This document shows positions 1-64,000 of a stretch of 64,000 bases of DNA, one piece after another; the first letter of the stretch is position 1, and each line of letters opens with the position of its first letter. Below the pieces are notes generated by a model. The model ran no database searches and was not told the origin of the DNA. It worked only from the letters and a program-made list of their open reading frames with translations. The stretch comes from Deltaproteobacteria bacterium. Lineage in GTDB: Bacteria; Myxococcota_A; UBA9042; DTJE01. The translations under genes were made by a program, and so were the position numbers. The stretch lies in NCBI GenBank assembly GCA_029547805.1, contig JAKPOP010000010.1, positions 680,452-744,451 of the forward strand. The letters run 5' to 3'.

Positions 1-318
1 TTCCTCCACACCCCCTACCGGGAACAGGTGGAGGCCGAGGGACGGGTGCTGCACAACGACTGGTCCCAGTACACCACCGGCAAGGTGGTCTTCCAGCCGA
101 AGCACATGACCCCGTCCGAACTGCAGGACCTCTACTACTGGGCCTGGGACCGCTTCTACGGCGCCGACGGGCGCCAGACCCGGATGGCCCGGTTGTTCCG
201 CAAGGTGGTCCAGCGGGAGAAGCAGGACGGCACCACGACGATGCCCGACGGCACGGTCCGGGGCTGGGTCCGCCCCGGACAGACGCCTCAGATCCCGGAC
301 TCGCCGGGCCATCCCTAG
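1..318 (+). CDS. C-terminal fragment of a B12-binding/radical-SAM-type enzyme (gene begins upstream of the window)
   Basis: ORF enters from the window edge in frame 1 and stops at 316-318. The tail ...GKVVFQPKHMTPSELQDLYYWAWDRFY... resembles the conserved C-terminal region of B12-binding radical SAM proteins. Confidence 0.4.
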   Translation, partial: FLHTPYREQVEAEGRVLHNDWSQYTTGKVVFQPKHMTPSELQDLYYWAWDRFYGADGRQTRMARLFRKVVQREKQDGTTTMPDGTVRGWVRPGQTPQIPDSPGHP

Positions 319-342
319 GCCCCTCAACGCGTCGGAGGTCCC

Positions 343-1386
343 ATGCGTATCGGCCCGGTTCCCCAGAACCCCTGGGAATGCCTGGGTCTCTGGACCGATC
401 GAGTCCCGACCCCGATCCTGGAGACGTTCCATGGTCTCCTGGTCGCCCGATCCCTGATGGCGGCCTGCCGGTTTGGTCTGCTGGATGCCCTGGCCGAGGC
501 GCCCCGGACACCGGAGGAGGTGGCCCAGGAATGCGGCTGCCAGCCGGAACCCACCCGCAGGCTCCTGGCGGTGCTGACCTCGTTGGGGTATTGCCGCTTC
601 GAGGCCGACCGGGTCCGTTTGACCCCCCTGGCCCGTCGGTGGTTGCTGGCCTCGTCCCCGACCTCGCTCCGGGACTATGTGATCTTCCGTTATCGGGAAT
701 GGGAGTTTGTCGAGGGGCTCGAGGAACACCTCCGAACCGGCCGACCGATGGTGGAATCCTCCCGGATGGACCGGGAGTCCTGGGGCCTCTACCAGCGCGG
801 CATGCGGGCGGTTTCACGCCTCGGGGCGCCGGAGGTCGCCCGGCGCACGCCGGTCCCGGCGTCCCCCCGGAGGCTGCTGGACATCGGAGGCGGCCACGGG
901 GCCCTGGCCGCGGCCTTCTGCCGGCGCCATCCCGGCCTGACCGCCCAGGTCCTCGACCTCCCCGAGGCGGTCGAACACGCCGCCCCCCTGCTGGCCGAGG
1001 AGGGACTCGGAGACCGGGTGTCCCACTGGCCTGGGGACGTCTTCCAGGAGGACCTGGGCGAGGACCGCTACGACGTGATCCTGATGGCGAACTTCCTGCA
1101 TCACTTCCCGGAGCCGACCTGCCGGGACCTGGTGGGCCGGGCGGCCCGGGCCCTGCGGCCCGGCGGCGTGCTGGCCTGCGTGGACTTCTTCCGCCCCGAA
1201 GACGGCCATTCGAACAACCAGATGGTCACGCTGATGCACCTGTATTTCGCGATGACCAGCGGATCGGCGACCTGGACCGCCCGCGAGGTCGCCGGGTGGC
1301 AGCGGGACGCGGCCCTCCTTCCCCACTGCCCGTCGCGGTTGCGCCGCGCACCCGGGGCATCGATCCAGGCGGCGACCAGGCTATAG
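343..1386 (+). CDS. Class I SAM-dependent O-methyltransferase (dimerisation domain + MTase fold)
   Basis: 347 aa with a GGAGG Shine-Dalgarno 5-8 nt upstream. SAM-binding motif LLDIGGGHGALAAAF and acidic D/E after beta-2 (VLDLPE). Overall plant/bacterial O-MT architecture (CrtF/COMT-like). Confidence 0.85.
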   Translation: MRIGPVPQNPWECLGLWTDRVPTPILETFHGLLVARSLMAACRFGLLDALAEAPRTPEEVAQECGCQPEPTRRLLAVLTSLGYCRFEADRVRLTPLARRWLLASSPTSLRDYVIFRYREWEFVEGLEEHLRTGRPMVESSRMDRESWGLYQRGMRAVSRLGAPEVARRTPVPASPRRLLDIGGGHGALAAAFCRRHPGLTAQVLDLPEAVEHAAPLLAEEGLGDRVSHWPGDVFQEDLGEDRYDVILMANFLHHFPEPTCRDLVGRAARALRPGGVLACVDFFRPEDGHSNNQMVTLMHLYFAMTSGSATWTAREVAGWQRDAALLPHCPSRLRRAPGASIQAATRL

Positions 1387-2148
1387 GAACGGATCGGCAT
1401 CTCTCCGGGTATGCAGCAACCGGGTCCAGTTCCGGAAGGGCGTGGTCTCGGTCGAGGCCAGAGTGGCCATTGCCAGCGAATCGAGGATCACCACCGCGTT
1501 GGCCGTGGTGTCCCCCCGCTGGCCCGGAATGGTTCCCAGCCGTTCCGCAAAGGCGCCGTTGAGCAGCGAGACCTCCTCCAGATAGGCCTGGATGGCCCGG
1601 GGATTCCACTCGAACGGAAGGCCCTGCCGTTCCCGGGCCCACTGCTCGAACAGGAACAGGGACAGGAACCGCTGGGTGCTCTCGAACTGGGACTGGAGCG
1701 GCAGGTGGGTCTGCACGAGGGGCCGCATCCGGTCCAGCACCGGGCAGCCCGCGGTGGTCATGTAGATCCCCGCGAGGCTCGATACGGCCTTCTGCAGGTT
1801 CGTCTGGCGCTGGTAGTTGCGATGCTCGGTCTCCACCCACAGGTCCACCGGAGTCCAGGAGACGGCATTCTTGAAGACGGCCGCGAGGTCCGCCAGGGCG
1901 ACGGCCGCCGGACAATGGGAGTGGAGCCGGGGGTCCAGCGGGCAGGGGCGACAGCGATGGTTCTCGAGCCGGGCCCAGTCCGGGGGTGGGTCCACGGGCC
2001 AGGACAGGAGGGCCAGGGTGACACGGTCCAGCACCACGCGAAAGGTCTGTTGCCGGCCGTCCTGGAAGGTCATTCGATACAGGATGATCAGGGGATGGGT
2101 GGACGGCTGGTCCGGAAGCACCTGGCCCGAATTCGGGTCGACATACAT
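1381..2148 (-). CDS. Hypothetical protein with conserved Cys/His cluster (HRCRPCPLDPRLHSHCP)
   Basis: 255-aa ORF with ordinary (not G/P/R-rich) composition. No family recognised. Sits between the O-MT and the kinase. Confidence 0.5.
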   Translation of the reverse strand: MYVDPNSGQVLPDQPSTHPLIILYRMTFQDGRQQTFRVVLDRVTLALLSWPVDPPPDWARLENHRCRPCPLDPRLHSHCPAAVALADLAAVFKNAVSWTPVDLWVETEHRNYQRQTNLQKAVSSLAGIYMTTAGCPVLDRMRPLVQTHLPLQSQFESTQRFLSLFLFEQWARERQGLPFEWNPRAIQAYLEEVSLLNGAFAERLGTIPGQRGDTTANAVVILDSLAMATLASTETTPFRNWTRLLHTRRDADPFL

Positions 2149-2284
2149 GCCTCGGCATCTCCCATGGTTCCTGGTCGGGATTCAGGATAGCGCAGGTCCC
2201 CGGGGGTTGTCGAGGGAGCGACGGCCCCCGGTCCCTGGCGCCCCAAGACGCCCGTCGTCGCGAAAGCCGCCCCTTCGAGGAGCG

Positions 2285-4903
2285 CTACGGACGGCGATGC
2301 CGGGAGGGTTCCCCGGGAACCGGTGGAACCTCCAGCCCCCACTCGGCCAGGGAGACCAACAGCGTCCCCAGGGGCCGGGCGTTCAGGATGCCCGAACTCG
2401 GGGTGGGCGTCGTCGGCCTCTCCCGGGAGAGTCCGTGGAACCACTCCACCCAGTCGTTGGACACCCGGAGGCTCCGGATGGCCAGGTCCACCAGGAAGGC
2501 CAGCGCCTCCATCGTGGGGCCATGGCCACTGTCCAGCAGCATCTGGAAGGTGGTCCGGTCCAGGTCCATCACCTCGCAGGGGCCCACCGCCTGGACCGAG
2601 CAGAGCCGCGGCCCCTGGTCCAGCAGCCCCATCAGGCCCACGACGTTCCCCTCCTCGATCCGACCCGCCTGCCGCGGTGCCCCCTCGTGCTGCAGGTGAA
2701 GGGTCAGGCTGCCCTGGAGGACCAGCGCGGCCCCCCAGGCCCCATCCCCCTCGTGCCAGAACCACTGCCCGGACTCCAGGACCCGCCGGGTCCCCAGGGT
2801 CCCAAAGACCTCCCGGACCTCCTCGGGAATCCGCCTCTCGAGGGTCCGGGGAAGGACCGGGAGGACGAGGCCGTCCCGCCGGGCGGACCGTTGCAGCGTG
2901 TCGAGGATCTCCGAGGCCTGGCGAATCCGCCGGACCAGCTGGGTTCCCACGGTTCGAAGCACCCCCATCCAGGAGAGGGGGTCGTGTTGCCGCAGTTCGT
3001 GCAGCAACACCCGGTCCAGCAGGCAGACCTCCGCATCGTTGTAGGCCTCCACGGTGGCGCTCCGAGGCGCCGGGTCGAGGCAGGCCATCTCGCCGATCAC
3101 GTCCCCGGGCTGGAACATGGCCAGGGCCAGGCGGGACTCCGGGGAACGTTCCACGTCCCGGTAGGCCTTCAACTGGCCCCGGACCACCACCACCATCGTG
3201 TCCCCCGCCTCCCCTTCCCGGAACAGCACCTCGCCGGACTGAACCCGCTGGACCGGAAGGAGTCCTGCCAACCGCATGTACAGGGAATGGAGACCCGCAC
3301 CCCGGGTCAGGCCCAGCAGCCGCAGCGAGGCCTCGTCGAGGATCGAGACGCGTTCCCGACAGCGCACGAGGCGCCGGGAGAAGAACTCCATGTCGGGTCC
3401 GCCGACGGCCCGCAGGGCCCAGCGCTCCCACTGCTCCCGGAGTTCCCGTTCCGCGCCGGAGACCTCTTCCAGGATTCCCTGGAGGTCCCGATCCGCCAGG
3501 ATCTCCTCGGGGCTCCGCCGAATCTCCACGTCGAACATGCCCGCCGGGTCCAGGGAATCGGGATCCTCGGGCCTCCGGGTCCACTGGGCGTCCCCCTGTT
3601 CCACCTCCGCGACAATCCGCGCCAGCCGCTGCCGCTCCCGCTGCACCATCTCCAGCAGGCCATTGATCAGGGCCCGGGCCCCCGGACTGCGCACACGGCC
3701 CATCGAGGACTGGTAGAGCCACCAGACCTTGCCCGTCCGGGGAATCCCCTCCTGGAGGGCCTCCCGAAGAACCTGCTGGATGGCGCTCGTCATCAGGAAC
3801 GGGACGTGGCGGGAGACCTGCCCCCGCTCCAACGGGTTCTCCAGTCCCATCGGGGAGGTCGTCGAGGGCGCCGGGAGGGGCGTCGGACGGCTCGGGATGT
3901 CGGGAATCGGCACGACGACGGTCGGGCCCACCCGGGATTCCCGGGCAGGAACCGCGGCGCCCAGAAGCCTCCGGGCCTCCGAGGCCGTCTGGGGTCGCCG
4001 GTTGGGATCGGTCGCCAGCAGGCTCGCCACCAGGGCGTCCAGCGCCGGGGGCACCTCCGACGCCGGAAGGAGGTCCCGGACCCGGGGTGCGGATCGATGG
4101 AATTTCTTCAACAGGATCGCCAACGAGGAACTGGCCTGGAACGGCAGCTGGCCCGTCAGCAACTCGAAGAGGATCACCCCCAGGGCATAGAGGTCCGACC
4201 GGTGATCCACGGCCTTGCCCTTCGCCTGTTCCGGGCTCATGTAGGCCGGCGTGCCGAAGAGCAGGTTCGGGTCCGACACCCGGGCCTCCAGGTCCAGGAT
4301 CCGGGCCAGCCCGAAGTCCAGTACCTTCACGAACCCCGGAGGTGAATCGAGGAGGAAGATGTTGTCCGGCTTCAGGTCCCGGTGGACCACCCCCTGGCAA
4401 TGGGCATTCTCGATGGCCTCCAGCACCTGATCGATGACCTCGACGACCTCCTCGGTCGGAAGCCGCCCCCCCCGGGAGATCCGATGGTCGGCCAGGCTGC
4501 GACCGACCAGCAACTCCATCACCAGGAAGAACTGGCCGTCGGCGGCCTGGCCGAAGTCGTGGAGCGTGATCACGTGGGGATTCGTGAGGCGGCTGGAGGC
4601 CCGGGCCTCCTGGAAGAAGCGCCGGATCGCATCGGGGTCGTTCATCCGCTCGGGTTTCAGGAGTTTCACCGCCACGTCCCGTTCCATCGACCGCTGGCGG
4701 GCCCGATAGACGGTCCCCATCCCTCCGGACCCCAGGACCTCCACCAGGGTGTAGCGATGGGCGAGCGTGCGGCCCAGGTTCCGATCCCGGTCGTCGATGC
4801 GAAAGGTCGCGGCGCCGTCGAAGGGACACGCCTCCGGTTCCCCCTCGAAGCGGGCGTCACACAGACTGCAATATCGGGCCACGACCGGACCTCCCACCTC
4901 CAT
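2285..4903 (-). CDS. Ser/Thr protein kinase fused to two C-terminal cyclic-nucleotide-binding (cNMP) domains, with an N-terminal Cys-rich zinc-ribbon-like segment
   Basis: 872 aa. Hanks kinase motifs GSGGMGTVY, VAVK, HRDLKPDN, DFG, TPAYMSPE. Two CAP/cNMP-like beta-roll regions (FREGEAGDTMVVVVRGQLKAY... and WHEGDGAWGAALVLQGSLTL...). N-terminus CSLCDARFEGEPEACPFDG. Confidence 0.9.
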   Translation of the reverse strand: MEVGGPVVARYCSLCDARFEGEPEACPFDGAATFRIDDRDRNLGRTLAHRYTLVEVLGSGGMGTVYRARQRSMERDVAVKLLKPERMNDPDAIRRFFQEARASSRLTNPHVITLHDFGQAADGQFFLVMELLVGRSLADHRISRGGRLPTEEVVEVIDQVLEAIENAHCQGVVHRDLKPDNIFLLDSPPGFVKVLDFGLARILDLEARVSDPNLLFGTPAYMSPEQAKGKAVDHRSDLYALGVILFELLTGQLPFQASSSLAILLKKFHRSAPRVRDLLPASEVPPALDALVASLLATDPNRRPQTASEARRLLGAAVPARESRVGPTVVVPIPDIPSRPTPLPAPSTTSPMGLENPLERGQVSRHVPFLMTSAIQQVLREALQEGIPRTGKVWWLYQSSMGRVRSPGARALINGLLEMVQRERQRLARIVAEVEQGDAQWTRRPEDPDSLDPAGMFDVEIRRSPEEILADRDLQGILEEVSGAERELREQWERWALRAVGGPDMEFFSRRLVRCRERVSILDEASLRLLGLTRGAGLHSLYMRLAGLLPVQRVQSGEVLFREGEAGDTMVVVVRGQLKAYRDVERSPESRLALAMFQPGDVIGEMACLDPAPRSATVEAYNDAEVCLLDRVLLHELRQHDPLSWMGVLRTVGTQLVRRIRQASEILDTLQRSARRDGLVLPVLPRTLERRIPEEVREVFGTLGTRRVLESGQWFWHEGDGAWGAALVLQGSLTLHLQHEGAPRQAGRIEEGNVVGLMGLLDQGPRLCSVQAVGPCEVMDLDRTTFQMLLDSGHGPTMEALAFLVDLAIRSLRVSNDWVEWFHGLSRERPTTPTPSSGILNARPLGTLLVSLAEWGLEVPPVPGEPSRHRRP

Positions 4904-5047
4904 GGAATGCTATCCCTTTCTACCGGGGTGGCAAGCGGGATCCCCCGCGTCGCCGGGGCTCCCACCGGGCCCTCCGGCGGCGGGGCCCCTGGAGCCGCCG
5001 GTCCTTGTCTTGCCCGGATCGCACGGGGACTTCCCAACGGCCGGCAC

Positions 5048-5076
5048 TTTCGCTAGCATCCATGCACCAGCATACT
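5048..5076 (+). promoter_or_regulatory. Candidate sigma70-like promoter (TTCGCT-N16-CATACT) for the MBL-fold gene in the divergent kinase/MBL intergenic region
   Basis: Hexamers seen in sequence about 40 nt upstream of ATG 5115. An SD-like GGGAGGAG lies between. Weak match, by eye only. Confidence 0.25.
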
Positions 5077-5114
5077 GGCAGGCTGCAGGGAGGAGTGGCC
5101 GTTCAGGGGGGGGC

Positions 5115-6074
5115 ATGCGCATTCGATTCTATGGTACCCGTGGGTCCTCCCCGGTCTGCAGGGACGGCACCCGGAGGCATGGGGGCAACACCACCTGCCT
5201 GCGGGTCCTGTCCGCCTGCCTGCCGAGGGACACGGCCCTGCTGATCGACGCTGGGAGCGGTCTCGTCGAGGCCGCCCGGGACCTCCGGGCCGAGGGCATC
5301 CGCAAGGTCCTGCTGCTGATGACCCATTACCACCACGATCACACGATGGGATTCCCGATCGCCGGGACGACCCTGGACCCTTCCGTCGAGGTCCATGTCT
5401 TCGGGCCCCGGGAGGATGGCACCGGGCCCCGGGAGGTGTTCGACGCCCTCATGCGCCCCCCTCACTTCCCGGTGCCCTTCTCCCGCATCGAGGGCCACGT
5501 CCGGGTCCACGGCATCGACCAGATGGAGACCCAGCGGCTGCTGGTGCACCGGGAGGCGGGGTTCGTCTGGCAAGCGGCCCCCGGGCCCGACGAGGAGTCG
5601 GGGCCCCGGACCGGACCGGACCAGGACCCCCGTTTCCCGCCGTCCGACTGCCTCCGGGTCCGGATGACCCGGACCGTCCACCCGGAGTACACCGTCAGTT
5701 ACCGACTGGAGGAAGGTCCCACTGGCCGGGTCGCGGCGCTGCTGACGGACCACGAGGCCTCCGATGAGGTCCCGGACCGCCTCCGGACCCATCTCCAGGG
5801 CGTGCACCTGCTGATCCAGGATGCCCAGTACAGCCACTCCCAGTGGAAGGGTTCCAAGGCGGGGTACGGTCATGGCACCGGGGCCTTCGCGGCCCAGGTC
5901 ATGCACGCCGTCGGAGCGGTCCGGCTGGGGCTGACCCACCACGACCCCGAGGCCGACGACCCTCAGGTGGACGCCATCCGCGAGGAGGCCCGCAGGACCC
6001 TGGTGGCCCTGGAAGGCCGGGACCCGGGGGACCTCCTCTTCAGTGCCCGGGACTACCAGGAGGAGGAGGTCTGA
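5115..6074 (+). CDS. MBL-fold metallo-hydrolase, class-II cyclic-nucleotide phosphodiesterase-like (THxHxDH motif)
   Basis: Real start is the internal ATG at 5115 (M117 of track ORF 4767..6074). The upstream part of that ORF is shadow. Motif LLLMTHYHHDHTMGFP is the beta-lactamase-fold zinc motif. 319 aa. Confidence 0.8.
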   Translation: MRIRFYGTRGSSPVCRDGTRRHGGNTTCLRVLSACLPRDTALLIDAGSGLVEAARDLRAEGIRKVLLLMTHYHHDHTMGFPIAGTTLDPSVEVHVFGPREDGTGPREVFDALMRPPHFPVPFSRIEGHVRVHGIDQMETQRLLVHREAGFVWQAAPGPDEESGPRTGPDQDPRFPPSDCLRVRMTRTVHPEYTVSYRLEEGPTGRVAALLTDHEASDEVPDRLRTHLQGVHLLIQDAQYSHSQWKGSKAGYGHGTGAFAAQVMHAVGAVRLGLTHHDPEADDPQVDAIREEARRTLVALEGRDPGDLLFSARDYQEEEV

Positions 6075-6076
6075 CC

Positions 6077-6790
6077 GTGAATCGGGTCGGTCGAGGGCCG
6101 CGGGATGTGCGGGAGGTCCGGATCCGGACCGGGGTCCAGCGGGACCCGGCGGGGTCCGTGGAGGTCACCTTCGGTCAGACCGTGGTGATCGTGGCGGCCA
6201 CCGTCGGGGCATCGGTGCCCCCCTGGCTCCAGGGCAAGAGCCAGGGGTGGGTCACGGCCGAGTACGCGATGCTGCCCGGGGCCACCCCCGAGCGCCAGGG
6301 GCGCGTCCAGAAGGGGCGATCCGAGGAGATCCAGCGCCTCGTGGGACGCTCCCTGCGGGCGGCGGTGGACCTGAAGGCCCTGGGCGAGCGCCTGGTCACG
6401 GTCGATTGCGACGTCCTGCAGGCCGACGGGGGCACCCGGTGCGCCTCCATCACCGGAGGCTGGGTCGCCCTGGCGATGGCCTGCCGTCGCCTGATGGATC
6501 GGGGCCTGTTGGCCGCGTCGCCCATCCGGCATCAGGTCTGCGCCCTCTCGGCGGCGATCGTGGACGGCGAGGTCCTGGTGGACCCGGACTACTCGGAGGA
6601 CCATCGGGCCCAGGCGGACCTGAACTTCGTGATGACCGCCGACGGCCGCCTGGTCGAGGTCCAGGGCACCGCCGAGGGGGACCCCTTCCCCGAGGACCTG
6701 CTCCGGGTCGCCCTCGCCCGGGTCCGGGAGGCCCTGCCGGGGGTCCTGGAGGCCCAGCGGAGGGCCCTTCAGGAAGGGCGGTTCCCCTGA
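6077..6790 (+). CDS. rph: Ribonuclease PH
   Basis: GTG start 2 nt after the MBL stop, with AGGAGGAGG 7 nt upstream. Sequence VNRVGRGPRDVREVRIRTGV...AEGSVEVTFGQTVVI...GGTRCASITGG matches RNase PH. About 237 aa. Confidence 0.85.
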   Translation: MNRVGRGPRDVREVRIRTGVQRDPAGSVEVTFGQTVVIVAATVGASVPPWLQGKSQGWVTAEYAMLPGATPERQGRVQKGRSEEIQRLVGRSLRAAVDLKALGERLVTVDCDVLQADGGTRCASITGGWVALAMACRRLMDRGLLAASPIRHQVCALSAAIVDGEVLVDPDYSEDHRAQADLNFVMTADGRLVEVQGTAEGDPFPEDLLRVALARVREALPGVLEAQRRALQEGRFP

Positions 6791-7449
6791 GGAGGAGGCC
6801 TCGGGCCCCGATCCGGGGAGGACTCGCCACCCCGTTGCACCAGGCGATTCACGGCGCGGTAGTAGTCCACCAGGGAGACCAGGGACCCCAGGGAGACGAG
6901 CACCCCGAGCCCCAGGGCGACGGGCCCCACGAAGGGCCGGAGCGCCTCGACCCAGTGGGAGACCACGAGCCACCCGACGATGGTGTTGGCCGCCACCGCC
7001 AGGGTCAGGGACTTGACCTTGCCCGTGGGCCGGGCCTGCACGACGAACCCTTCCTTCGCCGCCAGCACCCGGAGGGTGCCCACCACCGCCTCCCGGTAGT
7101 AGACCACCACCAGCACCCAGAAGGGGATCAGGCCCACCCACATCAGGCAGAGCAGGGCCCCCACGTGGGAGAGGGCATCGGCCAGGGGGTCCACCAGTTT
7201 GCCCAGGTCCGTGACGATCCCCTGGCGCCGGGCGATCCATCCGTCCACCAGATCCGAGGCCTCCTGGAGGAACATCAGGACCCATGCCGCCATCAGGTAG
7301 CCCACGTTGAGGTCCCGGACCAGTTCCTCGGGGCTGCTGCCGTAGCCGCTTCCCCGGAGCCCCATCCAGAACAGGAACACGAAGATGGGGCTCGCGACCA
7401 GCCGCGCGAAGGAGATCCCGTTGGGCAGATTCGTGGGAATCAGCAACAT
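6769..7449 (-). CDS. pgsA: CDP-alcohol phosphatidyltransferase (PgsA-like CDP-diacylglycerol-glycerol-3-phosphate phosphatidyltransferase)
   Basis: 226-aa polytopic membrane protein with the CDP-OH_P_transf motif DLVDGWIARRQGIVTDLGKLVDPLADAL. Converges on rph with a 22-nt 3' overlap. Confidence 0.8.
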   Translation of the reverse strand: MLLIPTNLPNGISFARLVASPIFVFLFWMGLRGSGYGSSPEELVRDLNVGYLMAAWVLMFLQEASDLVDGWIARRQGIVTDLGKLVDPLADALSHVGALLCLMWVGLIPFWVLVVVYYREAVVGTLRVLAAKEGFVVQARPTGKVKSLTLAVAANTIVGWLVVSHWVEALRPFVGPVALGLGVLVSLGSLVSLVDYYRAVNRLVQRGGESSPDRGPRPPPQGNRPS

Positions 7450-7491
7450 GGCGCGATCCTAGGCCAATCCCTCGGCCTTTTCCAGGCCCCG

Positions 7492-8340
7492 TCACATCGG
7501 AGGCGGGATCCACGCCGGGGGCCTTCCCGGCAGCGGAACCACCAGGGGCGTCACGAAGGGGGGCAGCGGAATGCCCTCGTCGTCCTCGTCGGGGCCTTCC
7601 GCCGACTCCTCCCGGGCCGTCCCAGGGGCCTCCGCCGCCACTTCCCCCGTCGCTTCCGCCTTCCCCGAAGCCGGAGCCTCGGGCCCGATCCCTGCCGGCT
7701 CCCCGCCGGGGGAGGCCCCTCCCGGAGACGTCCCGGAGCCCTCCGCCGCCGGAGGCGATTCCTCGCCAGCGGCCCTGGTCCCCCGCAGAGGCGACGCGGC
7801 CGGTTCCTTCCCTCCCGACGCCTGGAGGGCCGCCAGCAGTTCCTGGACCTCCCGGGGTTCCAGGCGACCGGACCCGACCCAGACCACCCGCTGCCGACCG
7901 TCCAGCAGCACCACCACCGCCGCTCCCGGACCCGAGACACCCAGGGCCCCGGCCGCCAGTCCGCTCCAGTCCGCCCAGAGGGGCTTCCCCAGTTCCCGGG
8001 ACCGGGCCTGCAACTGGGACTGGGCGATGGGTCTGGCCGGCCAGGACCGAAAGGCCCGGAGGTCCACGATGGGCAGCACCAGCAGGCGCGGGGGGAGTTC
8101 CTTCCGCCGGGCCATCGCGATCAGGCGGTCCTTCAGGGCGCGGTTCCAGGCCGCCGTGGAGCGGTCCTCGTAGAGGATCAGGACCGGACGACCCAGGAAG
8201 GACCGGATCCGGACCTCCCGACCTTCGAGGTCCTCGAAGGGGAAGTTGGGCATGCGGCTGCCGACGACCGGGGGCCTCTGACCCAGGACCGCCGGGGCCC
8301 ACAGCAGCACCAGGGCGGCCACCCAGGCCCGGCGTGTCAT
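7492..8340 (-). CDS. Secreted thioredoxin-fold (TlpA/redoxin-like) protein lacking the CxxC motif, with an acidic/Pro-rich C-terminal tail
   Basis: Start is at the signal peptide MTRRAWVAALVLLWAPAVLGQ (M79 of track ORF 7492..8574). The ATG at 8338-8340 overlaps the upstream gene's stop (ATGA). The fold-typical FWATWCxPC region is replaced by YEDRSTAAWN. Confidence 0.6.
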   Translation of the reverse strand: MTRRAWVAALVLLWAPAVLGQRPPVVGSRMPNFPFEDLEGREVRIRSFLGRPVLILYEDRSTAAWNRALKDRLIAMARRKELPPRLLVLPIVDLRAFRSWPARPIAQSQLQARSRELGKPLWADWSGLAAGALGVSGPGAAVVVLLDGRQRVVWVGSGRLEPREVQELLAALQASGGKEPAASPLRGTRAAGEESPPAAEGSGTSPGGASPGGEPAGIGPEAPASGKAEATGEVAAEAPGTAREESAEGPDEDDEGIPLPPFVTPLVVPLPGRPPAWIPPPM

Positions 8341-8825
8341 CCCTCGCTCCCCAATTCCACTGGTTCGGGGATCAGGGACTCCCCGACTCGCCAGACCCGG
8401 ACCAGGCCCGGAGTCATCCCGAATCGCCGGGGCCCGGCGCTGCCGGGATTCAACCACAGAATGCCGTCCTGTTGCCAGGTCTCGAAGCGGTGGGTGTGAC
8501 CGAAGACCACGACCCCGGTCCCAAAGACCCGGGGGTCCAGGTCCAGGTCCTCCCGGCGGTGGATCAGCAACCACGACTGGCCCGCCAGATCCGACGCCTG
8601 CCAGAGGGGCAGGCCCGAGAGGGGCGGCGATCGATCGACGTTCCCCCGGACTGCCGTCACCGGCGCAATCTCCCGGAGGGCCGCCAGAACGGCCGGGGAC
8701 CCGACATCGCCTGCATGGAGGATGTGGCTGGCGCCCCGAAGCGCATCAAGCGCCTCGGGACGCATCAGCCCATGGGTATCGGAGAGGACCCCGACGAACT
8801 CAGTAGCGCCGCGAACCGCGGTCAT
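8337..8825 (-). CDS. Metallophosphoesterase, YfcE/MJ0936-family phosphodiesterase
   Basis: Motifs VLSDTHG, HAGDVG, GNVD, GHTH. Start chosen at the MTAVRG ATG (8825). The ATG at 8849 is an alternative. Overlaps the 3' end of the RRM gene by about 26 nt in another frame. Confidence 0.8.
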   Translation of the reverse strand: MTAVRGATEFVGVLSDTHGLMRPEALDALRGASHILHAGDVGSPAVLAALREIAPVTAVRGNVDRSPPLSGLPLWQASDLAGQSWLLIHRREDLDLDPRVFGTGVVVFGHTHRFETWQQDGILWLNPGSAGPRRFGMTPGLVRVWRVGESLIPEPVELGSEG

Positions 8826-9123
8826 AGCCACCGCCGCCGAAGCCGCCACGGCCGCCGCCGCCCGCCCCGCGCTCCTCGCGCTCCCGGGGCCAGTCCGCCT
8901 TCACCGCCCGACCGTCGATGATCTGGCCGTCCAGCTGCTCCTTCGCCCGGGTCGCCTGCTCCTCGGTGGCGAACGTCACGAATCCGAAGCCCTTGGAACG
9001 ACCGGTGTCCCGATCGACCACCACACGACACTCGGTCACCTCGCCGAACGGCTCGCACGCCGCACGGAGAGAGGCCTCGGTCGTCGCCCATGCCAGACCA
9101 CCCAGGAACAGCTTGTTCTTCAT
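8800..9123 (-). CDS. RRM-domain RNA-binding protein with Gly/Arg-rich C-terminal tail
   Basis: 107 aa. RNP-2 (LFLGGL) and RNP-1 (KGFGFVTF) motifs. Tail RGAGGGGRGGFGGGGYDRGSRRY. SD CAAGGAG upstream of the ATG at 9123. Confidence 0.85.
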   Translation of the reverse strand: MKNKLFLGGLAWATTEASLRAACEPFGEVTECRVVVDRDTGRSKGFGFVTFATEEQATRAKEQLDGQIIDGRAVKADWPREREERGAGGGGRGGFGGGGYDRGSRRY

Positions 9124-9678
9124 CGATCACGCTCCTTGAACCAGGGGCCATGCCCCGACCACGCCCGAATGCCTCGGGCCTTCCGGCGCCCGCCCCACTG
9201 GCTGGCAACCGGTCCCTCCTGGATCAGGTCTGCCTCGACTCACGGTATCGATCTGATCCTGGGGTCATGAAGGCCGGTGGGACCACAGAACCCGGGAACG
9301 CGGATCGAACGTGGACAGGGTAGCCACCTCCAGAAGCAGGTCGATGATAACGCTTTGCCAGGAAAAGTCAACAAGCCCAAGGACAGCCATTGAACGACTC
9401 GACACAACCGACCGTTCTGACAGGGAATTCGCCGTCACGAGGGGGACGCTCGGGGGGAGGTCGGGGCCGGGTCGCTGCGGTCCCGGCGTGGCAGAATGGG
9501 GAGGCCGGACCCCCGGTTGGCCGACGCCGCCAGGGCGGAGTCGCCAGGGGGATCCGCTCCCAGGGCCGGATTTCGCATTGCACCGCCTCATGGGGATGCT
9601 ACAAGACACCGGAGGGCCGGCGGACATCCCCGGGACCGCCGGTGACGGAACTCCCGGGAAGACCAGGAGAGGACGCCC

Positions 9679-11907
9679 ATGTTCGACATCGAGAGGTCCC
9701 TGGAAACGCGGCTGCTGGAAATGGGGCGGGACCGGCCCACGGTGGTCTTCGTCGAGGCCCTGGATCCCCGGGTGCTGGAGGCCGTCTGCCACCTCACCCG
9801 CTTCTGTCGCCCGGTGCTGCTGGCCTCCCGGGAGGAGGTCCTGGAGTGCGTCCGGCAGCACCTCCAACACGTGGACCCGGCCCGGGTGGAGTACGCCCTC
9901 TCGGAGTGCGCCTTCATCCCGGTCCCGGAACAGGAGGACCTGCTCCGGGAGTTCGAGGAGGCCATTCGGGACCGCCCCGACTGCCGCTGGATCGCCCCGG
10001 AGGCGCAGGGAAGACGCAGCCGGGTGCTGGACCCGGGGATCTTCGGACTCTTCGCGGTCCGGCTGGGCCATGCGGACGTCGTGGTCGGCGGGGCGGCCCA
10101 TGCCCCGAAGGACTGGTTCCGGCCCATGCTCCGGCTCTTCGCCACCCGCCGTGACGTCTGCGAGGCCGGGATCTTCGTGCTGCCCGACGATCACCCCACG
10201 GAGATGTTCCCGAACAACATCGTGGTGTTCGGCGACGTGGCCGTGAACGCGACGATGACCCCCGACGTGCTGGCGGAGGTGGCGGTGGGGACCTGCGCCG
10301 TGGCCCGAGACATCATCCCCGAGGAGGTCCTGCCGACGATCCACGGGGCCATCGTCTCCTACTCGAACCGGGGATCCGACGAGGGCCCGTCCCCCATGCT
10401 GGTCCGGGCGGCGATGGAGAGGGTCCCGGAGGTGCTTGCCCGACGCATCACCCGTGGGGAGCGCTATCGGAGCATCCGGATCTCCGGGGAGGTGAAGATC
10501 AGCGCGGCCCTCTCCCAGCGATCGGCGGCCTACCACCTCCAGGGCGGCGAAGGGGGCCCTCTGGACCCCATCAACGTGGTGATCTGCCCGAACCTGGACA
10601 TGGGAAACCTGCTCTACAACCTCTACGCGGTCCGGTTCCCCCAGGCGCGGAAGTTCCCCCTCCTGACCGGCGTCGGGAGCCAGGCGGTGGACCTGGCGAT
10701 GGACACCGCGCCGGAGGATGTCCGGCTGGCCGTGAAGGCCACCCTGCTGCGCCTGCACCTCCACGGGGGATGGAACCGCACCCCGAAGGACACCTTCTTC
10801 CCACGCTACCGGGTGCTCGCAATCAATCCCGGAAGCACCTCGACCAAGATCGCCGTGTACGAGAACGATCGGGAGGTCTTCACCGAGGAGGTGCAGCACT
10901 CCCGCGAGGAGATGGCCCCCTTCGAGGGAAGACGCATCGTCGAGCAGTACGCCATGCGGCGCGACGCGGTGCTGGCGGCCCTGGCTCGCCACGGGCTGTG
11001 CCTCGCGGACATCGACGCCGTGTCGGCCCGGGGAGGCCTGGTGCGGCCGATTCCCCACGGGACCTACCGGGTGGACGAGGCGCTGATCCGGGACCTCCAG
11101 ACCGGGGTCCAGGGAGACCACGCCTCCAACCTCGGGGGGCTCATTGCGGACCAGTTGACCGCGGGTACCGGGAAGCCGGCCTTCATCGTGGACCCGGTGG
11201 TCGTGGACGAGGTCCCCTCCCGGGTCAAGATCACGGGCCTCCGGGAGATCCGGAGGCGGGTCATCAGCCATGCCCTGAACCAGGTCGCCACGGCCCGGCG
11301 CTTTGCCGAGGAGCAGGAGACCTTCTACGAGCGGGTCAACGTGGTGGTGGCGCACCTGGGGGGCGGAATCACGGTGGGAGCCCACCACCAGGGGCGCTAT
11401 GTGGACGTCAACAACGGCCTGGACGGGGAGGGCCCCTTCACCCCGGAGCGTTCGGGGTCCTTGCCGGTGGGCCAGCTGATCGACCTCTGCTTCAGCGGCC
11501 GGTACACCCGGGAGCACTTGAAGGCCCTCAACAAGGGCCGGGGAGGCCTGATGGACCTGCTCGGGACCAAGGACCTCCGGGAGGTGGAACGGCGCATCGC
11601 CGAGGGAGATGCCTGGGCCGCCGAGGTCTTCGAGGCCCTGGCCTACCAGGTCGCCAAGTGGGTCTGTTCGCTGCTGCCGGCCTTCGACGGGGAGCCCCTC
11701 GACGCGGTGATCCTGACCGGGGGCATGGCCCGGAGCCAGGCCCTGACCGGGCGCATCCGGGACTTCCTCCGGGCCCTGCCCTGTCCGGTGCGGGTCTACC
11801 CCGGGGAAAACGAGATGATGGCGCTGGTGAAGGGGGCCCTCCGGGTCCTCCATGGACGGGAACCGGCGCTCCTCTATCGTCCCGCCCCGCCCGTCGAGTC
11901 TCCCTGA
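9679..11907 (+). CDS. Fused phosphate acyl(butyryl/acetyl)transferase - butyrate/acetate kinase (Ptb/Pta-like N-terminal half + Buk-like C-terminal half)
   Basis: 742 aa. N-terminal roughly 340 aa has a phosphotransacylase fold. C-terminal half starts RVLAINPGSTSTKIAVYEND... (butyrate-kinase N-motif) and ends with the ASKHA-fold kinase region. SD GGAGAGGA upstream. Confidence 0.85.
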   Translation: MFDIERSLETRLLEMGRDRPTVVFVEALDPRVLEAVCHLTRFCRPVLLASREEVLECVRQHLQHVDPARVEYALSECAFIPVPEQEDLLREFEEAIRDRPDCRWIAPEAQGRRSRVLDPGIFGLFAVRLGHADVVVGGAAHAPKDWFRPMLRLFATRRDVCEAGIFVLPDDHPTEMFPNNIVVFGDVAVNATMTPDVLAEVAVGTCAVARDIIPEEVLPTIHGAIVSYSNRGSDEGPSPMLVRAAMERVPEVLARRITRGERYRSIRISGEVKISAALSQRSAAYHLQGGEGGPLDPINVVICPNLDMGNLLYNLYAVRFPQARKFPLLTGVGSQAVDLAMDTAPEDVRLAVKATLLRLHLHGGWNRTPKDTFFPRYRVLAINPGSTSTKIAVYENDREVFTEEVQHSREEMAPFEGRRIVEQYAMRRDAVLAALARHGLCLADIDAVSARGGLVRPIPHGTYRVDEALIRDLQTGVQGDHASNLGGLIADQLTAGTGKPAFIVDPVVVDEVPSRVKITGLREIRRRVISHALNQVATARRFAEEQETFYERVNVVVAHLGGGITVGAHHQGRYVDVNNGLDGEGPFTPERSGSLPVGQLIDLCFSGRYTREHLKALNKGRGGLMDLLGTKDLREVERRIAEGDAWAAEVFEALAYQVAKWVCSLLPAFDGEPLDAVILTGGMARSQALTGRIRDFLRALPCPVRVYPGENEMMALVKGALRVLHGREPALLYRPAPPVESP

Positions 11908-11920
11908 TCCCACCCGGGAA

Positions 11921-11967
11921 CGAAGACCCGGGGCCGCCCCGGGCGTTGGAAAGCCCCGGGCTTTTTC
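11921..11967 (+). terminator. Candidate intrinsic terminator after ptb-buk (GC hairpin CCCGGGG-CCG-CCCCGGG, then AAAGCC-CCG-GGCTTTTT)
   Basis: Inverted repeats read directly. The second hairpin is followed by a T5 run about 55 nt downstream of the stop codon. Confidence 0.45.
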
Positions 11968-12007
11968 CGATAATGGGGGTCGCCTGTTGATCGGGAGAGG
12001 GAACGAC

Positions 12008-14161
12008 ATGGAATCCCGTCGATGTCCGGGAAGTCGCCTGGTGGGGATCGTGCTGGTGATGGTCTGGACCTTCGCCTGTGGCGGGGGATCCGGGACCGGG
12101 GGGATCGACGTGCTGCCCGAGGACCTGTCCGGCGTGCCGGACGGATCCCTGCCCGACGAGGCGCTGCCGGACAACGCAGCCCCCGACGCCGAGGTCGCCG
12201 GGCCGGACCTCGCGCCCGATGCGCCGGCGGACCTCGGGTCCACCGAGGACGTCGGCGGCGGAACCGACGTCCAGGCCTTCTGCCAGACCGACCAGGAGTG
12301 CGACGACGAGAACGCCTGCACGACGGATCGGTGCGTGGCCGGTCGCTGCGTGCTGTCGCGTCTGGTCTGCAACGACCTGGACCCCTGCACGATCGACTTC
12401 TGCGACCCGGTCAAGGGATGTGGGACGCTGCCGGTGGAGGGGTGCGTCACCCCCGTCTGCGAGAAGGCCACGGACTGCAATGACTCGGACCCCTGCTCCG
12501 AGGACCTCTGCGATGCGACCACCGGGACCTGCTTCTACCGGCCCGTGACCTGCGATGACAACGACCCCTGCACGGTGGACTCCTGCACGCCGGGAGTGGG
12601 GTGCGTCTCCTGGAGGGACGGGTCCTGCTCCAGGTGCCTGCTGGACTCGGAGTGCGACGACCGGGATGTCTGCACCACCGATCGCTGCGTCGACGGGGCC
12701 TGCACGCACCTGCTCACGGTCTGCGACGACAAGAACCCCTGCACCCAGGATCGCTGCGACCCCCGGAAGGGTTGCCTGGCGGTGCCCCTTGCGGGATGCG
12801 GCCCGTGCCAGACCAACGACGAGTGCGACGACGGGGACGTCTGCACCCAGGACGCCTGCAAGGACGGCCAGTGCCTGCACCAGGACGTCCCCTGCGACGA
12901 TGGCAATGCCTGCACCGCCGATCGGTGCGTCCGGGGCCCGGGCTATCCCTACTGCGCCTATGACAGCCTCCCGGAGGGAACGGCCTGCGACGACCAGGAC
13001 CCCTGCACCGGACCCGACATCTGCTCCCAGAAGACCTGTGTCGGGACGCCGTTGTCCTGCGATGACGGAGACCCGTGCACCCAGGACTCCTGCGACCCGG
13101 CGGCCGGCGGATGCCTGCACGTCCGGATCCCGGGCTGCGGCACCGGGTGCACCGGCGATGCGGCCTGCGACGACCACGACCTCTGCACGACGGACCGGTG
13201 CGTGAAGGGCCTCTGCCAGAACACCCCGGTCTCCTGCGACGACGGCAATGCCTGCACCGCCGATTCCTGCGACCCGAAGACCGGGACCTGTGTCTTCGAG
13301 GCCATTCCCGGCTGCGGGACGAAGTGCCAGGTGGACGCCGACTGCAACGACAACGACGTCTGCACCCGGGACAAGTGCGTGAACGGGGCCTGCCAGTTCA
13401 CCGCCATCGTCTGCAACGACAACAACCCCTGCACGGTCAACGACCGGTGCGTCCGGGGACCGGGCTACCCCTACTGTGCCTACGACCCGGCCCCCGATGG
13501 GACCGCCTGCGACGACGGGAACCTGTGCACCCAGAAGGACCAGTGCCTCCAGAAGACCTGCACGGGCACCGCGGTCTCCTGTGATGACGGCGATCCCTGC
13601 ACGACCGACGCCTGCGACCCCGCCAAGGGCTGCACCCACACCGCGATCCCGAACTGCAATGTGAAGTGCCAGGCCGACGCCGACTGCAACGACAACGACG
13701 TCTGCACCCGGGACAGGTGCGTGAACGGCCTCTGCCAGTTCACGGCGATCATCTGCAACGACAACAATCCCTGCACGGTCAATGACCGGTGCGTCCGGGG
13801 ACCGGGCTACCCCTACTGCGCCTACGATCCGGCCCCCGACGGGACCGCCTGCGACGACGGGAACCTCTGTACCCAGAGGGACCAGTGCCTCCAGAAGACC
13901 TGCACGGGCACCGCGGTCTCCTGCGACGACGGGAATCCCTGCACCACGGATGCCTGCGACGCCACCAGCGGGAAGTGCAGCCACACGGCCATCCCCGACT
14001 GCGTGACCCCCTGCCGGACCTCCAGGCAGTGCGACGACGGCAATCCCTCCACCTGCGACTGCTGCTGTGCCCTGTCGGGGTCCGCCTACCAGTGCTACAA
14101 CGTCGCCTCCCCCGTGGGCGTGTGCCCCCCCTGCACCCAGGTCCCGGGCTGCGTCCAGTGA
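12008..14161 (+). CDS. Secreted Cys-rich repeat lipoprotein (myxobacterial-type CxDxxxCTxDxC...CDDxNxCTxDxCDPxxGxC modules)
   Basis: Start at ATG 12008 (M53 of the track ORF) gives signal peptide MESRRCPGSRLVGIVLVMVWTFACGGG with a lipobox-like FAC. SD GGGAGAGGG upstream. About 18 Cys-rich modules. 718 aa. Confidence 0.8.
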   Translation: MESRRCPGSRLVGIVLVMVWTFACGGGSGTGGIDVLPEDLSGVPDGSLPDEALPDNAAPDAEVAGPDLAPDAPADLGSTEDVGGGTDVQAFCQTDQECDDENACTTDRCVAGRCVLSRLVCNDLDPCTIDFCDPVKGCGTLPVEGCVTPVCEKATDCNDSDPCSEDLCDATTGTCFYRPVTCDDNDPCTVDSCTPGVGCVSWRDGSCSRCLLDSECDDRDVCTTDRCVDGACTHLLTVCDDKNPCTQDRCDPRKGCLAVPLAGCGPCQTNDECDDGDVCTQDACKDGQCLHQDVPCDDGNACTADRCVRGPGYPYCAYDSLPEGTACDDQDPCTGPDICSQKTCVGTPLSCDDGDPCTQDSCDPAAGGCLHVRIPGCGTGCTGDAACDDHDLCTTDRCVKGLCQNTPVSCDDGNACTADSCDPKTGTCVFEAIPGCGTKCQVDADCNDNDVCTRDKCVNGACQFTAIVCNDNNPCTVNDRCVRGPGYPYCAYDPAPDGTACDDGNLCTQKDQCLQKTCTGTAVSCDDGDPCTTDACDPAKGCTHTAIPNCNVKCQADADCNDNDVCTRDRCVNGLCQFTAIICNDNNPCTVNDRCVRGPGYPYCAYDPAPDGTACDDGNLCTQRDQCLQKTCTGTAVSCDDGNPCTTDACDATSGKCSHTAIPDCVTPCRTSRQCDDGNPSTCDCCCALSGSAYQCYNVASPVGVCPPCTQVPGCVQ
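13322..14001 (+). repeat. Near-perfect tandem duplication (2 x about 340 bp, about 93% identical) inside the Cys-rich lipoprotein gene
   Basis: Copy 1 is about 13322-13661 (GAAGTGCCAGGTGGACGCCGACTGCAACGACAACGACGTCTGCACCCGGGACAAGTGCGTGAACGG...). Copy 2 is about 13662-14001 (GAAGTGCCAGGCCGACGCCGACTGCAACGACAACGACGTCTGCACCCGGGACAGGTGCGTGAACGG...). Earlier modules are far more diverged. Confidence 0.8.
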
Positions 14162-14164
14162 CCG

Positions 14165-15943
14165 ATGCCGATGGGAAGCGCCGAACGGCCCCGGGCCGGC
14201 AGGGCCGGTACGATCCGGAGGCACGCCCCCGTGCGACGACGAATCGCCACCGCGATCGCCTGCTGGGTCTGGGCCACCGGCTGTGGGATCCCGGAGGGAA
14301 TCGGGCCGGATCCCAGAGTCCCGGGGACTCCGGACACGGCGGACCCGGCGGACCCCGGCTCGGAGACGCGAGACGACGGCGCCGGGGATGCGGCGATGAC
14401 CACCGACCGAGAGACAGACCCGGGCCAGTCCCAGGGAGAGGGGGTCGGTCGGGAGGTCCCGGAGGTGGACCCCCTGCACGACGGCGATCCCCCGGCCGAC
14501 GGCAGTCCCCCGGACCTGGGCCCCCGGACCGACCTCCCGGACCAGGACCCGATGCCAGACCCGGGGACTGGCCCGGCGCCCTGGCGGTCCTCGGTGTCTC
14601 GGGAGGAGATCCGTGCGTTGTTGCAGCACTGCGACAGGACCGCCCTGGAGGACCTCCTGGAGACTCGCTACGACGGGCCGGTCTGCGATGACCGGGGCTG
14701 CACGCTGATCACCGACCCGGGGCCCGGAGCCGTCTCGATCCGCGGGTCCTTCAACGGCTGGAGCGAGACGGCCATGACCCCCGTTCCCTGCGCCCCGGGG
14801 ACCTTCCTGGCGGAGGTGGGCCCGGTGCCCCCAGGGTCCGACGCCTGGGAATACCGGATCTTTCATGATGGCCAGTGGAGAGACGACCCCCGGAACCGCT
14901 ACATCCGGTTCAGCGACCTGGCCATCAACGGGGCCATGTACCGTCCCGGGGTACCCCGCCTGGCCCGGGTCCAGGGACTCCGGTCCGAGGCCCTCCCGCT
15001 CCCCAGAGACGTCTATGTCTTCGTGCCGGCAGAGGCCTATGAGGACCCCCTCCGGCGATTTCCGGTCCTGCTGCTCCAGGATGGCTGGAACGTCTTCGAC
15101 AACCCCCGGGCCCCCTTCGGGTCCTGGAGGGTGGACCGGTCGGCCCGGGCCCTGATCGAGGCCGGTGCCATCGAACCGGTCCTGCTGGTCGGCATCGCCA
15201 CCGCGGACCGGATCAACGAGTACCTCTACACGGACCTCTGGGTCAGCGGGTCGGGGCAGTCGTTCCAGGTCAAGCCCCGACTTCCCGACTATGCCGACCT
15301 GTTGATCCAGGTGGTCCTGCCGGCGATCCGGTCAGGGTTCCCGGCACGGACCGGACCGCGGAACACCGCCATCGGCGGGTCGTCCCTCGGGGGCATCTCG
15401 GCCTTCTGGATCGCCTGGCATCACCCGGAGGTCTTCGGCATGGTCGCCGCCCTCTCGCCCTCGTTCTGGGTCGGGGAGCCGGGCAGCGGGACCGAGGAAA
15501 AGCCCTCGATGCGGGAACTGATCGCGGCCCAGCCGCCGACTCCGGCCCAGCGTGCGTTGCAGATCTACCTGGACAGCGGGGACGGGGGCTATTCACCCGG
15601 CGGAGGTGATGACCCGCCCTATGCCTGGGATGGCCGGGCCTACACCGACTGGACCCGCAACCTGTTGATCCAGCTGGGTTGGCCCAATCGGCCCGAATGG
15701 GACACCGACGGAGACCCGGCGACGGCCCCCGAGGACCTTCCGCTGGAGACGGACCCTGACCGGGTCCCTGCGTTGCGATGGTCCGCCACGACCCCCGCCG
15801 GCTATCGCGACCTGGACGCCTACCTCCGGCCCGATCTGTCGCTGCTGAGCCTCCTGGGGGTCGGACATCCGCACAACGAGGCCGCCTGGGAGCAGCGCTT
15901 CCCCACAGCGCTGCGCTTCCTCTTTCCCGGCGAGTCACCGTAG
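14165..15943 (+). CDS. Putative esterase (esterase-D/enterochelin-esterase-like alpha/beta hydrolase) with an N-terminal Ig-like/early-set domain. Probable lipoprotein.
   Basis: GGSSLGG nucleophile elbow. N-terminal SIRGSFNGWSE...WEYRIFHDGQW resembles CBM48/E-set. An alternative GTG start at 14231 gives signal VRRRIATAIACWVWATGCG with a lipobox. Confidence 0.75.
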   Translation: MPMGSAERPRAGRAGTIRRHAPVRRRIATAIACWVWATGCGIPEGIGPDPRVPGTPDTADPADPGSETRDDGAGDAAMTTDRETDPGQSQGEGVGREVPEVDPLHDGDPPADGSPPDLGPRTDLPDQDPMPDPGTGPAPWRSSVSREEIRALLQHCDRTALEDLLETRYDGPVCDDRGCTLITDPGPGAVSIRGSFNGWSETAMTPVPCAPGTFLAEVGPVPPGSDAWEYRIFHDGQWRDDPRNRYIRFSDLAINGAMYRPGVPRLARVQGLRSEALPLPRDVYVFVPAEAYEDPLRRFPVLLLQDGWNVFDNPRAPFGSWRVDRSARALIEAGAIEPVLLVGIATADRINEYLYTDLWVSGSGQSFQVKPRLPDYADLLIQVVLPAIRSGFPARTGPRNTAIGGSSLGGISAFWIAWHHPEVFGMVAALSPSFWVGEPGSGTEEKPSMRELIAAQPPTPAQRALQIYLDSGDGGYSPGGGDDPPYAWDGRAYTDWTRNLLIQLGWPNRPEWDTDGDPATAPEDLPLETDPDRVPALRWSATTPAGYRDLDAYLRPDLSLLSLLGVGHPHNEAAWEQRFPTALRFLFPGESP

Positions 15944-16055
15944 ACCCCCAGGCCTTCCGCCCTCCGTCGCGACGGAGCCCGGGGATCCCATGGGGGCGAC
16001 ACTCCTGGCAGGTGGCCCTTGCTCCAGCGGCCTTGCGACGCCAGCGAGCGGGCCG

Positions 16056-16084
16056 CTTGACGAGGCGCAGGCAGCCCCCCACAA
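16056..16084 (+). promoter_or_regulatory. Candidate sigma70-like promoter TTGACG-N17-CACAAT upstream of the MoxR/Bat operon
   Basis: Hexamers read directly about 75 nt upstream of moxR start 16158. SD CAAGGAGGTGG precedes the ATG. Confidence 0.35.
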
Positions 16085-16157
16085 TGCCCCCGCCGGGAAT
16101 AGGAATCGCGTCCAGGGGGTTCCGTGCCCGGTGGACCGGCAAGGAGGTGGGGTCGCC

Positions 16158-17147
16158 ATGGAACAGGACGTCCGGGTGCTGACGGAGATGGTCCGCAAGG
16201 AAAGCGCCTTCGTGGACCGGGTGGTCGGGGAGATCGCCAAGGTGGTGGTGGGGCAGCGAGACCTGGTGGATCGGATCCTGATCGCCCTTCTCTGCCGGGG
16301 GCACGTGCTGCTGGAGGGGGTTCCGGGCCTCGCCAAGACCCTGACGGTGAAGACGGTGGCCCAGGTCCTCGACGCCTCCTTTGCCCGGATTCAGTTCACC
16401 CCGGACCTGCTCCCGGCGGACCTGACCGGGACCCAGGTCTTCAACCCCCAGACGGGGTCCTTCCACGTCAAGAAGGGCCCGATCTTCGCCGGGATCGTGC
16501 TGGCCGACGAGGTGAACCGCGCCCCGGCCAAGGTCCAGTCGGCGCTGCTGGAGGCGATGCAGGAGCGCCAGGTCACCATCGGGGACCAGACCTACCGACT
16601 TCCGGATCCCTTCCTGGTCCTGGCGACCCAGAATCCCATCGAGCAGGAGGGCACCTATCCCCTCCCCGAGGCCCAGATCGATCGATTCATGCTGATGGTG
16701 CGGGTCACCTACCCCTCCCGGGACGAGGAACTCCAGGTCATGGAGCGCATGGCGCTCTCGGAGCCTCCCCGGGTGGACCGGGTCCTGACGCTCGGGGAAC
16801 TGGACCGGGCCCGGTCGGTCCTCGGCGAGATCTACATGGACCCCAAGGTGAAGGAGTACATCGTGGATCTGGTGCTGGCGACCCGCCGGCCCGAGGACTA
16901 CGGGGCGGCCTCCCTGAAGCCCTACATCCGCTACGGGGCGTCGCCGCGAGCCACGATCTACTGGAACGAGGCCGCCCGGGCCCACGCCTTCCTCCGACAC
17001 CGGGGCTACGTGATTCCCGAGGACGTGAAGGCGGTGGGGCTGGACGTGCTCCGGCACCGGGTCATCCTCTCCTACGAGGCGGAGGCGGACAACGTGACGG
17101 CCGAGGACCTGCTGAAGCGGGTCTTCGATTCGGTGGCGGTCCCGTGA
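16158..17147 (+). CDS. MoxR-family AAA+ ATPase
   Basis: Start at MEQDVRVL (M57 of the track ORF). Walker A GVPGLAKT, Walker B LADEVNR, and typical MoxR length of 329 aa. Confidence 0.9.
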   Translation: MEQDVRVLTEMVRKESAFVDRVVGEIAKVVVGQRDLVDRILIALLCRGHVLLEGVPGLAKTLTVKTVAQVLDASFARIQFTPDLLPADLTGTQVFNPQTGSFHVKKGPIFAGIVLADEVNRAPAKVQSALLEAMQERQVTIGDQTYRLPDPFLVLATQNPIEQEGTYPLPEAQIDRFMLMVRVTYPSRDEELQVMERMALSEPPRVDRVLTLGELDRARSVLGEIYMDPKVKEYIVDLVLATRRPEDYGAASLKPYIRYGASPRATIYWNEAARAHAFLRHRGYVIPEDVKAVGLDVLRHRVILSYEAEADNVTAEDLLKRVFDSVAVP

Positions 17148-17178
17148 CCGGGGCCGGCTCCCGGAGACGGGGGATCCC

Positions 17179-18156
17179 ATGATGGGATGGTTCGGACAGG
17201 ACCGGCGACCCGCCATCGACCAGGAAGACCCCGGAGACGAGCAGGCCCTTCGGGGCGTGCTGGCACGGGTGCGACGCATCGAGGTGGTGGCCCAGCGGCT
17301 GGTCAACGAGCAGCTGGGCGGGCGCTACCACAGCATCTTCAAGGGGCGGGGCATGTCCTTCGACGAGGTGCGCCCCTACGCCCCGGGGGACGAGGTGCGC
17401 CTGATCGACTGGAACGTCTCGGCCCGCACCGGGCAGTTGCACGTGAAGCGCTTCGTCGAGGAACGGGAGCTCACGGTGATGCTGGTCGCCGATGCGAGCC
17501 TCTCGATGGACTTCGGCCTCTCGGCCGCCCGGTGGTCCGGGCGGGAGGGGATCCAGATCGCCGAGGACCGCAAGCGGGAGGTGGCGGCGCAGATCGCCGC
17601 GGCGGTGGCCCTCTCGGCCCAGATCAACGGCGACCGGGTCGGCCTGCTGGTGTTCGGGGACCAGGTGGTGCGGTTCATCCCCCCGAAGAAGGGACGCCGC
17701 CATGCCCTCCGGGTGATCCGGGAGGTCCTGACGATGCGCCACGGGGGCTCCCCGACGGACCTGGCCGGGGCCCTGTCCTACCTGGGTCGCGTGCTCAAGC
17801 GCCGGGCGGCCCTCTTCCTGATCTCCGACTTCCACGTGGGGGACTTCGAGCGGGAACTGCGAGTGGCGGTGCGCCGACACGACGTCCACGCCTTCCTGGT
17901 CCGGGACCCGGTGGAGGGGGACCTGCCCGAGGCGGGCCTTGTGACGCTGCGGGACCTGGAGTCGGGGGAACGGGTCGTGGTCCCGACGGACCGGAAGACC
18001 CGGGAGCGCTATCGCCAGCTGGTCCGGGCGGAGGAGGACCGCTGCCGGCAGGTCTGGGACCGCTACCGGGTTCCCTGGACCCGGTTCTCGACCGACGAGT
18101 CCTACGAGCGGGCGCTGACCAGGCACTTCGCCCGACTGAAGGGGAAGACGCTGTGA
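17179..18156 (+). CDS. DUF58 protein (MoxR-associated, VWA-like)
   Basis: 325 aa. Conserved DUF58 core (FKGRGMSFDEVRPYAPGDEVRLIDWNVSART...VMLVADASLSM). Immediately downstream of moxR. Confidence 0.85.
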   Translation: MMGWFGQDRRPAIDQEDPGDEQALRGVLARVRRIEVVAQRLVNEQLGGRYHSIFKGRGMSFDEVRPYAPGDEVRLIDWNVSARTGQLHVKRFVEERELTVMLVADASLSMDFGLSAARWSGREGIQIAEDRKREVAAQIAAAVALSAQINGDRVGLLVFGDQVVRFIPPKKGRRHALRVIREVLTMRHGGSPTDLAGALSYLGRVLKRRAALFLISDFHVGDFERELRVAVRRHDVHAFLVRDPVEGDLPEAGLVTLRDLESGERVVVPTDRKTRERYRQLVRAEEDRCRQVWDRYRVPWTRFSTDESYERALTRHFARLKGKTL

Positions 18157-19214
18157 GGAGGAGTCCCCAGTACCACCCCCGGCGACACCCGTCCTCCCCC
18201 GCGGTAGGCTGGGGGCCCGGCCCGCTCCGGGAGGCGCTGTTGGCAGGCTTGTTGCTCCTGGGGGGACTGGTCTCCCCGGCGCTGCAGGCCCAGTCCCCAG
18301 AGGACCCCGGTCCGCCGGCAGCCGCCCCGGAGCCCGGGGAGGTCCGCATCGCCGTGGAGGGTCCCTCGGGACCAGTTCCCATCGGGTCCCCCGTCGAGGT
18401 GCGGTTCCACCTGGAGTACCCGGTCGGGACCCGGGTCTTCTTCCCCGAGAAGCCCGAGGTGGCGCCCCTGGTGCTGGTCGATGCCCGACACCAGGTCTCC
18501 CCGGTGCTGGGGATTTCCAGTTCCGAGGACCATGTCCTGAGGCTGCTGCCCGTCCGCCGGGGCGCGGCCCACGTACCTTCCTTCGAGGTTCCGTATGTCA
18601 CGGCCGCCGGGGAGGCCCGGACCGGCCGCACCCCCGAGGCGACCTTCGAGGTCGCCTCGGGGCTCGACGACACCGAGGCCCCGGAACTGGCCCCGGCGGG
18701 CAAGACCGTGCCGGTCCGGGTGCCGAACCTCCCACTGCTGATCGTGGCGGGCGTCCTGGCGGTCTCCCTGGTCGCCGCCGGGGGAGCCATCTGGGCCTGG
18801 AGGCGCTATCAGGCCTGGAAGGAGGCCCACCGGCCGCCGCCTCCCCCTCGGCCGGCCCACGAGGTGGCCCTGGAGAAACTGCGGGACCTGGAGGCCCGGG
18901 GCCTGGCCGAGGCCGGGGAGTTCCAGGCCCTGGCACTCGGAGTCTCGGAGGTCCTCCGAGAGTTCCTGGGAAACCTCCACGGGTTCCAGGGGGTGGACCT
19001 GACGACCTGGGAGGTCCTCCGGGCGGTCCAGGGCCGGGACCTGGGACGGGCCAATGCGATGGACCTGGAGGACTTTCTGTCCTTCTGCGACCTGGTGAAG
19101 TTTGCGAAGTACCAGCCTGCCCCCTCGGAGGGACAGGGAATCGTTCCCAGGGCCCGGGACATCGTGATGCGGGTGATGGAGGGGCGACCCGGGGGACCGG
19201 CCGCCGGGGCCTGA
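18153..19214 (+). CDS. Bat-operon membrane protein (signal peptide + central TM helix, DUF4381-like position)
   Basis: GTG start overlapping the DUF58 stop (GTGA). N-terminal ...LREALLAGLLLLGGLVSPALQAQ signal. TM LPLLIVAGVLAVSLVAAGGAIWAW. Not G/P/R-rich after the first 30 aa. Confidence 0.55.
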   Translation: MRRSPQYHPRRHPSSPAVGWGPGPLREALLAGLLLLGGLVSPALQAQSPEDPGPPAAAPEPGEVRIAVEGPSGPVPIGSPVEVRFHLEYPVGTRVFFPEKPEVAPLVLVDARHQVSPVLGISSSEDHVLRLLPVRRGAAHVPSFEVPYVTAAGEARTGRTPEATFEVASGLDDTEAPELAPAGKTVPVRVPNLPLLIVAGVLAVSLVAAGGAIWAWRRYQAWKEAHRPPPPPRPAHEVALEKLRDLEARGLAEAGEFQALALGVSEVLREFLGNLHGFQGVDLTTWEVLRAVQGRDLGRANAMDLEDFLSFCDLVKFAKYQPAPSEGQGIVPRARDIVMRVMEGRPGGPAAGA

Positions 19215-19226
19215 GGGAGGGGCGAC

Positions 19227-20339
19227 GTGCGATTCGAAAGCCCTTGGTTCCTGCTGCTGATCCTCCCTGCGGGTCTCCTCGTCGTCCTGGGCCTGCGACG
19301 GCAGCGCCGGGTGCCCCCGGCCCTCCTCTTTCCCTCGATCCGGGAGGTGAAGGCCCTGGGAAGGTCCTTCCGGGCCGCCTGGGCCGACCTTCCCCGGATG
19401 ATCCAGGGCGTCGCGGCGCTGCTGGCGGTGGTGGCCCTGGCACGCCCCCAGTTGCCCGAGGCCGACCAGATGGCCGGGGAAGGAGCGGACTACGCCATTG
19501 CCCTGGACATGTCGGGGTCCATGAACGCCGTGGACCGGAAGGCCGAAGAGATCCTGGAGTGGCACCGGAAGGGCCAGGAACCCCCGAATCGCTTCGAGAC
19601 GGCCCGCCAGGTCCTCCGGGAGTTCATGAAGGACCGGGTGGGGGACCGGGTGGCGATGGTGATCTTCAGCAGCAAGGCCTGGGTCAAGTTCCCCCTGACC
19701 ATGGACCGGGACGCGATGCTGCCCATCCTGGACTCCCTCGTGCTGGACGACCGCACCCGGGGCGGGGCCGGCCAGGAGACCTGCACGAACGGATGCACCA
19801 TCACCGGCGAGGCGACGGCCATCGGCGACGCCCTGGCCCGGGCCTACCGGAGGCTGCAGGACTCCCCGGCAAGGTCTCGGAACATCATCCTGATCACCGA
19901 CGGGGACAACAACGCGGGCAAGGCCGACCCCCTGGAGGTGGCCCGGTTCATCGCCCAGCAGTCGCCGGACCGGCCGGTGCGGGTCTGGACCTTCCTGGTG
20001 GGGACCGGGCGGGAGACCTGGCTCCCGGCGGTCCACGAGTTCACCGGCCAGCCCCTGCGGACCCCCGAGGGCCTCCGGGTCTACGAGCGGCCCAACCAGC
20101 CCTTCCCGGTGAACCCGGACCTCCTGCGGTCCATCGCCGAGGCGACGGGGGGAAAGGCCTTCGAGTCGACCAGCGCCGAGGAGTTCCGGAAGGCCTTCGA
20201 GAACCTGGAGCGGACCGAGTTCACCTCGGTTCCCCTGCGGCAATGGCGGGACATCTTCCTGTGGCCCCTGGTCCTGGCCCTGGTCCTGCTGGGACTGGGA
20301 GAGGTCCTGAGCCTGACGGCGTGGCGCCGGTGGCCTTGA
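19227..20339 (+). CDS. batA: BatA-like VWA-domain membrane protein
   Basis: GTG start with SD GAGGGAGGGG upstream. N-terminal TM. VWA MIDAS DMSGSM...ITDGDNN. C-terminal TM. Confidence 0.85.
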   Translation: MRFESPWFLLLILPAGLLVVLGLRRQRRVPPALLFPSIREVKALGRSFRAAWADLPRMIQGVAALLAVVALARPQLPEADQMAGEGADYAIALDMSGSMNAVDRKAEEILEWHRKGQEPPNRFETARQVLREFMKDRVGDRVAMVIFSSKAWVKFPLTMDRDAMLPILDSLVLDDRTRGGAGQETCTNGCTITGEATAIGDALARAYRRLQDSPARSRNIILITDGDNNAGKADPLEVARFIAQQSPDRPVRVWTFLVGTGRETWLPAVHEFTGQPLRTPEGLRVYERPNQPFPVNPDLLRSIAEATGGKAFESTSAEEFRKAFENLERTEFTSVPLRQWRDIFLWPLVLALVLLGLGEVLSLTAWRRWP

Positions 20340-20358
20340 GGAGCCCGGGGGCGGAGAG

Positions 20359-22848
20359 GTGCAGATGTGGCGCATCGAGGACATCCGCTGGGGCAACGGG
20401 GACTGGTGGCCTCTGCTGCTGCTTCCCCTGCTGCTGATCCCGCTCTACGTCGCCCTGGGGGTCTTCCGGCGTCGGGTGGAACGGGGCTTCAGCGGCCGTT
20501 CGCTGGTGCCGGCGATGCTCGAGGGGATGGCACCCTGGCGGCGCTTCCTGTCGGGCCTGGCGGTGATCCTGGCCCTGGAGGCCCTGACCGTCGCCTGCCT
20601 GCGGCCCCGCTGGGGCCTCAAGGAGGTGACGATCCAGGGTACCGGACTGGACGTCTGCCTGGTCCTCGACGCCAGCCGCTCAATGAAGACCCCCGACGTC
20701 TCCCCGGACCGCCTGACCGCCGCGACGGTGGAGATCTCGCGGTTGATGGAGGCTGCGCCGGGCCATCGGTGGGCGCTGGTGCCCTTTGCGGGACTCGCCT
20801 TCATCCAGAGTCCCTTGACGGTGGACACCGCGGTGGTCCGTCAGTACCTGGCCGACCTCCAGGTGACCGATATCCCGGTTCCGGGAACCGCCATCGGACG
20901 GGCCCTGGCCGTGGCCGCCTCGGCCCTTGGAGTGGACCGGGAGGACCCCACCGGCGCCGCGAAGGTGGTGGTCCTGTTCACCGACGGGGAGAACCACGAG
21001 GGGGACCCCCAGAAGGTCGCCGACGCCCTGAAAGAGAAGGGGGTGCGAATCTACACCGTCGGTGTCGGGACCCCCGCCGGACAGCCGCTGCCGATCCTGG
21101 ACGACCAGGGGGCCGTGACCGGCACCGCCCGTGAGGCCGACGGCACGACCCCGATCCTGTCGAAACTGAACGAGGACCTCCTCCGGGACATGGCCACTCG
21201 GACCGGGGGGACCTACCTCGCCCTCACGCCCGGATCCGACGTCGCCGGCGCCCTCGCCCAGGCCTTCCTGGGGCTCCAGAAGGCCGACTATCAGGCCCGG
21301 GTCTCCCGGCTGCTGGAGGAGCGCTACGGCTGGCCGCTCGGGGTGGCGCTGGTGCTCATGATGGTCCCCTTCCTGCTGGCTGGCGGAGCGGCCCGCCGGA
21401 AGGGGGCGCTGCTGCTGGTGGCGGGGTGGACCCTGGGTCTGGCGCCGTCACCCGCCACGGCCCGTCCGCTGGAGTGGCCAGGCTTCCTGCTCCGGGAGCA
21501 CCCGGACGTGCGGAAGGCCCGAAAGGACCTGGAGGAGGGACGCACCGCCGATGCGGTGCAGGCCCTGAAGGCCCTCACGGAGGAGATGCCGGGCCGGGCG
21601 GACCTCTGGTACGACCTGGCCCTGGCCCAGGAGGCGGCCGGGGACCTGGACCCGGCGATCGACAGCGCCCGGAAGGCCCTCGCAACGCTCCAGGCCGCCC
21701 GGCAGGTCCCCCGGGACTGGCCCTCGGAGGCCCGGATGCAGCACCTGTTGGGGACGCTGCTGGGGCGCAAGGCGATGGCCCGGTCCGAGGCCAAGGATCC
21801 CCCCCGCAAGGTCCGGGAGACCTGGCGGGAAGCGGTGGCGGCACTGACCCGGGCGGTGCTGCTGGACCCCTCCGCCCAGGACTCCCGTCGGAACCTGGAA
21901 CTGGCCTCCGACGCCGCCTGGCCCCCCTGCTCCCGGCTCGACGACTCCTACGAGCCGAACCCCGATGCGGCCCATGCCCAGTTCCTGCCCGTGGATCCGA
22001 ACACCCAGCAGGCCCGGGAGGACCTGTGGCTCTGCCCGGGGGACGAGGACTGGTTCCGGTTCCCGATGCGCGCCGGGGAGACGATCTTCGTGTCGGCGGT
22101 GGAGCCTCCCGAGGAGGGAGGGGGGGACGGAAACGGCGGAGGAGGCAACGGCAACCAGCCCTCGCCGGCCCGGGTGGACCTGACGATCCGATCGGCCGAC
22201 GGAACGGCCCTCTCCGCTCCGGGGAAGCAGGCCCGGTTCCGGGCCGACGGGCCAGACCCGGTGCTGGTCCAGGTGACGGGCCCCCGGGAGGAGGACGGCC
22301 TCCCCTACCGCCTGGAGGTCCGCCTGGTGCCGCCCTGCCCCGCCGGAGACGACGGGATGGAGCCCAACGACACCGAGGACCAGGCCCGGCCGGTGGAGGA
22401 CGGGGACCACGGCCTGCGGGCCTGCCCGGGCAACGAGGACTGGTTCCAGTACACCGAGAAGCAGGGCACCCGAAAGGACGTCTCGGTGTCCTGGGAGTCC
22501 GGCGAGGGCCCTCTGGAGGTGGAGGTTGTCAGCGCCGACGGCGCCCGGCTCGAGGTCGCCTCGGCGTCCCGGGAGGGTCGGGAGGTCCGCACCGCGAGCC
22601 TCCCGAAGGCGGAGCAGGAGGCCCCCTTCCGGATCCACGTCCGGTCCGGCCGGGGCGAGGCCTTCTACCAGTTGTCGATCCGGGACGGCAAGGGCGGCGG
22701 AAACGACTCGTCCCCGACGCCCCAGGCCGGATCCCAGGCCCTCCGGGACCTGCTTGAGTCCGTGGACCGGAACGAGCAGAATCTGGAGGCCCAGGAGGCG
22801 ACCCGGAAGTCCCCCTGGAAGGACCGGGTGCCCGACAAGGACTGGTAG
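20359..22848 (+). CDS. BatB/BatC-like fusion: TM + VWA domain + TPR region + C-terminal bacterial pre-peptidase-like beta domains
   Basis: 829 aa. VWA DASRSM...FTDGENH. TPR-like helices around LWYDLALAQEAAGDLDPAI. Two repeated C-terminal segments with CPGDEDWFRF / CPGNEDWFQY (PPC-like). Start is GTG 20359 or ATG 20365. Confidence 0.8.
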   Translation: MQMWRIEDIRWGNGDWWPLLLLPLLLIPLYVALGVFRRRVERGFSGRSLVPAMLEGMAPWRRFLSGLAVILALEALTVACLRPRWGLKEVTIQGTGLDVCLVLDASRSMKTPDVSPDRLTAATVEISRLMEAAPGHRWALVPFAGLAFIQSPLTVDTAVVRQYLADLQVTDIPVPGTAIGRALAVAASALGVDREDPTGAAKVVVLFTDGENHEGDPQKVADALKEKGVRIYTVGVGTPAGQPLPILDDQGAVTGTAREADGTTPILSKLNEDLLRDMATRTGGTYLALTPGSDVAGALAQAFLGLQKADYQARVSRLLEERYGWPLGVALVLMMVPFLLAGGAARRKGALLLVAGWTLGLAPSPATARPLEWPGFLLREHPDVRKARKDLEEGRTADAVQALKALTEEMPGRADLWYDLALAQEAAGDLDPAIDSARKALATLQAARQVPRDWPSEARMQHLLGTLLGRKAMARSEAKDPPRKVRETWREAVAALTRAVLLDPSAQDSRRNLELASDAAWPPCSRLDDSYEPNPDAAHAQFLPVDPNTQQAREDLWLCPGDEDWFRFPMRAGETIFVSAVEPPEEGGGDGNGGGGNGNQPSPARVDLTIRSADGTALSAPGKQARFRADGPDPVLVQVTGPREEDGLPYRLEVRLVPPCPAGDDGMEPNDTEDQARPVEDGDHGLRACPGNEDWFQYTEKQGTRKDVSVSWESGEGPLEVEVVSADGARLEVASASREGREVRTASLPKAEQEAPFRIHVRSGRGEAFYQLSIRDGKGGGNDSSPTPQAGSQALRDLLESVDRNEQNLEAQEATRKSPWKDRVPDKDW

Positions 22849-22863
22849 CGGCGGGGTGGGCCC

Positions 22864-24687
22864 ATGCGACGGACCTGGTGCCTGTGGGCAATCCTGGCCT
22901 GCCCGGTGCTGGCCCGGGCCCAGTCCGTCGAGGTGACCCTGGACCCGCCGACGATCACCCTGGAGGACACCGCGACCCTGACCGTGATCCTCGAGGGTTC
23001 CTTCGACGACGTCCGGGGGCCCGAGATGCCGGACCTTCAGGTGGTCGGGCGGTCCTCCGGGACCTCGGTGACGGTGATCAACGGCCGCATGAGCCAGCAG
23101 CAGCGCATCGTCCTGCGGATCGCCCCGCAGCGCACGGGGCAGCTCACCATCGGGCCCGTGCAACTGGTCCAGCGAGGACGGGTGATCGCCGAGTCCCGTC
23201 GGCTCACGCTCCGGGTCTTGCCCCGGGGATCCCCCCTGCCCGCGTCGCCCCCGAGCCCGGCGCCTCCGGCCCCTGGCAACGGGACGCCGGAGGCCGCCCC
23301 GGAGGAGCCCCAGGCCGATCCTCCCCGGGACGTCGGAGGCCGGTCGCCCGGTCGCGAGATCGGAAGGCCCGCCTTCCTGTGGGTTCGGACCCTGGACCGG
23401 CCGGTCTACCTGGGCGAGCCCATTCCGGTGGAGTATCTGCTCTACGTGCGGTCGGACTGGCCCCTCTCGGCCCTGTCGATGGACTCGAACCCGTCCCTTC
23501 GGGGCTTCGTGGCGGAGCAGGCCCAGACGGACCCCCAACAGGTGCGCCGGGAGCGCCCGGGGAACGGGCCCACCTACGACGTCCGGACCCTCTGGAAGGG
23601 TGCCGTGACCCCCCTGCAGGCGGGTCGGGTGGTGCTGGACCCCATGCGGGTGACATTGACGGTCGGGGACCTCTTCAGCCGTCGGCGCGTCCCCATCGCC
23701 TCAGATCCGGTGACCTTGACGGTGCTTCCGGTCCCCAAAGAGGGGCGGCCGGCGGACTGGGTCGAGGGCCTGGTGGGGACCTTCGGCCTCCGGGCCCGGG
23801 TCGATCGGCAGGCCCTCCAGGTCGGGGAGTCGGCGTTGCTGACCGTGGAGGTCACCGGCAGCGGAAACCTCGCCGCCCTGAAACCTCCCGATCTCCGGCT
23901 GCCAGATCGGGTTCGGGTGAGTCGGGTGCCCTCCCAGGACCTGGACGAGCGAGTGGTGGACCAGGCCGGGGTCTCGGGGCGCCGGACGTTCCAGTTCCTG
24001 CTGGCCCCAAGGGAACCAGGTGAGGTGGAGATCCCCCGGATCGACCTGGCCTTCTTCAACCCGGTGACCGGGAAGTTCGAGCGGGCCCGCACCGACCCGA
24101 TTCGCCTCCAGGTGACCGGGAGCGGCGACCGTCCGGACGCCGTGGCGAGGAGCCACGAGCCCCGGCTGATCCTGGTGGACCGTTTCCCCGAATCGCCGGC
24201 CCAGGACCTTCCCGTGGCTCCGTCCTCCGGCATTCCCTGGGGCCTCCTGGGATTCCCGGTGGCCCTCTGGGTCGGGCTCGAGGGCTGGGCATGGCGGAGG
24301 CGATCCCTGCAGCGGGATCCTCGGGCGGCGGTCCGACGAGCCGCCCTCCGAACGGCCCTTCGGGGACTGGCGGAGGCCCGGCGAGCCGACCTGCCACCCG
24401 CGGCATTCTGGGCCGCCCTGGAGACCCTCCTGCGGGACTTCCTGCGGGCCCGCCTGGACCTGCCGCCGGGACTGTCGCCCACGGAGGTGGCCCGATCCCT
24501 GGCCGAACGGGGCGTCCGGCCGCCCCTCGCAGCGGCGGTGCAGCAGGAACTGGAGGCCTGCGCCTTCGGCCGCTTCGCGCCCTCGGCGGTGCAGGACGGC
24601 GACCGACAGGCCGCCCTGGTCCGGGTGGAGCAGGCCCTGCGGGAACTGGACGCCGCCCGTCCCGATCGAGCGGGAGGACCCCGATGA
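22864..24687 (+). CDS. batD: BatD-like protein
   Basis: 607 aa with signal peptide MRRTWCLWAILACPVLARAQ. N-terminal beta-rich region, central Pro/Ala-rich linker, C-terminal TM plus cytoplasmic tail, as in BatD/oxygen-tolerance proteins. Confidence 0.8.
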   Translation: MRRTWCLWAILACPVLARAQSVEVTLDPPTITLEDTATLTVILEGSFDDVRGPEMPDLQVVGRSSGTSVTVINGRMSQQQRIVLRIAPQRTGQLTIGPVQLVQRGRVIAESRRLTLRVLPRGSPLPASPPSPAPPAPGNGTPEAAPEEPQADPPRDVGGRSPGREIGRPAFLWVRTLDRPVYLGEPIPVEYLLYVRSDWPLSALSMDSNPSLRGFVAEQAQTDPQQVRRERPGNGPTYDVRTLWKGAVTPLQAGRVVLDPMRVTLTVGDLFSRRRVPIASDPVTLTVLPVPKEGRPADWVEGLVGTFGLRARVDRQALQVGESALLTVEVTGSGNLAALKPPDLRLPDRVRVSRVPSQDLDERVVDQAGVSGRRTFQFLLAPREPGEVEIPRIDLAFFNPVTGKFERARTDPIRLQVTGSGDRPDAVARSHEPRLILVDRFPESPAQDLPVAPSSGIPWGLLGFPVALWVGLEGWAWRRRSLQRDPRAAVRRAALRTALRGLAEARRADLPPAAFWAALETLLRDFLRARLDLPPGLSPTEVARSLAERGVRPPLAAAVQQELEACAFGRFAPSAVQDGDRQAALVRVEQALRELDAARPDRAGGPR

Positions 24688-25460
24688 GGGTCGCGCCCCT
24701 CTTCCTGCTGCTGGGCCTCGCGGCCTCGACGACGGCCCGGGCCGGGACCCTGGAGGACCGCTTCCGGGAAGGCGTCGATGCCCTGCGGACGGGACGGCCC
24801 GAGGAGGCGGCGGGGGTCTTCCGGGAACTGGCGACCCGGTACGGATTGGACGCCCCGGAGGTCCTGCTGGACCTCGCCGTGGCCGAGTTCGAGGCGGGGC
24901 GCCCGGGACCCGCCATCGCCGCCCTGCATCGCGTGATTCGCCGGGACCCCCGGGGCCCCCTGGCCGAAACGGCACGCATCAACCTGTCCCGGGCCCGGGC
25001 CCTCCTGTCCGAGGAGGCCGGCAAGGGGCCCAAGGCCTTCGTCTTCAGCCCCTACACCGATGCCTGGACCCTGCTGGCCGGGTGGATCTCCCCCAGGATC
25101 GCACTCGGCATCTTCGTGGGGCTCTGGTGGGCCTTCCTGCTGGGCCTCGCCGCGTTTCGCTGGCCTGGGTCCGGGGCCTGGAGGCGCTTCCTGGCAGGAC
25201 CCGTCGTGGCCCTGGGCATCGCGTGCCTCCTGGCCGGAGGCCTCGCCTGGGCCTCGGATCGGGTCTCCCGCTACACCGTGGGCGTGATCATCGGTTCCCG
25301 AACCGCACTGCTTCCGGACCCGGCGGCCCTGGAACCGACCCTCGTGCTCCCGGAGGGGCTGGAGGTCCGGGTGCTGGAGGTCCGGGGGGGCCTCGCCCGG
25401 GTCCGGCTCTCCTCGGGGGGCGAGGGCTACGTGCCCGAGCAGTCCATCGAGATTCCGTGA
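24684..25460 (+). CDS. BatE-like TPR / SH3-like domain membrane protein
   Basis: ATG overlaps the batD stop (ATGA). Signal peptide, TPR-like helices, two TM helices, C-terminal SH3b-like RVLEVRGGLARVRLSSGGEGYVPEQSIE. Confidence 0.65.
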   Translation: MRVAPLFLLLGLAASTTARAGTLEDRFREGVDALRTGRPEEAAGVFRELATRYGLDAPEVLLDLAVAEFEAGRPGPAIAALHRVIRRDPRGPLAETARINLSRARALLSEEAGKGPKAFVFSPYTDAWTLLAGWISPRIALGIFVGLWWAFLLGLAAFRWPGSGAWRRFLAGPVVALGIACLLAGGLAWASDRVSRYTVGVIIGSRTALLPDPAALEPTLVLPEGLEVRVLEVRGGLARVRLSSGGEGYVPEQSIEIP

Positions 25461-25470
25461 GGTCCTCCCC

Positions 25471-26565
25471 ATGCGCGTCTTGGCCCTGGGAAACTTCGAC
25501 ACGGGACGACGGGAGGTCCGGCCTCAGATCGAGGCCCTCGCCCGGCACTTCGAGTCCGAGGGAATCGAGGTGATCCGGGCCTCCTTCGCCCCCTCGAAGG
25601 TCGGCAAGGCCCTGGACGTGGCCCGGGTGCTGGCACGTCCTCCGGGGGGCGTCGCGAGCCTGGACGCGGTGGTGGCCCAGGTCCTCACGGACCTGAACCT
25701 GGCCGTCGCGGCGATGGCGGTCCCCTGGGGACGGGTCCGGGGCGTGCCCGTCATCCTGCTCTACCACGGGGGATGGTCCCGATTCGGGTCCGCCGAGGCC
25801 CTGTTCCACCACCTGGGGTGGGCCCTGGCGCCCCTGTTCCGGAGCGCCTTCGAGGTGCAGGTGGCCTCCCCGTTCCTGGGCAACGTGCTGGCGGGGCACC
25901 GGGTCCCCTGCTCCATCGTCCCCCACGTGTTGGCGGGGGAATGGCAGCAGTGGCGAATCCGTGACCGGATGCAACCGCGGATCCTGTGGCTCCGGGCCTT
26001 CCACCCGATCTATGACCCCCACCTGGCCCTGGACGTGTTCCGGGAGGTCCGTCGGGCCCTGCCCCGGGCCTCGATGACCATGGTGGCCGAGGGGATGCTG
26101 GAACAGGAGATCCGGCAGCGCGTGGCCCGGGAAGGCATTCCCGACGTGACGTTCCGCAAGGGGCTCTCGCTCCCGGAACTCATGGCGACGGTGCTGGAAC
26201 ACGACCTCTTCCTCCACACGAACCGGGTGGACAACCAGCCCCTGTCGTTGATCGAGGCCTTTTCCACGGGGATGCCGGCGGTGACGACCTCGGGCGGGGG
26301 AATGCCATTCCTGTTCCATGACGGCGAGGCGGGGTTCCAGCGGCCTCCCGGCGATGTCCAGGGGCTCGCCGAGGCGGTCATCCGGATGGCCACCGAGGAG
26401 GGGCTGGCCAGGCGCCTCAGCGAGGGGGCGCTGGAAGTGGCCCGACGCCACCGTTGGGAGACGCTCCGGGCCCCCTGGATGGACCTCCTGGAACGGGCCC
26501 GGGAGGCCCGTCACCGGGGACCGGGCCGGTCAGGGCGAACATCGAGGCCAGCACCGAGGTTGTGA
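25471..26565 (+). CDS. Glycosyltransferase family 4 (GT-B, group 1)
   Basis: 364 aa. C-terminal GT1 motif region EAFSTGMPAVTTSGGGMPFLFHDGEAGF. Its 3' end overlaps the convergent Wzy-like gene. Confidence 0.8.
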   Translation: MRVLALGNFDTGRREVRPQIEALARHFESEGIEVIRASFAPSKVGKALDVARVLARPPGGVASLDAVVAQVLTDLNLAVAAMAVPWGRVRGVPVILLYHGGWSRFGSAEALFHHLGWALAPLFRSAFEVQVASPFLGNVLAGHRVPCSIVPHVLAGEWQQWRIRDRMQPRILWLRAFHPIYDPHLALDVFREVRRALPRASMTMVAEGMLEQEIRQRVAREGIPDVTFRKGLSLPELMATVLEHDLFLHTNRVDNQPLSLIEAFSTGMPAVTTSGGGMPFLFHDGEAGFQRPPGDVQGLAEAVIRMATEEGLARRLSEGALEVARRHRWETLRAPWMDLLERAREARHRGPGRSGRTSRPAPRL

Positions 26566-27841
26566 GCCCGCTGATCAGGAACTCGCTGGTGATCATGCCC
26601 CCGAGGATGGTCCCCCACATCACGAACCCCTCGGGGCTCCGGGCCACGTCGGGGTCCCGGAGGGACGCGAGGACCGCCAGCAGCAGGAACAGGTGGAGGG
26701 CCGTCGCGGCGGGGATCCCGTAGTAGAGGAAGGGGGCGATGTAGCCGTTGTGACCGGTGGCCTCGAAGGCGACGGCCATGCCCTCGATGCCCCCCATCCC
26801 GAACACCAGTTCGTCCCAGCGCAACAGGCCATCCTGGTAGTAGCGGATCTGGTCCTGCCACAGGCGCACCCGGATGGCTGCGGACCCCTTCAGGGCCCCC
26901 TCCTCGTAGGCCTTCTCGACCCCTTCCTCGATCAGGCCGGGGATCGTCACGGGGGCATCCCCCTGAGGCACCCGGACCTGGAGCATCGCCAGCACCACCG
27001 CGGCGGTGATCAGCAGGCCCGCCACGCCGACCTTGGACCCCTGGCGGGCGAACAACAGCACCCCCACGAGCCCGATGGCACTGGCAACGAAGCCCGCTCG
27101 GGACAGGGCGAAGACCACCGAGACCACCGAGAGGGTCAGCAACAGCAGCCCCGAGAGTCGCCCCAGGGCCCGGCGATTCACCACCGCGGTGGTGGCCCAG
27201 ACGATGCCCAGAGACCCGATGCCCCCGACCTCCCAGGGGCCTGAATAGGCCCCGACCGCCCGGACCTGGTGCATCTCCCAGGTGGACTCGTAGGCCGTGT
27301 GGTTGAACAGGTCGAAGATCAGGGGAGAGAAGCGGTCCAGGGCCACCAGCGACGCAGCCAGAAACAGGCTCAGGGAGAGGGATCGGATGGCCAGGACCTG
27401 GTCCCGCCGGGTCCGGACCCAGGACAGCAGGATCACCGGCGGCGCCAGGTACCGGAGGTCCGAAAAGACCTGCTCCGCGACCTTGGCCCAGCCCAGGCCC
27501 GGCAGCCAGGGGTGCCGGTACCACAGCACGAGCAGGCCGTAGAGGTGCAACACCGCCAGGAGGACCAGCAGGCGGAGGGTCCACCGCAGCGTCGGCGTGG
27601 CGTCCCGGATCCCCTCCCGGAACGGACGCCAGGCCCAGACCGTCCGGAACAGGCACAGCAGGAGGTACCAGTTCTGGAGGCCCATGCGCTGCCAGGGCAG
27701 CAGGTCCCGCACCAGGGGATGGGGATGGAGCATCACCAGGGGCCACATCATCGCCAGGGCGACCCGGGGTCGCAGCAGCGTCGCGACGCAGGCCACGGCC
27801 CAGCACCCGATGTAGGCGGCCAGGTAGATCGTCGGGATCAT
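26417..27841 (-). CDS. O-antigen ligase/polymerase (Wzy_C / WaaL-like) polytopic membrane protein
   Basis: 474 aa with about 10-12 TM helices and a large periplasmic loop with Wzy_C-like content. Gly/Pro-rich C-terminal tail. Confidence 0.7.
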   Translation of the reverse strand: MIPTIYLAAYIGCWAVACVATLLRPRVALAMMWPLVMLHPHPLVRDLLPWQRMGLQNWYLLLCLFRTVWAWRPFREGIRDATPTLRWTLRLLVLLAVLHLYGLLVLWYRHPWLPGLGWAKVAEQVFSDLRYLAPPVILLSWVRTRRDQVLAIRSLSLSLFLAASLVALDRFSPLIFDLFNHTAYESTWEMHQVRAVGAYSGPWEVGGIGSLGIVWATTAVVNRRALGRLSGLLLLTLSVVSVVFALSRAGFVASAIGLVGVLLFARQGSKVGVAGLLITAAVVLAMLQVRVPQGDAPVTIPGLIEEGVEKAYEEGALKGSAAIRVRLWQDQIRYYQDGLLRWDELVFGMGGIEGMAVAFEATGHNGYIAPFLYYGIPAATALHLFLLLAVLASLRDPDVARSPEGFVMWGTILGGMITSEFLISGLTTSVLASMFALTGPVPGDGPPGPVPGGPSRGPGASPNGGVGPLPAPPR

Positions 27842-27985
27842 GGGTGCCTTCCCCGCTGGCGGATCCTACCACCCCCGGGGGGGATCGGCTTCTCGCGCCA
27901 GAATGCATGCGCCCGGGACCGGGCGAAGGGTGGACGACAACCGCCCTCTTGTAGGATGATCCGGCCACTCGACCGGAGAGGATCC

Positions 27986-30900
27986 ATGTCGTACCTGGAC
28001 CTTCAGAGAGACCTGCCGGTGTTCGTGGCCCAGCCGTTCCGACAGGCCGCCGACGCCTCCGAGGGATGGGAGGAGGGGGCGTCTCTGCTCTACGGGGCCT
28101 GGCGCCTGCTGCGCCTGCTGGCCCTGGCGGTCCGGGAGGACGAGGCCCGGGACCTCCCGGAAGACCTTCCCCGCCTGGCCCACGACCTGGACCTCCGGTC
28201 GGGATCCGACGAGATCGCCCGAGAGGTGGCGGGTCGCCTGCAAGGGGAGGCGGTCCGGGAGGCCCGCGAGGAACTGGCCCTCCTGGCGGCGAAGTTCCTG
28301 GACATGCGGGTGCTTCCCTCCCGGGAGGATCGGGAGAGCCGGGGGATCGCGGCGCGCATCGCCGGTGTCCTGGCGCCCCTGGGACGGACGCTGGCGGGAC
28401 TGGAGGTCCGGACCGCCGCCGGTGGACGGACCTTTGCCTGGGTGGGCCCCGAGGGATGCCTGGTGGCTCCCGAGGCGGGTCCCGAGGGCACGGTGCTGGT
28501 CTGGCGGGAGACGGGCGCCATGCGGCGACTGGCCCCCTCCCTCGGAGGAGAGCGGCGGCCGCGGCCGATGATCCCCTTTCCGGGGCCGGGACGGGCACCG
28601 GCCCTGGAACGGGACGACGGGCACCTGGTGGAGGCCGACGGGAGTGCGGGGGTCCTGGGGCGGCTGACGCCGGGCCGGGCCCTGGGTCGCCTGGTGGCCT
28701 GGCACCTCGCCCCGGAAGAGGACCCCCTGGCCGCGGCCCGGACGTTGGCCGACGCGGGCCTCCCGGAGGCCGCCGGGGAACTGCTGGTCCTGCAGCTGGT
28801 GCACCGGTTGGGCGAGCGGTCCCAGGGGGTCCTGCGGACCGTGATCGAGTTCCTCCACGAGCACGAACAGGCCGAGACCGCCGCGGGAGTCGAGATCGCC
28901 TTGCGACGGGACCTGGAAGCCCAGGAGGCGAGGCATCGGGCCGCCGGGGACCCCGGGGGTCTGATCCAGGCGCTGCTGGCACGACAGGAACTGGAGCGGG
29001 GCCCCACGCGCGTCCGGATCCTGACGGAACTGGCCGACCTGATTCGCGATCACCAGGGAGACCCCTCGGGGGAGGCGGACTGCCTGGTGTCGGCCATCCA
29101 GGAACAGCCGGACCTGGGGGACCTGGGGGATCGCCTGTTCGATGCCGCGGTGCGGGCCGGGAAGGCCGGAGAGGTCGCCGAGGAGGTCCGCCGGATCACC
29201 CGGCGCCCGGCGGGACCGTCGACCCGGGGGGCGCTGCTGCACCTGGCTGCCCGCCTGTACCGGGCCGCGGGCCGGCTGCCCGAGGCGCTGGATCTGCTTT
29301 CCGAGGCGATGGAGGCGAATCCTGGAAACCTCGGCTGGATGGAGGATGCGGTGGCCTGGGCCTCGGAGGCCCGGGACCCGGACCGGGTCATCGAGGCCCT
29401 CCGGAGGCGGATCGGGGCCTCCCGGGGTGGGGAGGAGCAGGTCCGATGGGTCGAGCGGCTGGCCCGGGCCCTGGAGGACGCGGGACGGGTCGAGGAGGCC
29501 CTGGCGGAGCACGAGCAGGTCTTCCTGTGGGACCCCTCCTCGGCGGAACGGTTCGCGCTGCTGGCGGACCGCTACCGGAGGGCCGGCGACCTCCAGGGCC
29601 TGCGGAAGTTCTGCGACGACACCCTGGCCCGGGCATCGGAACCCCCGGTCCTGGCCCTGGCGCTCCGGACCCGGGGCGAATTGCAGGCCCAGGCCGGAAG
29701 GGACCGGGAGGCCCTGCGGGACCTGGGTCAGGCGGTCGCCCTGGGTCTGCAGGAAGAGGCCTGCGGGACCCTGATGGAAGACCTCTCGGAACGCCTCGAG
29801 GACTGGGACCGGCTGCTGATGCTGCTGCACCGGAAGGTCGGCGGCCCGGACGACCGGAAGACCTGGCTGCGGATGGCCGAGATCGCCTGGATCCGGAAGC
29901 GGGATCCCGAAACGGCCCTGGGCCTGCTGCAGGAGGCCCGGACGCGCCATCCGGGGGACCCGGAAATCGAACGGTCCCTGCAGGAACTCCACGAGGCCCT
30001 GGGGATGTGGGGCGAGGTGGCCCGGGACCTCGCCCGCCAGGCCGAGGCCGCGGGACCTGCCGAGGTGGACCTGTGGGTCCGGCTGGCGGACGTGCAGGCC
30101 CGGCGACTGGGGCGGATGGACCTGGCTCGGGAGAGCCTGCAGCGGGCGGCCCGGGCCGCCATCGGTGATCGGGCCCGATCCATCGCCCTGCGCCTGGCGG
30201 AGATCGCCCGGGACGGCCGGGAACGGGTCGCCGAGTGGGAGGCCCTGGAGCAGGCGGCCCGCTTCGCCCCGACGCCCGAGGAACAGGCGGACCACTGGGT
30301 GGACCTGGCCCGCCGGGCCCTCGAACCCCCGACGCCGGACCCCACACTGGCCCGCCGGGCCCTCAACGAGGCCATCGCCGCGAATCCCCTGCACCGGGAG
30401 GCCGTCGAGCGACTGGCAGGGCTGCACCTGGAGGAGGGCTCGCCCGAGACGGCCCTGGCCCTCACCGAGCCCCTGATCCGGAAGGCCCGGGAGACCCGGG
30501 ACGCGGACCTGGAGCGGCGCCTGTCCCGCCTGGCCGGTCAGGCGGCGCGCAAGATGGGTGCCACGGAGGTCGCCGAGGCCCACCTCCGAAGGGTGATCGA
30601 ACTGGCCCCGGACGACCACAAGACACGGCTGGCCCTGGCGCGCGTGCTGGCGGGGGCCGGCCGGGACCTGGAGGCCATCCCGCTGCTGGAGGCGGTCCTG
30701 CAACTGCCGGAACCGCCCGCCGGCGAGCGGGCCGAGGACCTGCACCTGATCCTGGCCCGGTGCGCGGCCCGGGCCGGGGACGCCCCCCGGGCCGTCGCGG
30801 AGTTCGAGGCGAACTGGAAGACCCGAGGCGCGCCACCGGACCTGCTTCGGGAGATGATCGCGGCGGCCGAGAAGGCCCAGGACTGGCACCGAATGGCCCA

Positions 30901-32551
30901 GTGGCTGATCCCCTGGATCGAGTCCGAACCGCCCGGCGTGAAGCGGTTCAACGCCCAGATCCGCCTGGGGGACCTCTACCGGGACGCCCTCCAGGCTCCC
31001 CTGGAGGCCCTGCGGTGGTACCGGGCGGCCGCCTCCGAGGGAGTCTCGACGAAGGCGGCCCTCCACAAGGCCCTGGAGGCGGCCGTGGCCGCCGGGGAGT
31101 TCCAGGAGGCCAAGGGCATCCTGCTGGAACTGGTGGGCGAGGAGCAGGACGTCCTCAAGAAGGCCCAGTTCCACTACGCCGCGGCCCTGCTGGCCCGGGA
31201 CAACCTGGGAGACCCGGACCTGACCCGGGAGCACCTCTGGAAGGCCGTGGAACTGAATCCGGACATGACCGAGGCCGTCGAGGCCCTGGAGCACCTGCTC
31301 CTGGGGGCCTCGGATTTCGATGGGCTCTCGCGCCTCCACCAGGCCCTGGTGCGCCACACCCGCCTGACGGGCCAGGAGGATCGGCTGTTGCAGTCGCTGC
31401 GGCGACTGGCCTCGATCCAGGTCGAGCAACTGCACAACCTGCCGCTGGCGGCCGAGACGCTCCGGCAGGTGCTGGAGGCCGCGCCCCGGGACGCCGAAAG
31501 CGCCGTGCGGCTGGCGGAGGTCCTGACCCGGATCCCCGGACGGGAGGCCGAGGCCATCGAGGCCCATCGCCGGGCGCTCCAACTGGACCCGACCCGCCAG
31601 GACTCCTACCGGGCCCTCCGGGACCTCCACGGGGCGCTGCACCAGGAAGACGGCGCCTGGCTGGCCAGTGCGGCCCTGATCGTCCTGGGGTGCGAGACCG
31701 AGGCCGACCGGACCCGCTTCGAGGCCCGGCGTCAGCCCGCCCTGAAACTCCGGCGGGACGCGATGCCCCCCGAGGGTTTCTCCCAGTGGTTCGTGGACGA
31801 GGCGGTGGACCCGAACCTGGTCCGGGTGCTGCACCTGCTCTACAAGCCCCTCATCGGGGTGGTGCCCTTCAAGAGCCCCGGCGACCTGGGACTCTCGGAG
31901 GGGGACCGGGTGGACATGACCCAGGGGGCCACGTTCCAGAACATGGCCCGGGCGTGCAGCAAGGTCTTCGGCATCCCCCTGCCGCCCGTCTACCATGCCC
32001 GGGGACGACTCGGAATCACCAAGATCCCCCTGCGCCCGGTGGCCCTGGCGGTCGGCGACGACGTGCTGACCTCCTGGCGGGGAAAGGAACTGCGCTTCGG
32101 CCTCGGGAGGGCCCTCACGACCTTCCTGCCGGGCCTGGATCTGGCGGGCCTGGTGGACGCCCGGACCCTCCGATTCTTCCTGCTGGCCGCCCTCCGGATG
32201 GCCTTCCCCGAGTGGCCCCTGAAGGAGGAGGACGAGGTGGCGGCTCACCTGGCCGAAGACCTGGCGAGGGGCATGGACCCTGGGAGCCTGCAGAAGGTGC
32301 GGGAGGTGTTGACGGGCTTCCGTCAGAGCCGGAAGGCCCTGGACCCCAGCGCCTTCCTGGAGGGCATCGACCACACGGCGAGCCGGGTGGGCCTCTTCAT
32401 GGCCAATGACCTGGAGGTGGCCGGACGCCAGCTGAAGCAGGACGCCCTCTTCCTCTCGGACCTGGAGTTCGGCGATCGCCTCGTGGACCTGTGTGCCTGG
32501 GCCGTCTCGGCCCGTTACGCCGAGGCCCGCCGCGTGATGATCCAGGAGTGA
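27986..32551 (+). CDS. Giant TPR/alpha-solenoid repeat protein (1521 aa) with a distinct C-terminal domain of about 280 aa
   Basis: Start at MSYLDLQRDLP (ATG 27986, SD GGAGAGGA upstream). The upstream 5' part of the track ORF is antisense shadow of the Wzy gene. Helical repeat content throughout. The last 280 aa (from about 31700) are non-repetitive. Confidence 0.75.
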   Translation: MSYLDLQRDLPVFVAQPFRQAADASEGWEEGASLLYGAWRLLRLLALAVREDEARDLPEDLPRLAHDLDLRSGSDEIAREVAGRLQGEAVREAREELALLAAKFLDMRVLPSREDRESRGIAARIAGVLAPLGRTLAGLEVRTAAGGRTFAWVGPEGCLVAPEAGPEGTVLVWRETGAMRRLAPSLGGERRPRPMIPFPGPGRAPALERDDGHLVEADGSAGVLGRLTPGRALGRLVAWHLAPEEDPLAAARTLADAGLPEAAGELLVLQLVHRLGERSQGVLRTVIEFLHEHEQAETAAGVEIALRRDLEAQEARHRAAGDPGGLIQALLARQELERGPTRVRILTELADLIRDHQGDPSGEADCLVSAIQEQPDLGDLGDRLFDAAVRAGKAGEVAEEVRRITRRPAGPSTRGALLHLAARLYRAAGRLPEALDLLSEAMEANPGNLGWMEDAVAWASEARDPDRVIEALRRRIGASRGGEEQVRWVERLARALEDAGRVEEALAEHEQVFLWDPSSAERFALLADRYRRAGDLQGLRKFCDDTLARASEPPVLALALRTRGELQAQAGRDREALRDLGQAVALGLQEEACGTLMEDLSERLEDWDRLLMLLHRKVGGPDDRKTWLRMAEIAWIRKRDPETALGLLQEARTRHPGDPEIERSLQELHEALGMWGEVARDLARQAEAAGPAEVDLWVRLADVQARRLGRMDLARESLQRAARAAIGDRARSIALRLAEIARDGRERVAEWEALEQAARFAPTPEEQADHWVDLARRALEPPTPDPTLARRALNEAIAANPLHREAVERLAGLHLEEGSPETALALTEPLIRKARETRDADLERRLSRLAGQAARKMGATEVAEAHLRRVIELAPDDHKTRLALARVLAGAGRDLEAIPLLEAVLQLPEPPAGERAEDLHLILARCAARAGDAPRAVAEFEANWKTRGAPPDLLREMIAAAEKAQDWHRMAQWLIPWIESEPPGVKRFNAQIRLGDLYRDALQAPLEALRWYRAAASEGVSTKAALHKALEAAVAAGEFQEAKGILLELVGEEQDVLKKAQFHYAAALLARDNLGDPDLTREHLWKAVELNPDMTEAVEALEHLLLGASDFDGLSRLHQALVRHTRLTGQEDRLLQSLRRLASIQVEQLHNLPLAAETLRQVLEAAPRDAESAVRLAEVLTRIPGREAEAIEAHRRALQLDPTRQDSYRALRDLHGALHQEDGAWLASAALIVLGCETEADRTRFEARRQPALKLRRDAMPPEGFSQWFVDEAVDPNLVRVLHLLYKPLIGVVPFKSPGDLGLSEGDRVDMTQGATFQNMARACSKVFGIPLPPVYHARGRLGITKIPLRPVALAVGDDVLTSWRGKELRFGLGRALTTFLPGLDLAGLVDARTLRFFLLAALRMAFPEWPLKEEDEVAAHLAEDLARGMDPGSLQKVREVLTGFRQSRKALDPSAFLEGIDHTASRVGLFMANDLEVAGRQLKQDALFLSDLEFGDRLVDLCAWAVSARYAEARRVMIQE

Positions 32552-32562
32552 GTCCCTCGAAC

Positions 32563-34779
32563 CTAGAAGTCCACGTCCGTGCCGATGCCGTAGTCCACCT
32601 CTCGCGGGAACAGGGCCTCGTAGAGGGGAACCCGCTCCTCGGGCGACAGGTAGAGGTAGGCGTATCGAACCAGGTGCTCCGCGACCTTCCGGGCGTAGTT
32701 GCGACCCTCGTTGTAGGCGATGGACTCGACCATCTCGTCGAAGGGCAGGCCCTGCCGATCGCGCAGGAACCTCCGGATGGCCGGGGCCCCGCTGTTGTAG
32801 GCCGCCGAGGCAAAGAGGACCTGGTTCCGGAACTCCGGGAGCAGCATCGCCAGGTACCGGGTGCAGAACAAGAGGTTCCGGCCCGAATCGAAGAAGCCCT
32901 GAACGTCGAAGGGGACTCCCAGCAGGGCCGAGATGCGCCGGGCCGTCGAAGGGATCATCTGCATGATGCCCAGGGCGGCGGTGTGGGAGACCTGGCGGTC
33001 GTCATAGCGAGACTCCTGGCGCATGATGGCGTAGGCCCAGACCTCGGGGAAGGCGAAACGCCGGGCAAGACTCACCACCAGCGGCCGTCGGGCACGGGGG
33101 TAGAGGGCCTTCCAGGCCGCCGCGCCGTCCCGGGTGGGCACCGGGCCCAGACGGCCCCCCGCTTCCCGTCGGGCCGCCTGATAGAGATCATGGTCCAGTT
33201 CCAGGGCCCCGAGCACGGTGGACAGCAGTCGCAGGCGGTCCGCCCCCTGGACGTGCCGCAGGACCGCCCTGGCCACCGGAGCCCATTCCCGTCGGGCGCG
33301 GGCGACCTCCCCCAGGTCCGAGAGGTCCCGGACCCGCCGCATCGCCTCGACCAGGGCCTTCGGCAGGCGCCCCTCTCCCCAGAAGGGCCCCGGGTCCGGC
33401 AGGCCGGGAGAGGGCCCCGTGACCCACTCGGGCAGGGGCTCGCCCCACCACTCCTGTCGTCGCTGGGCAGCCAGCACGGCGTAGTAGGACAACGGGTACC
33501 GATCCACCAGGCGTCGCAAGGCCTCCCGGGCCTCCCGGTCCTGGCCCAGCAGGTGATGGATGCGGCCCATCCAGTAGAGGGCCTTCCCCGCCACCAGGTT
33601 GTTGCCCATCGGGATCATGGCCTGAAGGGCCTGCAGGGCCTCCGGGTACCGCCGCAACCGATAGAGGGACCAGGCCTTGAACCAGGCCACGTAGGACCGG
33701 TCCGGGGACCGCCGGGCCTCCCGCAGGAACCGGTCGAACTGGGGCAGGGCCTCCTCGTAGCGCCCGTGATCATAGGGAAGCCAGCCCAGGTAGTAGAGGG
33801 CCCGGGCCCGGTCCTTCCGGCCGCCTTCCTTCCGGTAGGCCCGGTAGTGGGCCACGGCCTCGTCATACCGCTCCAGGCGAGCCAGGGCCCGGGCGAACCA
33901 GAGGTGGCGGTCCGGTCCCCGGAGAACGCCTCCGGCCTCGGCCACGCGCAGCAGTTCCAGGGCCCGGGCCGGGTCGTCCCGGACCAGCACCAGGTGCGAC
34001 CGCGCCAGGACCATCGCCAGTCCCGGCGAACCCCGTCCCTGCCTCCAGAGGTCCTCGCGGATCCGCTGGGCCTCCCGGTACTCGAGCGCCGCGTCGAACC
34101 CCCGGGCCCGCCGTTCCAGTTCCCCGGGCGACAGGTCCGATTCCCGGAGCCCCGTGGCGGCCGCCGCGGGAGTCTCCGGCAGGTCCAGGAACAGCCCTCG
34201 AAGCACCGCCGCCCGTTCCCGGGCCTCCATCGCCATCGCCTGGATGCGCAGCGCCTCGCCCCGGAGCGGCCGGTGCGGCCGGGACCGGATCACCTCCTCG
34301 GCCTCCCGCCGGGCCCCTTCCCGATCCCCGCGAGCCAGCAGGCCCCGGGCCAGGGCCAGGCGCAGGTCCGTGGCGAGGGGGGACCGGGGATGGGCCGCCA
34401 GGAAGGCCCGGATCCGCTCGGGTCCGTCGGGTGCCCCCTCGGCAGCCCGGGCCCGCTGCTCCTCCAGCACCTCCCGGAGGTGACCGGGCAGCCCCGGGGC
34501 CAGGTCCCGCAGCAGCGCCCGAGCCTCCTCCCTCCGTCCCAGGTCGTTGAGGGCCCTCGCCCGGATCCAGAGGGCCTGGGCCTGTTCCCGGGGGTCCACC
34601 GGGGTCGCTGCGGCCTCCACCAGCGCCAGGGCCCCTGCCGGGTCCGCGGTCCGGACCCGGGCCACGGCCTCCTCCCGCACCTCCGGAAACGTGGCGGGCC
34701 CCTGGGCCAGGGCCGTTCCGGCCCCGAGAACCACCCACGGCACCCACAGCCACCGCGCCTGTTGAAACGGTCGAGTCAT
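32563..34779 (-). CDS. Soluble lytic murein transglycosylase (Slt70-like: superhelical N-domain + C-terminal SLT domain)
   Basis: Signal peptide MTRPFQQARWLWVPWVVLGAGTALAQG. SLT catalytic region ...IMRQESRYD...AALGIMQMIPSTA...AAYNSG. Confidence 0.85.
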   Translation of the reverse strand: MTRPFQQARWLWVPWVVLGAGTALAQGPATFPEVREEAVARVRTADPAGALALVEAAATPVDPREQAQALWIRARALNDLGRREEARALLRDLAPGLPGHLREVLEEQRARAAEGAPDGPERIRAFLAAHPRSPLATDLRLALARGLLARGDREGARREAEEVIRSRPHRPLRGEALRIQAMAMEARERAAVLRGLFLDLPETPAAAATGLRESDLSPGELERRARGFDAALEYREAQRIREDLWRQGRGSPGLAMVLARSHLVLVRDDPARALELLRVAEAGGVLRGPDRHLWFARALARLERYDEAVAHYRAYRKEGGRKDRARALYYLGWLPYDHGRYEEALPQFDRFLREARRSPDRSYVAWFKAWSLYRLRRYPEALQALQAMIPMGNNLVAGKALYWMGRIHHLLGQDREAREALRRLVDRYPLSYYAVLAAQRRQEWWGEPLPEWVTGPSPGLPDPGPFWGEGRLPKALVEAMRRVRDLSDLGEVARARREWAPVARAVLRHVQGADRLRLLSTVLGALELDHDLYQAARREAGGRLGPVPTRDGAAAWKALYPRARRPLVVSLARRFAFPEVWAYAIMRQESRYDDRQVSHTAALGIMQMIPSTARRISALLGVPFDVQGFFDSGRNLLFCTRYLAMLLPEFRNQVLFASAAYNSGAPAIRRFLRDRQGLPFDEMVESIAYNEGRNYARKVAEHLVRYAYLYLSPEERVPLYEALFPREVDYGIGTDVDF

Positions 34780-34786
34780 GGGACGA

Positions 34787-37700
34787 TCACCGTGCTCGCC
34801 TCCTCCGAATCAGCCACCAGGCCCCGATCCAGGCCATCCCTCCCGGGGAGCCGACCCGTCCTCCGTGGCATCCCCGGGAGGTTCCTCGGCCACCGAAATC
34901 GCCCGTTTCATCGGCCCCCGATCCCTCGTCGGCCTCCCAGGACAGGACGTCCCCAGGGAGGGCCTCCCCATCCCGGGAATCCACCGGGGCGACTCCTGGG
35001 TCCGCCTGCCCCGGGACATCGGCCCCCGAGGGCCTGGGTACCCGGTCCTCGGCCCACGCCAGGGCTCCCAGCAGCCTGACTCCCCCGGGCGTCCAATCCC
35101 GGGGCTCCGGTCGGGGCGCCTCGACGCACCGACCCTCCCGGCACCCGAGGTCCCGGAACTCGCCGGAGAGCGGGTCCCGGCAGAGGCCGCAGGCACCCCC
35201 GCAGCCGTCATCCCCGCACTCCCGCTCCCCACAGTCCCGGAGGCACCCCGGCAGGCAACGGCCCTCCGGGGAGCAGGTCTGACCAGGGGGGCATCCGCCA
35301 CAGGTTCCCCCGCAGCCGTTGTCGCCGCATTCCCGCCCCTCGCACTCGGGGACGCACCCGGTCCCGCAGCCCCCGCAGAGGGCCTCGCAACGCCAGGAGC
35401 AGGCATCGTCCCACCGGTCCGTGCAACAGTAGGGGGCCCCCTGGCACACGCAATCCTCGCACCGGGCCCCACTGCCCGGGAGATACCACCAGGCGCAGCC
35501 CGCCCCTCCGGAGCACCTCCCTTCCCGACAGGACTGCCCCGCCTCGCATCCCGGCCCACAGGTCCCGCCGCAGCCATCGTCCCCGCAGGTCCGCCCGGTG
35601 CAGTCCGGGGTGCAGGGGGGCGTCCGGAAGGACCACTCGGGCCCCACCACCAGCCGCTGATTGCCGGCTCGGTCCCGGAGGCGCAGGGTCACGAAGGCCT
35701 CCGGCCCCGGTTCCAGGTCCCCGAACACGAACCGCAACCACGTCCCATGGTCCCGGCGACGGCGTGTCTCGACTCCCGGTGCCGGTCCCACTCCGGCCTC
35801 CCCCGCCGCCGGCTCGTCGAGGGTCACCGTCCACTCGACCCGCCGGGCATCGAGCATCCGCCACTGCGTCCCGATCACCCGGGGGGCCTCGCAATCCCTG
35901 GGAAACTCCTGCTCCGACCCGGGACATCCCATCGGCGCCAGTCGGATCGGGCCCGACGAATCGAAGGCCCCAGGGCCCAGGGCCAGCACCCCGGTCCACT
36001 CCCCCTCCTCTCCAGGCACCATCGTCACGAACCAGTCCCCCCCGTCGCCCCGGGCCGTCACCACCGGCGGTACCGGCTCCGACCACCCCCAGAGTCGCAG
36101 CAGGACCGCTCCCAGACACGGCAGCACGGGCGGATCCACCTCCAGGACCCCACAAGGGTCGGCATCGAGGGATACCGTTCCCTCCAGGGGCGCCCGGTCG
36201 GGCCCCCAGGCGGACCATGCGAGGGATCCCGCCTCGGCTCTCACCAGGACCGAGGCCTTTCCCTCGGCGTCACAGGTCCTCCGCTCCGGAAGGCCCCCGG
36301 GGGAGACGACGCCCAGCGTGGTCCCCGGCAAGGGCCAGGCGCCCTGGCGGACCCGAACCGTCCAGGCCTCCCCGGGGACCGCCCGGTCCGGGGCCTGGAC
36401 CTCCATCGTGGATGGGGCCCGGCTGCGAAACGGGGTCCCCAGGTCCCCCAGCAGCACCGTCTTTTCCAGCACCTCCCGGACCTCGGGGGTCGGGCCCCGG
36501 TCGGCCACCAGGGCGACCCTGGCCTGCTCCAGGGCCTCCCCGAACCGGGGCCGCCCTGGAGAGGTCATGGCCAGCAGGATCCGGCGCGCCAGGTCCGCCG
36601 GTTCGTCCCAGGGGGTGTCCCCGGTGGCCGAGACCACCGCGACGGCCCCGGCCGGCGCCTCGGGGCTCCCCAGGTGCAGCAGCGTCTCGGCCAGGCACTC
36701 GTCCAGGTCGAAGCGCCCATTCGCGCAGGAGACGTCCAGCACCAGCGGCGTGCGACCGACGTTGGCCAGGGTCGCCGCCGCCTCCCGGTCGAAGGGCGGC
36801 TCCATCGTGGCCCAGGAGGTGCCGTTCCCATGGCCCAGATAGGCCACGAGGCCCCGGCCCTCGTCGAGGGCCTGGATCAGCCGGTCCGGCTGGTCGGTGC
36901 CCAGGGACCGGAAGAGGCGATCGGGTCGCTCCTGGTCCACCCCCAGCAGCAGCAAGGCCAGGAGGTCGCTCACCTGGTCGTCGTCGAGTCCCCCGGCGCC
37001 CTCGGAGGACGACACCAGCACCGACCGGGCGGTCCACTGCCCCGAAGGTCCCGAGGCGACCTCCTGCTCCCAGGCCCGGATCCGGGCCACCATCACGCTC
37101 ACGTCGTCGGCATTTCGGGCAGGCAGGCGAGACACCGGAAAGGCGGCGACCCAGGCCCCGTCCTCGGGCAATGCCAGGAGCCAGTCCGAGGCGCTGCCGT
37201 CGGCGGTCCTGGCCGGAGGCAGGCCCGGGGCATCCCCCACGAGCAAGACCCCCATCGGGGGGACTTCCGACCGGGCCAGGGATCGCAACCAGGCCTGGAT
37301 TGCCGCCTCGTGGGCCCCGACGGAGGAGACCGGGACGACGTCCACCTCGTACCCCTGGCGCCGCCGCAGGTCCACCAGGGGGTCCAGGGCCGGGAGGAGC
37401 CCGTCCTCGGCCAGAATCACCTGCCGTTCCGGGACCTCCTGGACCGGGGCCTGGGCCTCCAGCAGCCCCTGGCGGACCAGCCGGGCCCCCCAGGGGCTCC
37501 GCAACGAGGCCCGGGGGGTCGTCACGAGGGCTCCCGAGGCGACGTCTGTACCCCAGGGAACCCACCAGACCCGTCCCGACCCCAGGGAACCCAGGTCCTT
37601 CGGCGCCTCCGGGCGCCCCAGGCGGTGCCAGGGCCGCTTCCGGCGGGTCCAGGTCCGGACCTCGATCGGCCCGTTCCCCGCTTCCCGGGGAGGCCCGACG

Positions 37701-37840
37701 GCCGGCAGGACCTCCCGAGGCATCCAGACCAGCCGACCACCCGCCGGGGAGGACTCCGGCCCCTCAGGTCCCGCCAGGCAGGGAGCGGCCCAGGCCGGCA
37801 GCACCATCGCCCCCCACAGGATCCCGACGAAGACCCGCAT
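34787..37840 (-). CDS. Peptidase C25 (gingipain-like cysteine protease) with C-terminal myxobacterial Cys-rich repeats and MYXO-CTERM-type sorting tail
   Basis: Start at MRVFVGILWGAMVLPAWAAPC (M25 of the track ORF). C25 catalytic His (YLGHGNGTSW) and Cys (VLDVSCANGRFD). Repeats ECGDDGCGGTCGxC. Tail ...RGCHGGRVGSPGGMAWIGAWWLIRRRRAR. Confidence 0.8.
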   Translation of the reverse strand: MRVFVGILWGAMVLPAWAAPCLAGPEGPESSPAGGRLVWMPREVLPAVGPPREAGNGPIEVRTWTRRKRPWHRLGRPEAPKDLGSLGSGRVWWVPWGTDVASGALVTTPRASLRSPWGARLVRQGLLEAQAPVQEVPERQVILAEDGLLPALDPLVDLRRRQGYEVDVVPVSSVGAHEAAIQAWLRSLARSEVPPMGVLLVGDAPGLPPARTADGSASDWLLALPEDGAWVAAFPVSRLPARNADDVSVMVARIRAWEQEVASGPSGQWTARSVLVSSSEGAGGLDDDQVSDLLALLLLGVDQERPDRLFRSLGTDQPDRLIQALDEGRGLVAYLGHGNGTSWATMEPPFDREAAATLANVGRTPLVLDVSCANGRFDLDECLAETLLHLGSPEAPAGAVAVVSATGDTPWDEPADLARRILLAMTSPGRPRFGEALEQARVALVADRGPTPEVREVLEKTVLLGDLGTPFRSRAPSTMEVQAPDRAVPGEAWTVRVRQGAWPLPGTTLGVVSPGGLPERRTCDAEGKASVLVRAEAGSLAWSAWGPDRAPLEGTVSLDADPCGVLEVDPPVLPCLGAVLLRLWGWSEPVPPVVTARGDGGDWFVTMVPGEEGEWTGVLALGPGAFDSSGPIRLAPMGCPGSEQEFPRDCEAPRVIGTQWRMLDARRVEWTVTLDEPAAGEAGVGPAPGVETRRRRDHGTWLRFVFGDLEPGPEAFVTLRLRDRAGNQRLVVGPEWSFRTPPCTPDCTGRTCGDDGCGGTCGPGCEAGQSCREGRCSGGAGCAWWYLPGSGARCEDCVCQGAPYCCTDRWDDACSWRCEALCGGCGTGCVPECEGRECGDNGCGGTCGGCPPGQTCSPEGRCLPGCLRDCGERECGDDGCGGACGLCRDPLSGEFRDLGCREGRCVEAPRPEPRDWTPGGVRLLGALAWAEDRVPRPSGADVPGQADPGVAPVDSRDGEALPGDVLSWEADEGSGADETGDFGGRGTSRGCHGGRVGSPGGMAWIGAWWLIRRRRAR

Positions 37841-37929
37841 CGCAGCCCCCGGTCCTCGATAGGATACGACAACCTCGATCCGGTCCGACCGATTCGACGG
37901 GCCCAGGCCCATTGTCGGAGGAACACCGT

Positions 37930-38637
37930 TCAGGAGGGATCGGCCTCCACCGGGATCGCCCGGGGGTCGCCCACGCCCTCGTGAGTCACCCGGAAGGCCC
38001 AGGCCTGGACGCGAAGGCCTGCAGCGATGGCCCGCCGGAGGGTCGCCGCAAAGCAGGGGTCGATGGACTCCGCCGGGCGAAAGACCCGGGCCGAGCCCCG
38101 CTGGGCCACGAACAGCACATGGGGCTCATGGCCCTCCCGGGCGAGTTCCATCAGGCGTTCCAGGTGACGGCTGGCCCGATCGCTCACCGCGTCGGGAAAC
38201 AGGGCCACGCCGTCCAGGACCAGACTGGCGGACTTCACCTCGATCAGGGCCCGCCGGGCCCCGGCCTCCCAGGAGAGGTCGAACCGCTCGTGGCCCATCG
38301 AGACCTCCGAGCGAATGCGCCCGGTCCCGAGCCCAGGAATCCACCCGTCCGCCAGCAGTCGCCGTCCCAGGAGATTCGCATCGGTGGGTCGCAGGCTCAC
38401 CCATTCCTGACCCACCTGGGCCGCCACGGCCCGCCAGGGCAGCCGTGGAGCAGGCCAGGGGCCCTGCACCAGCAGGGTCCAGCCCCTGCGACCCAGTTCC
38501 GACAGGCGGCCCGGGTCCGCCAGGTGGGCCCGGCTGCAGGTGCCATCTCCCAGTCGGATGGACAGCACGAACCGGTTCGGGCGGTCCAGCACCTCCGCCC
38601 GCTGGAGGTCCGGAGGATAGGTCAGCCAGGGGGTCAT
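37930..38637 (-). CDS. sfsA: Sugar fermentation stimulation protein A (SfsA, nuclease-fold DNA-binding protein)
   Basis: Start at MTPWLTYPPDLQRAEVLDRPNRFV (M27 of the track ORF). ATG overlaps the stop of the upstream gene. 235 aa, which matches SfsA length, and the N-terminal region is SfsA-like. Confidence 0.85.
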   Translation of the reverse strand: MTPWLTYPPDLQRAEVLDRPNRFVLSIRLGDGTCSRAHLADPGRLSELGRRGWTLLVQGPWPAPRLPWRAVAAQVGQEWVSLRPTDANLLGRRLLADGWIPGLGTGRIRSEVSMGHERFDLSWEAGARRALIEVKSASLVLDGVALFPDAVSDRASRHLERLMELAREGHEPHVLFVAQRGSARVFRPAESIDPCFAATLRRAIAAGLRVQAWAFRVTHEGVGDPRAIPVEADPS

Positions 38638-41204
38638 GGCGCATCCCCCGGCCCCTGGACGGGAGCCCCGGGCCAGGGGTCGTCGTAGAGCCGCACCACC
38701 TCTCCCGGCAGCCACTCCCGGCCCAGGCGTTCCGACAGGACCTCGTGGGGCCGCCCGGCGGGCCGTTCCGGAACCCAGTGCAGCACGCAGGGCGTCCCCA
38801 GGCCCCGGATCACCGGAGGGGCCAGGCCCGCCGCCCGGATCTCCCGTTCCGAGTCGCCGTCCAGGGCCTCAACGGGCAGGGGCGCGAGGCGCGCCCGGGT
38901 CTCCTCCAGGGGGAAGGGGCTCTCGAAGGCCAGGCGGGCCGGGGCGGGCGGCGCCCGGCGTCCCTGGACAGGACGGGCCGACAAGAACCACAGGCCGTCC
39001 ACCGAGGCCCGTTGCAGGCGCTGCAGATCCGGGACCTCCCCCGGAGCCAGGGCGATCTCGGCGTCAATCCACTCCCCCACGCTCTGGTAGCCCACCGGCA
39101 GGGGGTCCCGATAGGTGACTCGCGGCAGGGGATGAAACCCCTGGGACATCCGCGGCACCAGTCCTCCCCGGCGGAGGATCCGGGGCAGGTGCCGCAGCCA
39201 CTCCGACTGGGCGATGAAGGCCGCCCGTCCCCGCCGCACATACCGGAAATGCCATTTCTGGAACAAGGCCTCCCCGGTGACGCCCACCTCCGGGACCGCC
39301 ATCGCGAGGGCCTCGGAGGCCACCTGGGAGCGACGAGCCCGCAGGGCACCCAGGTCGCAGTCGCTCCCGCAACGAAGACAGACCAGCGACCGGGCCTCGG
39401 GGTAGTCCTCGGGGAGCGGCCGCGGGCGGTCCGGGGGCTTCTCGCAGGGAGGGGTCGTCCGTTCCGCCAGGGCCCGCTCCCGTTCCCGCAGCAGGAAGTC
39501 CCGATCGACCCCCACGTCGATCACCTCCCAGGGCAGGGATCCCTCCCGGGGCAACGGCCGCAGGTAGGACTCCGGATCCACCCCGCAGGCCGCAAAGGCC
39601 TCGTCCCAGACCTCGGGCCGCGCATGCTCCCCCCACTGGTCGAAGCGGGCCCCCCGCCGCCAGGCCTCCTCGATCACTGCCGCCAGGGACCGGTCCCCCC
39701 GAGCAAAGACCCCTTCCAGTCGACTGGACCGGCCCTCGGAGAGCCGCAGGACGACCCCCGTTCCCCGGGCCGCCTGCCGCAGGGCCTCCAGGCGATCCCT
39801 CAGCACCTCGGCAGGAGCCATCCCCTCCCACTGGAAGGGCGTATGCGGCCTGGGAACAAAGACCCCCACCGAGGCGGTGACCTCGGCCCGACCCATGCCC
39901 CGGCCCAGACGAAGCACCTTCCGGGAGGTCTCGACGATGCCCAGGACGTCGTCCATCGTCTCGGTGGGAAGCCCCACCATGAAGTAGAGTTTCAGCCGCT
40001 GCCAGCGGTTCTGGAAGGCCTTCCGGGCCGCCTCCAGCAGGTCCTCTTCCCGAACGTTCTTGTTGATCACGTCCCGCAGGCGCTGGCTCCCGGCCTCGGG
40101 GGCCAGCGTGAGCCCCGTGGCCCGGAGAGCCCGGAGGTCCTGGAGCACCGACTCGGAGAGGCCGTAGGCCCGCAGCGACGACACCGACAGGGTCACGCCC
40201 CGGGGGGTCAGGGCCCGGGAGAGCACCGCCACGAGCCCCGGCAGGGCCGGGGAGTCCGCCGGCGACAGGCCTCCCAGGGAGACCTCGTCGTGACCGCAGA
40301 GGTCCACCGCCTCGATGGCCTGCCGGACCAGGCCCTCGGGAGAGCGATCCCGGAGGGGTCGATAGGTGTACCCCGCCTCGCAGAACCGGCACCCCTCGGT
40401 GCATCCCCGGGCGATCTCCAGCGACACCCGGTCGAAGACGGCACGGCTCCAGGGGATCGGCGTCCGGGTGGGCAAGGGGTGGGCATCCAGGTCCTGGATG
40501 ACCACCCGCCGCACCCGGACCGGGGCCTCCGGGACCCGGGGCACCGGCACCAGCAGCCCCGTGACCGGGTCCCGACGGGCATCGTACAGGGCCGGGACAT
40601 AGACCCCGGGCATCCGGGCCAGGGCCTTCCAGACCTCCATGCGGGGGGCCCCCTGGCGGCGCATCCGCCCCACCAGCCGCACCAGGTCCGGCAGGGCCTC
40701 CTCCGCCTCGCCCACGAAGGCCGCATCCAGGAAGGGACTCACCGGCTCCGGGTGCAGGGTCCCCGGCCCCCCGGCCAGCACCAGGGGGTCCCGGTCCGAA
40801 CGCCGGTCCGCATGGAGGGGAATCCCCCCCAGGTCCAGCATCTGAAGCACGTTCGTGAAGCAGAGTTCGTGCTGCAGCGAAAACCCCACCACGTCGAAGT
40901 CCCGGAGGGGGCGAAACGACTCCAGGGAGACCAGCGGCAGCCCCCGGCGGCGCAGTTCCTCTTCCAGGTCCAGGAACGGGGCGAAGCAGCGCTCCACCAC
41001 CAGGTCCGGTTCCCGGACCACCCGGTCGTAGAGGATCTGGCTGCCCAGGTGGGACATCCCGACCTCGTAGACGTCCGGAAAGGCCAGGCAGAGGGTCCCG
41101 GCGGCCCCGTCGAAGGGCCGCAGGACCTGTCCGAACTCCCCGCCGATGTAGCGGGAGGGAGTCTTCACCTGGTGCAGGAAGTCCAACCAGGGATGCCAGG
41201 TCAT
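38634..41204 (-). CDS. B12-binding-like radical SAM protein (TIGR03960-type) fused to a DUF2344 'radical SAM-linked' domain
   Basis: 856 aa. Radical SAM Cys triad ARGCTEGCRFCEAGY. The C-terminal roughly 250 aa (FQKWHFRYVRRGRAAFIAQSEWLRHLPRILRRGGLVP...) matches DUF2344, which is usually a separate adjacent gene. Confidence 0.8.
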   Translation of the reverse strand: MTWHPWLDFLHQVKTPSRYIGGEFGQVLRPFDGAAGTLCLAFPDVYEVGMSHLGSQILYDRVVREPDLVVERCFAPFLDLEEELRRRGLPLVSLESFRPLRDFDVVGFSLQHELCFTNVLQMLDLGGIPLHADRRSDRDPLVLAGGPGTLHPEPVSPFLDAAFVGEAEEALPDLVRLVGRMRRQGAPRMEVWKALARMPGVYVPALYDARRDPVTGLLVPVPRVPEAPVRVRRVVIQDLDAHPLPTRTPIPWSRAVFDRVSLEIARGCTEGCRFCEAGYTYRPLRDRSPEGLVRQAIEAVDLCGHDEVSLGGLSPADSPALPGLVAVLSRALTPRGVTLSVSSLRAYGLSESVLQDLRALRATGLTLAPEAGSQRLRDVINKNVREEDLLEAARKAFQNRWQRLKLYFMVGLPTETMDDVLGIVETSRKVLRLGRGMGRAEVTASVGVFVPRPHTPFQWEGMAPAEVLRDRLEALRQAARGTGVVLRLSEGRSSRLEGVFARGDRSLAAVIEEAWRRGARFDQWGEHARPEVWDEAFAACGVDPESYLRPLPREGSLPWEVIDVGVDRDFLLRERERALAERTTPPCEKPPDRPRPLPEDYPEARSLVCLRCGSDCDLGALRARRSQVASEALAMAVPEVGVTGEALFQKWHFRYVRRGRAAFIAQSEWLRHLPRILRRGGLVPRMSQGFHPLPRVTYRDPLPVGYQSVGEWIDAEIALAPGEVPDLQRLQRASVDGLWFLSARPVQGRRAPPAPARLAFESPFPLEETRARLAPLPVEALDGDSEREIRAAGLAPPVIRGLGTPCVLHWVPERPAGRPHEVLSERLGREWLPGEVVRLYDDPWPGAPVQGPGDAP

Positions 41205-41220
41205 CGTCCGGGCCTCCGGA

Positions 41221-43242
41221 TCAGGCGGGAGCCAGTACCAGGCGATCCCCCCGTGGGTCCACCTCCCGCACCCGCACCTGGACCGGGGAACCGAGGGGCA
41301 GGTGCCCCAGGCCCGGCACCGGGGCGACCAGCATCGTCTCCACCAGTTCCACCAGCGCCCGGGACCCCTGCCGTCCCACCACCTCCGCCTCCACCATCTG
41401 CCCCGCGAAGGCCTCCAGGTAGCGCAACAGCCAGTAACGCCGGCCCTCCCGCTCGACCTGGGTCAGGGCGTCCCCCTGGCCCTCCAGGTCTCCGAATCGC
41501 CGGAGCAGGTCCTCGGTGGTCAGCGGAGCCTTTCCCTCCAGCAGCCATCCCCTCAACTGCCGGTGGGTCAGGAAGTCCTGGAAGCGCCGCAGCGGCGACG
41601 TGACCTGGGCATAGCCCACCACGCCCAGGCCATAGTGGAATTCCGGCCGGCTGGTCCACTCGGCCCGCCGCAACGTCCGCAGGCGCTGCCAGAACCAGGC
41701 CCTCGTCCCCGGGGGAGCCTCCTCGTCGCGGTTGGCCCGTTCCTCCGGGGCCTCCTGGCGCCGGTACACGACTGGAATCCCCTCGTCCCGGGCCAGCCGC
41801 CCCGCCAGCGTGCAGGCCAGCACCATGAACTCCTGCACCAGCCGCCGGGACGCCGAGGCCGAAGACTGGCGCTTCAACACGATCCGTCCCTCCAGGACCC
41901 GCACCGTCACGTCATCCCGGTCCAGCGGCATCGCCCCGGCCTCCAGGCGTCGTCGTCTCATGGCATCGGCCAGCCGGGACAGGACCCGCAAGGGATGCCC
42001 TGGGGACGTCGCCGGGTCCTCGATCACCCGGTTTCCCTCCTCGTAGGTCCACCGTTCGGTCCGCGGGACCCGCACCGATCGGACCTCGAAGCGATCCGCC
42101 GCCCCATCCTGCGAAATGTCCACCTGGAAATCCAGCGCCGGGCGATCCGGGCCGCCATCGAGCGACAGCAGTCCCTCCGACAGGACCTCCGGCAGCATCG
42201 GGATCTTCCCCGTCGGCAGGTAGAGGGACCCGGCACGAAGGGCCGCCTCCCGCGCCACCACGCCATCGAGGGGAAGAAAGGAGGTGGGATCGGCGATCAG
42301 CACGTGGACCCGGAGGCGATCGCCCCCCAGGTCCTCGACCGCCAGGGCATCGTCGACGTCCGTGGTCCAGGGGTCATCGATGGCCAGCACGGGCACGCCG
42401 TCCGGCACCGCCGGGGGCCGCTGCTCCACGCCGGGGAGTCCCCGTTCCACCAGGTGCCGGGCCTCCTCCAGGACCTCCTCGGGGAAGGCGGCTCGGATCC
42501 GCTGGCGGTGCAGCCCCAGCACCTCGTCCTCGTGGAACACCCCCAGGCAGACCAGCAGGTCGAAGGCCCGCCGGGGCGCGTCCCCGGAGGCCCCCCCGGT
42601 CAGGGCGGCCAGCAAGGACACCCCCCGCTGGCCCTCCTTGCCCTCCTCCCCGAAGACCGCCAGGGCCTTCAGCCACTCGATGCCCTGCCGCAGCGCCGCC
42701 CCCTGGTCCTCCCCGCCGTCCAGGGCTGCCTGCACGGCCCTCCGGGCCTCCTCCAGGCGCTGCTGATCCTGGGTCTGGCGGAATCGTCGGACCCGGGCCT
42801 CCTGGACCGCCACGGCGCTGAGGGGACGGACTCGACCCGGCACCGTGGCCCGAAAATGGATGTCGTCCAGGGCCAGGGCCCAGGCGAGGGCGGCCCGATC
42901 CTCCGGACGTCCCTCGGGGAAGGCCAGCCCCGCCAGGTCCTCCACGGCCACGTCGCCCTCGTCCCGGCACAGTTCCCAGAGCACCTGGAGGTCCACCTCG
43001 GGCAACCGGGCCTCGACCCGGCGCCGGAACTCCCCCAGGGCGGCCTGGACGGCCCGGGAGTCCCCGGGCGGGACCCGGTGCCCCGAGACGTGAACGACCC
43101 GGGCGTCCGTCCAGGTCTCCCGGCTGCCCGACTCGGTGACCACGGCCCACCGGTCCCCGGATCGGGAGACTGCGGCGCCCAGCACGACCCGACCCCCGGC
43201 CAGGGCCAGCAACACCGGTCCCGTCTCTCGATCCTGGGGCAT
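41221..43242 (-). CDS. RNB-domain 3'-5' exoribonuclease (RNase II/R family)
   Basis: 673 aa. RNB catalytic region VLAIDDPWTTDVDDALAV... with C-terminal S1-like segment. Confidence 0.85.
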   Translation of the reverse strand: MPQDRETGPVLLALAGGRVVLGAAVSRSGDRWAVVTESGSRETWTDARVVHVSGHRVPPGDSRAVQAALGEFRRRVEARLPEVDLQVLWELCRDEGDVAVEDLAGLAFPEGRPEDRAALAWALALDDIHFRATVPGRVRPLSAVAVQEARVRRFRQTQDQQRLEEARRAVQAALDGGEDQGAALRQGIEWLKALAVFGEEGKEGQRGVSLLAALTGGASGDAPRRAFDLLVCLGVFHEDEVLGLHRQRIRAAFPEEVLEEARHLVERGLPGVEQRPPAVPDGVPVLAIDDPWTTDVDDALAVEDLGGDRLRVHVLIADPTSFLPLDGVVAREAALRAGSLYLPTGKIPMLPEVLSEGLLSLDGGPDRPALDFQVDISQDGAADRFEVRSVRVPRTERWTYEEGNRVIEDPATSPGHPLRVLSRLADAMRRRRLEAGAMPLDRDDVTVRVLEGRIVLKRQSSASASRRLVQEFMVLACTLAGRLARDEGIPVVYRRQEAPEERANRDEEAPPGTRAWFWQRLRTLRRAEWTSRPEFHYGLGVVGYAQVTSPLRRFQDFLTHRQLRGWLLEGKAPLTTEDLLRRFGDLEGQGDALTQVEREGRRYWLLRYLEAFAGQMVEAEVVGRQGSRALVELVETMLVAPVPGLGHLPLGSPVQVRVREVDPRGDRLVLAPA

Positions 43243-43252
43243 GGGCGAATCC

Positions 43253-44611
43253 TCAGAGGGCCTCGACCAGGGACCGGAAGACCTCGCCTCGCTCCTCGAA
43301 GGAGGAAAAGCGATCGAAGGAGGAGGCTGCCGGGGAGAACAGCACGACCCCGTCGGGTCGGGCCTTCTCGTAGGCCTGGACCACCGCCTCCTCCAGGGTC
43401 GGCACCACGTCGGTGGGCACCGTCCGGGGGAACTCCTGCCGCATGCGCTCGGCGCTGTCTCCGGTGAGCACGACGGCCCGGCAACGCCACTCGACCTCCA
43501 GGGCCAGTTCCGTCAGCGGCAGCCCCTTCTCGAATCCCCCGGCGATCAGCACGACCTTGCGATCGAAGGCCCGGAGGGCCGTGATCGCCGCGTGGGGGTT
43601 CGTGGCCTTGCTGTCGTTGAAGAACGAGACGCCATCCACCCGCCGCACGAACTCGAGCCGGTGCGGCAGCCCCCGGTAGGTGGCGATGCCCTGCCGCAGC
43701 CCCTCGGGGTCCCCCACCAGCGAGGATGCGGCGGCGACGGCCAGCAGGAGGTCCTCCGTGTTGTGCTCCCCCGGGAGGGGGAACTCCCCCCGATCGGCGA
43801 TGCGCACCTCGCTCCCGTGCTGGGCCATGTGGATCGCATGGTCCAGCAGGAAGGCCCCGTCCTTCACCGGTCCCGTCCGGGAGACGTCCCGGACCCGCTG
43901 GCCGTTGTCCCGGGCCCACCGGTTGCCCGGCCGGACCCACTCGGCAAGCAACCGGTCGTCCAGATTGCGCACGAAGACGTCCCCGTGGGCCTGCTCCTGG
44001 AGGATCCGGGACTTCGCGGCGACGTAGGCCTCGAAGGACCCGTGGTGGTCCAGGTGGTCCTCCGCCAGATTGGTCACCACCGCCACCTCTGGCCGGAAGC
44101 GGTCCGTGGACAACAACTGGTAGCAGGAGACCTCGGCCACGACCACGTCCTGGTCCGACAGGCTCGGAAACAGGTCACAGAGGGGGTTGCCCAGGTTCCC
44201 GGCGGCATGGGCCCGGACCCCGCAGGCATTGAGCAGGTGGGCGATCAGCGTCGTGGTGGTGCTCTTCCCGTCGGTGCCCGTCACCGCCAGGATCCGCCCC
44301 GGAAACAGGCGGTAGAAGAGTTCCACGTCCCCCATCACCTGGGACCCCAGGCGGTGGGCCATGCGGTAGGCCGGCGCCGCCGGGGGAATCCCCGGCGAGA
44401 GGATCACCACGTCGCCGGGCCGCACCTCCTCCCGGCCCAGGACCAGGCGCACCCGGTAGTCCAGCCGGTCCTCGGCCCGCTGGCGCAGTTCCTCCGTGTC
44501 CCGGCCGTCGGACAGCAGCACGTCCCCCCCAAGAGAGGCCAGCAGGTTGGCCGTCGCCAGGCCGCTCTTGCCCATGCCCAGCACGCTGAACGCGGTCCCC
44601 TCGATCCTCAT
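43253..44611 (-). CDS. murD: UDP-N-acetylmuramoyl-L-alanine--D-glutamate ligase
   Basis: Start at MRIEGTAFSVLGMGKSG (M263 of the track ORF). The upstream part of that ORF is shadow. Mur ligase P-loop GTDGKSTTT. 453 aa. Confidence 0.9.
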   Translation of the reverse strand: MRIEGTAFSVLGMGKSGLATANLLASLGGDVLLSDGRDTEELRQRAEDRLDYRVRLVLGREEVRPGDVVILSPGIPPAAPAYRMAHRLGSQVMGDVELFYRLFPGRILAVTGTDGKSTTTTLIAHLLNACGVRAHAAGNLGNPLCDLFPSLSDQDVVVAEVSCYQLLSTDRFRPEVAVVTNLAEDHLDHHGSFEAYVAAKSRILQEQAHGDVFVRNLDDRLLAEWVRPGNRWARDNGQRVRDVSRTGPVKDGAFLLDHAIHMAQHGSEVRIADRGEFPLPGEHNTEDLLLAVAAASSLVGDPEGLRQGIATYRGLPHRLEFVRRVDGVSFFNDSKATNPHAAITALRAFDRKVVLIAGGFEKGLPLTELALEVEWRCRAVVLTGDSAERMRQEFPRTVPTDVVPTLEEAVVQAYEKARPDGVVLFSPAASSFDRFSSFEERGEVFRSLVEAL

Positions 44612-46008
44612 GGCACTCCTTTCAGGCGGATTGCCGGGGGACCCAGATCCGCCGCCAGGGCATCGGCCCGGGCAAAGAGGTCGTCCCCGCCGAAGAAGAT
44701 CACCGTGTCGTCGGGGCGGATCACCTGCCTCAACTGCGGGAGCAACTGCTCCTCGTCCGGCACGAACAGGACCGTCCGCCCCGTCTCCCCGATCTTGGCC
44801 ACAAGCCAGGGGGCGTCCACCCCCGGGATCGGCACCTCCCCGGCAGTATAGAGTTCGGTCACCAGGACCAGGTCCGCCTCCCGGAAGGCCTCCCGGTACT
44901 CGTCGCCCAGGTAGTGGATCATCGTGAACCGGTAGGGCTTGAAGACCGCCACCAGGCGCCCCGGGGCAAAGACCCGGGCCCCCTGGAGCACGCTGCGGAT
45001 GCCCGAGGGATGGCTGATGTAGTCCTTCACCAGCAGGCAGGGACCTGCCGGGACCAGCGTGAAGCGGTTCTCCAGTCCCCGGAAGGCCGGCAGGGCCTCC
45101 CGGAGCACCTCGGGGGGAACTCCCTCCTCCCGGGCCACCGACAGCGCCGCCAGGGCATTGTGGGCATTGTGGGCCCCCGGCAGCGCCACCCGGAACTCCC
45201 CCAGGTCCCCTTCCGGGGCAATCAGACGGAACCGCGATCCCAGCCCCTCCAGGCGCAGGTCCACCATCCGGTAGTCGCAGGCGGGCCCCTGGCCGAAGGT
45301 CAGGCCGTGGCGGCCGCTGCGCCGAAGCACCTCCCGGCAGTTGGCGTCGTCCCCGGCGACGTGGAGCAGGGGCGGCGAGTCCGGCCGGGCAAGCCACCGG
45401 GAGAAGTGGTCCAGGAGTCCCTGGAGGTCCTTGTAGTGGTTCAGGTGATCCGCCTCGAGATTGTTCACCACGAGGCGCCGAGGACGGGTGTTTGCGCAGG
45501 ACCCGTCCGATTCATCGAGTTCGCAGACCAGGTGGGGGGCCCCGGTCTCCCGGGCATTGGTGCCGTAGTCCAGCAGCATCGCCCCGATGGCGAAGGCCGG
45601 CCGCAGTCCGCCGCGGTCCAGCAGGAAGGTGGTCAGCGCCGACACGGACCCCTTGCCGTTGGTCCCGGTGACCCCGATGGCCTGTCGGCCTTGCATCAGC
45701 GCCCCCAGGACCACGGACCGGTGGACCACCGGCAGCCCCATCCGCCGGGCCGCCTGCAGTTCGGGATTGGACTCGGGGATCGCCGTCGAGACCACCACCA
45801 GGTCGGCCCCGTGCAGGTTCTGCTCCCGGTGCCCGATGTGGACGACGGCCCCCTGCTGCCGCAGGGACCGGGTGATCGACGACTCCCGGACGTCGGACCC
45901 CGACACCGGCACGCCCCGGCCCAGCAGCAGCCGCGCGACCGCACTGACGCCGACGCCCCCGATGCCCAGCAGGTGGACCTTGCGGTCCGGCGACAGGTCC
46001 AGGTGCAT
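44608..46008 (-). CDS. murC: UDP-N-acetylmuramate--L-alanine ligase
   Basis: 466 aa. KVHLLGIGGVGVSAVA N-term, GTNGKGS P-loop, NALAA motif. Its stop overlaps the murD ATG (ATGA). Confidence 0.9.
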   Translation of the reverse strand: MHLDLSPDRKVHLLGIGGVGVSAVARLLLGRGVPVSGSDVRESSITRSLRQQGAVVHIGHREQNLHGADLVVVSTAIPESNPELQAARRMGLPVVHRSVVLGALMQGRQAIGVTGTNGKGSVSALTTFLLDRGGLRPAFAIGAMLLDYGTNARETGAPHLVCELDESDGSCANTRPRRLVVNNLEADHLNHYKDLQGLLDHFSRWLARPDSPPLLHVAGDDANCREVLRRSGRHGLTFGQGPACDYRMVDLRLEGLGSRFRLIAPEGDLGEFRVALPGAHNAHNALAALSVAREEGVPPEVLREALPAFRGLENRFTLVPAGPCLLVKDYISHPSGIRSVLQGARVFAPGRLVAVFKPYRFTMIHYLGDEYREAFREADLVLVTELYTAGEVPIPGVDAPWLVAKIGETGRTVLFVPDEEQLLPQLRQVIRPDDTVIFFGGDDLFARADALAADLGPPAIRLKGVP

Positions 46009-46246
46009 CGTTCGATTCCCGATCCGGCCCCCGGGGGAGAATCGCGCGCTTTGCGGGCCGGATCAAGTTTCCCGAGGAGCACGTGCGAGGCCCCGCGACC
46101 GCCCGGTGGTTGGGGGCCTGGACGCACGTTCGAGCCCCGGGGTGGTTCCAGGACGGCCCCGGCAGGTCCCGCCGAGGCCCACTTGCCGGGAAACCACTTT
46201 CCATACAGGCAGTTGATGGCGACAACGAGGTGACTGTCCCCGGGAT

Positions 46247-47065
46247 TCAGTCCCCTTCCCGCTCGGGGCCCCGGCCCAGGTACCAGAGGGCCCGCATCCG
46301 GACCAGGGCCCGGCCGCTCTGCCCGGCCACCAGTTCCAGGGCCCGCTCGGCCTCTTCCGGTGGGAGGTCCCCCAGGGCGCCCACGGCCGCCAGGGCCACG
46401 TCCGGGCCCCCCTCCACCGCCACCCGCCCCAGGGCCGCCGCCCCGTCCCGGCCCCCGATCCGGCTCAGGGCCCCGACGGCCCGGAAGGCGACCTCGTCGT
46501 CCGGCCCCTTCGCCAGGCGCACCAACGCCTGGATCGACTCCCGGTCGGCCCGATCGAGAAGCGCCAGAAGCACCGGCCGCGAGGGCGGCGGGTCCCGATC
46601 CAGCCACTGGGCCACCATGGAACCCGACAAGCCGTAGACCTCGACCTGGGCCAGGGCCTCCTCCAGGGCCTCGGCGACCACCCGGGCCAGGGCCAGGGCC
46701 CGATCCCACTCCGTCATCTCCGGGGACGGGGCCGGCCCCTGGGCGGCACCTTCCACCCGCATGTCGGGTTCGTTGGGGATCGTGATCGTCCACCGGGCGG
46801 TGGCCTGCATCGAAGGCCCGTCCTCCCCCTCGCAGGATGCATCGAGGGCCAGCGTGGCGGCCCCCTGCCGCCCCGGCAGCACCGGGGTCGCCAGCAGGGC
46901 CATCCCCAGGGCCAGCACCACCGGGCAGTCCTCGGCCGGCGCCTCCTCCAGCGGCAGGACCCGCAGGTCGATTCCCGCCGCCCCCGCCCCGGTTCCGGGG
47001 GGTCCCGAGGCGCAGGCCATCCCCACGAGCCCGACGATCCACGCTGTCCGTCGATGGCATCTCAT
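46247..47065 (-). CDS. HEAT/PBS-lyase-repeat lipoprotein
   Basis: Signal + lipobox MRCHRRTAWIVGLVGMACASG. C-terminal repeats AFRAVGALSRIGG... AAVGALGDL. Confidence 0.6.
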   Translation of the reverse strand: MRCHRRTAWIVGLVGMACASGPPGTGAGAAGIDLRVLPLEEAPAEDCPVVLALGMALLATPVLPGRQGAATLALDASCEGEDGPSMQATARWTITIPNEPDMRVEGAAQGPAPSPEMTEWDRALALARVVAEALEEALAQVEVYGLSGSMVAQWLDRDPPPSRPVLLALLDRADRESIQALVRLAKGPDDEVAFRAVGALSRIGGRDGAAALGRVAVEGGPDVALAAVGALGDLPPEEAERALELVAGQSGRALVRMRALWYLGRGPEREGD

Positions 47066-47157
47066 GGCCTCCTTCTACCTCCCAGGGGCCGACTCTTCAA
47101 GGCCACCGGCGGTTTCCGGTCGGCCTGCCGGGGCGTACACTGCCTGAAGGTCGCTGC

Positions 47158-48132
47158 ATGGAGGTCTGGATGGACGCCGATGCCATTCCCGTGGGAATCA
47201 GCGCCTGTCTGCTGGGCGAGGCGGTGCGCTACGACGGCGGTCACCGACGGGACTCCTACATCGTCGGGACGCTGGGCCGCTTCTTCCGATTCGTGCCCTG
47301 CTGTCCGGAGGTCTCGGCGGGCCTCGGCGTCCCTCGCCCGACGATCCGGCTGGTCCGGGTCGGCGATGACCTCCGGGCGATGGGCACCCGGGACCCCCAT
47401 CCCGACGTCACCGACGCCCTGCAGGCCCTGGCCGACCGGGTGATCCGGGACCACCCGGACCTCTGCGGCTTCCTGCTGAAGGCCCGGTCCCCCAGTTGCG
47501 GCATGGAGCGGGTCCCGGTGTACCGATCGGTGGAGGACCAGGGACGACCCGAGAAGCGAGGCGTGGGGGCCTTCGCCCGCCGGCTGATGGCGCTGGCCCC
47601 CGAGATCCCTCTGGAGGAGGAGGGAAGGCTCGGAGACCCGGTGATCCGGGACCACTTCGTGACCCGGGTCTTCACGCTGTGGCGCTTTCGCCGGATGCGG
47701 GATCAAGGCCTGTCGCCGGCGGCCCTGCTGGACTTCCATGCCCGCCACAAACTGCTGTTGCTGGCTCACCACCGTCCCGGATACGTCGCCCTGGGACGCC
47801 TGCTGGCCGCCCGGGCCGGGGACCGGGACCTGGAGGCGGTGGCCCGGGACTACCTGGCCGGGCTCACCGAGACCCTCCGTCACCCCGCCACCCGGGGCAG
47901 GAACACCGACGTGCTCCAGCACCTTGCAGGCTTCCTGAAGCGGGACCTCGACGCCGCGGACCGTGCGGAGATCGCCGAGGTCATCGATGCCTATCGCCGG
48001 GGCCAGGTCCCCCTGATTGTCCCGATCACGCTGCTCCGGCACCACTTCCGCCGCCACCCCCACCCCTACGTCGCCGGTCAGGTGTATCTGGAGCCCCATC
48101 CCCCGGAACTGGCGCTCCGCAACGGCGTCTGA
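47158..48132 (+). CDS. DUF523 + DUF1722 two-domain protein (YbgA-like)
   Basis: Start at MEVWMDADAIPVGISACLLGEAVRYDGGH (ATG 47158). N-terminal DUF523 Cys motif. C-terminal DUF1722 helical region. Confidence 0.75.
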   Translation: MEVWMDADAIPVGISACLLGEAVRYDGGHRRDSYIVGTLGRFFRFVPCCPEVSAGLGVPRPTIRLVRVGDDLRAMGTRDPHPDVTDALQALADRVIRDHPDLCGFLLKARSPSCGMERVPVYRSVEDQGRPEKRGVGAFARRLMALAPEIPLEEEGRLGDPVIRDHFVTRVFTLWRFRRMRDQGLSPAALLDFHARHKLLLLAHHRPGYVALGRLLAARAGDRDLEAVARDYLAGLTETLRHPATRGRNTDVLQHLAGFLKRDLDAADRAEIAEVIDAYRRGQVPLIVPITLLRHHFRRHPHPYVAGQVYLEPHPPELALRNGV

Positions 48133-48308
48133 CCCCGGTATCGGAACGGAATGGCAACGGTCGCGCGGCGACGACCGGTTTGACGCCCCCCCCGCCGGCG
48201 GTCCATACTGCCCCCATGAGGACGTCATGTGGTCTGGCAGGGACACGGCCCCGGGTGTCCCCTGCGCCCCTCGGCCGCCAACAGGCCTGTCGGCCGAGCG
48301 TTGCTGGC

Positions 48309-50363
48309 ATGGCCCCGTGGGGCCTCGTTGCAATGCTGGCGACGGGCCTGATGGCCTCCCCCGCCGGCGCCGACACCCCGCCGGACCCCTCGCCCCGCAC
48401 GGTCCGCGTCGGCGTCTATCAGAACAAGCCCAAGGTGTTCCAGGATCCGAAGGGGCGGCCCGCCGGGCTCTTCATCGAACTGCTGGAGGAGATCGCCCGC
48501 CGGGAGGGCTGGGCCCTGCAGTTCGTGCCCTGCCGCTGGTCCGAGTGCCTGGAGGCCGTCACCCAGGGCCGGATCGACCTGATGCCCGACGTCGCCTACA
48601 GCCGCGAGCGGGACCGCCTGTTCCACTTCCACCAGACGCCGGTCATCGAGAGCTGGTCCCAGGTGTTCGCCCGGTCCACCGCCGACATCCGGACCCTGTC
48701 GGACCTGGACGGCCTGCGGATCGCCGCGCTTCGGGACTCGATCCAGGAGGCCTCCTTCCGGCAGATGATCGCCGGCTTCGGGATCCGGGCGACCCTCGTG
48801 CCCACCGAGACGCTGGAAGAGGCCTTCGAGGCGGTCCGGGAGGGTGTCGCCGACGCCGCCATCGCGAACCACATGTTCGGGGAGTACTTCCATCGCCAGT
48901 ACGGCCTGGTCCGCACGGCCATCGTGTTCGAGGTCGCGGAACTGTACTTCGTCACGGCCAGGGACCAGAACGGCGACCTGCTGGAGGCCATCGATCGCCA
49001 CCTGTCGGCCTGGGTCCGGGAGCCGAACTCGCGGTACTACGCCACCCTGTCCCGGTGGATGGACCGTCCCCCCGTCCGGCTGGTCCCCCGGCGGGTTCTG
49101 TGGGTCCTGGGCGTCGTGATGGGTCTGCTGGTCCTGGCGATCGGCGTCATCCTGGTGCTGCGCATGCAGGTCCGGTCCCGCACCCGGCGGCTGGTCCAGG
49201 TCCACGAGGAACTGCGGCAGGCCCAGAAGATGGAGGCCATCGGCAAACTGGCCGGCGGCGTCGCCCATGACTTCAACAACCAGCTGACGGTCATCCTCAG
49301 TTACGCCGAACTGGCCCTGGGCCAGATGCAAGAGTCCGATCCCGGTCACTCGGAGATTCGCGGGATCATGGAGGCGGCGGAACGGGCCGCGGCGCTGACG
49401 CACCAGTTGCTGGCCTTCAGCCGCAAGCAGGTGATGGAGATCCGTCCCCTGGACCTGAACCGGGTCATCCGCGACCTGGAGCCGATGGTCCGCCGGATCC
49501 TGGGGGAGGACATCGTGATCACCCTGGACCTGGCATCAGGCCTGGGGCAGGTCCTGGCCGATCCCAGCCAGATGGAACAGGTGCTGATGAACCTGGTCGT
49601 GAACGCCCGGGACGCGATGCCCTCGGGAGGGAGGCTGACCATCCGCACCAGCGCCGTTCGCATGGAGGACGTCGTTCCCCGGGGCCAGGCCGACATGAGA
49701 CCGGGGCCCGGCATCCTGTTGACCGTGTCGGACACCGGCATCGGGATGGACGAGGCGACCCGCCTCCGCGTCTTCGAGCCGTTCTTCACCACCAAGGAGC
49801 CCGGCAAGGGGACCGGCCTGGGCCTCTCGACGGTCTATGGCATCGTCCGGCAGAGCGGCGGCCACATCTGGGTCCAGAGCAGGCCCGGGGAGGGCACCAC
49901 GTTCCACATCTGCCTCCCGGAGGCCCCCGAGGCGCCAGCGGCCAGCGACGGCCCGCCCCGACCGGAGGCTGCTCCGTCCACCGGCCCCCACGGCACCGAG
50001 ACGGTCCTGCTGGTCGAGGACGAGGCGTCGATCCGGGCCCTGGAGCAACAGGCGCTGCGTGCCGCCGGCTTCACGGTCCTGGCAGCGGCCGACAGCGACG
50101 AGGCCCTCCGGCTGGCCCGGCAGCACCCGGGCGAGATCCACCTGCTCCTGACGGACCTGGTCCTGCCGGGCGACAGCGGTGCCGCCCTGGCCCGCGAGGT
50201 GGTCACGGCGCGACCCCGGATCCGCGTGCTGTACATGTCCGGCTACACCGACGACATGGCGGTCCGCCAGGGGATGCTGGACCCCGGCGCCCGGTTCATC
50301 GCCAAGCCCTTCACCACCGAGTCCCTGGTCCGGAAGGTCCGGGAGACGCTGGACCGCCCCTGA
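48309..50363 (+). CDS. Hybrid sensor histidine kinase with periplasmic solute-binding (SBP_bac_3-like) sensor, TM, HisKA, HATPase_c and C-terminal receiver
   Basis: Start at signal peptide [21 protein letters not shown] (alternative ATG at about 48216). H-box [12 protein letters not shown]-boxes DTGIGMD / GTGLGLS. REC with LVEDE...D...K. Confidence 0.8.
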
Positions 50364-50433
50364 CCCGATGCCTGGATCGGGAAATCAAGGACTCTCGCAG
50401 ATGCCCAGGCGATCCAGGGGAGTCAGTGTCCGG

Positions 50434-50862
50434 TCAGGCACTGACCATGGGGGGATGCTGTTTTGAGAAGGTGGAGACACCATCAAGCGATCGCTGCGCC
50501 GGAGGACGCAGCAACCCTGCGGCGCAGGAGCCTGGCATCGGTGGTGAGACAGATCCAACCGGCAGAGACGTCGATTCTGCGGCCGTGATCCTGGTTGAGC
50601 CTTCGGGGCTTGTCCCTACCTGGCCGGACCATGCTCGACGACTGGGGCGGCACCGTCGCGGTCCTGGATGTCGGCGGGCTGAATGACGACGACCAGGCGC
50701 AGGCCCAGCAGGTCCACCAGCCGGTGGCTCTTGCGGCCCTGGACCTTCTTGCCATCGTCGAATCCCTTGGGGCCGCCCTGCGGCGAGGTCTTCACGGACG
50801 AACGCGCTCCAGGCCTGTCGGGAAGGCCGTCCAGGAGGTCGCATGATGGCATCCGCCCTCAC
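50434..50862 (-). mobile_element. IS5-family (DDE) transposase remnant (internal fragment, frameshifted/truncated pseudogene)
   Basis: Minus-strand ORF 50616..50852 encodes ...GFDDGKKVQGRKSHRLVDLLGLRLVVVIQPADIQDRDGA..., the conserved IS5/IS4 DDE core (GKKxKGRKRHxxVDxxGL...DxQDRDGA). Flanking frames are broken. Local GC is lower than the surroundings. Confidence 0.6.
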
Positions 50863-51023
50863 GCGGACCTCCGCAACGGACAGGACGAAGACGCCTTCAT
50901 TGACTCGCGGGCGTCGTCAGGTACAGTGTCCAGCAAACCGGGTGCGATACGAACTCAACCAGCCGCGTAAAGAACTCATGTCTCGCAAGTCTCGCAGCGG
51001 GAGAGCCAGAAGGGGGAAGCGCG

Positions 51024-52433
51024 ATGACAAGCAGCCTCTACCGGTACCAGCAGGAAGGCGTCGCGTTCCTCGCTGACAGGAGATACGCCCTCTTGGCCGA
51101 TGAAATGGGCCTGGGCAAAACGGTCCAGGCCATCAAAGCGGCAGACGCCATCGGCGCCAGGCATATCCTGGTCGTCTGCCCGCTCTCCCTTGCTGCCAAC
51201 TGGCAGAAGGAAATCGAGAGGTGGTCCGACAACCCCCAGTCCGCCCTCTGCCGTCAACCGACGGACTTCACGTTCATGCGCCCGCGCTGGTCCATCGTGA
51301 ACTACGAAATGCTCAAGAAGGTCCCGCCGAATATCACTTACGACCTGATGATTCTCGACGAGGCCCACTACATCAAGAATCCCAAGTCACAACGCACGGT
51401 CGCGGTTTTTGGGAAGGACCGGAAGGGAGACCCGCCGTCCCTGTTCCAGCGATGCGCCCGCGTCTGGTTCCTGACAGGAACGCCTGTCCTCAACCGCCCC
51501 ATCGACCTCTGGCCGTTCGTTCATTTTGTCATGCGGCACCGCTCCTGGTGGTTCTACGTCCGGGACTTCTGCAATGCCAAGAAAACCCCGTTCGGCCTCG
51601 ACGTTTCCGGTGCCTCCAACACCGACCAACTTCATACCATGCTCAAACCCTACCTGCTTCGGCGCCGAAAGGCCGAGGTTCTCAAGGAACTCCCCCCGAA
51701 GGTCGTCCAGGTCTTGCCCCTGGAACCAGAACAGGCAATGTCCCGCCTGGCGTCCAGGCTTGCGTCCATCGTCGCCACGTCCGCGTCCGGAGCATTGCAG
51801 CGATACATCGACAGCGGCCTGGCTGGACCATTGCCACCGGGAACCGGGGAACTCGCCACCATCCGCCGGGAACTCGGCCTGGCCAAGGTCAAGCAGGTCA
51901 CGGAAATCGTCAACAACATTCTGGAATCAGAGCAGAAATGCGTCGTCTTCGCCATTCACAAGGACGTTGTGTCCCTTCTCCGGGATGCACTGAAACAACA
52001 TGGGGTAGTCACCATCACAGGGGATACCCCGGTGGAGGAACGCAACGTGGCGGTGGACAGGTTCCAGAACTCCAAGAACGTCCGCGTCATCATTGGTACC
52101 ATCGGCGCGATGGGTGTCGGCCTGACCCTGACCGCATCCTCCACCGTCGTCTTCGCAGAAATCGACTGGTCACCAGCCCTCATGCAGCAGGCAGAAGACC
52201 GCTGCCACCGCATCGGGCAGCAGAACGTCGTCTGCGTCCAACTACCCGTCGCCCCAGGCTCCATCGAGGAACGCATTGCCAGCCTCGTTGCCTGGAAATC
52301 ACGCGTGGCTGCTTGCATCGTCGATGGAGTGGAGCATGCCCAAACGCAGGGCGGTCCGAAGTGGACCCGATTTTTCAGACGGATATGGACCCGGCTTTTT
52401 GGGCAACGTGCCAAGAGAAACCCTCGTCCATGA
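51024..52433 (+). CDS. Compact SNF2-family helicase (phage-type: SNF2_N + Helicase_C only)
   Basis: 469 aa. YRYQQEGVAFL...LADEMGLGKTVQ (motif I). DEAH box MILDEAHYIKN. Helicase C motifs ...GVGLTLTASSTVVFAEIDWSPALMQQAEDRCHRIGQ. SD AGAAGGGGGAAG upstream. Codon usage and GC visibly lower than neighbouring genes. Confidence 0.85.
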   Translation: MTSSLYRYQQEGVAFLADRRYALLADEMGLGKTVQAIKAADAIGARHILVVCPLSLAANWQKEIERWSDNPQSALCRQPTDFTFMRPRWSIVNYEMLKKVPPNITYDLMILDEAHYIKNPKSQRTVAVFGKDRKGDPPSLFQRCARVWFLTGTPVLNRPIDLWPFVHFVMRHRSWWFYVRDFCNAKKTPFGLDVSGASNTDQLHTMLKPYLLRRRKAEVLKELPPKVVQVLPLEPEQAMSRLASRLASIVATSASGALQRYIDSGLAGPLPPGTGELATIRRELGLAKVKQVTEIVNNILESEQKCVVFAIHKDVVSLLRDALKQHGVVTITGDTPVEERNVAVDRFQNSKNVRVIIGTIGAMGVGLTLTASSTVVFAEIDWSPALMQQAEDRCHRIGQQNVVCVQLPVAPGSIEERIASLVAWKSRVAACIVDGVEHAQTQGGPKWTRFFRRIWTRLFGQRAKRNPRP

Positions 52434-52760
52434 AGGCCCGGTAAGACCAAGGAGGGGAGTACGGAATCGACGCGAAGAAAGCACACTGCAGGGTTCAAGG
52501 CGGAGGTGGCTTTGGGGGCGTTGCAGTAGGACGCGACCGTGGTGCGGCCTGAAGTACGAGGAGATGTCCTTGAAGGCCCACTCCACAGGTCAGTCGGGCA
52601 TCCATGACGCTTCGATACCTCCATGACATCGCTGGCTCCTGTCGCCAGTCCATACCCCAACGGGTCACCCATCTGCCCGGTCTGGCCTGTCACGGATTGA
52701 CCCGGTCTGGACGCATTTCTGGCTCCAAGGCGAATGAGTGAAAATCCGTCCTGGCACCCC

Positions 52761-53732
52761 TCACGGGGGAGACAGGGGCTGGAGGAGGCGCTGGAGGGCC
52801 AGGGGGACGGAGGGGCTGTAGGCCCAGTCCCGGTCCCAGGCCAGCAGGGCCTCGGCCATCTCCAGCACGCCGTCGATCCCGATCCGATCGACCAGGGCCT
52901 GCATCGGCCTGATCAGGTCCGGGTGGGCGCACTCGGACTCGGGCAGCCCCAGGGCCACCCGCAACAGGTCCCGGACCAGGGACTCGATCCAGACCATCCG
53001 GGCCAGATTCTGCTCCCGGCCCCGACCGAGGCCCTCGAACCACTGGAAGCGGGCGGTGACATGAGGCACGTCCAGCAGGGCCCTCAAGAGGTCCTCCCCC
53101 TCGGCCAGGTCCTCGGCCTGGGCCAGGCGCATCGCGCTCCCCGGACTGCCCCGGGCCACCAGTGCGGCGACCTGCGCCGTCTCGCCGGGAATGCCCCGGG
53201 CCACCAGCAGGGAGCGGACCTCGTCGGTGGAGAGGCGGCCGAAGGCGACGGGGAAGCACCGGGAGACCACGGTCCGGGGCAGGAGGTCCGGGGCCGAGGT
53301 GACCAGGATGAAGATCACGCCGGGCGGGGGCTCCTCCAGGGTCTTGAGGGCCGCGTTGGCCGCCTCGATCTTCAGTCGGTGGGCGTCGTCCAGCACCAGT
53401 CCCTTCACCGGACCGACCACCGGGGGAAAGTACAGGCGCGGCATCGCGTTGCGGACCTGCTCGATCTTCAGGAAGACCCCGTCGGGCACGAGCACCTCGA
53501 TGTCCGGGAAGAGACCCTGGTCCACCTGCCGGCAGGAGAGGCACTCCCCGCAGGAGTCCTCCTCCGTCCGGTTCCGGCAGACCAGGAAGGACAGGAAGGC
53601 CATCGCAACGGTCCGCTTGCCAACCCCCTCGGGTCCATGGAACAGCCAGGCATGGCCCAGGTGGTCCCGAATGGCCATCTGCCGCAGCACCTCGATGACG
53701 GAGCGATGGCCGACGACGTCCCGGAAGCGCAT
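52761..53732 (-). CDS. holB: DNA polymerase III delta-prime subunit
   Basis: Start at MRFRDVVGHRSVIEVL (M12 of the track ORF). AAA+ P-loop-like GPEGVGKRT. Zn-module CGECLSC. SRC motif VVSRC. Confidence 0.8.
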   Translation of the reverse strand: MRFRDVVGHRSVIEVLRQMAIRDHLGHAWLFHGPEGVGKRTVAMAFLSFLVCRNRTEEDSCGECLSCRQVDQGLFPDIEVLVPDGVFLKIEQVRNAMPRLYFPPVVGPVKGLVLDDAHRLKIEAANAALKTLEEPPPGVIFILVTSAPDLLPRTVVSRCFPVAFGRLSTDEVRSLLVARGIPGETAQVAALVARGSPGSAMRLAQAEDLAEGEDLLRALLDVPHVTARFQWFEGLGRGREQNLARMVWIESLVRDLLRVALGLPESECAHPDLIRPMQALVDRIGIDGVLEMAEALLAWDRDWAYSPSVPLALQRLLQPLSPP

Positions 53733-53956
53733 GGCTCCCTCCCCAGACCGCCCTGAGATTACCACGAAGCGTCAGGGCCGCACGGGCCTCGCACCGGCCG
53801 CGCAGTCGGCCTCCCTGACGCCCTGGGCGCCCGCCAGCACGAAGACCCGCGCGGGATCGGCGTTGATCAGAGCCACCGGGCCCAGGTGCAGCGTGCGCCC
53901 CTGGACCATGAGGGGGTGGTTCACGAGCAGAGCCTCCGTCCGGATCGGCGCCGAGG

Positions 53957-56506
53957 TCACCGGGAGGACCGGGCCCGGGACGGAGGCCGGGACTCGTCGG
54001 GGACCGGCACGGATCGCCGGCGGCCCAGGACCAGCAGGAGGCCCAGGCCCAGGAGCCCCCACACACCCGAGGCCGTCCCTTCCGAGGCCGCGGTTCCGCA
54101 CCCGCTGGAAGTGCGTCGGCCACCAGGACCCACGTCCTCGCCGGCAGGGTCCCCCTGGGGCCCCGGCGTCTCGGCCACGGCATCCTGTCCAGGACCAGGC
54201 TCCCGCAGGTCCCGGGCCTCGCCGTCGGGTCCAGCCTCGCCTGCGTCCGATCCACCCGACAGGTCGGAGGGTCCCTGGTCGGGCAGGTCTACGGTCCCGA
54301 CGTCCGACGGGGTGTCGGGGGCCTCGGGACCGGGGGCCTCGGGGGTGGGTTCGGGGTCACAGGCCGGGTCATGGACGCCGACACAGAGGCCCCGGCCGTC
54401 GCAGGAATCCTCCCGGGTGCAGGGATCCCCGTCGTCGCACTCGGTGCCCTCCTCGGCGAAGGGGCTGGTGCAGGTCCCGGTCCCGGGGTCGCAGGTCCCG
54501 GCGACGTGGCAGGGCGAGGCCGGAAGACACATCACCAGATCCTCGCCCACACAGATCCCGTCCCGGCAGGCATCGGATCGGGTACAGGGGTTCCCGTCGT
54601 CGCACCCCGTCCCGTCGGTGGCCGGAGGATTCGTGCAGGTCCCGGTCGCCGGGTCGCACCGCCCGGCCACGTGGCACGCGTCCTGGGCCATGCACGTCAC
54701 CGGGTTCCCGCCGGTGCAGACCCCCGCCACACACCGGTCCGTCCGGGTGCAGGCATTCCCGTCGTCGCACCCCGTCCCGTCGGCCGCCGGGGTCTTCCGG
54801 CAGGTCCCATCCACGCAACTCTCCACCGTGCAGGGGTTCCCGTCGTCCGGGCACGCGCCACAATCGACGCACCCGTCGAACCCGCAGGATCCTGCATCAC
54901 AGGCCGCCCCGATCGTGCAGACCCGGAACGAGATCGTGGTTCCGGTAGCCCCGATGTCGAAGACGCGAATGCCTCCCGGGGCCCCTGACGACAGGAACGG
55001 ATAGGGGTTCCGGCCGGCGCTGAAGTCGGTCCGGCCGTAGTCCTGGGCCATCACCGCATTCTCGATGGTCCCCTCGGCAGAGGGCGTCCCGCCGGGCCGG
55101 AAGACATACACCTCGTCGGGCGGTCCCTCGGAGTTCCCCGACAGGGAGGGGTTGACGCGATAGGCCAGCAGGCCGGTCCCCGGCAGGGACGTCTCGTACG
55201 ACCCGGTCCGCCTTCGGTACTCCAGGAAGAAGTACTCGGTGGACGACCCGGGCGCCGCCACCAGCAGGTGGTTGTCCACGGGGCTGGTGACGTCGTTGAG
55301 GGTGAACCGCCCGCGCACCACTTGCCTGAGCGCCGGGATCCACCCGCCGTAGCGATACTTCATGTAGGCGCCCATGTGCTGGGGCGTCGGAAAGGTCCCC
55401 TCCATCAGGTCCCAGGGCCCCACCGGCGTCCGGCCATCCAGGCTGTAGTGATAGAGGTCCGGCGCGCCCAGCGTGTGGAACATCTCGTGGCACAGCACCC
55501 CCAGCTCGATCCAGGAGGACAGTTGGAGGTTGAAGTCCCACACCCGCTTGCCCCGAATGTCGGCCTCGTACAGGTAGAGGGACCACCGATGGGGCCACAG
55601 CAGTTCGGCCCAGGAACCGTAGGCCCCCTGGACCACCAGCACGACGCTGTCCACGTAGCCGTCGGCATCGGCGTCGATGTTCAGTTCCGCTGGGACCTGG
55701 CCGGCAATGGCGGTCACCGCCCGGGCCACCAGGGCCTGTTCCCGTTCGATCCGCTGGGAACCGTCAGCCCCCCCCTGGTAGCCACCCGGATTGAACCAGG
55801 GGTCGTAGGGCTCGTAGTAGGACCTCGGATAGGGGTCCTGGTAGGAGACGACGTACCCCCCGGAGGGCACCGGGAAGAAGGAGGACTGGATGGCCAGTTG
55901 CTGGTAGGAGACCTCCCGGAAGTAGGACCACATCGAGAGGCCAGGGCCGTTCATGAGCCCGTCATAGACCCCGATGGGCTGGCCGAACTCGGCCTGGTCG
56001 CTGAACCGGACGAAGACCACCAGATTGTTCAGGACCCCTCGACGGGGGGCGGGATTCAGCGGTGCGGGGGACAGGGATGGCGTCGTCGGGGTTCCGGAAT
56101 CCGGGGCCCGGGAGGGCGACGGGACCCGGGGTGGCCGGGGCACCGCGCCCAGCCAGGGGACCAGCGTCTGTGGCGCATCGGCGGCCTGCGGCGACAGTCC
56201 CATCCGCTCCGGGTCGGCCTGGCCGACGGCCAGCACTGTGGGGACCAGCCGCCCGCCCACCTCCGCCCCGTACACCCACCAGCCCGTCGGGTCCCGGACC
56301 ACGGTGAATCCCCGGGCGTCGTGGACCCGCTGGCGGTACTCGTCGCCGCTGACCAGGAGCCACCACTCGGTGCCGTCAGGCTGCACGACCCGGACCGGCC
56401 TGTCCCGCAGCGGCGCCCCTGCCGCCGGACCACCGGCGAGGACTCCCAGCAGCATCGCGACTGCCAGCCGTCGAAACCTGCCACCGATCCCCAACCACCG
56501 GGCCAT
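53957..56506 (-). CDS. M6-family (immune-inhibitor-A-like) zinc metalloprotease with C-terminal Cys-rich repeats and MYXO-CTERM-type tail
   Basis: Signal MARWLGIGGRFRRLAVAMLLGVLAGGPAAGA. HExxH CHEMFHTLG. Repeats CDDGNACTRTDRC... (same module as the gene at 12008). Tail ...SSGCGTAASEGTASGVWGLLGLGLLLVLGRRR, followed by 18 extra residues before the stop. Confidence 0.85.
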   Translation of the reverse strand: MARWLGIGGRFRRLAVAMLLGVLAGGPAAGAPLRDRPVRVVQPDGTEWWLLVSGDEYRQRVHDARGFTVVRDPTGWWVYGAEVGGRLVPTVLAVGQADPERMGLSPQAADAPQTLVPWLGAVPRPPRVPSPSRAPDSGTPTTPSLSPAPLNPAPRRGVLNNLVVFVRFSDQAEFGQPIGVYDGLMNGPGLSMWSYFREVSYQQLAIQSSFFPVPSGGYVVSYQDPYPRSYYEPYDPWFNPGGYQGGADGSQRIEREQALVARAVTAIAGQVPAELNIDADADGYVDSVVLVVQGAYGSWAELLWPHRWSLYLYEADIRGKRVWDFNLQLSSWIELGVLCHEMFHTLGAPDLYHYSLDGRTPVGPWDLMEGTFPTPQHMGAYMKYRYGGWIPALRQVVRGRFTLNDVTSPVDNHLLVAAPGSSTEYFFLEYRRRTGSYETSLPGTGLLAYRVNPSLSGNSEGPPDEVYVFRPGGTPSAEGTIENAVMAQDYGRTDFSAGRNPYPFLSSGAPGGIRVFDIGATGTTISFRVCTIGAACDAGSCGFDGCVDCGACPDDGNPCTVESCVDGTCRKTPAADGTGCDDGNACTRTDRCVAGVCTGGNPVTCMAQDACHVAGRCDPATGTCTNPPATDGTGCDDGNPCTRSDACRDGICVGEDLVMCLPASPCHVAGTCDPGTGTCTSPFAEEGTECDDGDPCTREDSCDGRGLCVGVHDPACDPEPTPEAPGPEAPDTPSDVGTVDLPDQGPSDLSGGSDAGEAGPDGEARDLREPGPGQDAVAETPGPQGDPAGEDVGPGGRRTSSGCGTAASEGTASGVWGLLGLGLLLVLGRRRSVPVPDESRPPSRARSSR

Positions 56507-56626
56507 GGGCGCCTCCGCGACAGCGACGCCTCCCGAACACCCCAGAGGCGCCCGGGCGGCGCTGCATGGTCCCGGATCGACTCCGGGGTGTCAATCGGAC
56601 CGGAATCCGACGTCCAGGGGTTGCCC

Positions 56627-58387
56627 TCATCGCCCGCAGTTACGACCGGGACCATCGTCGAACACCTGGGGGTCGGCCCCGCCGGGGACCGGGGTCGAGG
56701 ACTCGGGGGCGGCGATGCTCCAGGCCTCCCCGACCAGCAGCATGTTGTCCAGGGGATAACTGGACAGGAAGGTCTTCAGGAATCGGAGCGAGTAGCCCCC
56801 GATCAGGACGTCGCACTCCTCGGGAATCCCGTCGGGGTCCACCTGGGGGGGATCGCCCCCGCAGGGGGGCATCGTCCCGGAGGATCCCGGCATGCAGCCG
56901 GAGATTGCCCCGCGGCAGTATTCGCCAACCAGGATGCCGTCCAGATCGTCCAGGGCCTTCCGCCCGGTGGCGTGGATCTCCAGCAGGCCCTCGGCCACCT
57001 GCGGCACTCCCCCCGAGTCGTCGAACCGGGCCTGCAGGGTCAGTTCCTGGACCTCCAGGCGGACATGCCATGCCGGGTCCAGCGGAACGCCCAGCAGGGC
57101 CCGCAGCAGGGGCGCCAGGTCCATCTCCATCCGGGTCGGCCCTCCCGTGGCGCAGGGGCCGTCCATCTGGACCGGGAAGTCCACGCAGGACACCTCGTCC
57201 AGGGAACCGTAGTAGTCCCCCTGCCGCCGGGCGAAGGTCATCCGGCCCTCGAAGCGACGGGTCCCGGGATCCCAGGAGTCCAGCCGGAACACGAAGGGCA
57301 TGTCGTCCAGGCCGTCCCCCTCGAAGCCCGTCAGGCCCGGGAGGTTCGTGGAGATGGTCCCCAGGTGCAGGACCTGGACCGTGCCGACGGCCGCGGAGGG
57401 GTCCTCCAGGGGCTCCCCGGCCGGGTCGCACCGAAATTCCGGGAGGCTCCCGAAGGGGATCTCCGACTCGTTGACGATGGTGAGACGACGGGCCTCGGGG
57501 TCGAACTCCACCAGGTAGTAGAACACCCCCGAGGGGTCCACGTTGCGCACCAGGTAGTAGGGAAGCCCGCAGAAGGTCCCCTTCCAGAAGCCGTGGAGAT
57601 GGCCGGCGAAGACCCCCTGGAACACGCCCGGGTGATCGGTGATGACCTGGCACAGGGTGTCCTCGCCGCCGCTGGCCAGTTCCTCGGTGGGGGGATGATG
57701 GAAGAAGAGGATCGTGGGCATCCCATCGGCCACCTGGGTCCGCAGCCAGGCCAGTTGCGCACCGGTGAAGGACCCCACCAGGCCGCTGGACGAGAGCCAC
57801 TGGCTGCCCGCCATCGAGTTCATCATCACGAGGCGCACCCCGTCCTGGACCACCGCGTCGTCCAGGTCCCTGCCCAGCACCGAGGACAGCCACGCATCCC
57901 GGGCCGCCTTGTCGGCGGTGATCCGAAGCATCTCGTCCCGGTAGTACTCGTGGTTGCCGACCCCGATGTGGACCGGCCACTTCAGGCCCCCGAGCGTCCG
58001 GATCGCGATCCGGAAGGTGGACTCGTCCTCTGGCTGGAGGTCGTCGGAGAGGTAGTCCACCAGGTCGCCGGTGACGACGACCAGGTCTGCCGGGAAATCG
58101 ATCCCGTTCAGGTGATCCACCGCCTTCACGACGTGGGCCGGGTCCGGGTGGGCCGCGTCGCCCCAGACATGGACGTCCGAGATGTGGATGAACCGCAGCA
58201 CCCGCGGTGGCGAAGCGACCTCTGGTGCCTCATCCCACCCATCGGTCCCGGCGGCCATGTCGTCCAGCGAGATGTCCCGCCCCGAGTCGGTGAGGCCCCC
58301 GTCCTCGGCCAGGTCCCTGCCGCCGTCACCCCCGGGATCGACGTCCCGGACGTCTGCATCGCCCGGAGACCCTCCCCCCCCCTCCAC
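56627..58387 (-). CDS. Calcineurin-like metallophosphoesterase, probably a lipoprotein whose signal peptide lies in another frame upstream of a G9 homopolymer
   Basis: Motifs HISDVH, VTGDLVD, GNHE, HHP, GHLHG. The annotated frame begins at GTG 58387 with a Gly/Asp-rich linker. An ATG at about 58430 in the adjacent frame encodes MKRGIPILACLVLACGGGG (signal + lipobox) and runs into the G-run. Confidence 0.75.
   Translation of the reverse strand: MEGGGGSPGDADVRDVDPGGDGGRDLAEDGGLTDSGRDISLDDMAAGTDGWDEAPEVASPPRVLRFIHISDVHVWGDAAHPDPAHVVKAVDHLNGIDFPADLVVVTGDLVDYLSDDLQPEDESTFRIAIRTLGGLKWPVHIGVGNHEYYRDEMLRITADKAARDAWLSSVLGRDLDDAVVQDGVRLVMMNSMAGSQWLSSSGLVGSFTGAQLAWLRTQVADGMPTILFFHHPPTEELASGGEDTLCQVITDHPGVFQGVFAGHLHGFWKGTFCGLPYYLVRNVDPSGVFYYLVEFDPEARRLTIVNESEIPFGSLPEFRCDPAGEPLEDPSAAVGTVQVLHLGTISTNLPGLTGFEGDGLDDMPFVFRLDSWDPGTRRFEGRMTFARRQGDYYGSLDEVSCVDFPVQMDGPCATGGPTRMEMDLAPLLRALLGVPLDPAWHVRLEVQELTLQARFDDSGGVPQVAEGLLEIHATGRKALDDLDGILVGEYCRGAISGCMPGSSGTMPPCGGDPPQVDPDGIPEECDVLIGGYSLRFLKTFLSSYPLDNMLLVGEAWSIAAPESSTPVPGGADPQVFDDGPGRNCGR
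58372..58381 (-). repeat. Homopolymeric G9 (C9 on top strand) tract at the signal-peptide/mature-domain junction of the metallophosphoesterase gene
   Basis: Read directly. The track translations of both overlapping frames (..LACGGGGRVSG.. and MEGGGGSPGD..) require a nine-G run. Removing one G fuses the lipoprotein signal to the enzyme body in frame. Confidence 0.7.
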
Positions 58388-58558
58388 AGGCCAGCACCAG
58401 GCACGCCAGGATCGGGATGCCTCTCTTCATGACGCCTCCAGCGGTGTCTGGACCCGTGCCCTGCCGCGTCCCAGGAGCCGCGGACATCCCGGGCCGGGAG
58501 GCAGTGTAGCCCGGCCGTGGCCAATGCTCCAGCGGCACTCCTGGCCAAAAACGACCTG

Positions 58559-59437
58559 CTAGGGAGCGAGGATGCGTCCTGGGGCGCCGTTTCGCCCCTC
58601 CCGGGTATGGCAGTCCATGCAGTTCATGTTGTCCTGGGGGGTGGCCATCATCCGCTCCCGGCCGCCCAGGGCGAGTCGGACGGTGTAGGGCCGGGCGGGC
58701 TGGAAGGCCCCGGAGGCCATGAAGTTCCCCGAGGCATTGGTCACAAACGTCGTGCGGCTGCCGTTGGCGTCGGTGATCTCGACGGTCACGCCGGAAACCC
58801 CGAGGCAGTCGTCCACGTCCCGGAGGGCGCCCATCACGGTCCCGGCCATCGGGAACAGGGGGGCATCGTCTTCGCCCGCGGCCCGCTGCTGCTGGTGGCA
58901 GGCGATGCAGTTCCGGCCGGGATGCATCTCGGGCTTCCCGTCGTCCCCCTTCAGCCAGTAGGCCCCCGAGGAACAGGCCACCTCGGGGACCTCGGGACCC
59001 GTGTCCACACCCCCCGGGTCCCCGCCGGCCGGCAGGTCGTCGCCACCGGGAACCGGGGGACAGTCGGCCTTGCCGTCGGCGATCCACTGGGCCACGGTCC
59101 GGACGTCCCCCGGAGGCACCGAACCACCCGGGGGCATGCTCCCGGCCTGCATCCGGGCCAGGCCCCGGTCGGCATTGGCCGATGCCAGCGCGTAGGTGTC
59201 GTAGTCCACCCCCGCCGGGGCGCCACTCCGGGCCGCGCCGCTCCGGGTGCTGGCATGGCACCCGGTGCACCACCGCTCCAGGACCGGCCGGACGTCCCGG
59301 CACCACGAGACGACGGTCCCCGCCGGCAGGTCCGGCGCCGGGGCCAGATCGATGGCCCGCACCGGGTCGATCTTCTGGCCGCAGGCCCAGAGGCCCAGCA
59401 TCGCTGCGCACATCACCACCAGGCGATTCCGATCCAT
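58559..59437 (-). CDS. Triheme c-type cytochrome lipoprotein with an embedded CarboxypepD_reg-like beta-sandwich
   Basis: Signal + lipobox MDRNRLVVMCAAMLGLWACGQ. Three CxxCH motifs (CTGCH, CIACH, CMDCH). Segment VTVEITDANGSRTTFVTNASGNF between hemes 2 and 3. Confidence 0.8.
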   Translation of the reverse strand: MDRNRLVVMCAAMLGLWACGQKIDPVRAIDLAPAPDLPAGTVVSWCRDVRPVLERWCTGCHASTRSGAARSGAPAGVDYDTYALASANADRGLARMQAGSMPPGGSVPPGDVRTVAQWIADGKADCPPVPGGDDLPAGGDPGGVDTGPEVPEVACSSGAYWLKGDDGKPEMHPGRNCIACHQQQRAAGEDDAPLFPMAGTVMGALRDVDDCLGVSGVTVEITDANGSRTTFVTNASGNFMASGAFQPARPYTVRLALGGRERMMATPQDNMNCMDCHTREGRNGAPGRILAP

Positions 59438-59456
59438 GGTTCTCCTCCTGGCCGGC

Positions 59457-59861
59457 TCAGTCGTCCAGCGTCAGGATCACCCGGTCCCCGTCCAGTTGGG
59501 CCGGAATGGTCTTCAGGGGCCTCGGGGCGGGGCCCTCCAGCACCGTGCCGTCCAGCCCGAACCCCGAGGCATGACACGGGCATCGGACCTTCTTCGCCGC
59601 CGCGTCCCACTGGACGATGCACTCCTGGTGCGTGCAGACCGGGTGGAGGGCCTTCACGGTGGTCTCCGAGTCCCGGACCACCAGGACCTGCCGGTCCTTG
59701 AGCCGGAGCAGCGTCCCCTGCCCCACGGTCTTGAGCGCCTCGGCCTTGTCCAGCCCCACCGCCACCTTCTTCGCCAGCGCCGGCCGGACCGGCAGCAAGG
59801 TCGCCGTGACCCCCGCCGCCGCCCCGATGGCCAGCCCCTTCAGGAACTCTCGCCGTTTCAT
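59457..59861 (-). CDS. Tat-exported Rieske [2Fe-2S] protein
   Basis: Start at MKRREFLKGLAIGAAAGVTA (twin-arginine motif, M176 of the track ORF). Rieske boxes CTHQEC and CPCHAS. 134 aa. Confidence 0.85.
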   Translation of the reverse strand: MKRREFLKGLAIGAAAGVTATLLPVRPALAKKVAVGLDKAEALKTVGQGTLLRLKDRQVLVVRDSETTVKALHPVCTHQECIVQWDAAAKKVRCPCHASGFGLDGTVLEGPAPRPLKTIPAQLDGDRVILTLDD

Positions 59862-59899
59862 GACCGCCTCCTGCTTCTTGCCACCAGGTTCCTCGCCCC

Positions 59900-60823
59900 C
59901 TACCGCCGTCCCAGGCCCCACTCCCGGACCACCTGGAACCCGACGATCAGCCTCTTGTAGTCCCGCGAACTGTTGGCCACCACCCCGTCGGCCCCGATGT
60001 ACTGGGTGTTGCTGAGCACCAGCGCAAAGACGTGCCGCGGGGTCAGAAATTTCACCGCCGACGAGAAGGAGGGCCACTTCGCCCCGTAGCCGGCGACCCG
60101 GAAGGAGGCCTCGACGTTCCAGGCCAGCCAGGGCAGGATCCGGACCTCCACCGCCCCGGGAACCGCCAGAGACCAGTTCGTGTCGGCGGTGCTCTTCACG
60201 TCGCTGGAGGAGTCGCTGTGGAACAGCAGGCCCGTGCCCAGGGTCAGGCGCTTCCAGAGGGTCCCGCTGACCAGCAGCTGGCCGAACCCCCCGACGGCGT
60301 CCCGGGCATGGCGCTGGCTGAACCACGACAGGCCCCCGCGAACCGCCAGGTCCAGATAATGCCGTTCCTGTCGCAGGAAGCACCACTTCGCGTCGAACTG
60401 GTAGGTGTCGAAGGCGTCGGTGGCGTTGCTCATCCGGTAAACCCCGACGTCCAGGCCATCCAGGATGCCGAACCGCAGCCCCAGGCCGACCCGGAGCCCG
60501 CCGCCGTCGAACCCGAACAGGTCATGCCAGGTGTCCTTGTTGAAGGCCGGTGAGAAGGTCCGGTGGTCCACCACCAGCACGAGGGCCATCTTCCGGACGG
60601 TCCGGGCCCACATCAGGTTCACGGCCCGGTCCATCTGGACGACCTGGGAGGGGTCCCAGCGGGGGTCCTCCTGGACCACCTCCACCTCCTCCACCTCCTC
60701 GACGGGCTCCTCGACACTGGCGGAGCCCTGGCTGCCGGGGGCCCCGGTCTCCCCCAGCGCGACGCCCGACCATGCGATGAGAATGGGCAGCAGCCACCAC
60801 GCGACCACGGTCCGCGCCGGCAT
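59900..60823 (-). CDS. Secreted hypothetical protein, beta-rich, possible outer-membrane protein, with an acidic N-terminal EEV repeat
   Basis: Signal MPARTVVAWWLLPILIAWSGVALG. EEPVEEVEEVEVVQED linker. Alternating hydrophobic pattern through the C-terminal 230 aa. No terminal aromatic residue, so the OMP assignment is tentative. Confidence 0.55.
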   Translation of the reverse strand: MPARTVVAWWLLPILIAWSGVALGETGAPGSQGSASVEEPVEEVEEVEVVQEDPRWDPSQVVQMDRAVNLMWARTVRKMALVLVVDHRTFSPAFNKDTWHDLFGFDGGGLRVGLGLRFGILDGLDVGVYRMSNATDAFDTYQFDAKWCFLRQERHYLDLAVRGGLSWFSQRHARDAVGGFGQLLVSGTLWKRLTLGTGLLFHSDSSSDVKSTADTNWSLAVPGAVEVRILPWLAWNVEASFRVAGYGAKWPSFSSAVKFLTPRHVFALVLSNTQYIGADGVVANSSRDYKRLIVGFQVVREWGLGRR

Positions 60824-60958
60824 CGGTCACCTCCCCCGACCATTTCTGCGAGGCTTGAGGGAAGGATACTCCGGGCATGACGCCACGGGCAAGGACTTTT
60901 GGACTTTTCGGAGAAGGCTTCTCTGGGTATCATCGGACGTCCCTGGAGGGAGTCATCG

Positions 60959-61411
60959 ATGCGTGCCCAGACGTGCCTGACGCTGCTGCTGGTCCCCTCG
61001 GCCCTGGCCTGCTACGACACGGGTCCCCTGATGCGCCCCGGCGAGAACTGCATGGGGTGCCACACCGGCGGCCGGGCGCCCCGGTGGGAGGTCGCCGGCA
61101 CGGTCTTCGAGTGCGCCCAGGCCGATCGCCACGAGGGGGTGGCCGGCGTGGACGTGGTGTTCCGGGACGCGAACGGCACCGAGGTGCTGCGCCTGACGAC
61201 CAACGAGGCCGGCAACTTCTACTCGAAGACGGACCTGCCCGAGGGATACCGGGTCTCCCTGGTCCGGGGCGAGACGGTGCGGGAGATGCCCTTCACGCCC
61301 ACCAAGGGGGCCTGCAACTCGTGTCACACCATGCCGCCGGAGAACGGGGCCCCGGGGCGGCTGTACATCGGGACCATCCCGTGCAGCGCTCCGGCCCCGT
61401 CGGACTCCTGA
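60959..61411 (+). CDS. Diheme c-type cytochrome lipoprotein, paralogous to the 58559..59437 cytochrome
   Basis: Start at MRAQTCLTLLLVPSALAC (lipobox, M21 of the track ORF). SD GGAGGGA upstream. CMGCH and CNSCH. Same inter-heme CarboxypepD_reg-like segment (VDVVFRDANGTEVLRLTTNEAGNF). Confidence 0.75.
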   Translation: MRAQTCLTLLLVPSALACYDTGPLMRPGENCMGCHTGGRAPRWEVAGTVFECAQADRHEGVAGVDVVFRDANGTEVLRLTTNEAGNFYSKTDLPEGYRVSLVRGETVREMPFTPTKGACNSCHTMPPENGAPGRLYIGTIPCSAPAPSDS

Positions 61412-61577
61412 GAGGTCCCGCCATCCCCCCGATCGGCCGAACGTTCGGTCGGGCCCCTTCCTGGGTGACCGGAAGGGCCCTCCCGATTCCGGAGGCGATC
61501 GGTCCTCGACAGGCTTGCCGAAGTCAACGGCCTCCGTGTAGGATCCATGTACCGACAATCAGGACGTCGACGGGCCG

Positions 61578-63899
61578 ATGAACGACCGGCAACCACAGTT
61601 CATGATGGACGACTCGGTCCCCTGGACCGAACCCCTCTGGGTCGCCCTGGACCGCAGTGGCCGGATCCTGCGGCGGACGGGACGTCTCGACGACCTCCTG
61701 CGAACAGGGACCCCGATCGAGACGCTGGCCGACCTCCCCGTCCCTGCGGAGGAACGGGCCTGTCTCCACCGGGAACTGGGCCATGTCTTCCAGGGGGAGC
61801 CCACCGCCCCGGTGACGCTGCACGTCCGGGTCGGGGACGCCCAGGAGCGATGCGTGGAGGCCCGTTTCTGCCCCTGGATTGTCGCCGATCCCGTTCCGAC
61901 CGCGGCGTACCTCTTCCGGTCCATCGACCGCCTCGTCGCCACGCAGCGACAACTGGAGGACTTGGCGGAGAAGTTCCGGATGATGACCGAGGCCTCGGGT
62001 GACGTGATCTGGATGAGCGAGCCCACCCACCGGATGACCTACATCTCGCCCGCCATCGTGCCCCACCTGGGATTCACGCCCGAGGAGTACATGGCGTTGC
62101 CCCCGGAGGGACGGTTCCCGCCGGAGGAGTTGCGGATGCTCGCAGACGCCTTCCGGCGGGAGTATCAGGTTGCCCGGCAGAAGGCGGCCCGGGGCGAGCG
62201 ACATTCCTACGTGCTGGAACTGCGCCACTATCACAAGGACGGATCGCTGCGGTGGGGAGAGGTCCACGTCGGGTTCCTGTTCGACCGGGACGGGAGGCTG
62301 ACGGGCCTCCAGGGGATCACCCGCAACATCCATGCCCGGAAGCATGCCGAGGAGGCCCTCGCCCGGAGCGAGGAGCACTACCGCCGCCTCTTCGAGGAGC
62401 ATCGACTCGGCCTGGCCGTCTGCGAGGTGATCCGGAACGACCAGGGCGTTCCCGTCGATGCACGGTATCTCCAGGTGAACCCGGCCTACCAGGTCCACGT
62501 GGGCCTGGACCCCCAGGCGGTGATCGGCCGGAAGGCCTCGGAGATCTTCACTCCCGAGGAACTCTCGCGGGGGCTGGCGACGTTGGAGAAGGTCCTGTCG
62601 GGGGTCACCTGCCGGGAGGACACCTACCTCCCCTCCCTGGACCGGTGGTTCGACGCGACCACCTGGGCCCTCTCACCAGACCGCTACGTCGTGATGGTCG
62701 AGGACATCACCCAGCGCCGGCGACTGGAGCAGACCGCGGAGCGGGCTCACCGGCTGGAGTCCCTGGGGGTCCTGGCCGGTGGCATCGCCCATGACTTCAA
62801 CAACCTGCTGACCGGCATCCTGGGCAGCCTGTCCCTGATCGCGATGGAGACCGCCCACCTGGACCCCGTGGCGGACCTGGTACGCACGGCACGGGAGGCC
62901 TGCGACCGGGCCCAGGGACTCACGCGCCAGTTGCTGGCCTTCAGCCGGGGCGGCGAGCCCGTCCGGGAACGGGCGGACCTGGGGCGGCTGATCCAGCAGG
63001 CAGCCGGTTTCGCGCTGGCAGGAACCGGGGTGTCCTGCGACTACCGGTTCCCCGGCCAGCCCGTCTTCACGGCGGTGGACGCCGGGCAGATCGGCCAGGT
63101 GATCCAGAACCTGGTGATCAATGCCGTCCAGGCCATGGAGGGCCACGGTCGCCTGGTGATCCGGATGGAGCCGACCGGGAGCCCCAGGACCGTCCCCCAG
63201 GGCCTCGGCCCCGGACCCCGGGTCCGGATCGATGTCGAGGACTCGGGGCCTGGCATCGCGCCGGAGCACCTCTCGCGGATCTTCGAGCCCTACTACACGA
63301 CCCGCGCCGACGGCACGGGACTGGGACTGGCCATCGCCTTCCGGATTGTGCAGCGCCACGGGGGCACGCTGACCGTCGAGTCCCGACCGGGCCAGGGGGC
63401 CTGCTTCTCGATCTGGCTCCCCGGCGAGGACCAGGGTCCCGCATCCCGGCCCGTCGCCCCGGCAGGCACGCCTCCAGGGGCGACCCTCTCCCGGAAGGTG
63501 CTGGTGCTGGAGGACCACCCGTCGGTGCAGCGGATGATCCGGGCCATGCTGGAGCGGATGGGACACCGGGTGGACCTCTTCGAGGACGGGGACCAGGCCA
63601 TTGCCGCCTGGCGGGAGGCCCGTGCCCGGGGAGCCCCCTACGACCTGGGCATCCTGGACCTCGTCGTGCCGGGCCGCACCGGAGGCCGAGAGACGGCCGC
63701 GGCCATCCTCCAGGACGACCCCGAGGCGTGCCTGGTGGTGAGCAGCGGCTACTCCCAGGACGGCGTGCTGGCCGACCACGACCGCCACGGGTTTCGAGAC
63801 CGCTTGCCAAAGCCCTTTCACTACGATACGGTCCGAGCCTTGATGGACCGCCTGTTTCCCCGTGTCCCGTCGGATGCGGACGCCGGAGAGAACCCCTGA
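61578..63899 (+). CDS. Hybrid sensor histidine kinase (PAS/PAC sensor domains + HisKA + HATPase_c + receiver)
   Basis: 773 aa. H-box GGIAHDFNNLL. G-boxes DSGPGIA / GTGLGLA. REC VLVLEDHP...D...K. Two PAS-like regions. Confidence 0.85.
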   Translation: MNDRQPQFMMDDSVPWTEPLWVALDRSGRILRRTGRLDDLLRTGTPIETLADLPVPAEERACLHRELGHVFQGEPTAPVTLHVRVGDAQERCVEARFCPWIVADPVPTAAYLFRSIDRLVATQRQLEDLAEKFRMMTEASGDVIWMSEPTHRMTYISPAIVPHLGFTPEEYMALPPEGRFPPEELRMLADAFRREYQVARQKAARGERHSYVLELRHYHKDGSLRWGEVHVGFLFDRDGRLTGLQGITRNIHARKHAEEALARSEEHYRRLFEEHRLGLAVCEVIRNDQGVPVDARYLQVNPAYQVHVGLDPQAVIGRKASEIFTPEELSRGLATLEKVLSGVTCREDTYLPSLDRWFDATTWALSPDRYVVMVEDITQRRRLEQTAERAHRLESLGVLAGGIAHDFNNLLTGILGSLSLIAMETAHLDPVADLVRTAREACDRAQGLTRQLLAFSRGGEPVRERADLGRLIQQAAGFALAGTGVSCDYRFPGQPVFTAVDAGQIGQVIQNLVINAVQAMEGHGRLVIRMEPTGSPRTVPQGLGPGPRVRIDVEDSGPGIAPEHLSRIFEPYYTTRADGTGLGLAIAFRIVQRHGGTLTVESRPGQGACFSIWLPGEDQGPASRPVAPAGTPPGATLSRKVLVLEDHPSVQRMIRAMLERMGHRVDLFEDGDQAIAAWREARARGAPYDLGILDLVVPGRTGGRETAAAILQDDPEACLVVSSGYSQDGVLADHDRHGFRDRLPKPFHYDTVRALMDRLFPRVPSDADAGENP

Positions 63900-64000
63900 T
63901 GTCCCGAAGATTCTGGTGGGTCCCGCTGCTGGGGTTGACCTGGGGCTGCGGCGCCGGGACGACTCCAGGCCCCGATGCCACGACCGACCCGGGGGATGCC
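63900..64000 (+). CDS. 5' end of a lipoprotein gene (runs off the window)
   Basis: ATG overlaps the HK stop (TGATG). N-terminal MSRRFWWVPLLGLTWGCGAG has a lipobox. Confidence 0.4.

Follow-up and report, generated by a model that had tools for sequence, protein, structure and literature searches.

What might a Rieske protein do when its gene lies beside those of an outer-membrane protein and c-type cytochromes, and no cytochrome b is encoded nearby? A four-gene locus in a 64,000-nucleotide stretch of DNA, all of which was analysed and is called the window here, raises this question. The original prediction read it as a periplasm-to-surface electron conduit. Here, we report that the four genes belong to a conserved, previously undescribed gene set of uncultured Myxococcota, and we tentatively propose that electrons would run inward.

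Layout of the locus

Three close-spaced minus-strand genes and one divergent dihaem gene had been predicted, and all four open reading frames (ORFs) are present as originally placed (Table 1), with gaps of 38 nt between the barrel and Rieske genes and 19 nt between the Rieske and trihaem cytochrome genes. The intergenic region between the divergent genes is presumed to hold their promoters. A Shine-Dalgarno sequence (AGGAGG/GGAGG) lies 6-8 nt 5' of each of the four proposed start codons, being AGGAGG for the Rieske gene and GGAGGGAG for the dihaem gene; because of this placement, the dihaem start ATG at 60959 is preferred over a longer TTG ORF at 60899. Between 56 and 62 kb of the window, a sigma-70 consensus scan returned 0 promoters, and a terminator scan returned 1 terminator-like site, which is intragenic and is matched by shuffled sequence; no Rfam family matched anywhere in the window.

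CXXCH motifs in the window are confined to the two cytochrome genes. As predicted, a Pfam scan of 35 ORFs found no cytochrome b, oxidase, or molybdoenzyme, and neither an inner-membrane partner nor a terminal oxidase was found in the window. Two flanking genes, Metallophos (56627-58387) and a PAS-histidine kinase (61578-63899), were rejected as members of the module, both being absent from the annotated loci other than L006, the 93% orthologue locus; there the Metallophos gene is syntenic and the kinase is domain-equivalent only.

Table 1. Features of the locus (window coordinates or residue numbers).
Feature	Position	Strand	Details
DUF5777 outer-membrane barrel gene	59900..60823	-	307 aa
Sec signal of barrel protein	aa 1-24		
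Conserved acidic alternating motif of barrel protein	aa 38-52		EEPVEEVEEVEVVQE
Barrel domain	aa 80-303		
Small Tat-exported Rieske [2Fe-2S] gene	59457..59861	-	134 aa
Twin-arginine of Rieske signal	R3R4		
Probable signal-peptidase site of Rieske protein	after A30		PALA30, then KK
Rieske cluster boxes			C76-T-H78-Q-E-C81 and C94-P-C96-H97-A-S
Trihaem cytochrome c gene	58559..59437	-	3 CXXCH
Signal peptide and candidate lipobox of trihaem cytochrome	59381..59437	-	L-W-A-C19, read from sequence
Monohaem class-I cytochrome c domain	59063..59320	-	aa 40-125; C57xxC60H61, Met101 in MPPGG
Disordered Pro/Gly/Asp linker	58982..59062	-	aa 126-152; AF2 pLDDT <50 at residues 128-152
Dihaem domain with stop codon	58559..58981	-	aa 153-292
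Parts of dihaem domain			M171...C177xxC180H181; sandwich 198-263; M264...C273xxC276H277; C-terminal APGRILAP
Divergent intergenic region, barrel operon/dihaem gene	60824..60958	.	135 bp; position only
Divergent dihaem cytochrome gene	60959..61411	+	150 aa, 2 CXXCH

The barrel, the Rieske protein, and the cytochromes

The 307-residue protein, originally a possible outer-membrane protein, matches Pfam DUF5777 (PF19089) at 65.6 bits (cutoff 23.1) over profile positions 5-247 of 247, and its confidently predicted fold is the transmembrane beta-barrel of that family, not a soluble protein. It has 12 strands, a number shared with KdgM/NanC/autotransporter barrels, and PcoB matches it less well than sugar-acid porins and autotransporter barrels do. 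With 12 strands, there is no room for a folded cytochrome inside; the protein holds no CXXCH, and the cytochrome is encoded separately. The conserved Arg, Asp, Glu, His, and Gly residues fall in the lumen register, where charge is balanced (7 acidic, 8 basic). The N-terminal segment at residues 54-79 is confidently modelled and, in this model, could plug the barrel. A literature search found no paper mentioning DUF5777 (PF19089).

Barrel enzymes are known (LpxQ, LpxR, and OMPLA). The barrel here could likewise be an electron-consuming outer-membrane enzyme or receptor, with the Rieske protein and the cytochrome as its reductase chain, but we give this little probability: no cofactor-binding motif was found in the barrel protein, H202 of its HSDSS is not kept in distant DUF5777 members, and the cytochrome c fusions found in other members (see below) are N-terminal and hence periplasmic, so that electron exchange at the periplasmic mouth fits equally well.

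The Rieske protein matches Pfam Rieske at 52.1 bits (cutoff 20.3, E 6.4e-14) and keeps the cluster ligands of the bc1/b6f type, both disulfide cysteines, and the box II Ser. Its Tat signal passes TIGR01409 of NCBIfam (23.1 versus 16.7 bits) and falls slightly under the Pfam TAT_signal cutoff (19.8 versus 22.7). The mature domain, some 100 aa long, has no membrane anchor segment; the signal looks cleavable and the protein soluble, judging from the sequence. Its top PDB relatives are b6f PetC (4e-17) and the 110-117-aa anchorless chains 8hn2, 9rk3, 9rk4, and 5cxm; with the b6f/bc1 proteins and these chains it has the CTHxxC and CPCHxS boxes in common, including the disulfide cysteines, and it differs in its short mature length, its apparently cleavable Tat signal, and the want of a cytochrome b neighbor. 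A literature search on soluble Rieske proteins found nothing relevant.

This close kinship is what one would expect of an ordinary fragment of a cytochrome bc1/b6f or arsenite-oxidase-type complex with its other subunits elsewhere, a reading to which we assign only a very small probability. All bc1/b6f models of NCBIfam score far under their cutoffs (68.1/154, 64/250, 45.1/97.4, and 31.8/275 bits), as does the model of AioB, the arsenite oxidase small subunit (26.9 versus 95.65 bits), and an apparently cleavable signal with no anchor does not fit such a subunit. Neither the window nor any Pfam-annotated homologous locus was found to encode a cytochrome b, c1, molybdopterin subunit, or oxidase. 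None of the three findings named with the original prediction as counting against it (homologues beside such genes, a soluble 307-aa protein, or a neighborhood that is not conserved) was obtained. As identities for the protein, PetC/PetA/QcrA were rejected on the scores, the signal ending in PALA before KK, and the lack of an adjacent cytochrome b, and AioB on its score and the lack of a molybdoenzyme in the window.

The trihaem protein has its CXXCH motifs at C57, C177, and C273. The W at position -2 of its candidate lipobox is atypical relative to [LVI][ASTVI][GAS]C; the lipoprotein N-terminus that follows, C-G-[EDQ]-K-x-D-P, recurs at 11 other loci in the monohaem partner. Residues 51-119 match Pfam Cytochrome_CBB3 at 32.2 bits (cutoff 27), with C57xxCH61 and M101-P-P present, and Met101 is probably the haem ligand. 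This domain corresponds to the monohaem lipoprotein that other loci encode separately. The C-terminal domain is modelled by AF2 at pLDDT 84-98 with 6 strands, in keeping with the predicted beta-sandwich between haem motifs. Its structural neighbors are transthyretin/CarboxypepD-like domains only, Pfam CarboxypepD_reg stays under its cutoff of 32.3 bits (20.4 and 15 bits), and PDB sequence and profile searches with the trihaem protein and the dihaem domain gave no match to a solved relative.

That the two cytochromes are paralogues, as first supposed, is supported by 37.6% identity between the dihaem protein and the C-terminal half of the trihaem protein (125 aa, E 3e-14), and the paralogy is visible in the DNA as a 50-nt inverted repeat. 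The signal of the dihaem protein ends in ...SALAC18, in which ALAC18 could be a lipobox or equally an AxA signal-peptidase I site. A Cys pair conserved in the dihaem family is absent from this protein, which has an orthologue, 75% identical, at the same position in L006. Only two Met residues are invariant in the family (M171 and M264), each before a CXXCH, and there is no further invariant His. We conclude that in the trihaem protein the monohaem lipoprotein usual for the module is fused to a member of a free-standing dihaem family.

Partners of DUF5777 barrels at other loci

A profile search (E <= 1e-3) gave 943 DUF5777 cluster representatives at 50% identity. Our comparison set comprises 34 distinct loci, mostly of Myxococcota, with others of Acidobacteriota and Gemmatimonadales; the module-bearing genomes are all MAGs. 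A Rieske gene lies 24-183 nt downstream of the barrel gene on the same strand in 26 of the 34, and this recurrence at independent loci means that the adjacency is not due to chance. The barrel is adjoined by a monohaem lipoprotein cytochrome at 21/34 loci, most loci having only one haem, and at 13/34 the Rieske gene is followed by one for DUF2231 (PF09990), a protein with 4 TM segments and three invariant histidines that face the periplasm. One or more of these three partners occur at 31/34 loci. The conserved core is thus barrel plus Rieske, with or without the monohaem cytochrome and DUF2231. PDB sequence and profile searches with DUF2231 gave no match, and a literature search on it found nothing relevant.

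The four genes had been taken as a unit. The barrel and Rieske part of that claim stands, whereas the dihaem sandwich domain does not belong to the module: it accompanies DUF5777 only at the window locus, its two near-orthologues, and L035, and 52 of 53 metagenomic copies lie outside DUF5777 modules, so that it is best seen as a lineage-specific add-on. A Rieske protein without a membrane partner is likewise peculiar to the window lineage, in which DUF2231 is missing.

Among 139 more distant DUF5777 representatives, nine carry an N-terminal extension with CXXCH on the same polypeptide. The matching Pfam families are Cytochrom_C, PSCyt1, and Cytochrome_CBB3, with P0229 and P0277 passing the curated cutoff and P0271 falling short of it, and the other six are called by CXXCH alone; fused members such as P0271, P0277, and P0290 consist of an N-terminal monohaem domain and the barrel. 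In another branch, the barrel goes with a cupredoxin and with a Tat lipoprotein that has three HxH motifs, and at one locus a gene for a CDF cation-efflux pump lies 40 nt downstream of the barrel gene. These metal hints come from single loci (L028 and L039).

Metals could also be the cargo in another sense, the barrel being a PcoB/CopB-like channel and the redox proteins shifting Cu, Fe, or Mn to another valence so that it can be exported or imported, much as PcoA changes the valence of Cu(I). We consider such trafficking or detoxification unlikely. No Met/His-rich metal-binding tracts were found in the window proteins, the window and the Pfam-annotated neighborhoods showed no genes for a P-type ATPase, RND, or CopC/CopD, and a Rieske protein with up to five haems would be a heavy investment for valence adjustment. 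The weaker barrel match of PcoB also argues against it. In PcoAB/CopAB copper resistance the redox protein is a multicopper oxidase, not a Rieske protein or cytochrome c, and PcoB has Met/His-rich tails where that of the window barrel is Glu/Val-rich, with no sequence relationship between the two.

Direction of electron flow and comparison with known systems

Our preferred reading, to which we give somewhat less than an even chance, is that the locus is a variant of an envelope redox module in which a small reductant is oxidized at the barrel and electrons go inward, as in Cyc2 and FoxE. A redox-active solute of small size, with a metal cation such as Fe2+ the most plausible candidate, would pass the DUF5777 barrel and be oxidized by a c-type cytochrome at or in its periplasmic mouth. 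The electron would then move along high-potential one-electron carriers, from His/Met haems to the soluble Tat-exported Rieske protein, and in most relatives it may end at DUF2231 in the inner membrane. In the window lineage, fusion has joined the monohaem partner to the dihaem sandwich domain, and another dihaem paralogue has been added; these presumably carry electrons to a respiratory acceptor encoded elsewhere. The overall logic would be that of a split Cyc2/FoxE-type system, not of an MtrAB-type wire. Gene models, export signals, barrel fold, Rieske type, cytochrome domains, linkage, and fusions are computed results, and it is the proposal that supplies the contact between barrel and cytochrome, the haem ligands with their potentials, the substrate and direction of flow, and the part played by DUF2231.

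In favor of this reading we count the linkage, the cytochrome fusions, the cupredoxin and CDF partners, the confident barrel, and the high-potential signature. Haem ligation and potentials are read from residue conservation: the carriers look high-potential, with His/Met haems and a disulfide-type Rieske cluster. The placement of Met in the dihaem family is counted toward this signature since it is the Met-before-CXXCH arrangement of FoxE haem II (PMC10654088), and the class-I MPP Met of the monohaem domain is counted as well. Against the reading we count the balanced lumen charge, unlike the electronegative funnel expected of a cation channel, the possible plug, the derivation of the metal hints from single loci, and the lack of an inner-membrane partner and terminal oxidase in the window. 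The barrel lumen of Cyt572 has been described as a strongly electronegative funnel.

The opposite direction, in which electrons leave the periplasm across the outer membrane for insoluble or extracellular acceptors, as they do in MtrCAB, PioAB/MtoAB, and Geobacter Pcc, seems quite improbable. Its parts list of barrel, periplasmic carrier, and lipoprotein cytochromes is present, and Pcc (OmaB-OmbB-OmcB) and MtrAB/PioAB/MtoAB are likewise operons of a barrel and periplasmic or lipoprotein c-cytochromes. However, their barrels have 20-26 strands round 8-10-haem bis-His cytochromes; the window has a 12-strand barrel too small to enclose a folded cytochrome, proteins with 1-3 haems that are probably His/Met-ligated, and a Rieske protein in addition. 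The originally drawn PioAB/MtoAB analogy therefore fails structurally, the barrel there having 26 strands enclosing a decahaem cytochrome; the window lacks the MtrB/PioB/MtoB-type pairing of about 26 strands with a decahaem neighbor and holds no deca- or octahaem gene. Most of the 34 loci have a single haem, and no surface-exposed multihaem partner is present. The apparent high-potential carriers, unlike the bis-His low-potential chains that reduce metal oxides, favor inward flow and make the predicted periplasm-to-surface conduit less likely.

Outward flow gains some support from L037, where a stand-alone dihaem homologue has MtrC/MtrF-like multihaem cytochromes and DUF2231 as genomic neighbors, and from the Geobacter sulfurreducens cluster extHIJKL-MNOPQS, with the ExtI porin, the 14-kDa Rieske protein ExtO, cytochrome b ExtP, and the lipoprotein cytochrome ExtS, the sole described cluster we found that joins a porin-like protein and c-cytochromes to a Rieske protein and a membrane partner, both small (PMC5877670). 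Its cytochromes have 4-12 haems and its membrane partner is a true cytochrome b, not DUF2231, so that the Rieske is the only family in common with the DUF5777 module.

Closest to the inward reading are FoxE, the periplasmic dihaem Fe(II) oxidase of Rhodobacter ferrooxidans SW2, PccH, the monohaem cytochrome of Geobacter electron uptake, and Cyc2/Cyt572, the Fe(II) oxidases of Acidithiobacillus, Zetaproteobacteria, Gallionellaceae, and Leptospirillum. Cyc2/Cyt572 also combine a barrel with a single c-haem on the N-terminal side; we know of no report of Cyc2 with Rieske or DUF2231 partners. Fused DUF5777 proteins have the same domain order and a similar length (385-427 aa), with CXXCH at about residue 40-45. 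In the Cyc2 model, Fe2+ has to enter a barrel at whose periplasmic mouth the monohaem domain sits (PMC8406198). The proposed likeness is one of route, with entry of the substrate into the pore and transfer of the electron to periplasmic carriers (PMC8406198). Cyc2 differs in having 16-17 strands (defined as a 16-stranded porin in PMC8406198) versus 12 in DUF5777, and in being fused and at least 365 aa long, whereas the window barrel and cytochrome are separate genes. The Cyc2 motif, AXPXFAR[Q/K][T/Y] 5 aa before CXXCH with PXL 4 aa after, is absent from the window, whose cytochrome has VRPVLERW-CTGCH-ASTRSG at this point. A loose resemblance, xPEFL[AE]x[FY], is seen roughly 10 aa ahead of CXXCH in some fused DUF5777 proteins and lies outside the Cyc2 definition.

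A broader and more doubtful proposal is that DUF5777 is a second, unrecognised family of cytochrome-coupled outer-membrane barrels beside Cyc2, fused in some phyla and, in Myxococcota, Acidobacteriota, and Gemmatimonadota, split with a soluble Rieske protein and DUF2231 into a complete trans-envelope system of high-potential electron uptake. Surveys of iron oxidation and electron uptake depend on few markers (Cyc2, MtoAB/PioAB, and FoxE). If the proposal is true, a process such as neutrophilic Fe(II) oxidation has been overlooked entirely by marker-gene surveys such as FeGenie, members of the three phyla from soil, fen, groundwater, and digesters gain an unsuspected redox capability, and two domains of unknown function, DUF5777 and DUF2231, gain roles. 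It would be an unusual use of the Rieske fold for a soluble protein to act in the periplasm as a mobile carrier outside bc-type complexes.

Two kinds of relative are small enough for direct expression and testing, namely the fused cytochrome-barrel proteins and the single-gene dihaem sandwich cytochromes. At 53 metagenome loci, the stand-alone dihaem cytochromes have no conserved neighbors, the sole recurrent "family" being antisense ORF noise; a Ser/Thr kinase gene lies near them at 5 of the 53.

Architecture of the four-gene cluster

The four ORFs of the original prediction are all present as described, and each has AGGAGG or GGAGG 6–8 nt before its start codon; on the basis of this Shine-Dalgarno-like spacing, the ATG at 60959 was preferred over a longer TTG ORF at 60899. 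The three minus-strand genes are separated by 38 nt (barrel/Rieske) and 19 nt (Rieske/trihaem cytochrome). In a GC3-filtered gene call, the CXXCH motifs of the 64-kb window are confined to the cytochrome genes of the cluster. A Pfam sweep of 35 window ORFs returned, among others, kinases, peptidases, genes for the cell wall and a BatA-D/MoxR operon, and no cytochrome b, oxidase or molybdoenzyme, upholding the predicted absence of all three. The sludge-digester Myxococcota MAG GCA_017994695.1 shares 93–97% protein identity with the window.

Positions of the cluster genes, neighbouring window features and features of homologous loci (L handles)
Feature	Position	Strand	Remarks
DUF5777 barrel gene	59900-60823	minus	307 aa
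Rieske gene	59457-59861	minus	134 aa
Trihaem cytochrome gene	58559-59437	minus	292 aa
Dihaem cytochrome gene	60959-61411	plus, divergent	150 aa; 135-nt spacer before it
Acidic motif, window barrel	60671-60709		aa 38-50
Acidic motif, DUF2231 proteins			L004, L008, L014-L016, L020, L021, L026, L027, L032, L035, L038
Metallophos gene	56627-58387		586-aa calcineurin-like phosphoesterase
PAS-HisKA-receiver hybrid kinase gene	61578-63899
CTDC-repeat protein	11831-14161		776 aa; six Dictyostelium-type cysteine repeats (Pfam 1e-70)
Bat-like gene row	15849-24687		MoxR AAA - DUF58 - VWA - VWA - BatD
Low-GC segment	50500-52500		GC 0.60 vs 0.71 window-wide
SNF2-family helicase gene	51024-52433
HEMFH metalloprotease	53957-56506		849 aa, secreted
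L033, DUF5777 gene in two segments	8001-9377
L039, cupredoxin - DUF5777 - Tat lipoprotein operon	3858-5501
L028 (Myxococcales), DUF5777 and cation-efflux genes	7944-9848

The 307-aa protein, correctly predicted to be outer-membrane-like, matches Pfam DUF5777 (PF19089, "membrane bound beta barrel") at 65.6 bits (cutoff 23.1), and its AlphaFold2 model, built on a 44-sequence alignment, is a barrel of twelve strands (pLDDT 89.8), i.e., of the small 12-strand class. Structure comparison gave scores of 16.9 for KdgM, 16.6 for FapF, 16.1 for NanC, about 15 for autotransporter beta-domains, 14.5 for the COG4313 channel, 14.3 for LpxR, 11.1 for OMPLA and 10.5 for PcoB. Conserved residues comprise H87-R88, R117, R130, D144, E238, H264, R300 and several glycines, and conservation is also concentrated in two long loops on the extracellular side, 1 and 6; according to a register heuristic, nearly all conserved strand residues (7 acidic, 8 basic, 2 His) face the polar lumen. 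Residues 54–79 (pLDDT 83–97) may plug this lumen in the model. That the barrel is itself an electron-consuming outer-membrane enzyme we find improbable.

The twin-arginine signal of the Rieske protein scores over the TIGR01409 cutoff and ends with PALA ahead of KK, a plausible signal-peptidase I site; cleavage there would leave a soluble Rieske domain some 100 aa long. Within the boxes CTHQEC and CPCHAS are the box-II Ser and the two extra cysteines that are disulfide-bonded in the Rieske proteins of bc1/b6f and arsenite oxidase, and a Phe occupies the place of the bc1 Tyr, a position involved in tuning the redox properties of Rieske proteins. In the PDB it best matches b6f PetC (4e-17) and several 110–117-aa Rieske chains without a membrane-anchor segment, and the protein falls far below all bc1, b6f and AioB equivalog cutoffs. 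A fragment of a bc complex, for which the PetC match could be cited, is in our estimate very improbable in view of these cutoffs and of the gene content of the window.

The trihaem protein consists of a putative lipoprotein signal (LWAC19), a helical monohaem domain of class I (Cytochrome_CBB3, 32.2 bits vs cutoff 27; C57xxCH, M101-P-P), a disordered linker (aa 128–152, pLDDT below 50) and a dihaem domain with a six-strand sandwich between two CXXCH motifs. The 150-aa product of the divergent gene matches this dihaem domain at 37.6% over 125 aa, and the relationship is visible in the DNA as a 50-nt inverted repeat, so that the earlier description of two paralogues with a sandwich between haem motifs was accurate. 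Invariant in a 40-sequence alignment of the dihaem family are the two CXXCH motifs, M171 and M264, each a few residues ahead of a CXXCH, and the C-terminal GR..P in APGRI(L/V)AP, with no further invariant histidine; His/Met ligation of both haems is thus the parsimonious reading of the alignment.

Conservation and composition of the module

The 34 distinct loci compared come from Pfam-annotated contigs, from 185,579 scanned species genomes, which gave 25 loci, and from a tblastn census. The barrel homologues come nearly all from MAGs and metagenomes, and module carriers include Myxococcota/Polyangia, one Acidobacteriota genome and one Gemmatimonadales genome. A sludge digester, the Stordalen fen and groundwater are among the habitats of origin, and two of the module-bearing contigs are long (L038, 5.98 Mb; L003, 2.3 Mb). 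A Rieske gene lies 24–183 nt downstream of the barrel gene on the same strand in 26 of the 34 loci, a monohaem lipoprotein cytochrome homologous to the trihaem N-domain lies by the barrel, usually just upstream, in 21, and a DUF2231 (PF09990) 4-TM protein, encoded after the Rieske gene at loci that have one, in 13; at least one of the three accompanies the barrel in 31. Annotated DUF5777 neighbourhoods contain neither cytochrome b nor oxidase. Hence none of the findings named beforehand as speaking against the prediction, i.e., cytochrome b or oxidase neighbours, a soluble 307-aa protein or an unconserved neighbourhood, was encountered. The module is conserved and undescribed, and a literature search returned no mention of DUF5777 or PF19089.

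The predicted gene set stands as regards the barrel–Rieske neighbourhood, but the dihaem sandwich is not part of the core. This domain occurs with DUF5777 only in the window, in its near-orthologues L006 and L040, and in L035, which carries the full set of trihaem, DUF5777, Rieske and DUF2231 genes; of the 53 metagenome loci in which it was located, 52 lack both DUF5777 and Rieske in the vicinity, and none of their neighbours is conserved. Most typically the family is represented by a lipoprotein of about 270 aa that stands alone and often joins an N-terminal monohaem domain to the dihaem part. For the window trihaem gene the best reading is that an independent dihaem cytochrome family has replaced, or become fused with, the monohaem partner of the module. 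These dihaem cytochromes with a putative transthyretin-like sandwich (L040–L092, the 53 metagenome loci; L036, L037) are widespread in metagenomes from soil, rhizosphere and wetland, the family has no relative that is named or structurally solved, and in L037 one adjoins MtrC/MtrF-like multihaem cytochromes and a DUF2231 gene. In L033 tblastn aligns the DUF5777 gene as two segments, and the gene continues within a single ORF into the Rieske gene; a frameshift in a pseudogene or a fault of the assembly would account for this.

In the DUF2231 proteins of the module, four TM helices are predicted and three histidines are invariant (HPxxVH in TM1, HRN before TM3); these histidines lie at the periplasmic face by the positive-inside rule. 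We found no relative in the PDB and, in the literature, only a mention in one unrelated paper; the tblastn census located no DUF2231 gene in the window. DUF2231 is an evident candidate for the terminus of the chain at the inner membrane, where it may offer a site for haem b or a metal. Directly after the signal peptide of both barrel and DUF2231 proteins there is an alternating acidic motif, [VI]-E-[EQ]-[VI]-[EDG]-x-[VP]-[EQ]-V of which EEVEEVEVV is an example. By strict regex it is present in 17 of 31 barrels, 9 of 11 DUF2231 proteins and 0 of 49 Rieske or cytochrome partners, and it co-varies within genomes (IEQIDNPQVF with VEQLGDVQTV in L015, L016 and L020). Both proteins might use it as a common strand for docking, or it might be a tail that binds cations.

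Partners of the wider family and the predicted electron route

An exhaustive profile search listed 943 DUF5777 cluster representatives at E ≤ 1e-3. In 9 of the 139 newly listed ones, of at least three sequence types, the barrel polypeptide bears a CXXCH-containing N-terminal extension; Pfam Cytochrom_C, PSCyt1 and Cytochrome_CBB3 match three of these fusions, two over the curated cutoff (P0229, P0277) and one under it (P0271). In one fused type (P0263, P0270, P0290, P0295) the N-terminal haem domain starts with xPEFL[AE]x[FY]...C..CH (MPEFLARF in P0290), loosely recalling the Cyc2-defining AXPXFAR[QK][TY], at about 10 aa vs 5 aa from CXXCH; a distant Cyc2 link is possible judging from this motif. 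In L039 a distant DUF5777 member shows translational coupling to a cupredoxin gene, and next comes a 134-aa Tat lipoprotein with three HxH motifs (HGH, HTH, HSH), which looks like a putative metal-binding protein in the Rieske's place. In L028, where the DUF5777 gene has neither redox partners nor the acidic motif, the gene of a CDF cation-efflux transporter follows it after 40 nt (Cation_efflux 2e-42 + ZT_dimer). Judging from the cytochrome fusions and the alternative partners, the barrel would work physically with small periplasmic one-electron proteins, and there is a hint that metal cations may be what it handles. In PcoAB a Tat-exported redox protein is likewise paired with a 12-strand barrel; a Pco-like role in metal trafficking we consider unlikely.

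Cyc2 would be nearest in logic, although the window set lacks its defining features, i.e., 16 strands, the fusion and the AXPXFAR[Q/K][T/Y] motif (PMC8406198). The Geobacter ext cluster, with porin ExtI, 14-kDa Rieske ExtO, cytochrome b ExtP and lipoprotein cytochrome ExtS (PMC5877670), is nearest in parts list, and only the Rieske family is in common. We rate the window module as a variant within barrel-coupled envelope redox systems.

As modelled, the barrel is too small to sheathe a cytochrome in the manner of MtrB/PioB (26 strands) or as proposed for Cyc2 (16–17). The original prediction of a conduit retains a conserved barrel redox module, but its core is barrel plus Rieske, with the monohaem cytochrome and DUF2231 as further members, and outward flow of electrons through it seems to us a doubtful proposition at best. 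The twelve strands, the single haem at most loci and the high-potential signatures that the carriers bear in their sequences instead favour, tentatively, a predicted inward route: a small reductant, probably a metal cation, would pass or bind the barrel, the cytochrome at the periplasmic mouth of the barrel would oxidise it, and electrons would go on, by way of the Rieske protein, to DUF2231 or, in the window lineage, by way of the additional haems, to an acceptor whose genes lie elsewhere. This inward model has real weaknesses: charge in the lumen is balanced, the lumen may be plugged, and the metal hints come from single loci.

Genes around the cluster

The Metallophos and hybrid kinase genes flank the cluster in the window, as do a Metallophos gene and a kinase of the same domain set in L006, its 93% orthologue locus, and in no other annotated module-bearing locus; they lie outside the conserved module and may represent lineage-specific regulation. 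The metalloprotease, with no Pfam match at 1e-5, has a long C-terminal Cys-rich array of "C..DG..CT..D.C..G.C" repeats, and the CTDC-repeat protein is also encoded in the window. The GC dip overlaps the SNF2-family helicase gene, so this segment may have been horizontally acquired. The gene row beginning with MoxR corresponds to a Bacteroides aerotolerance-like (Bat) operon.
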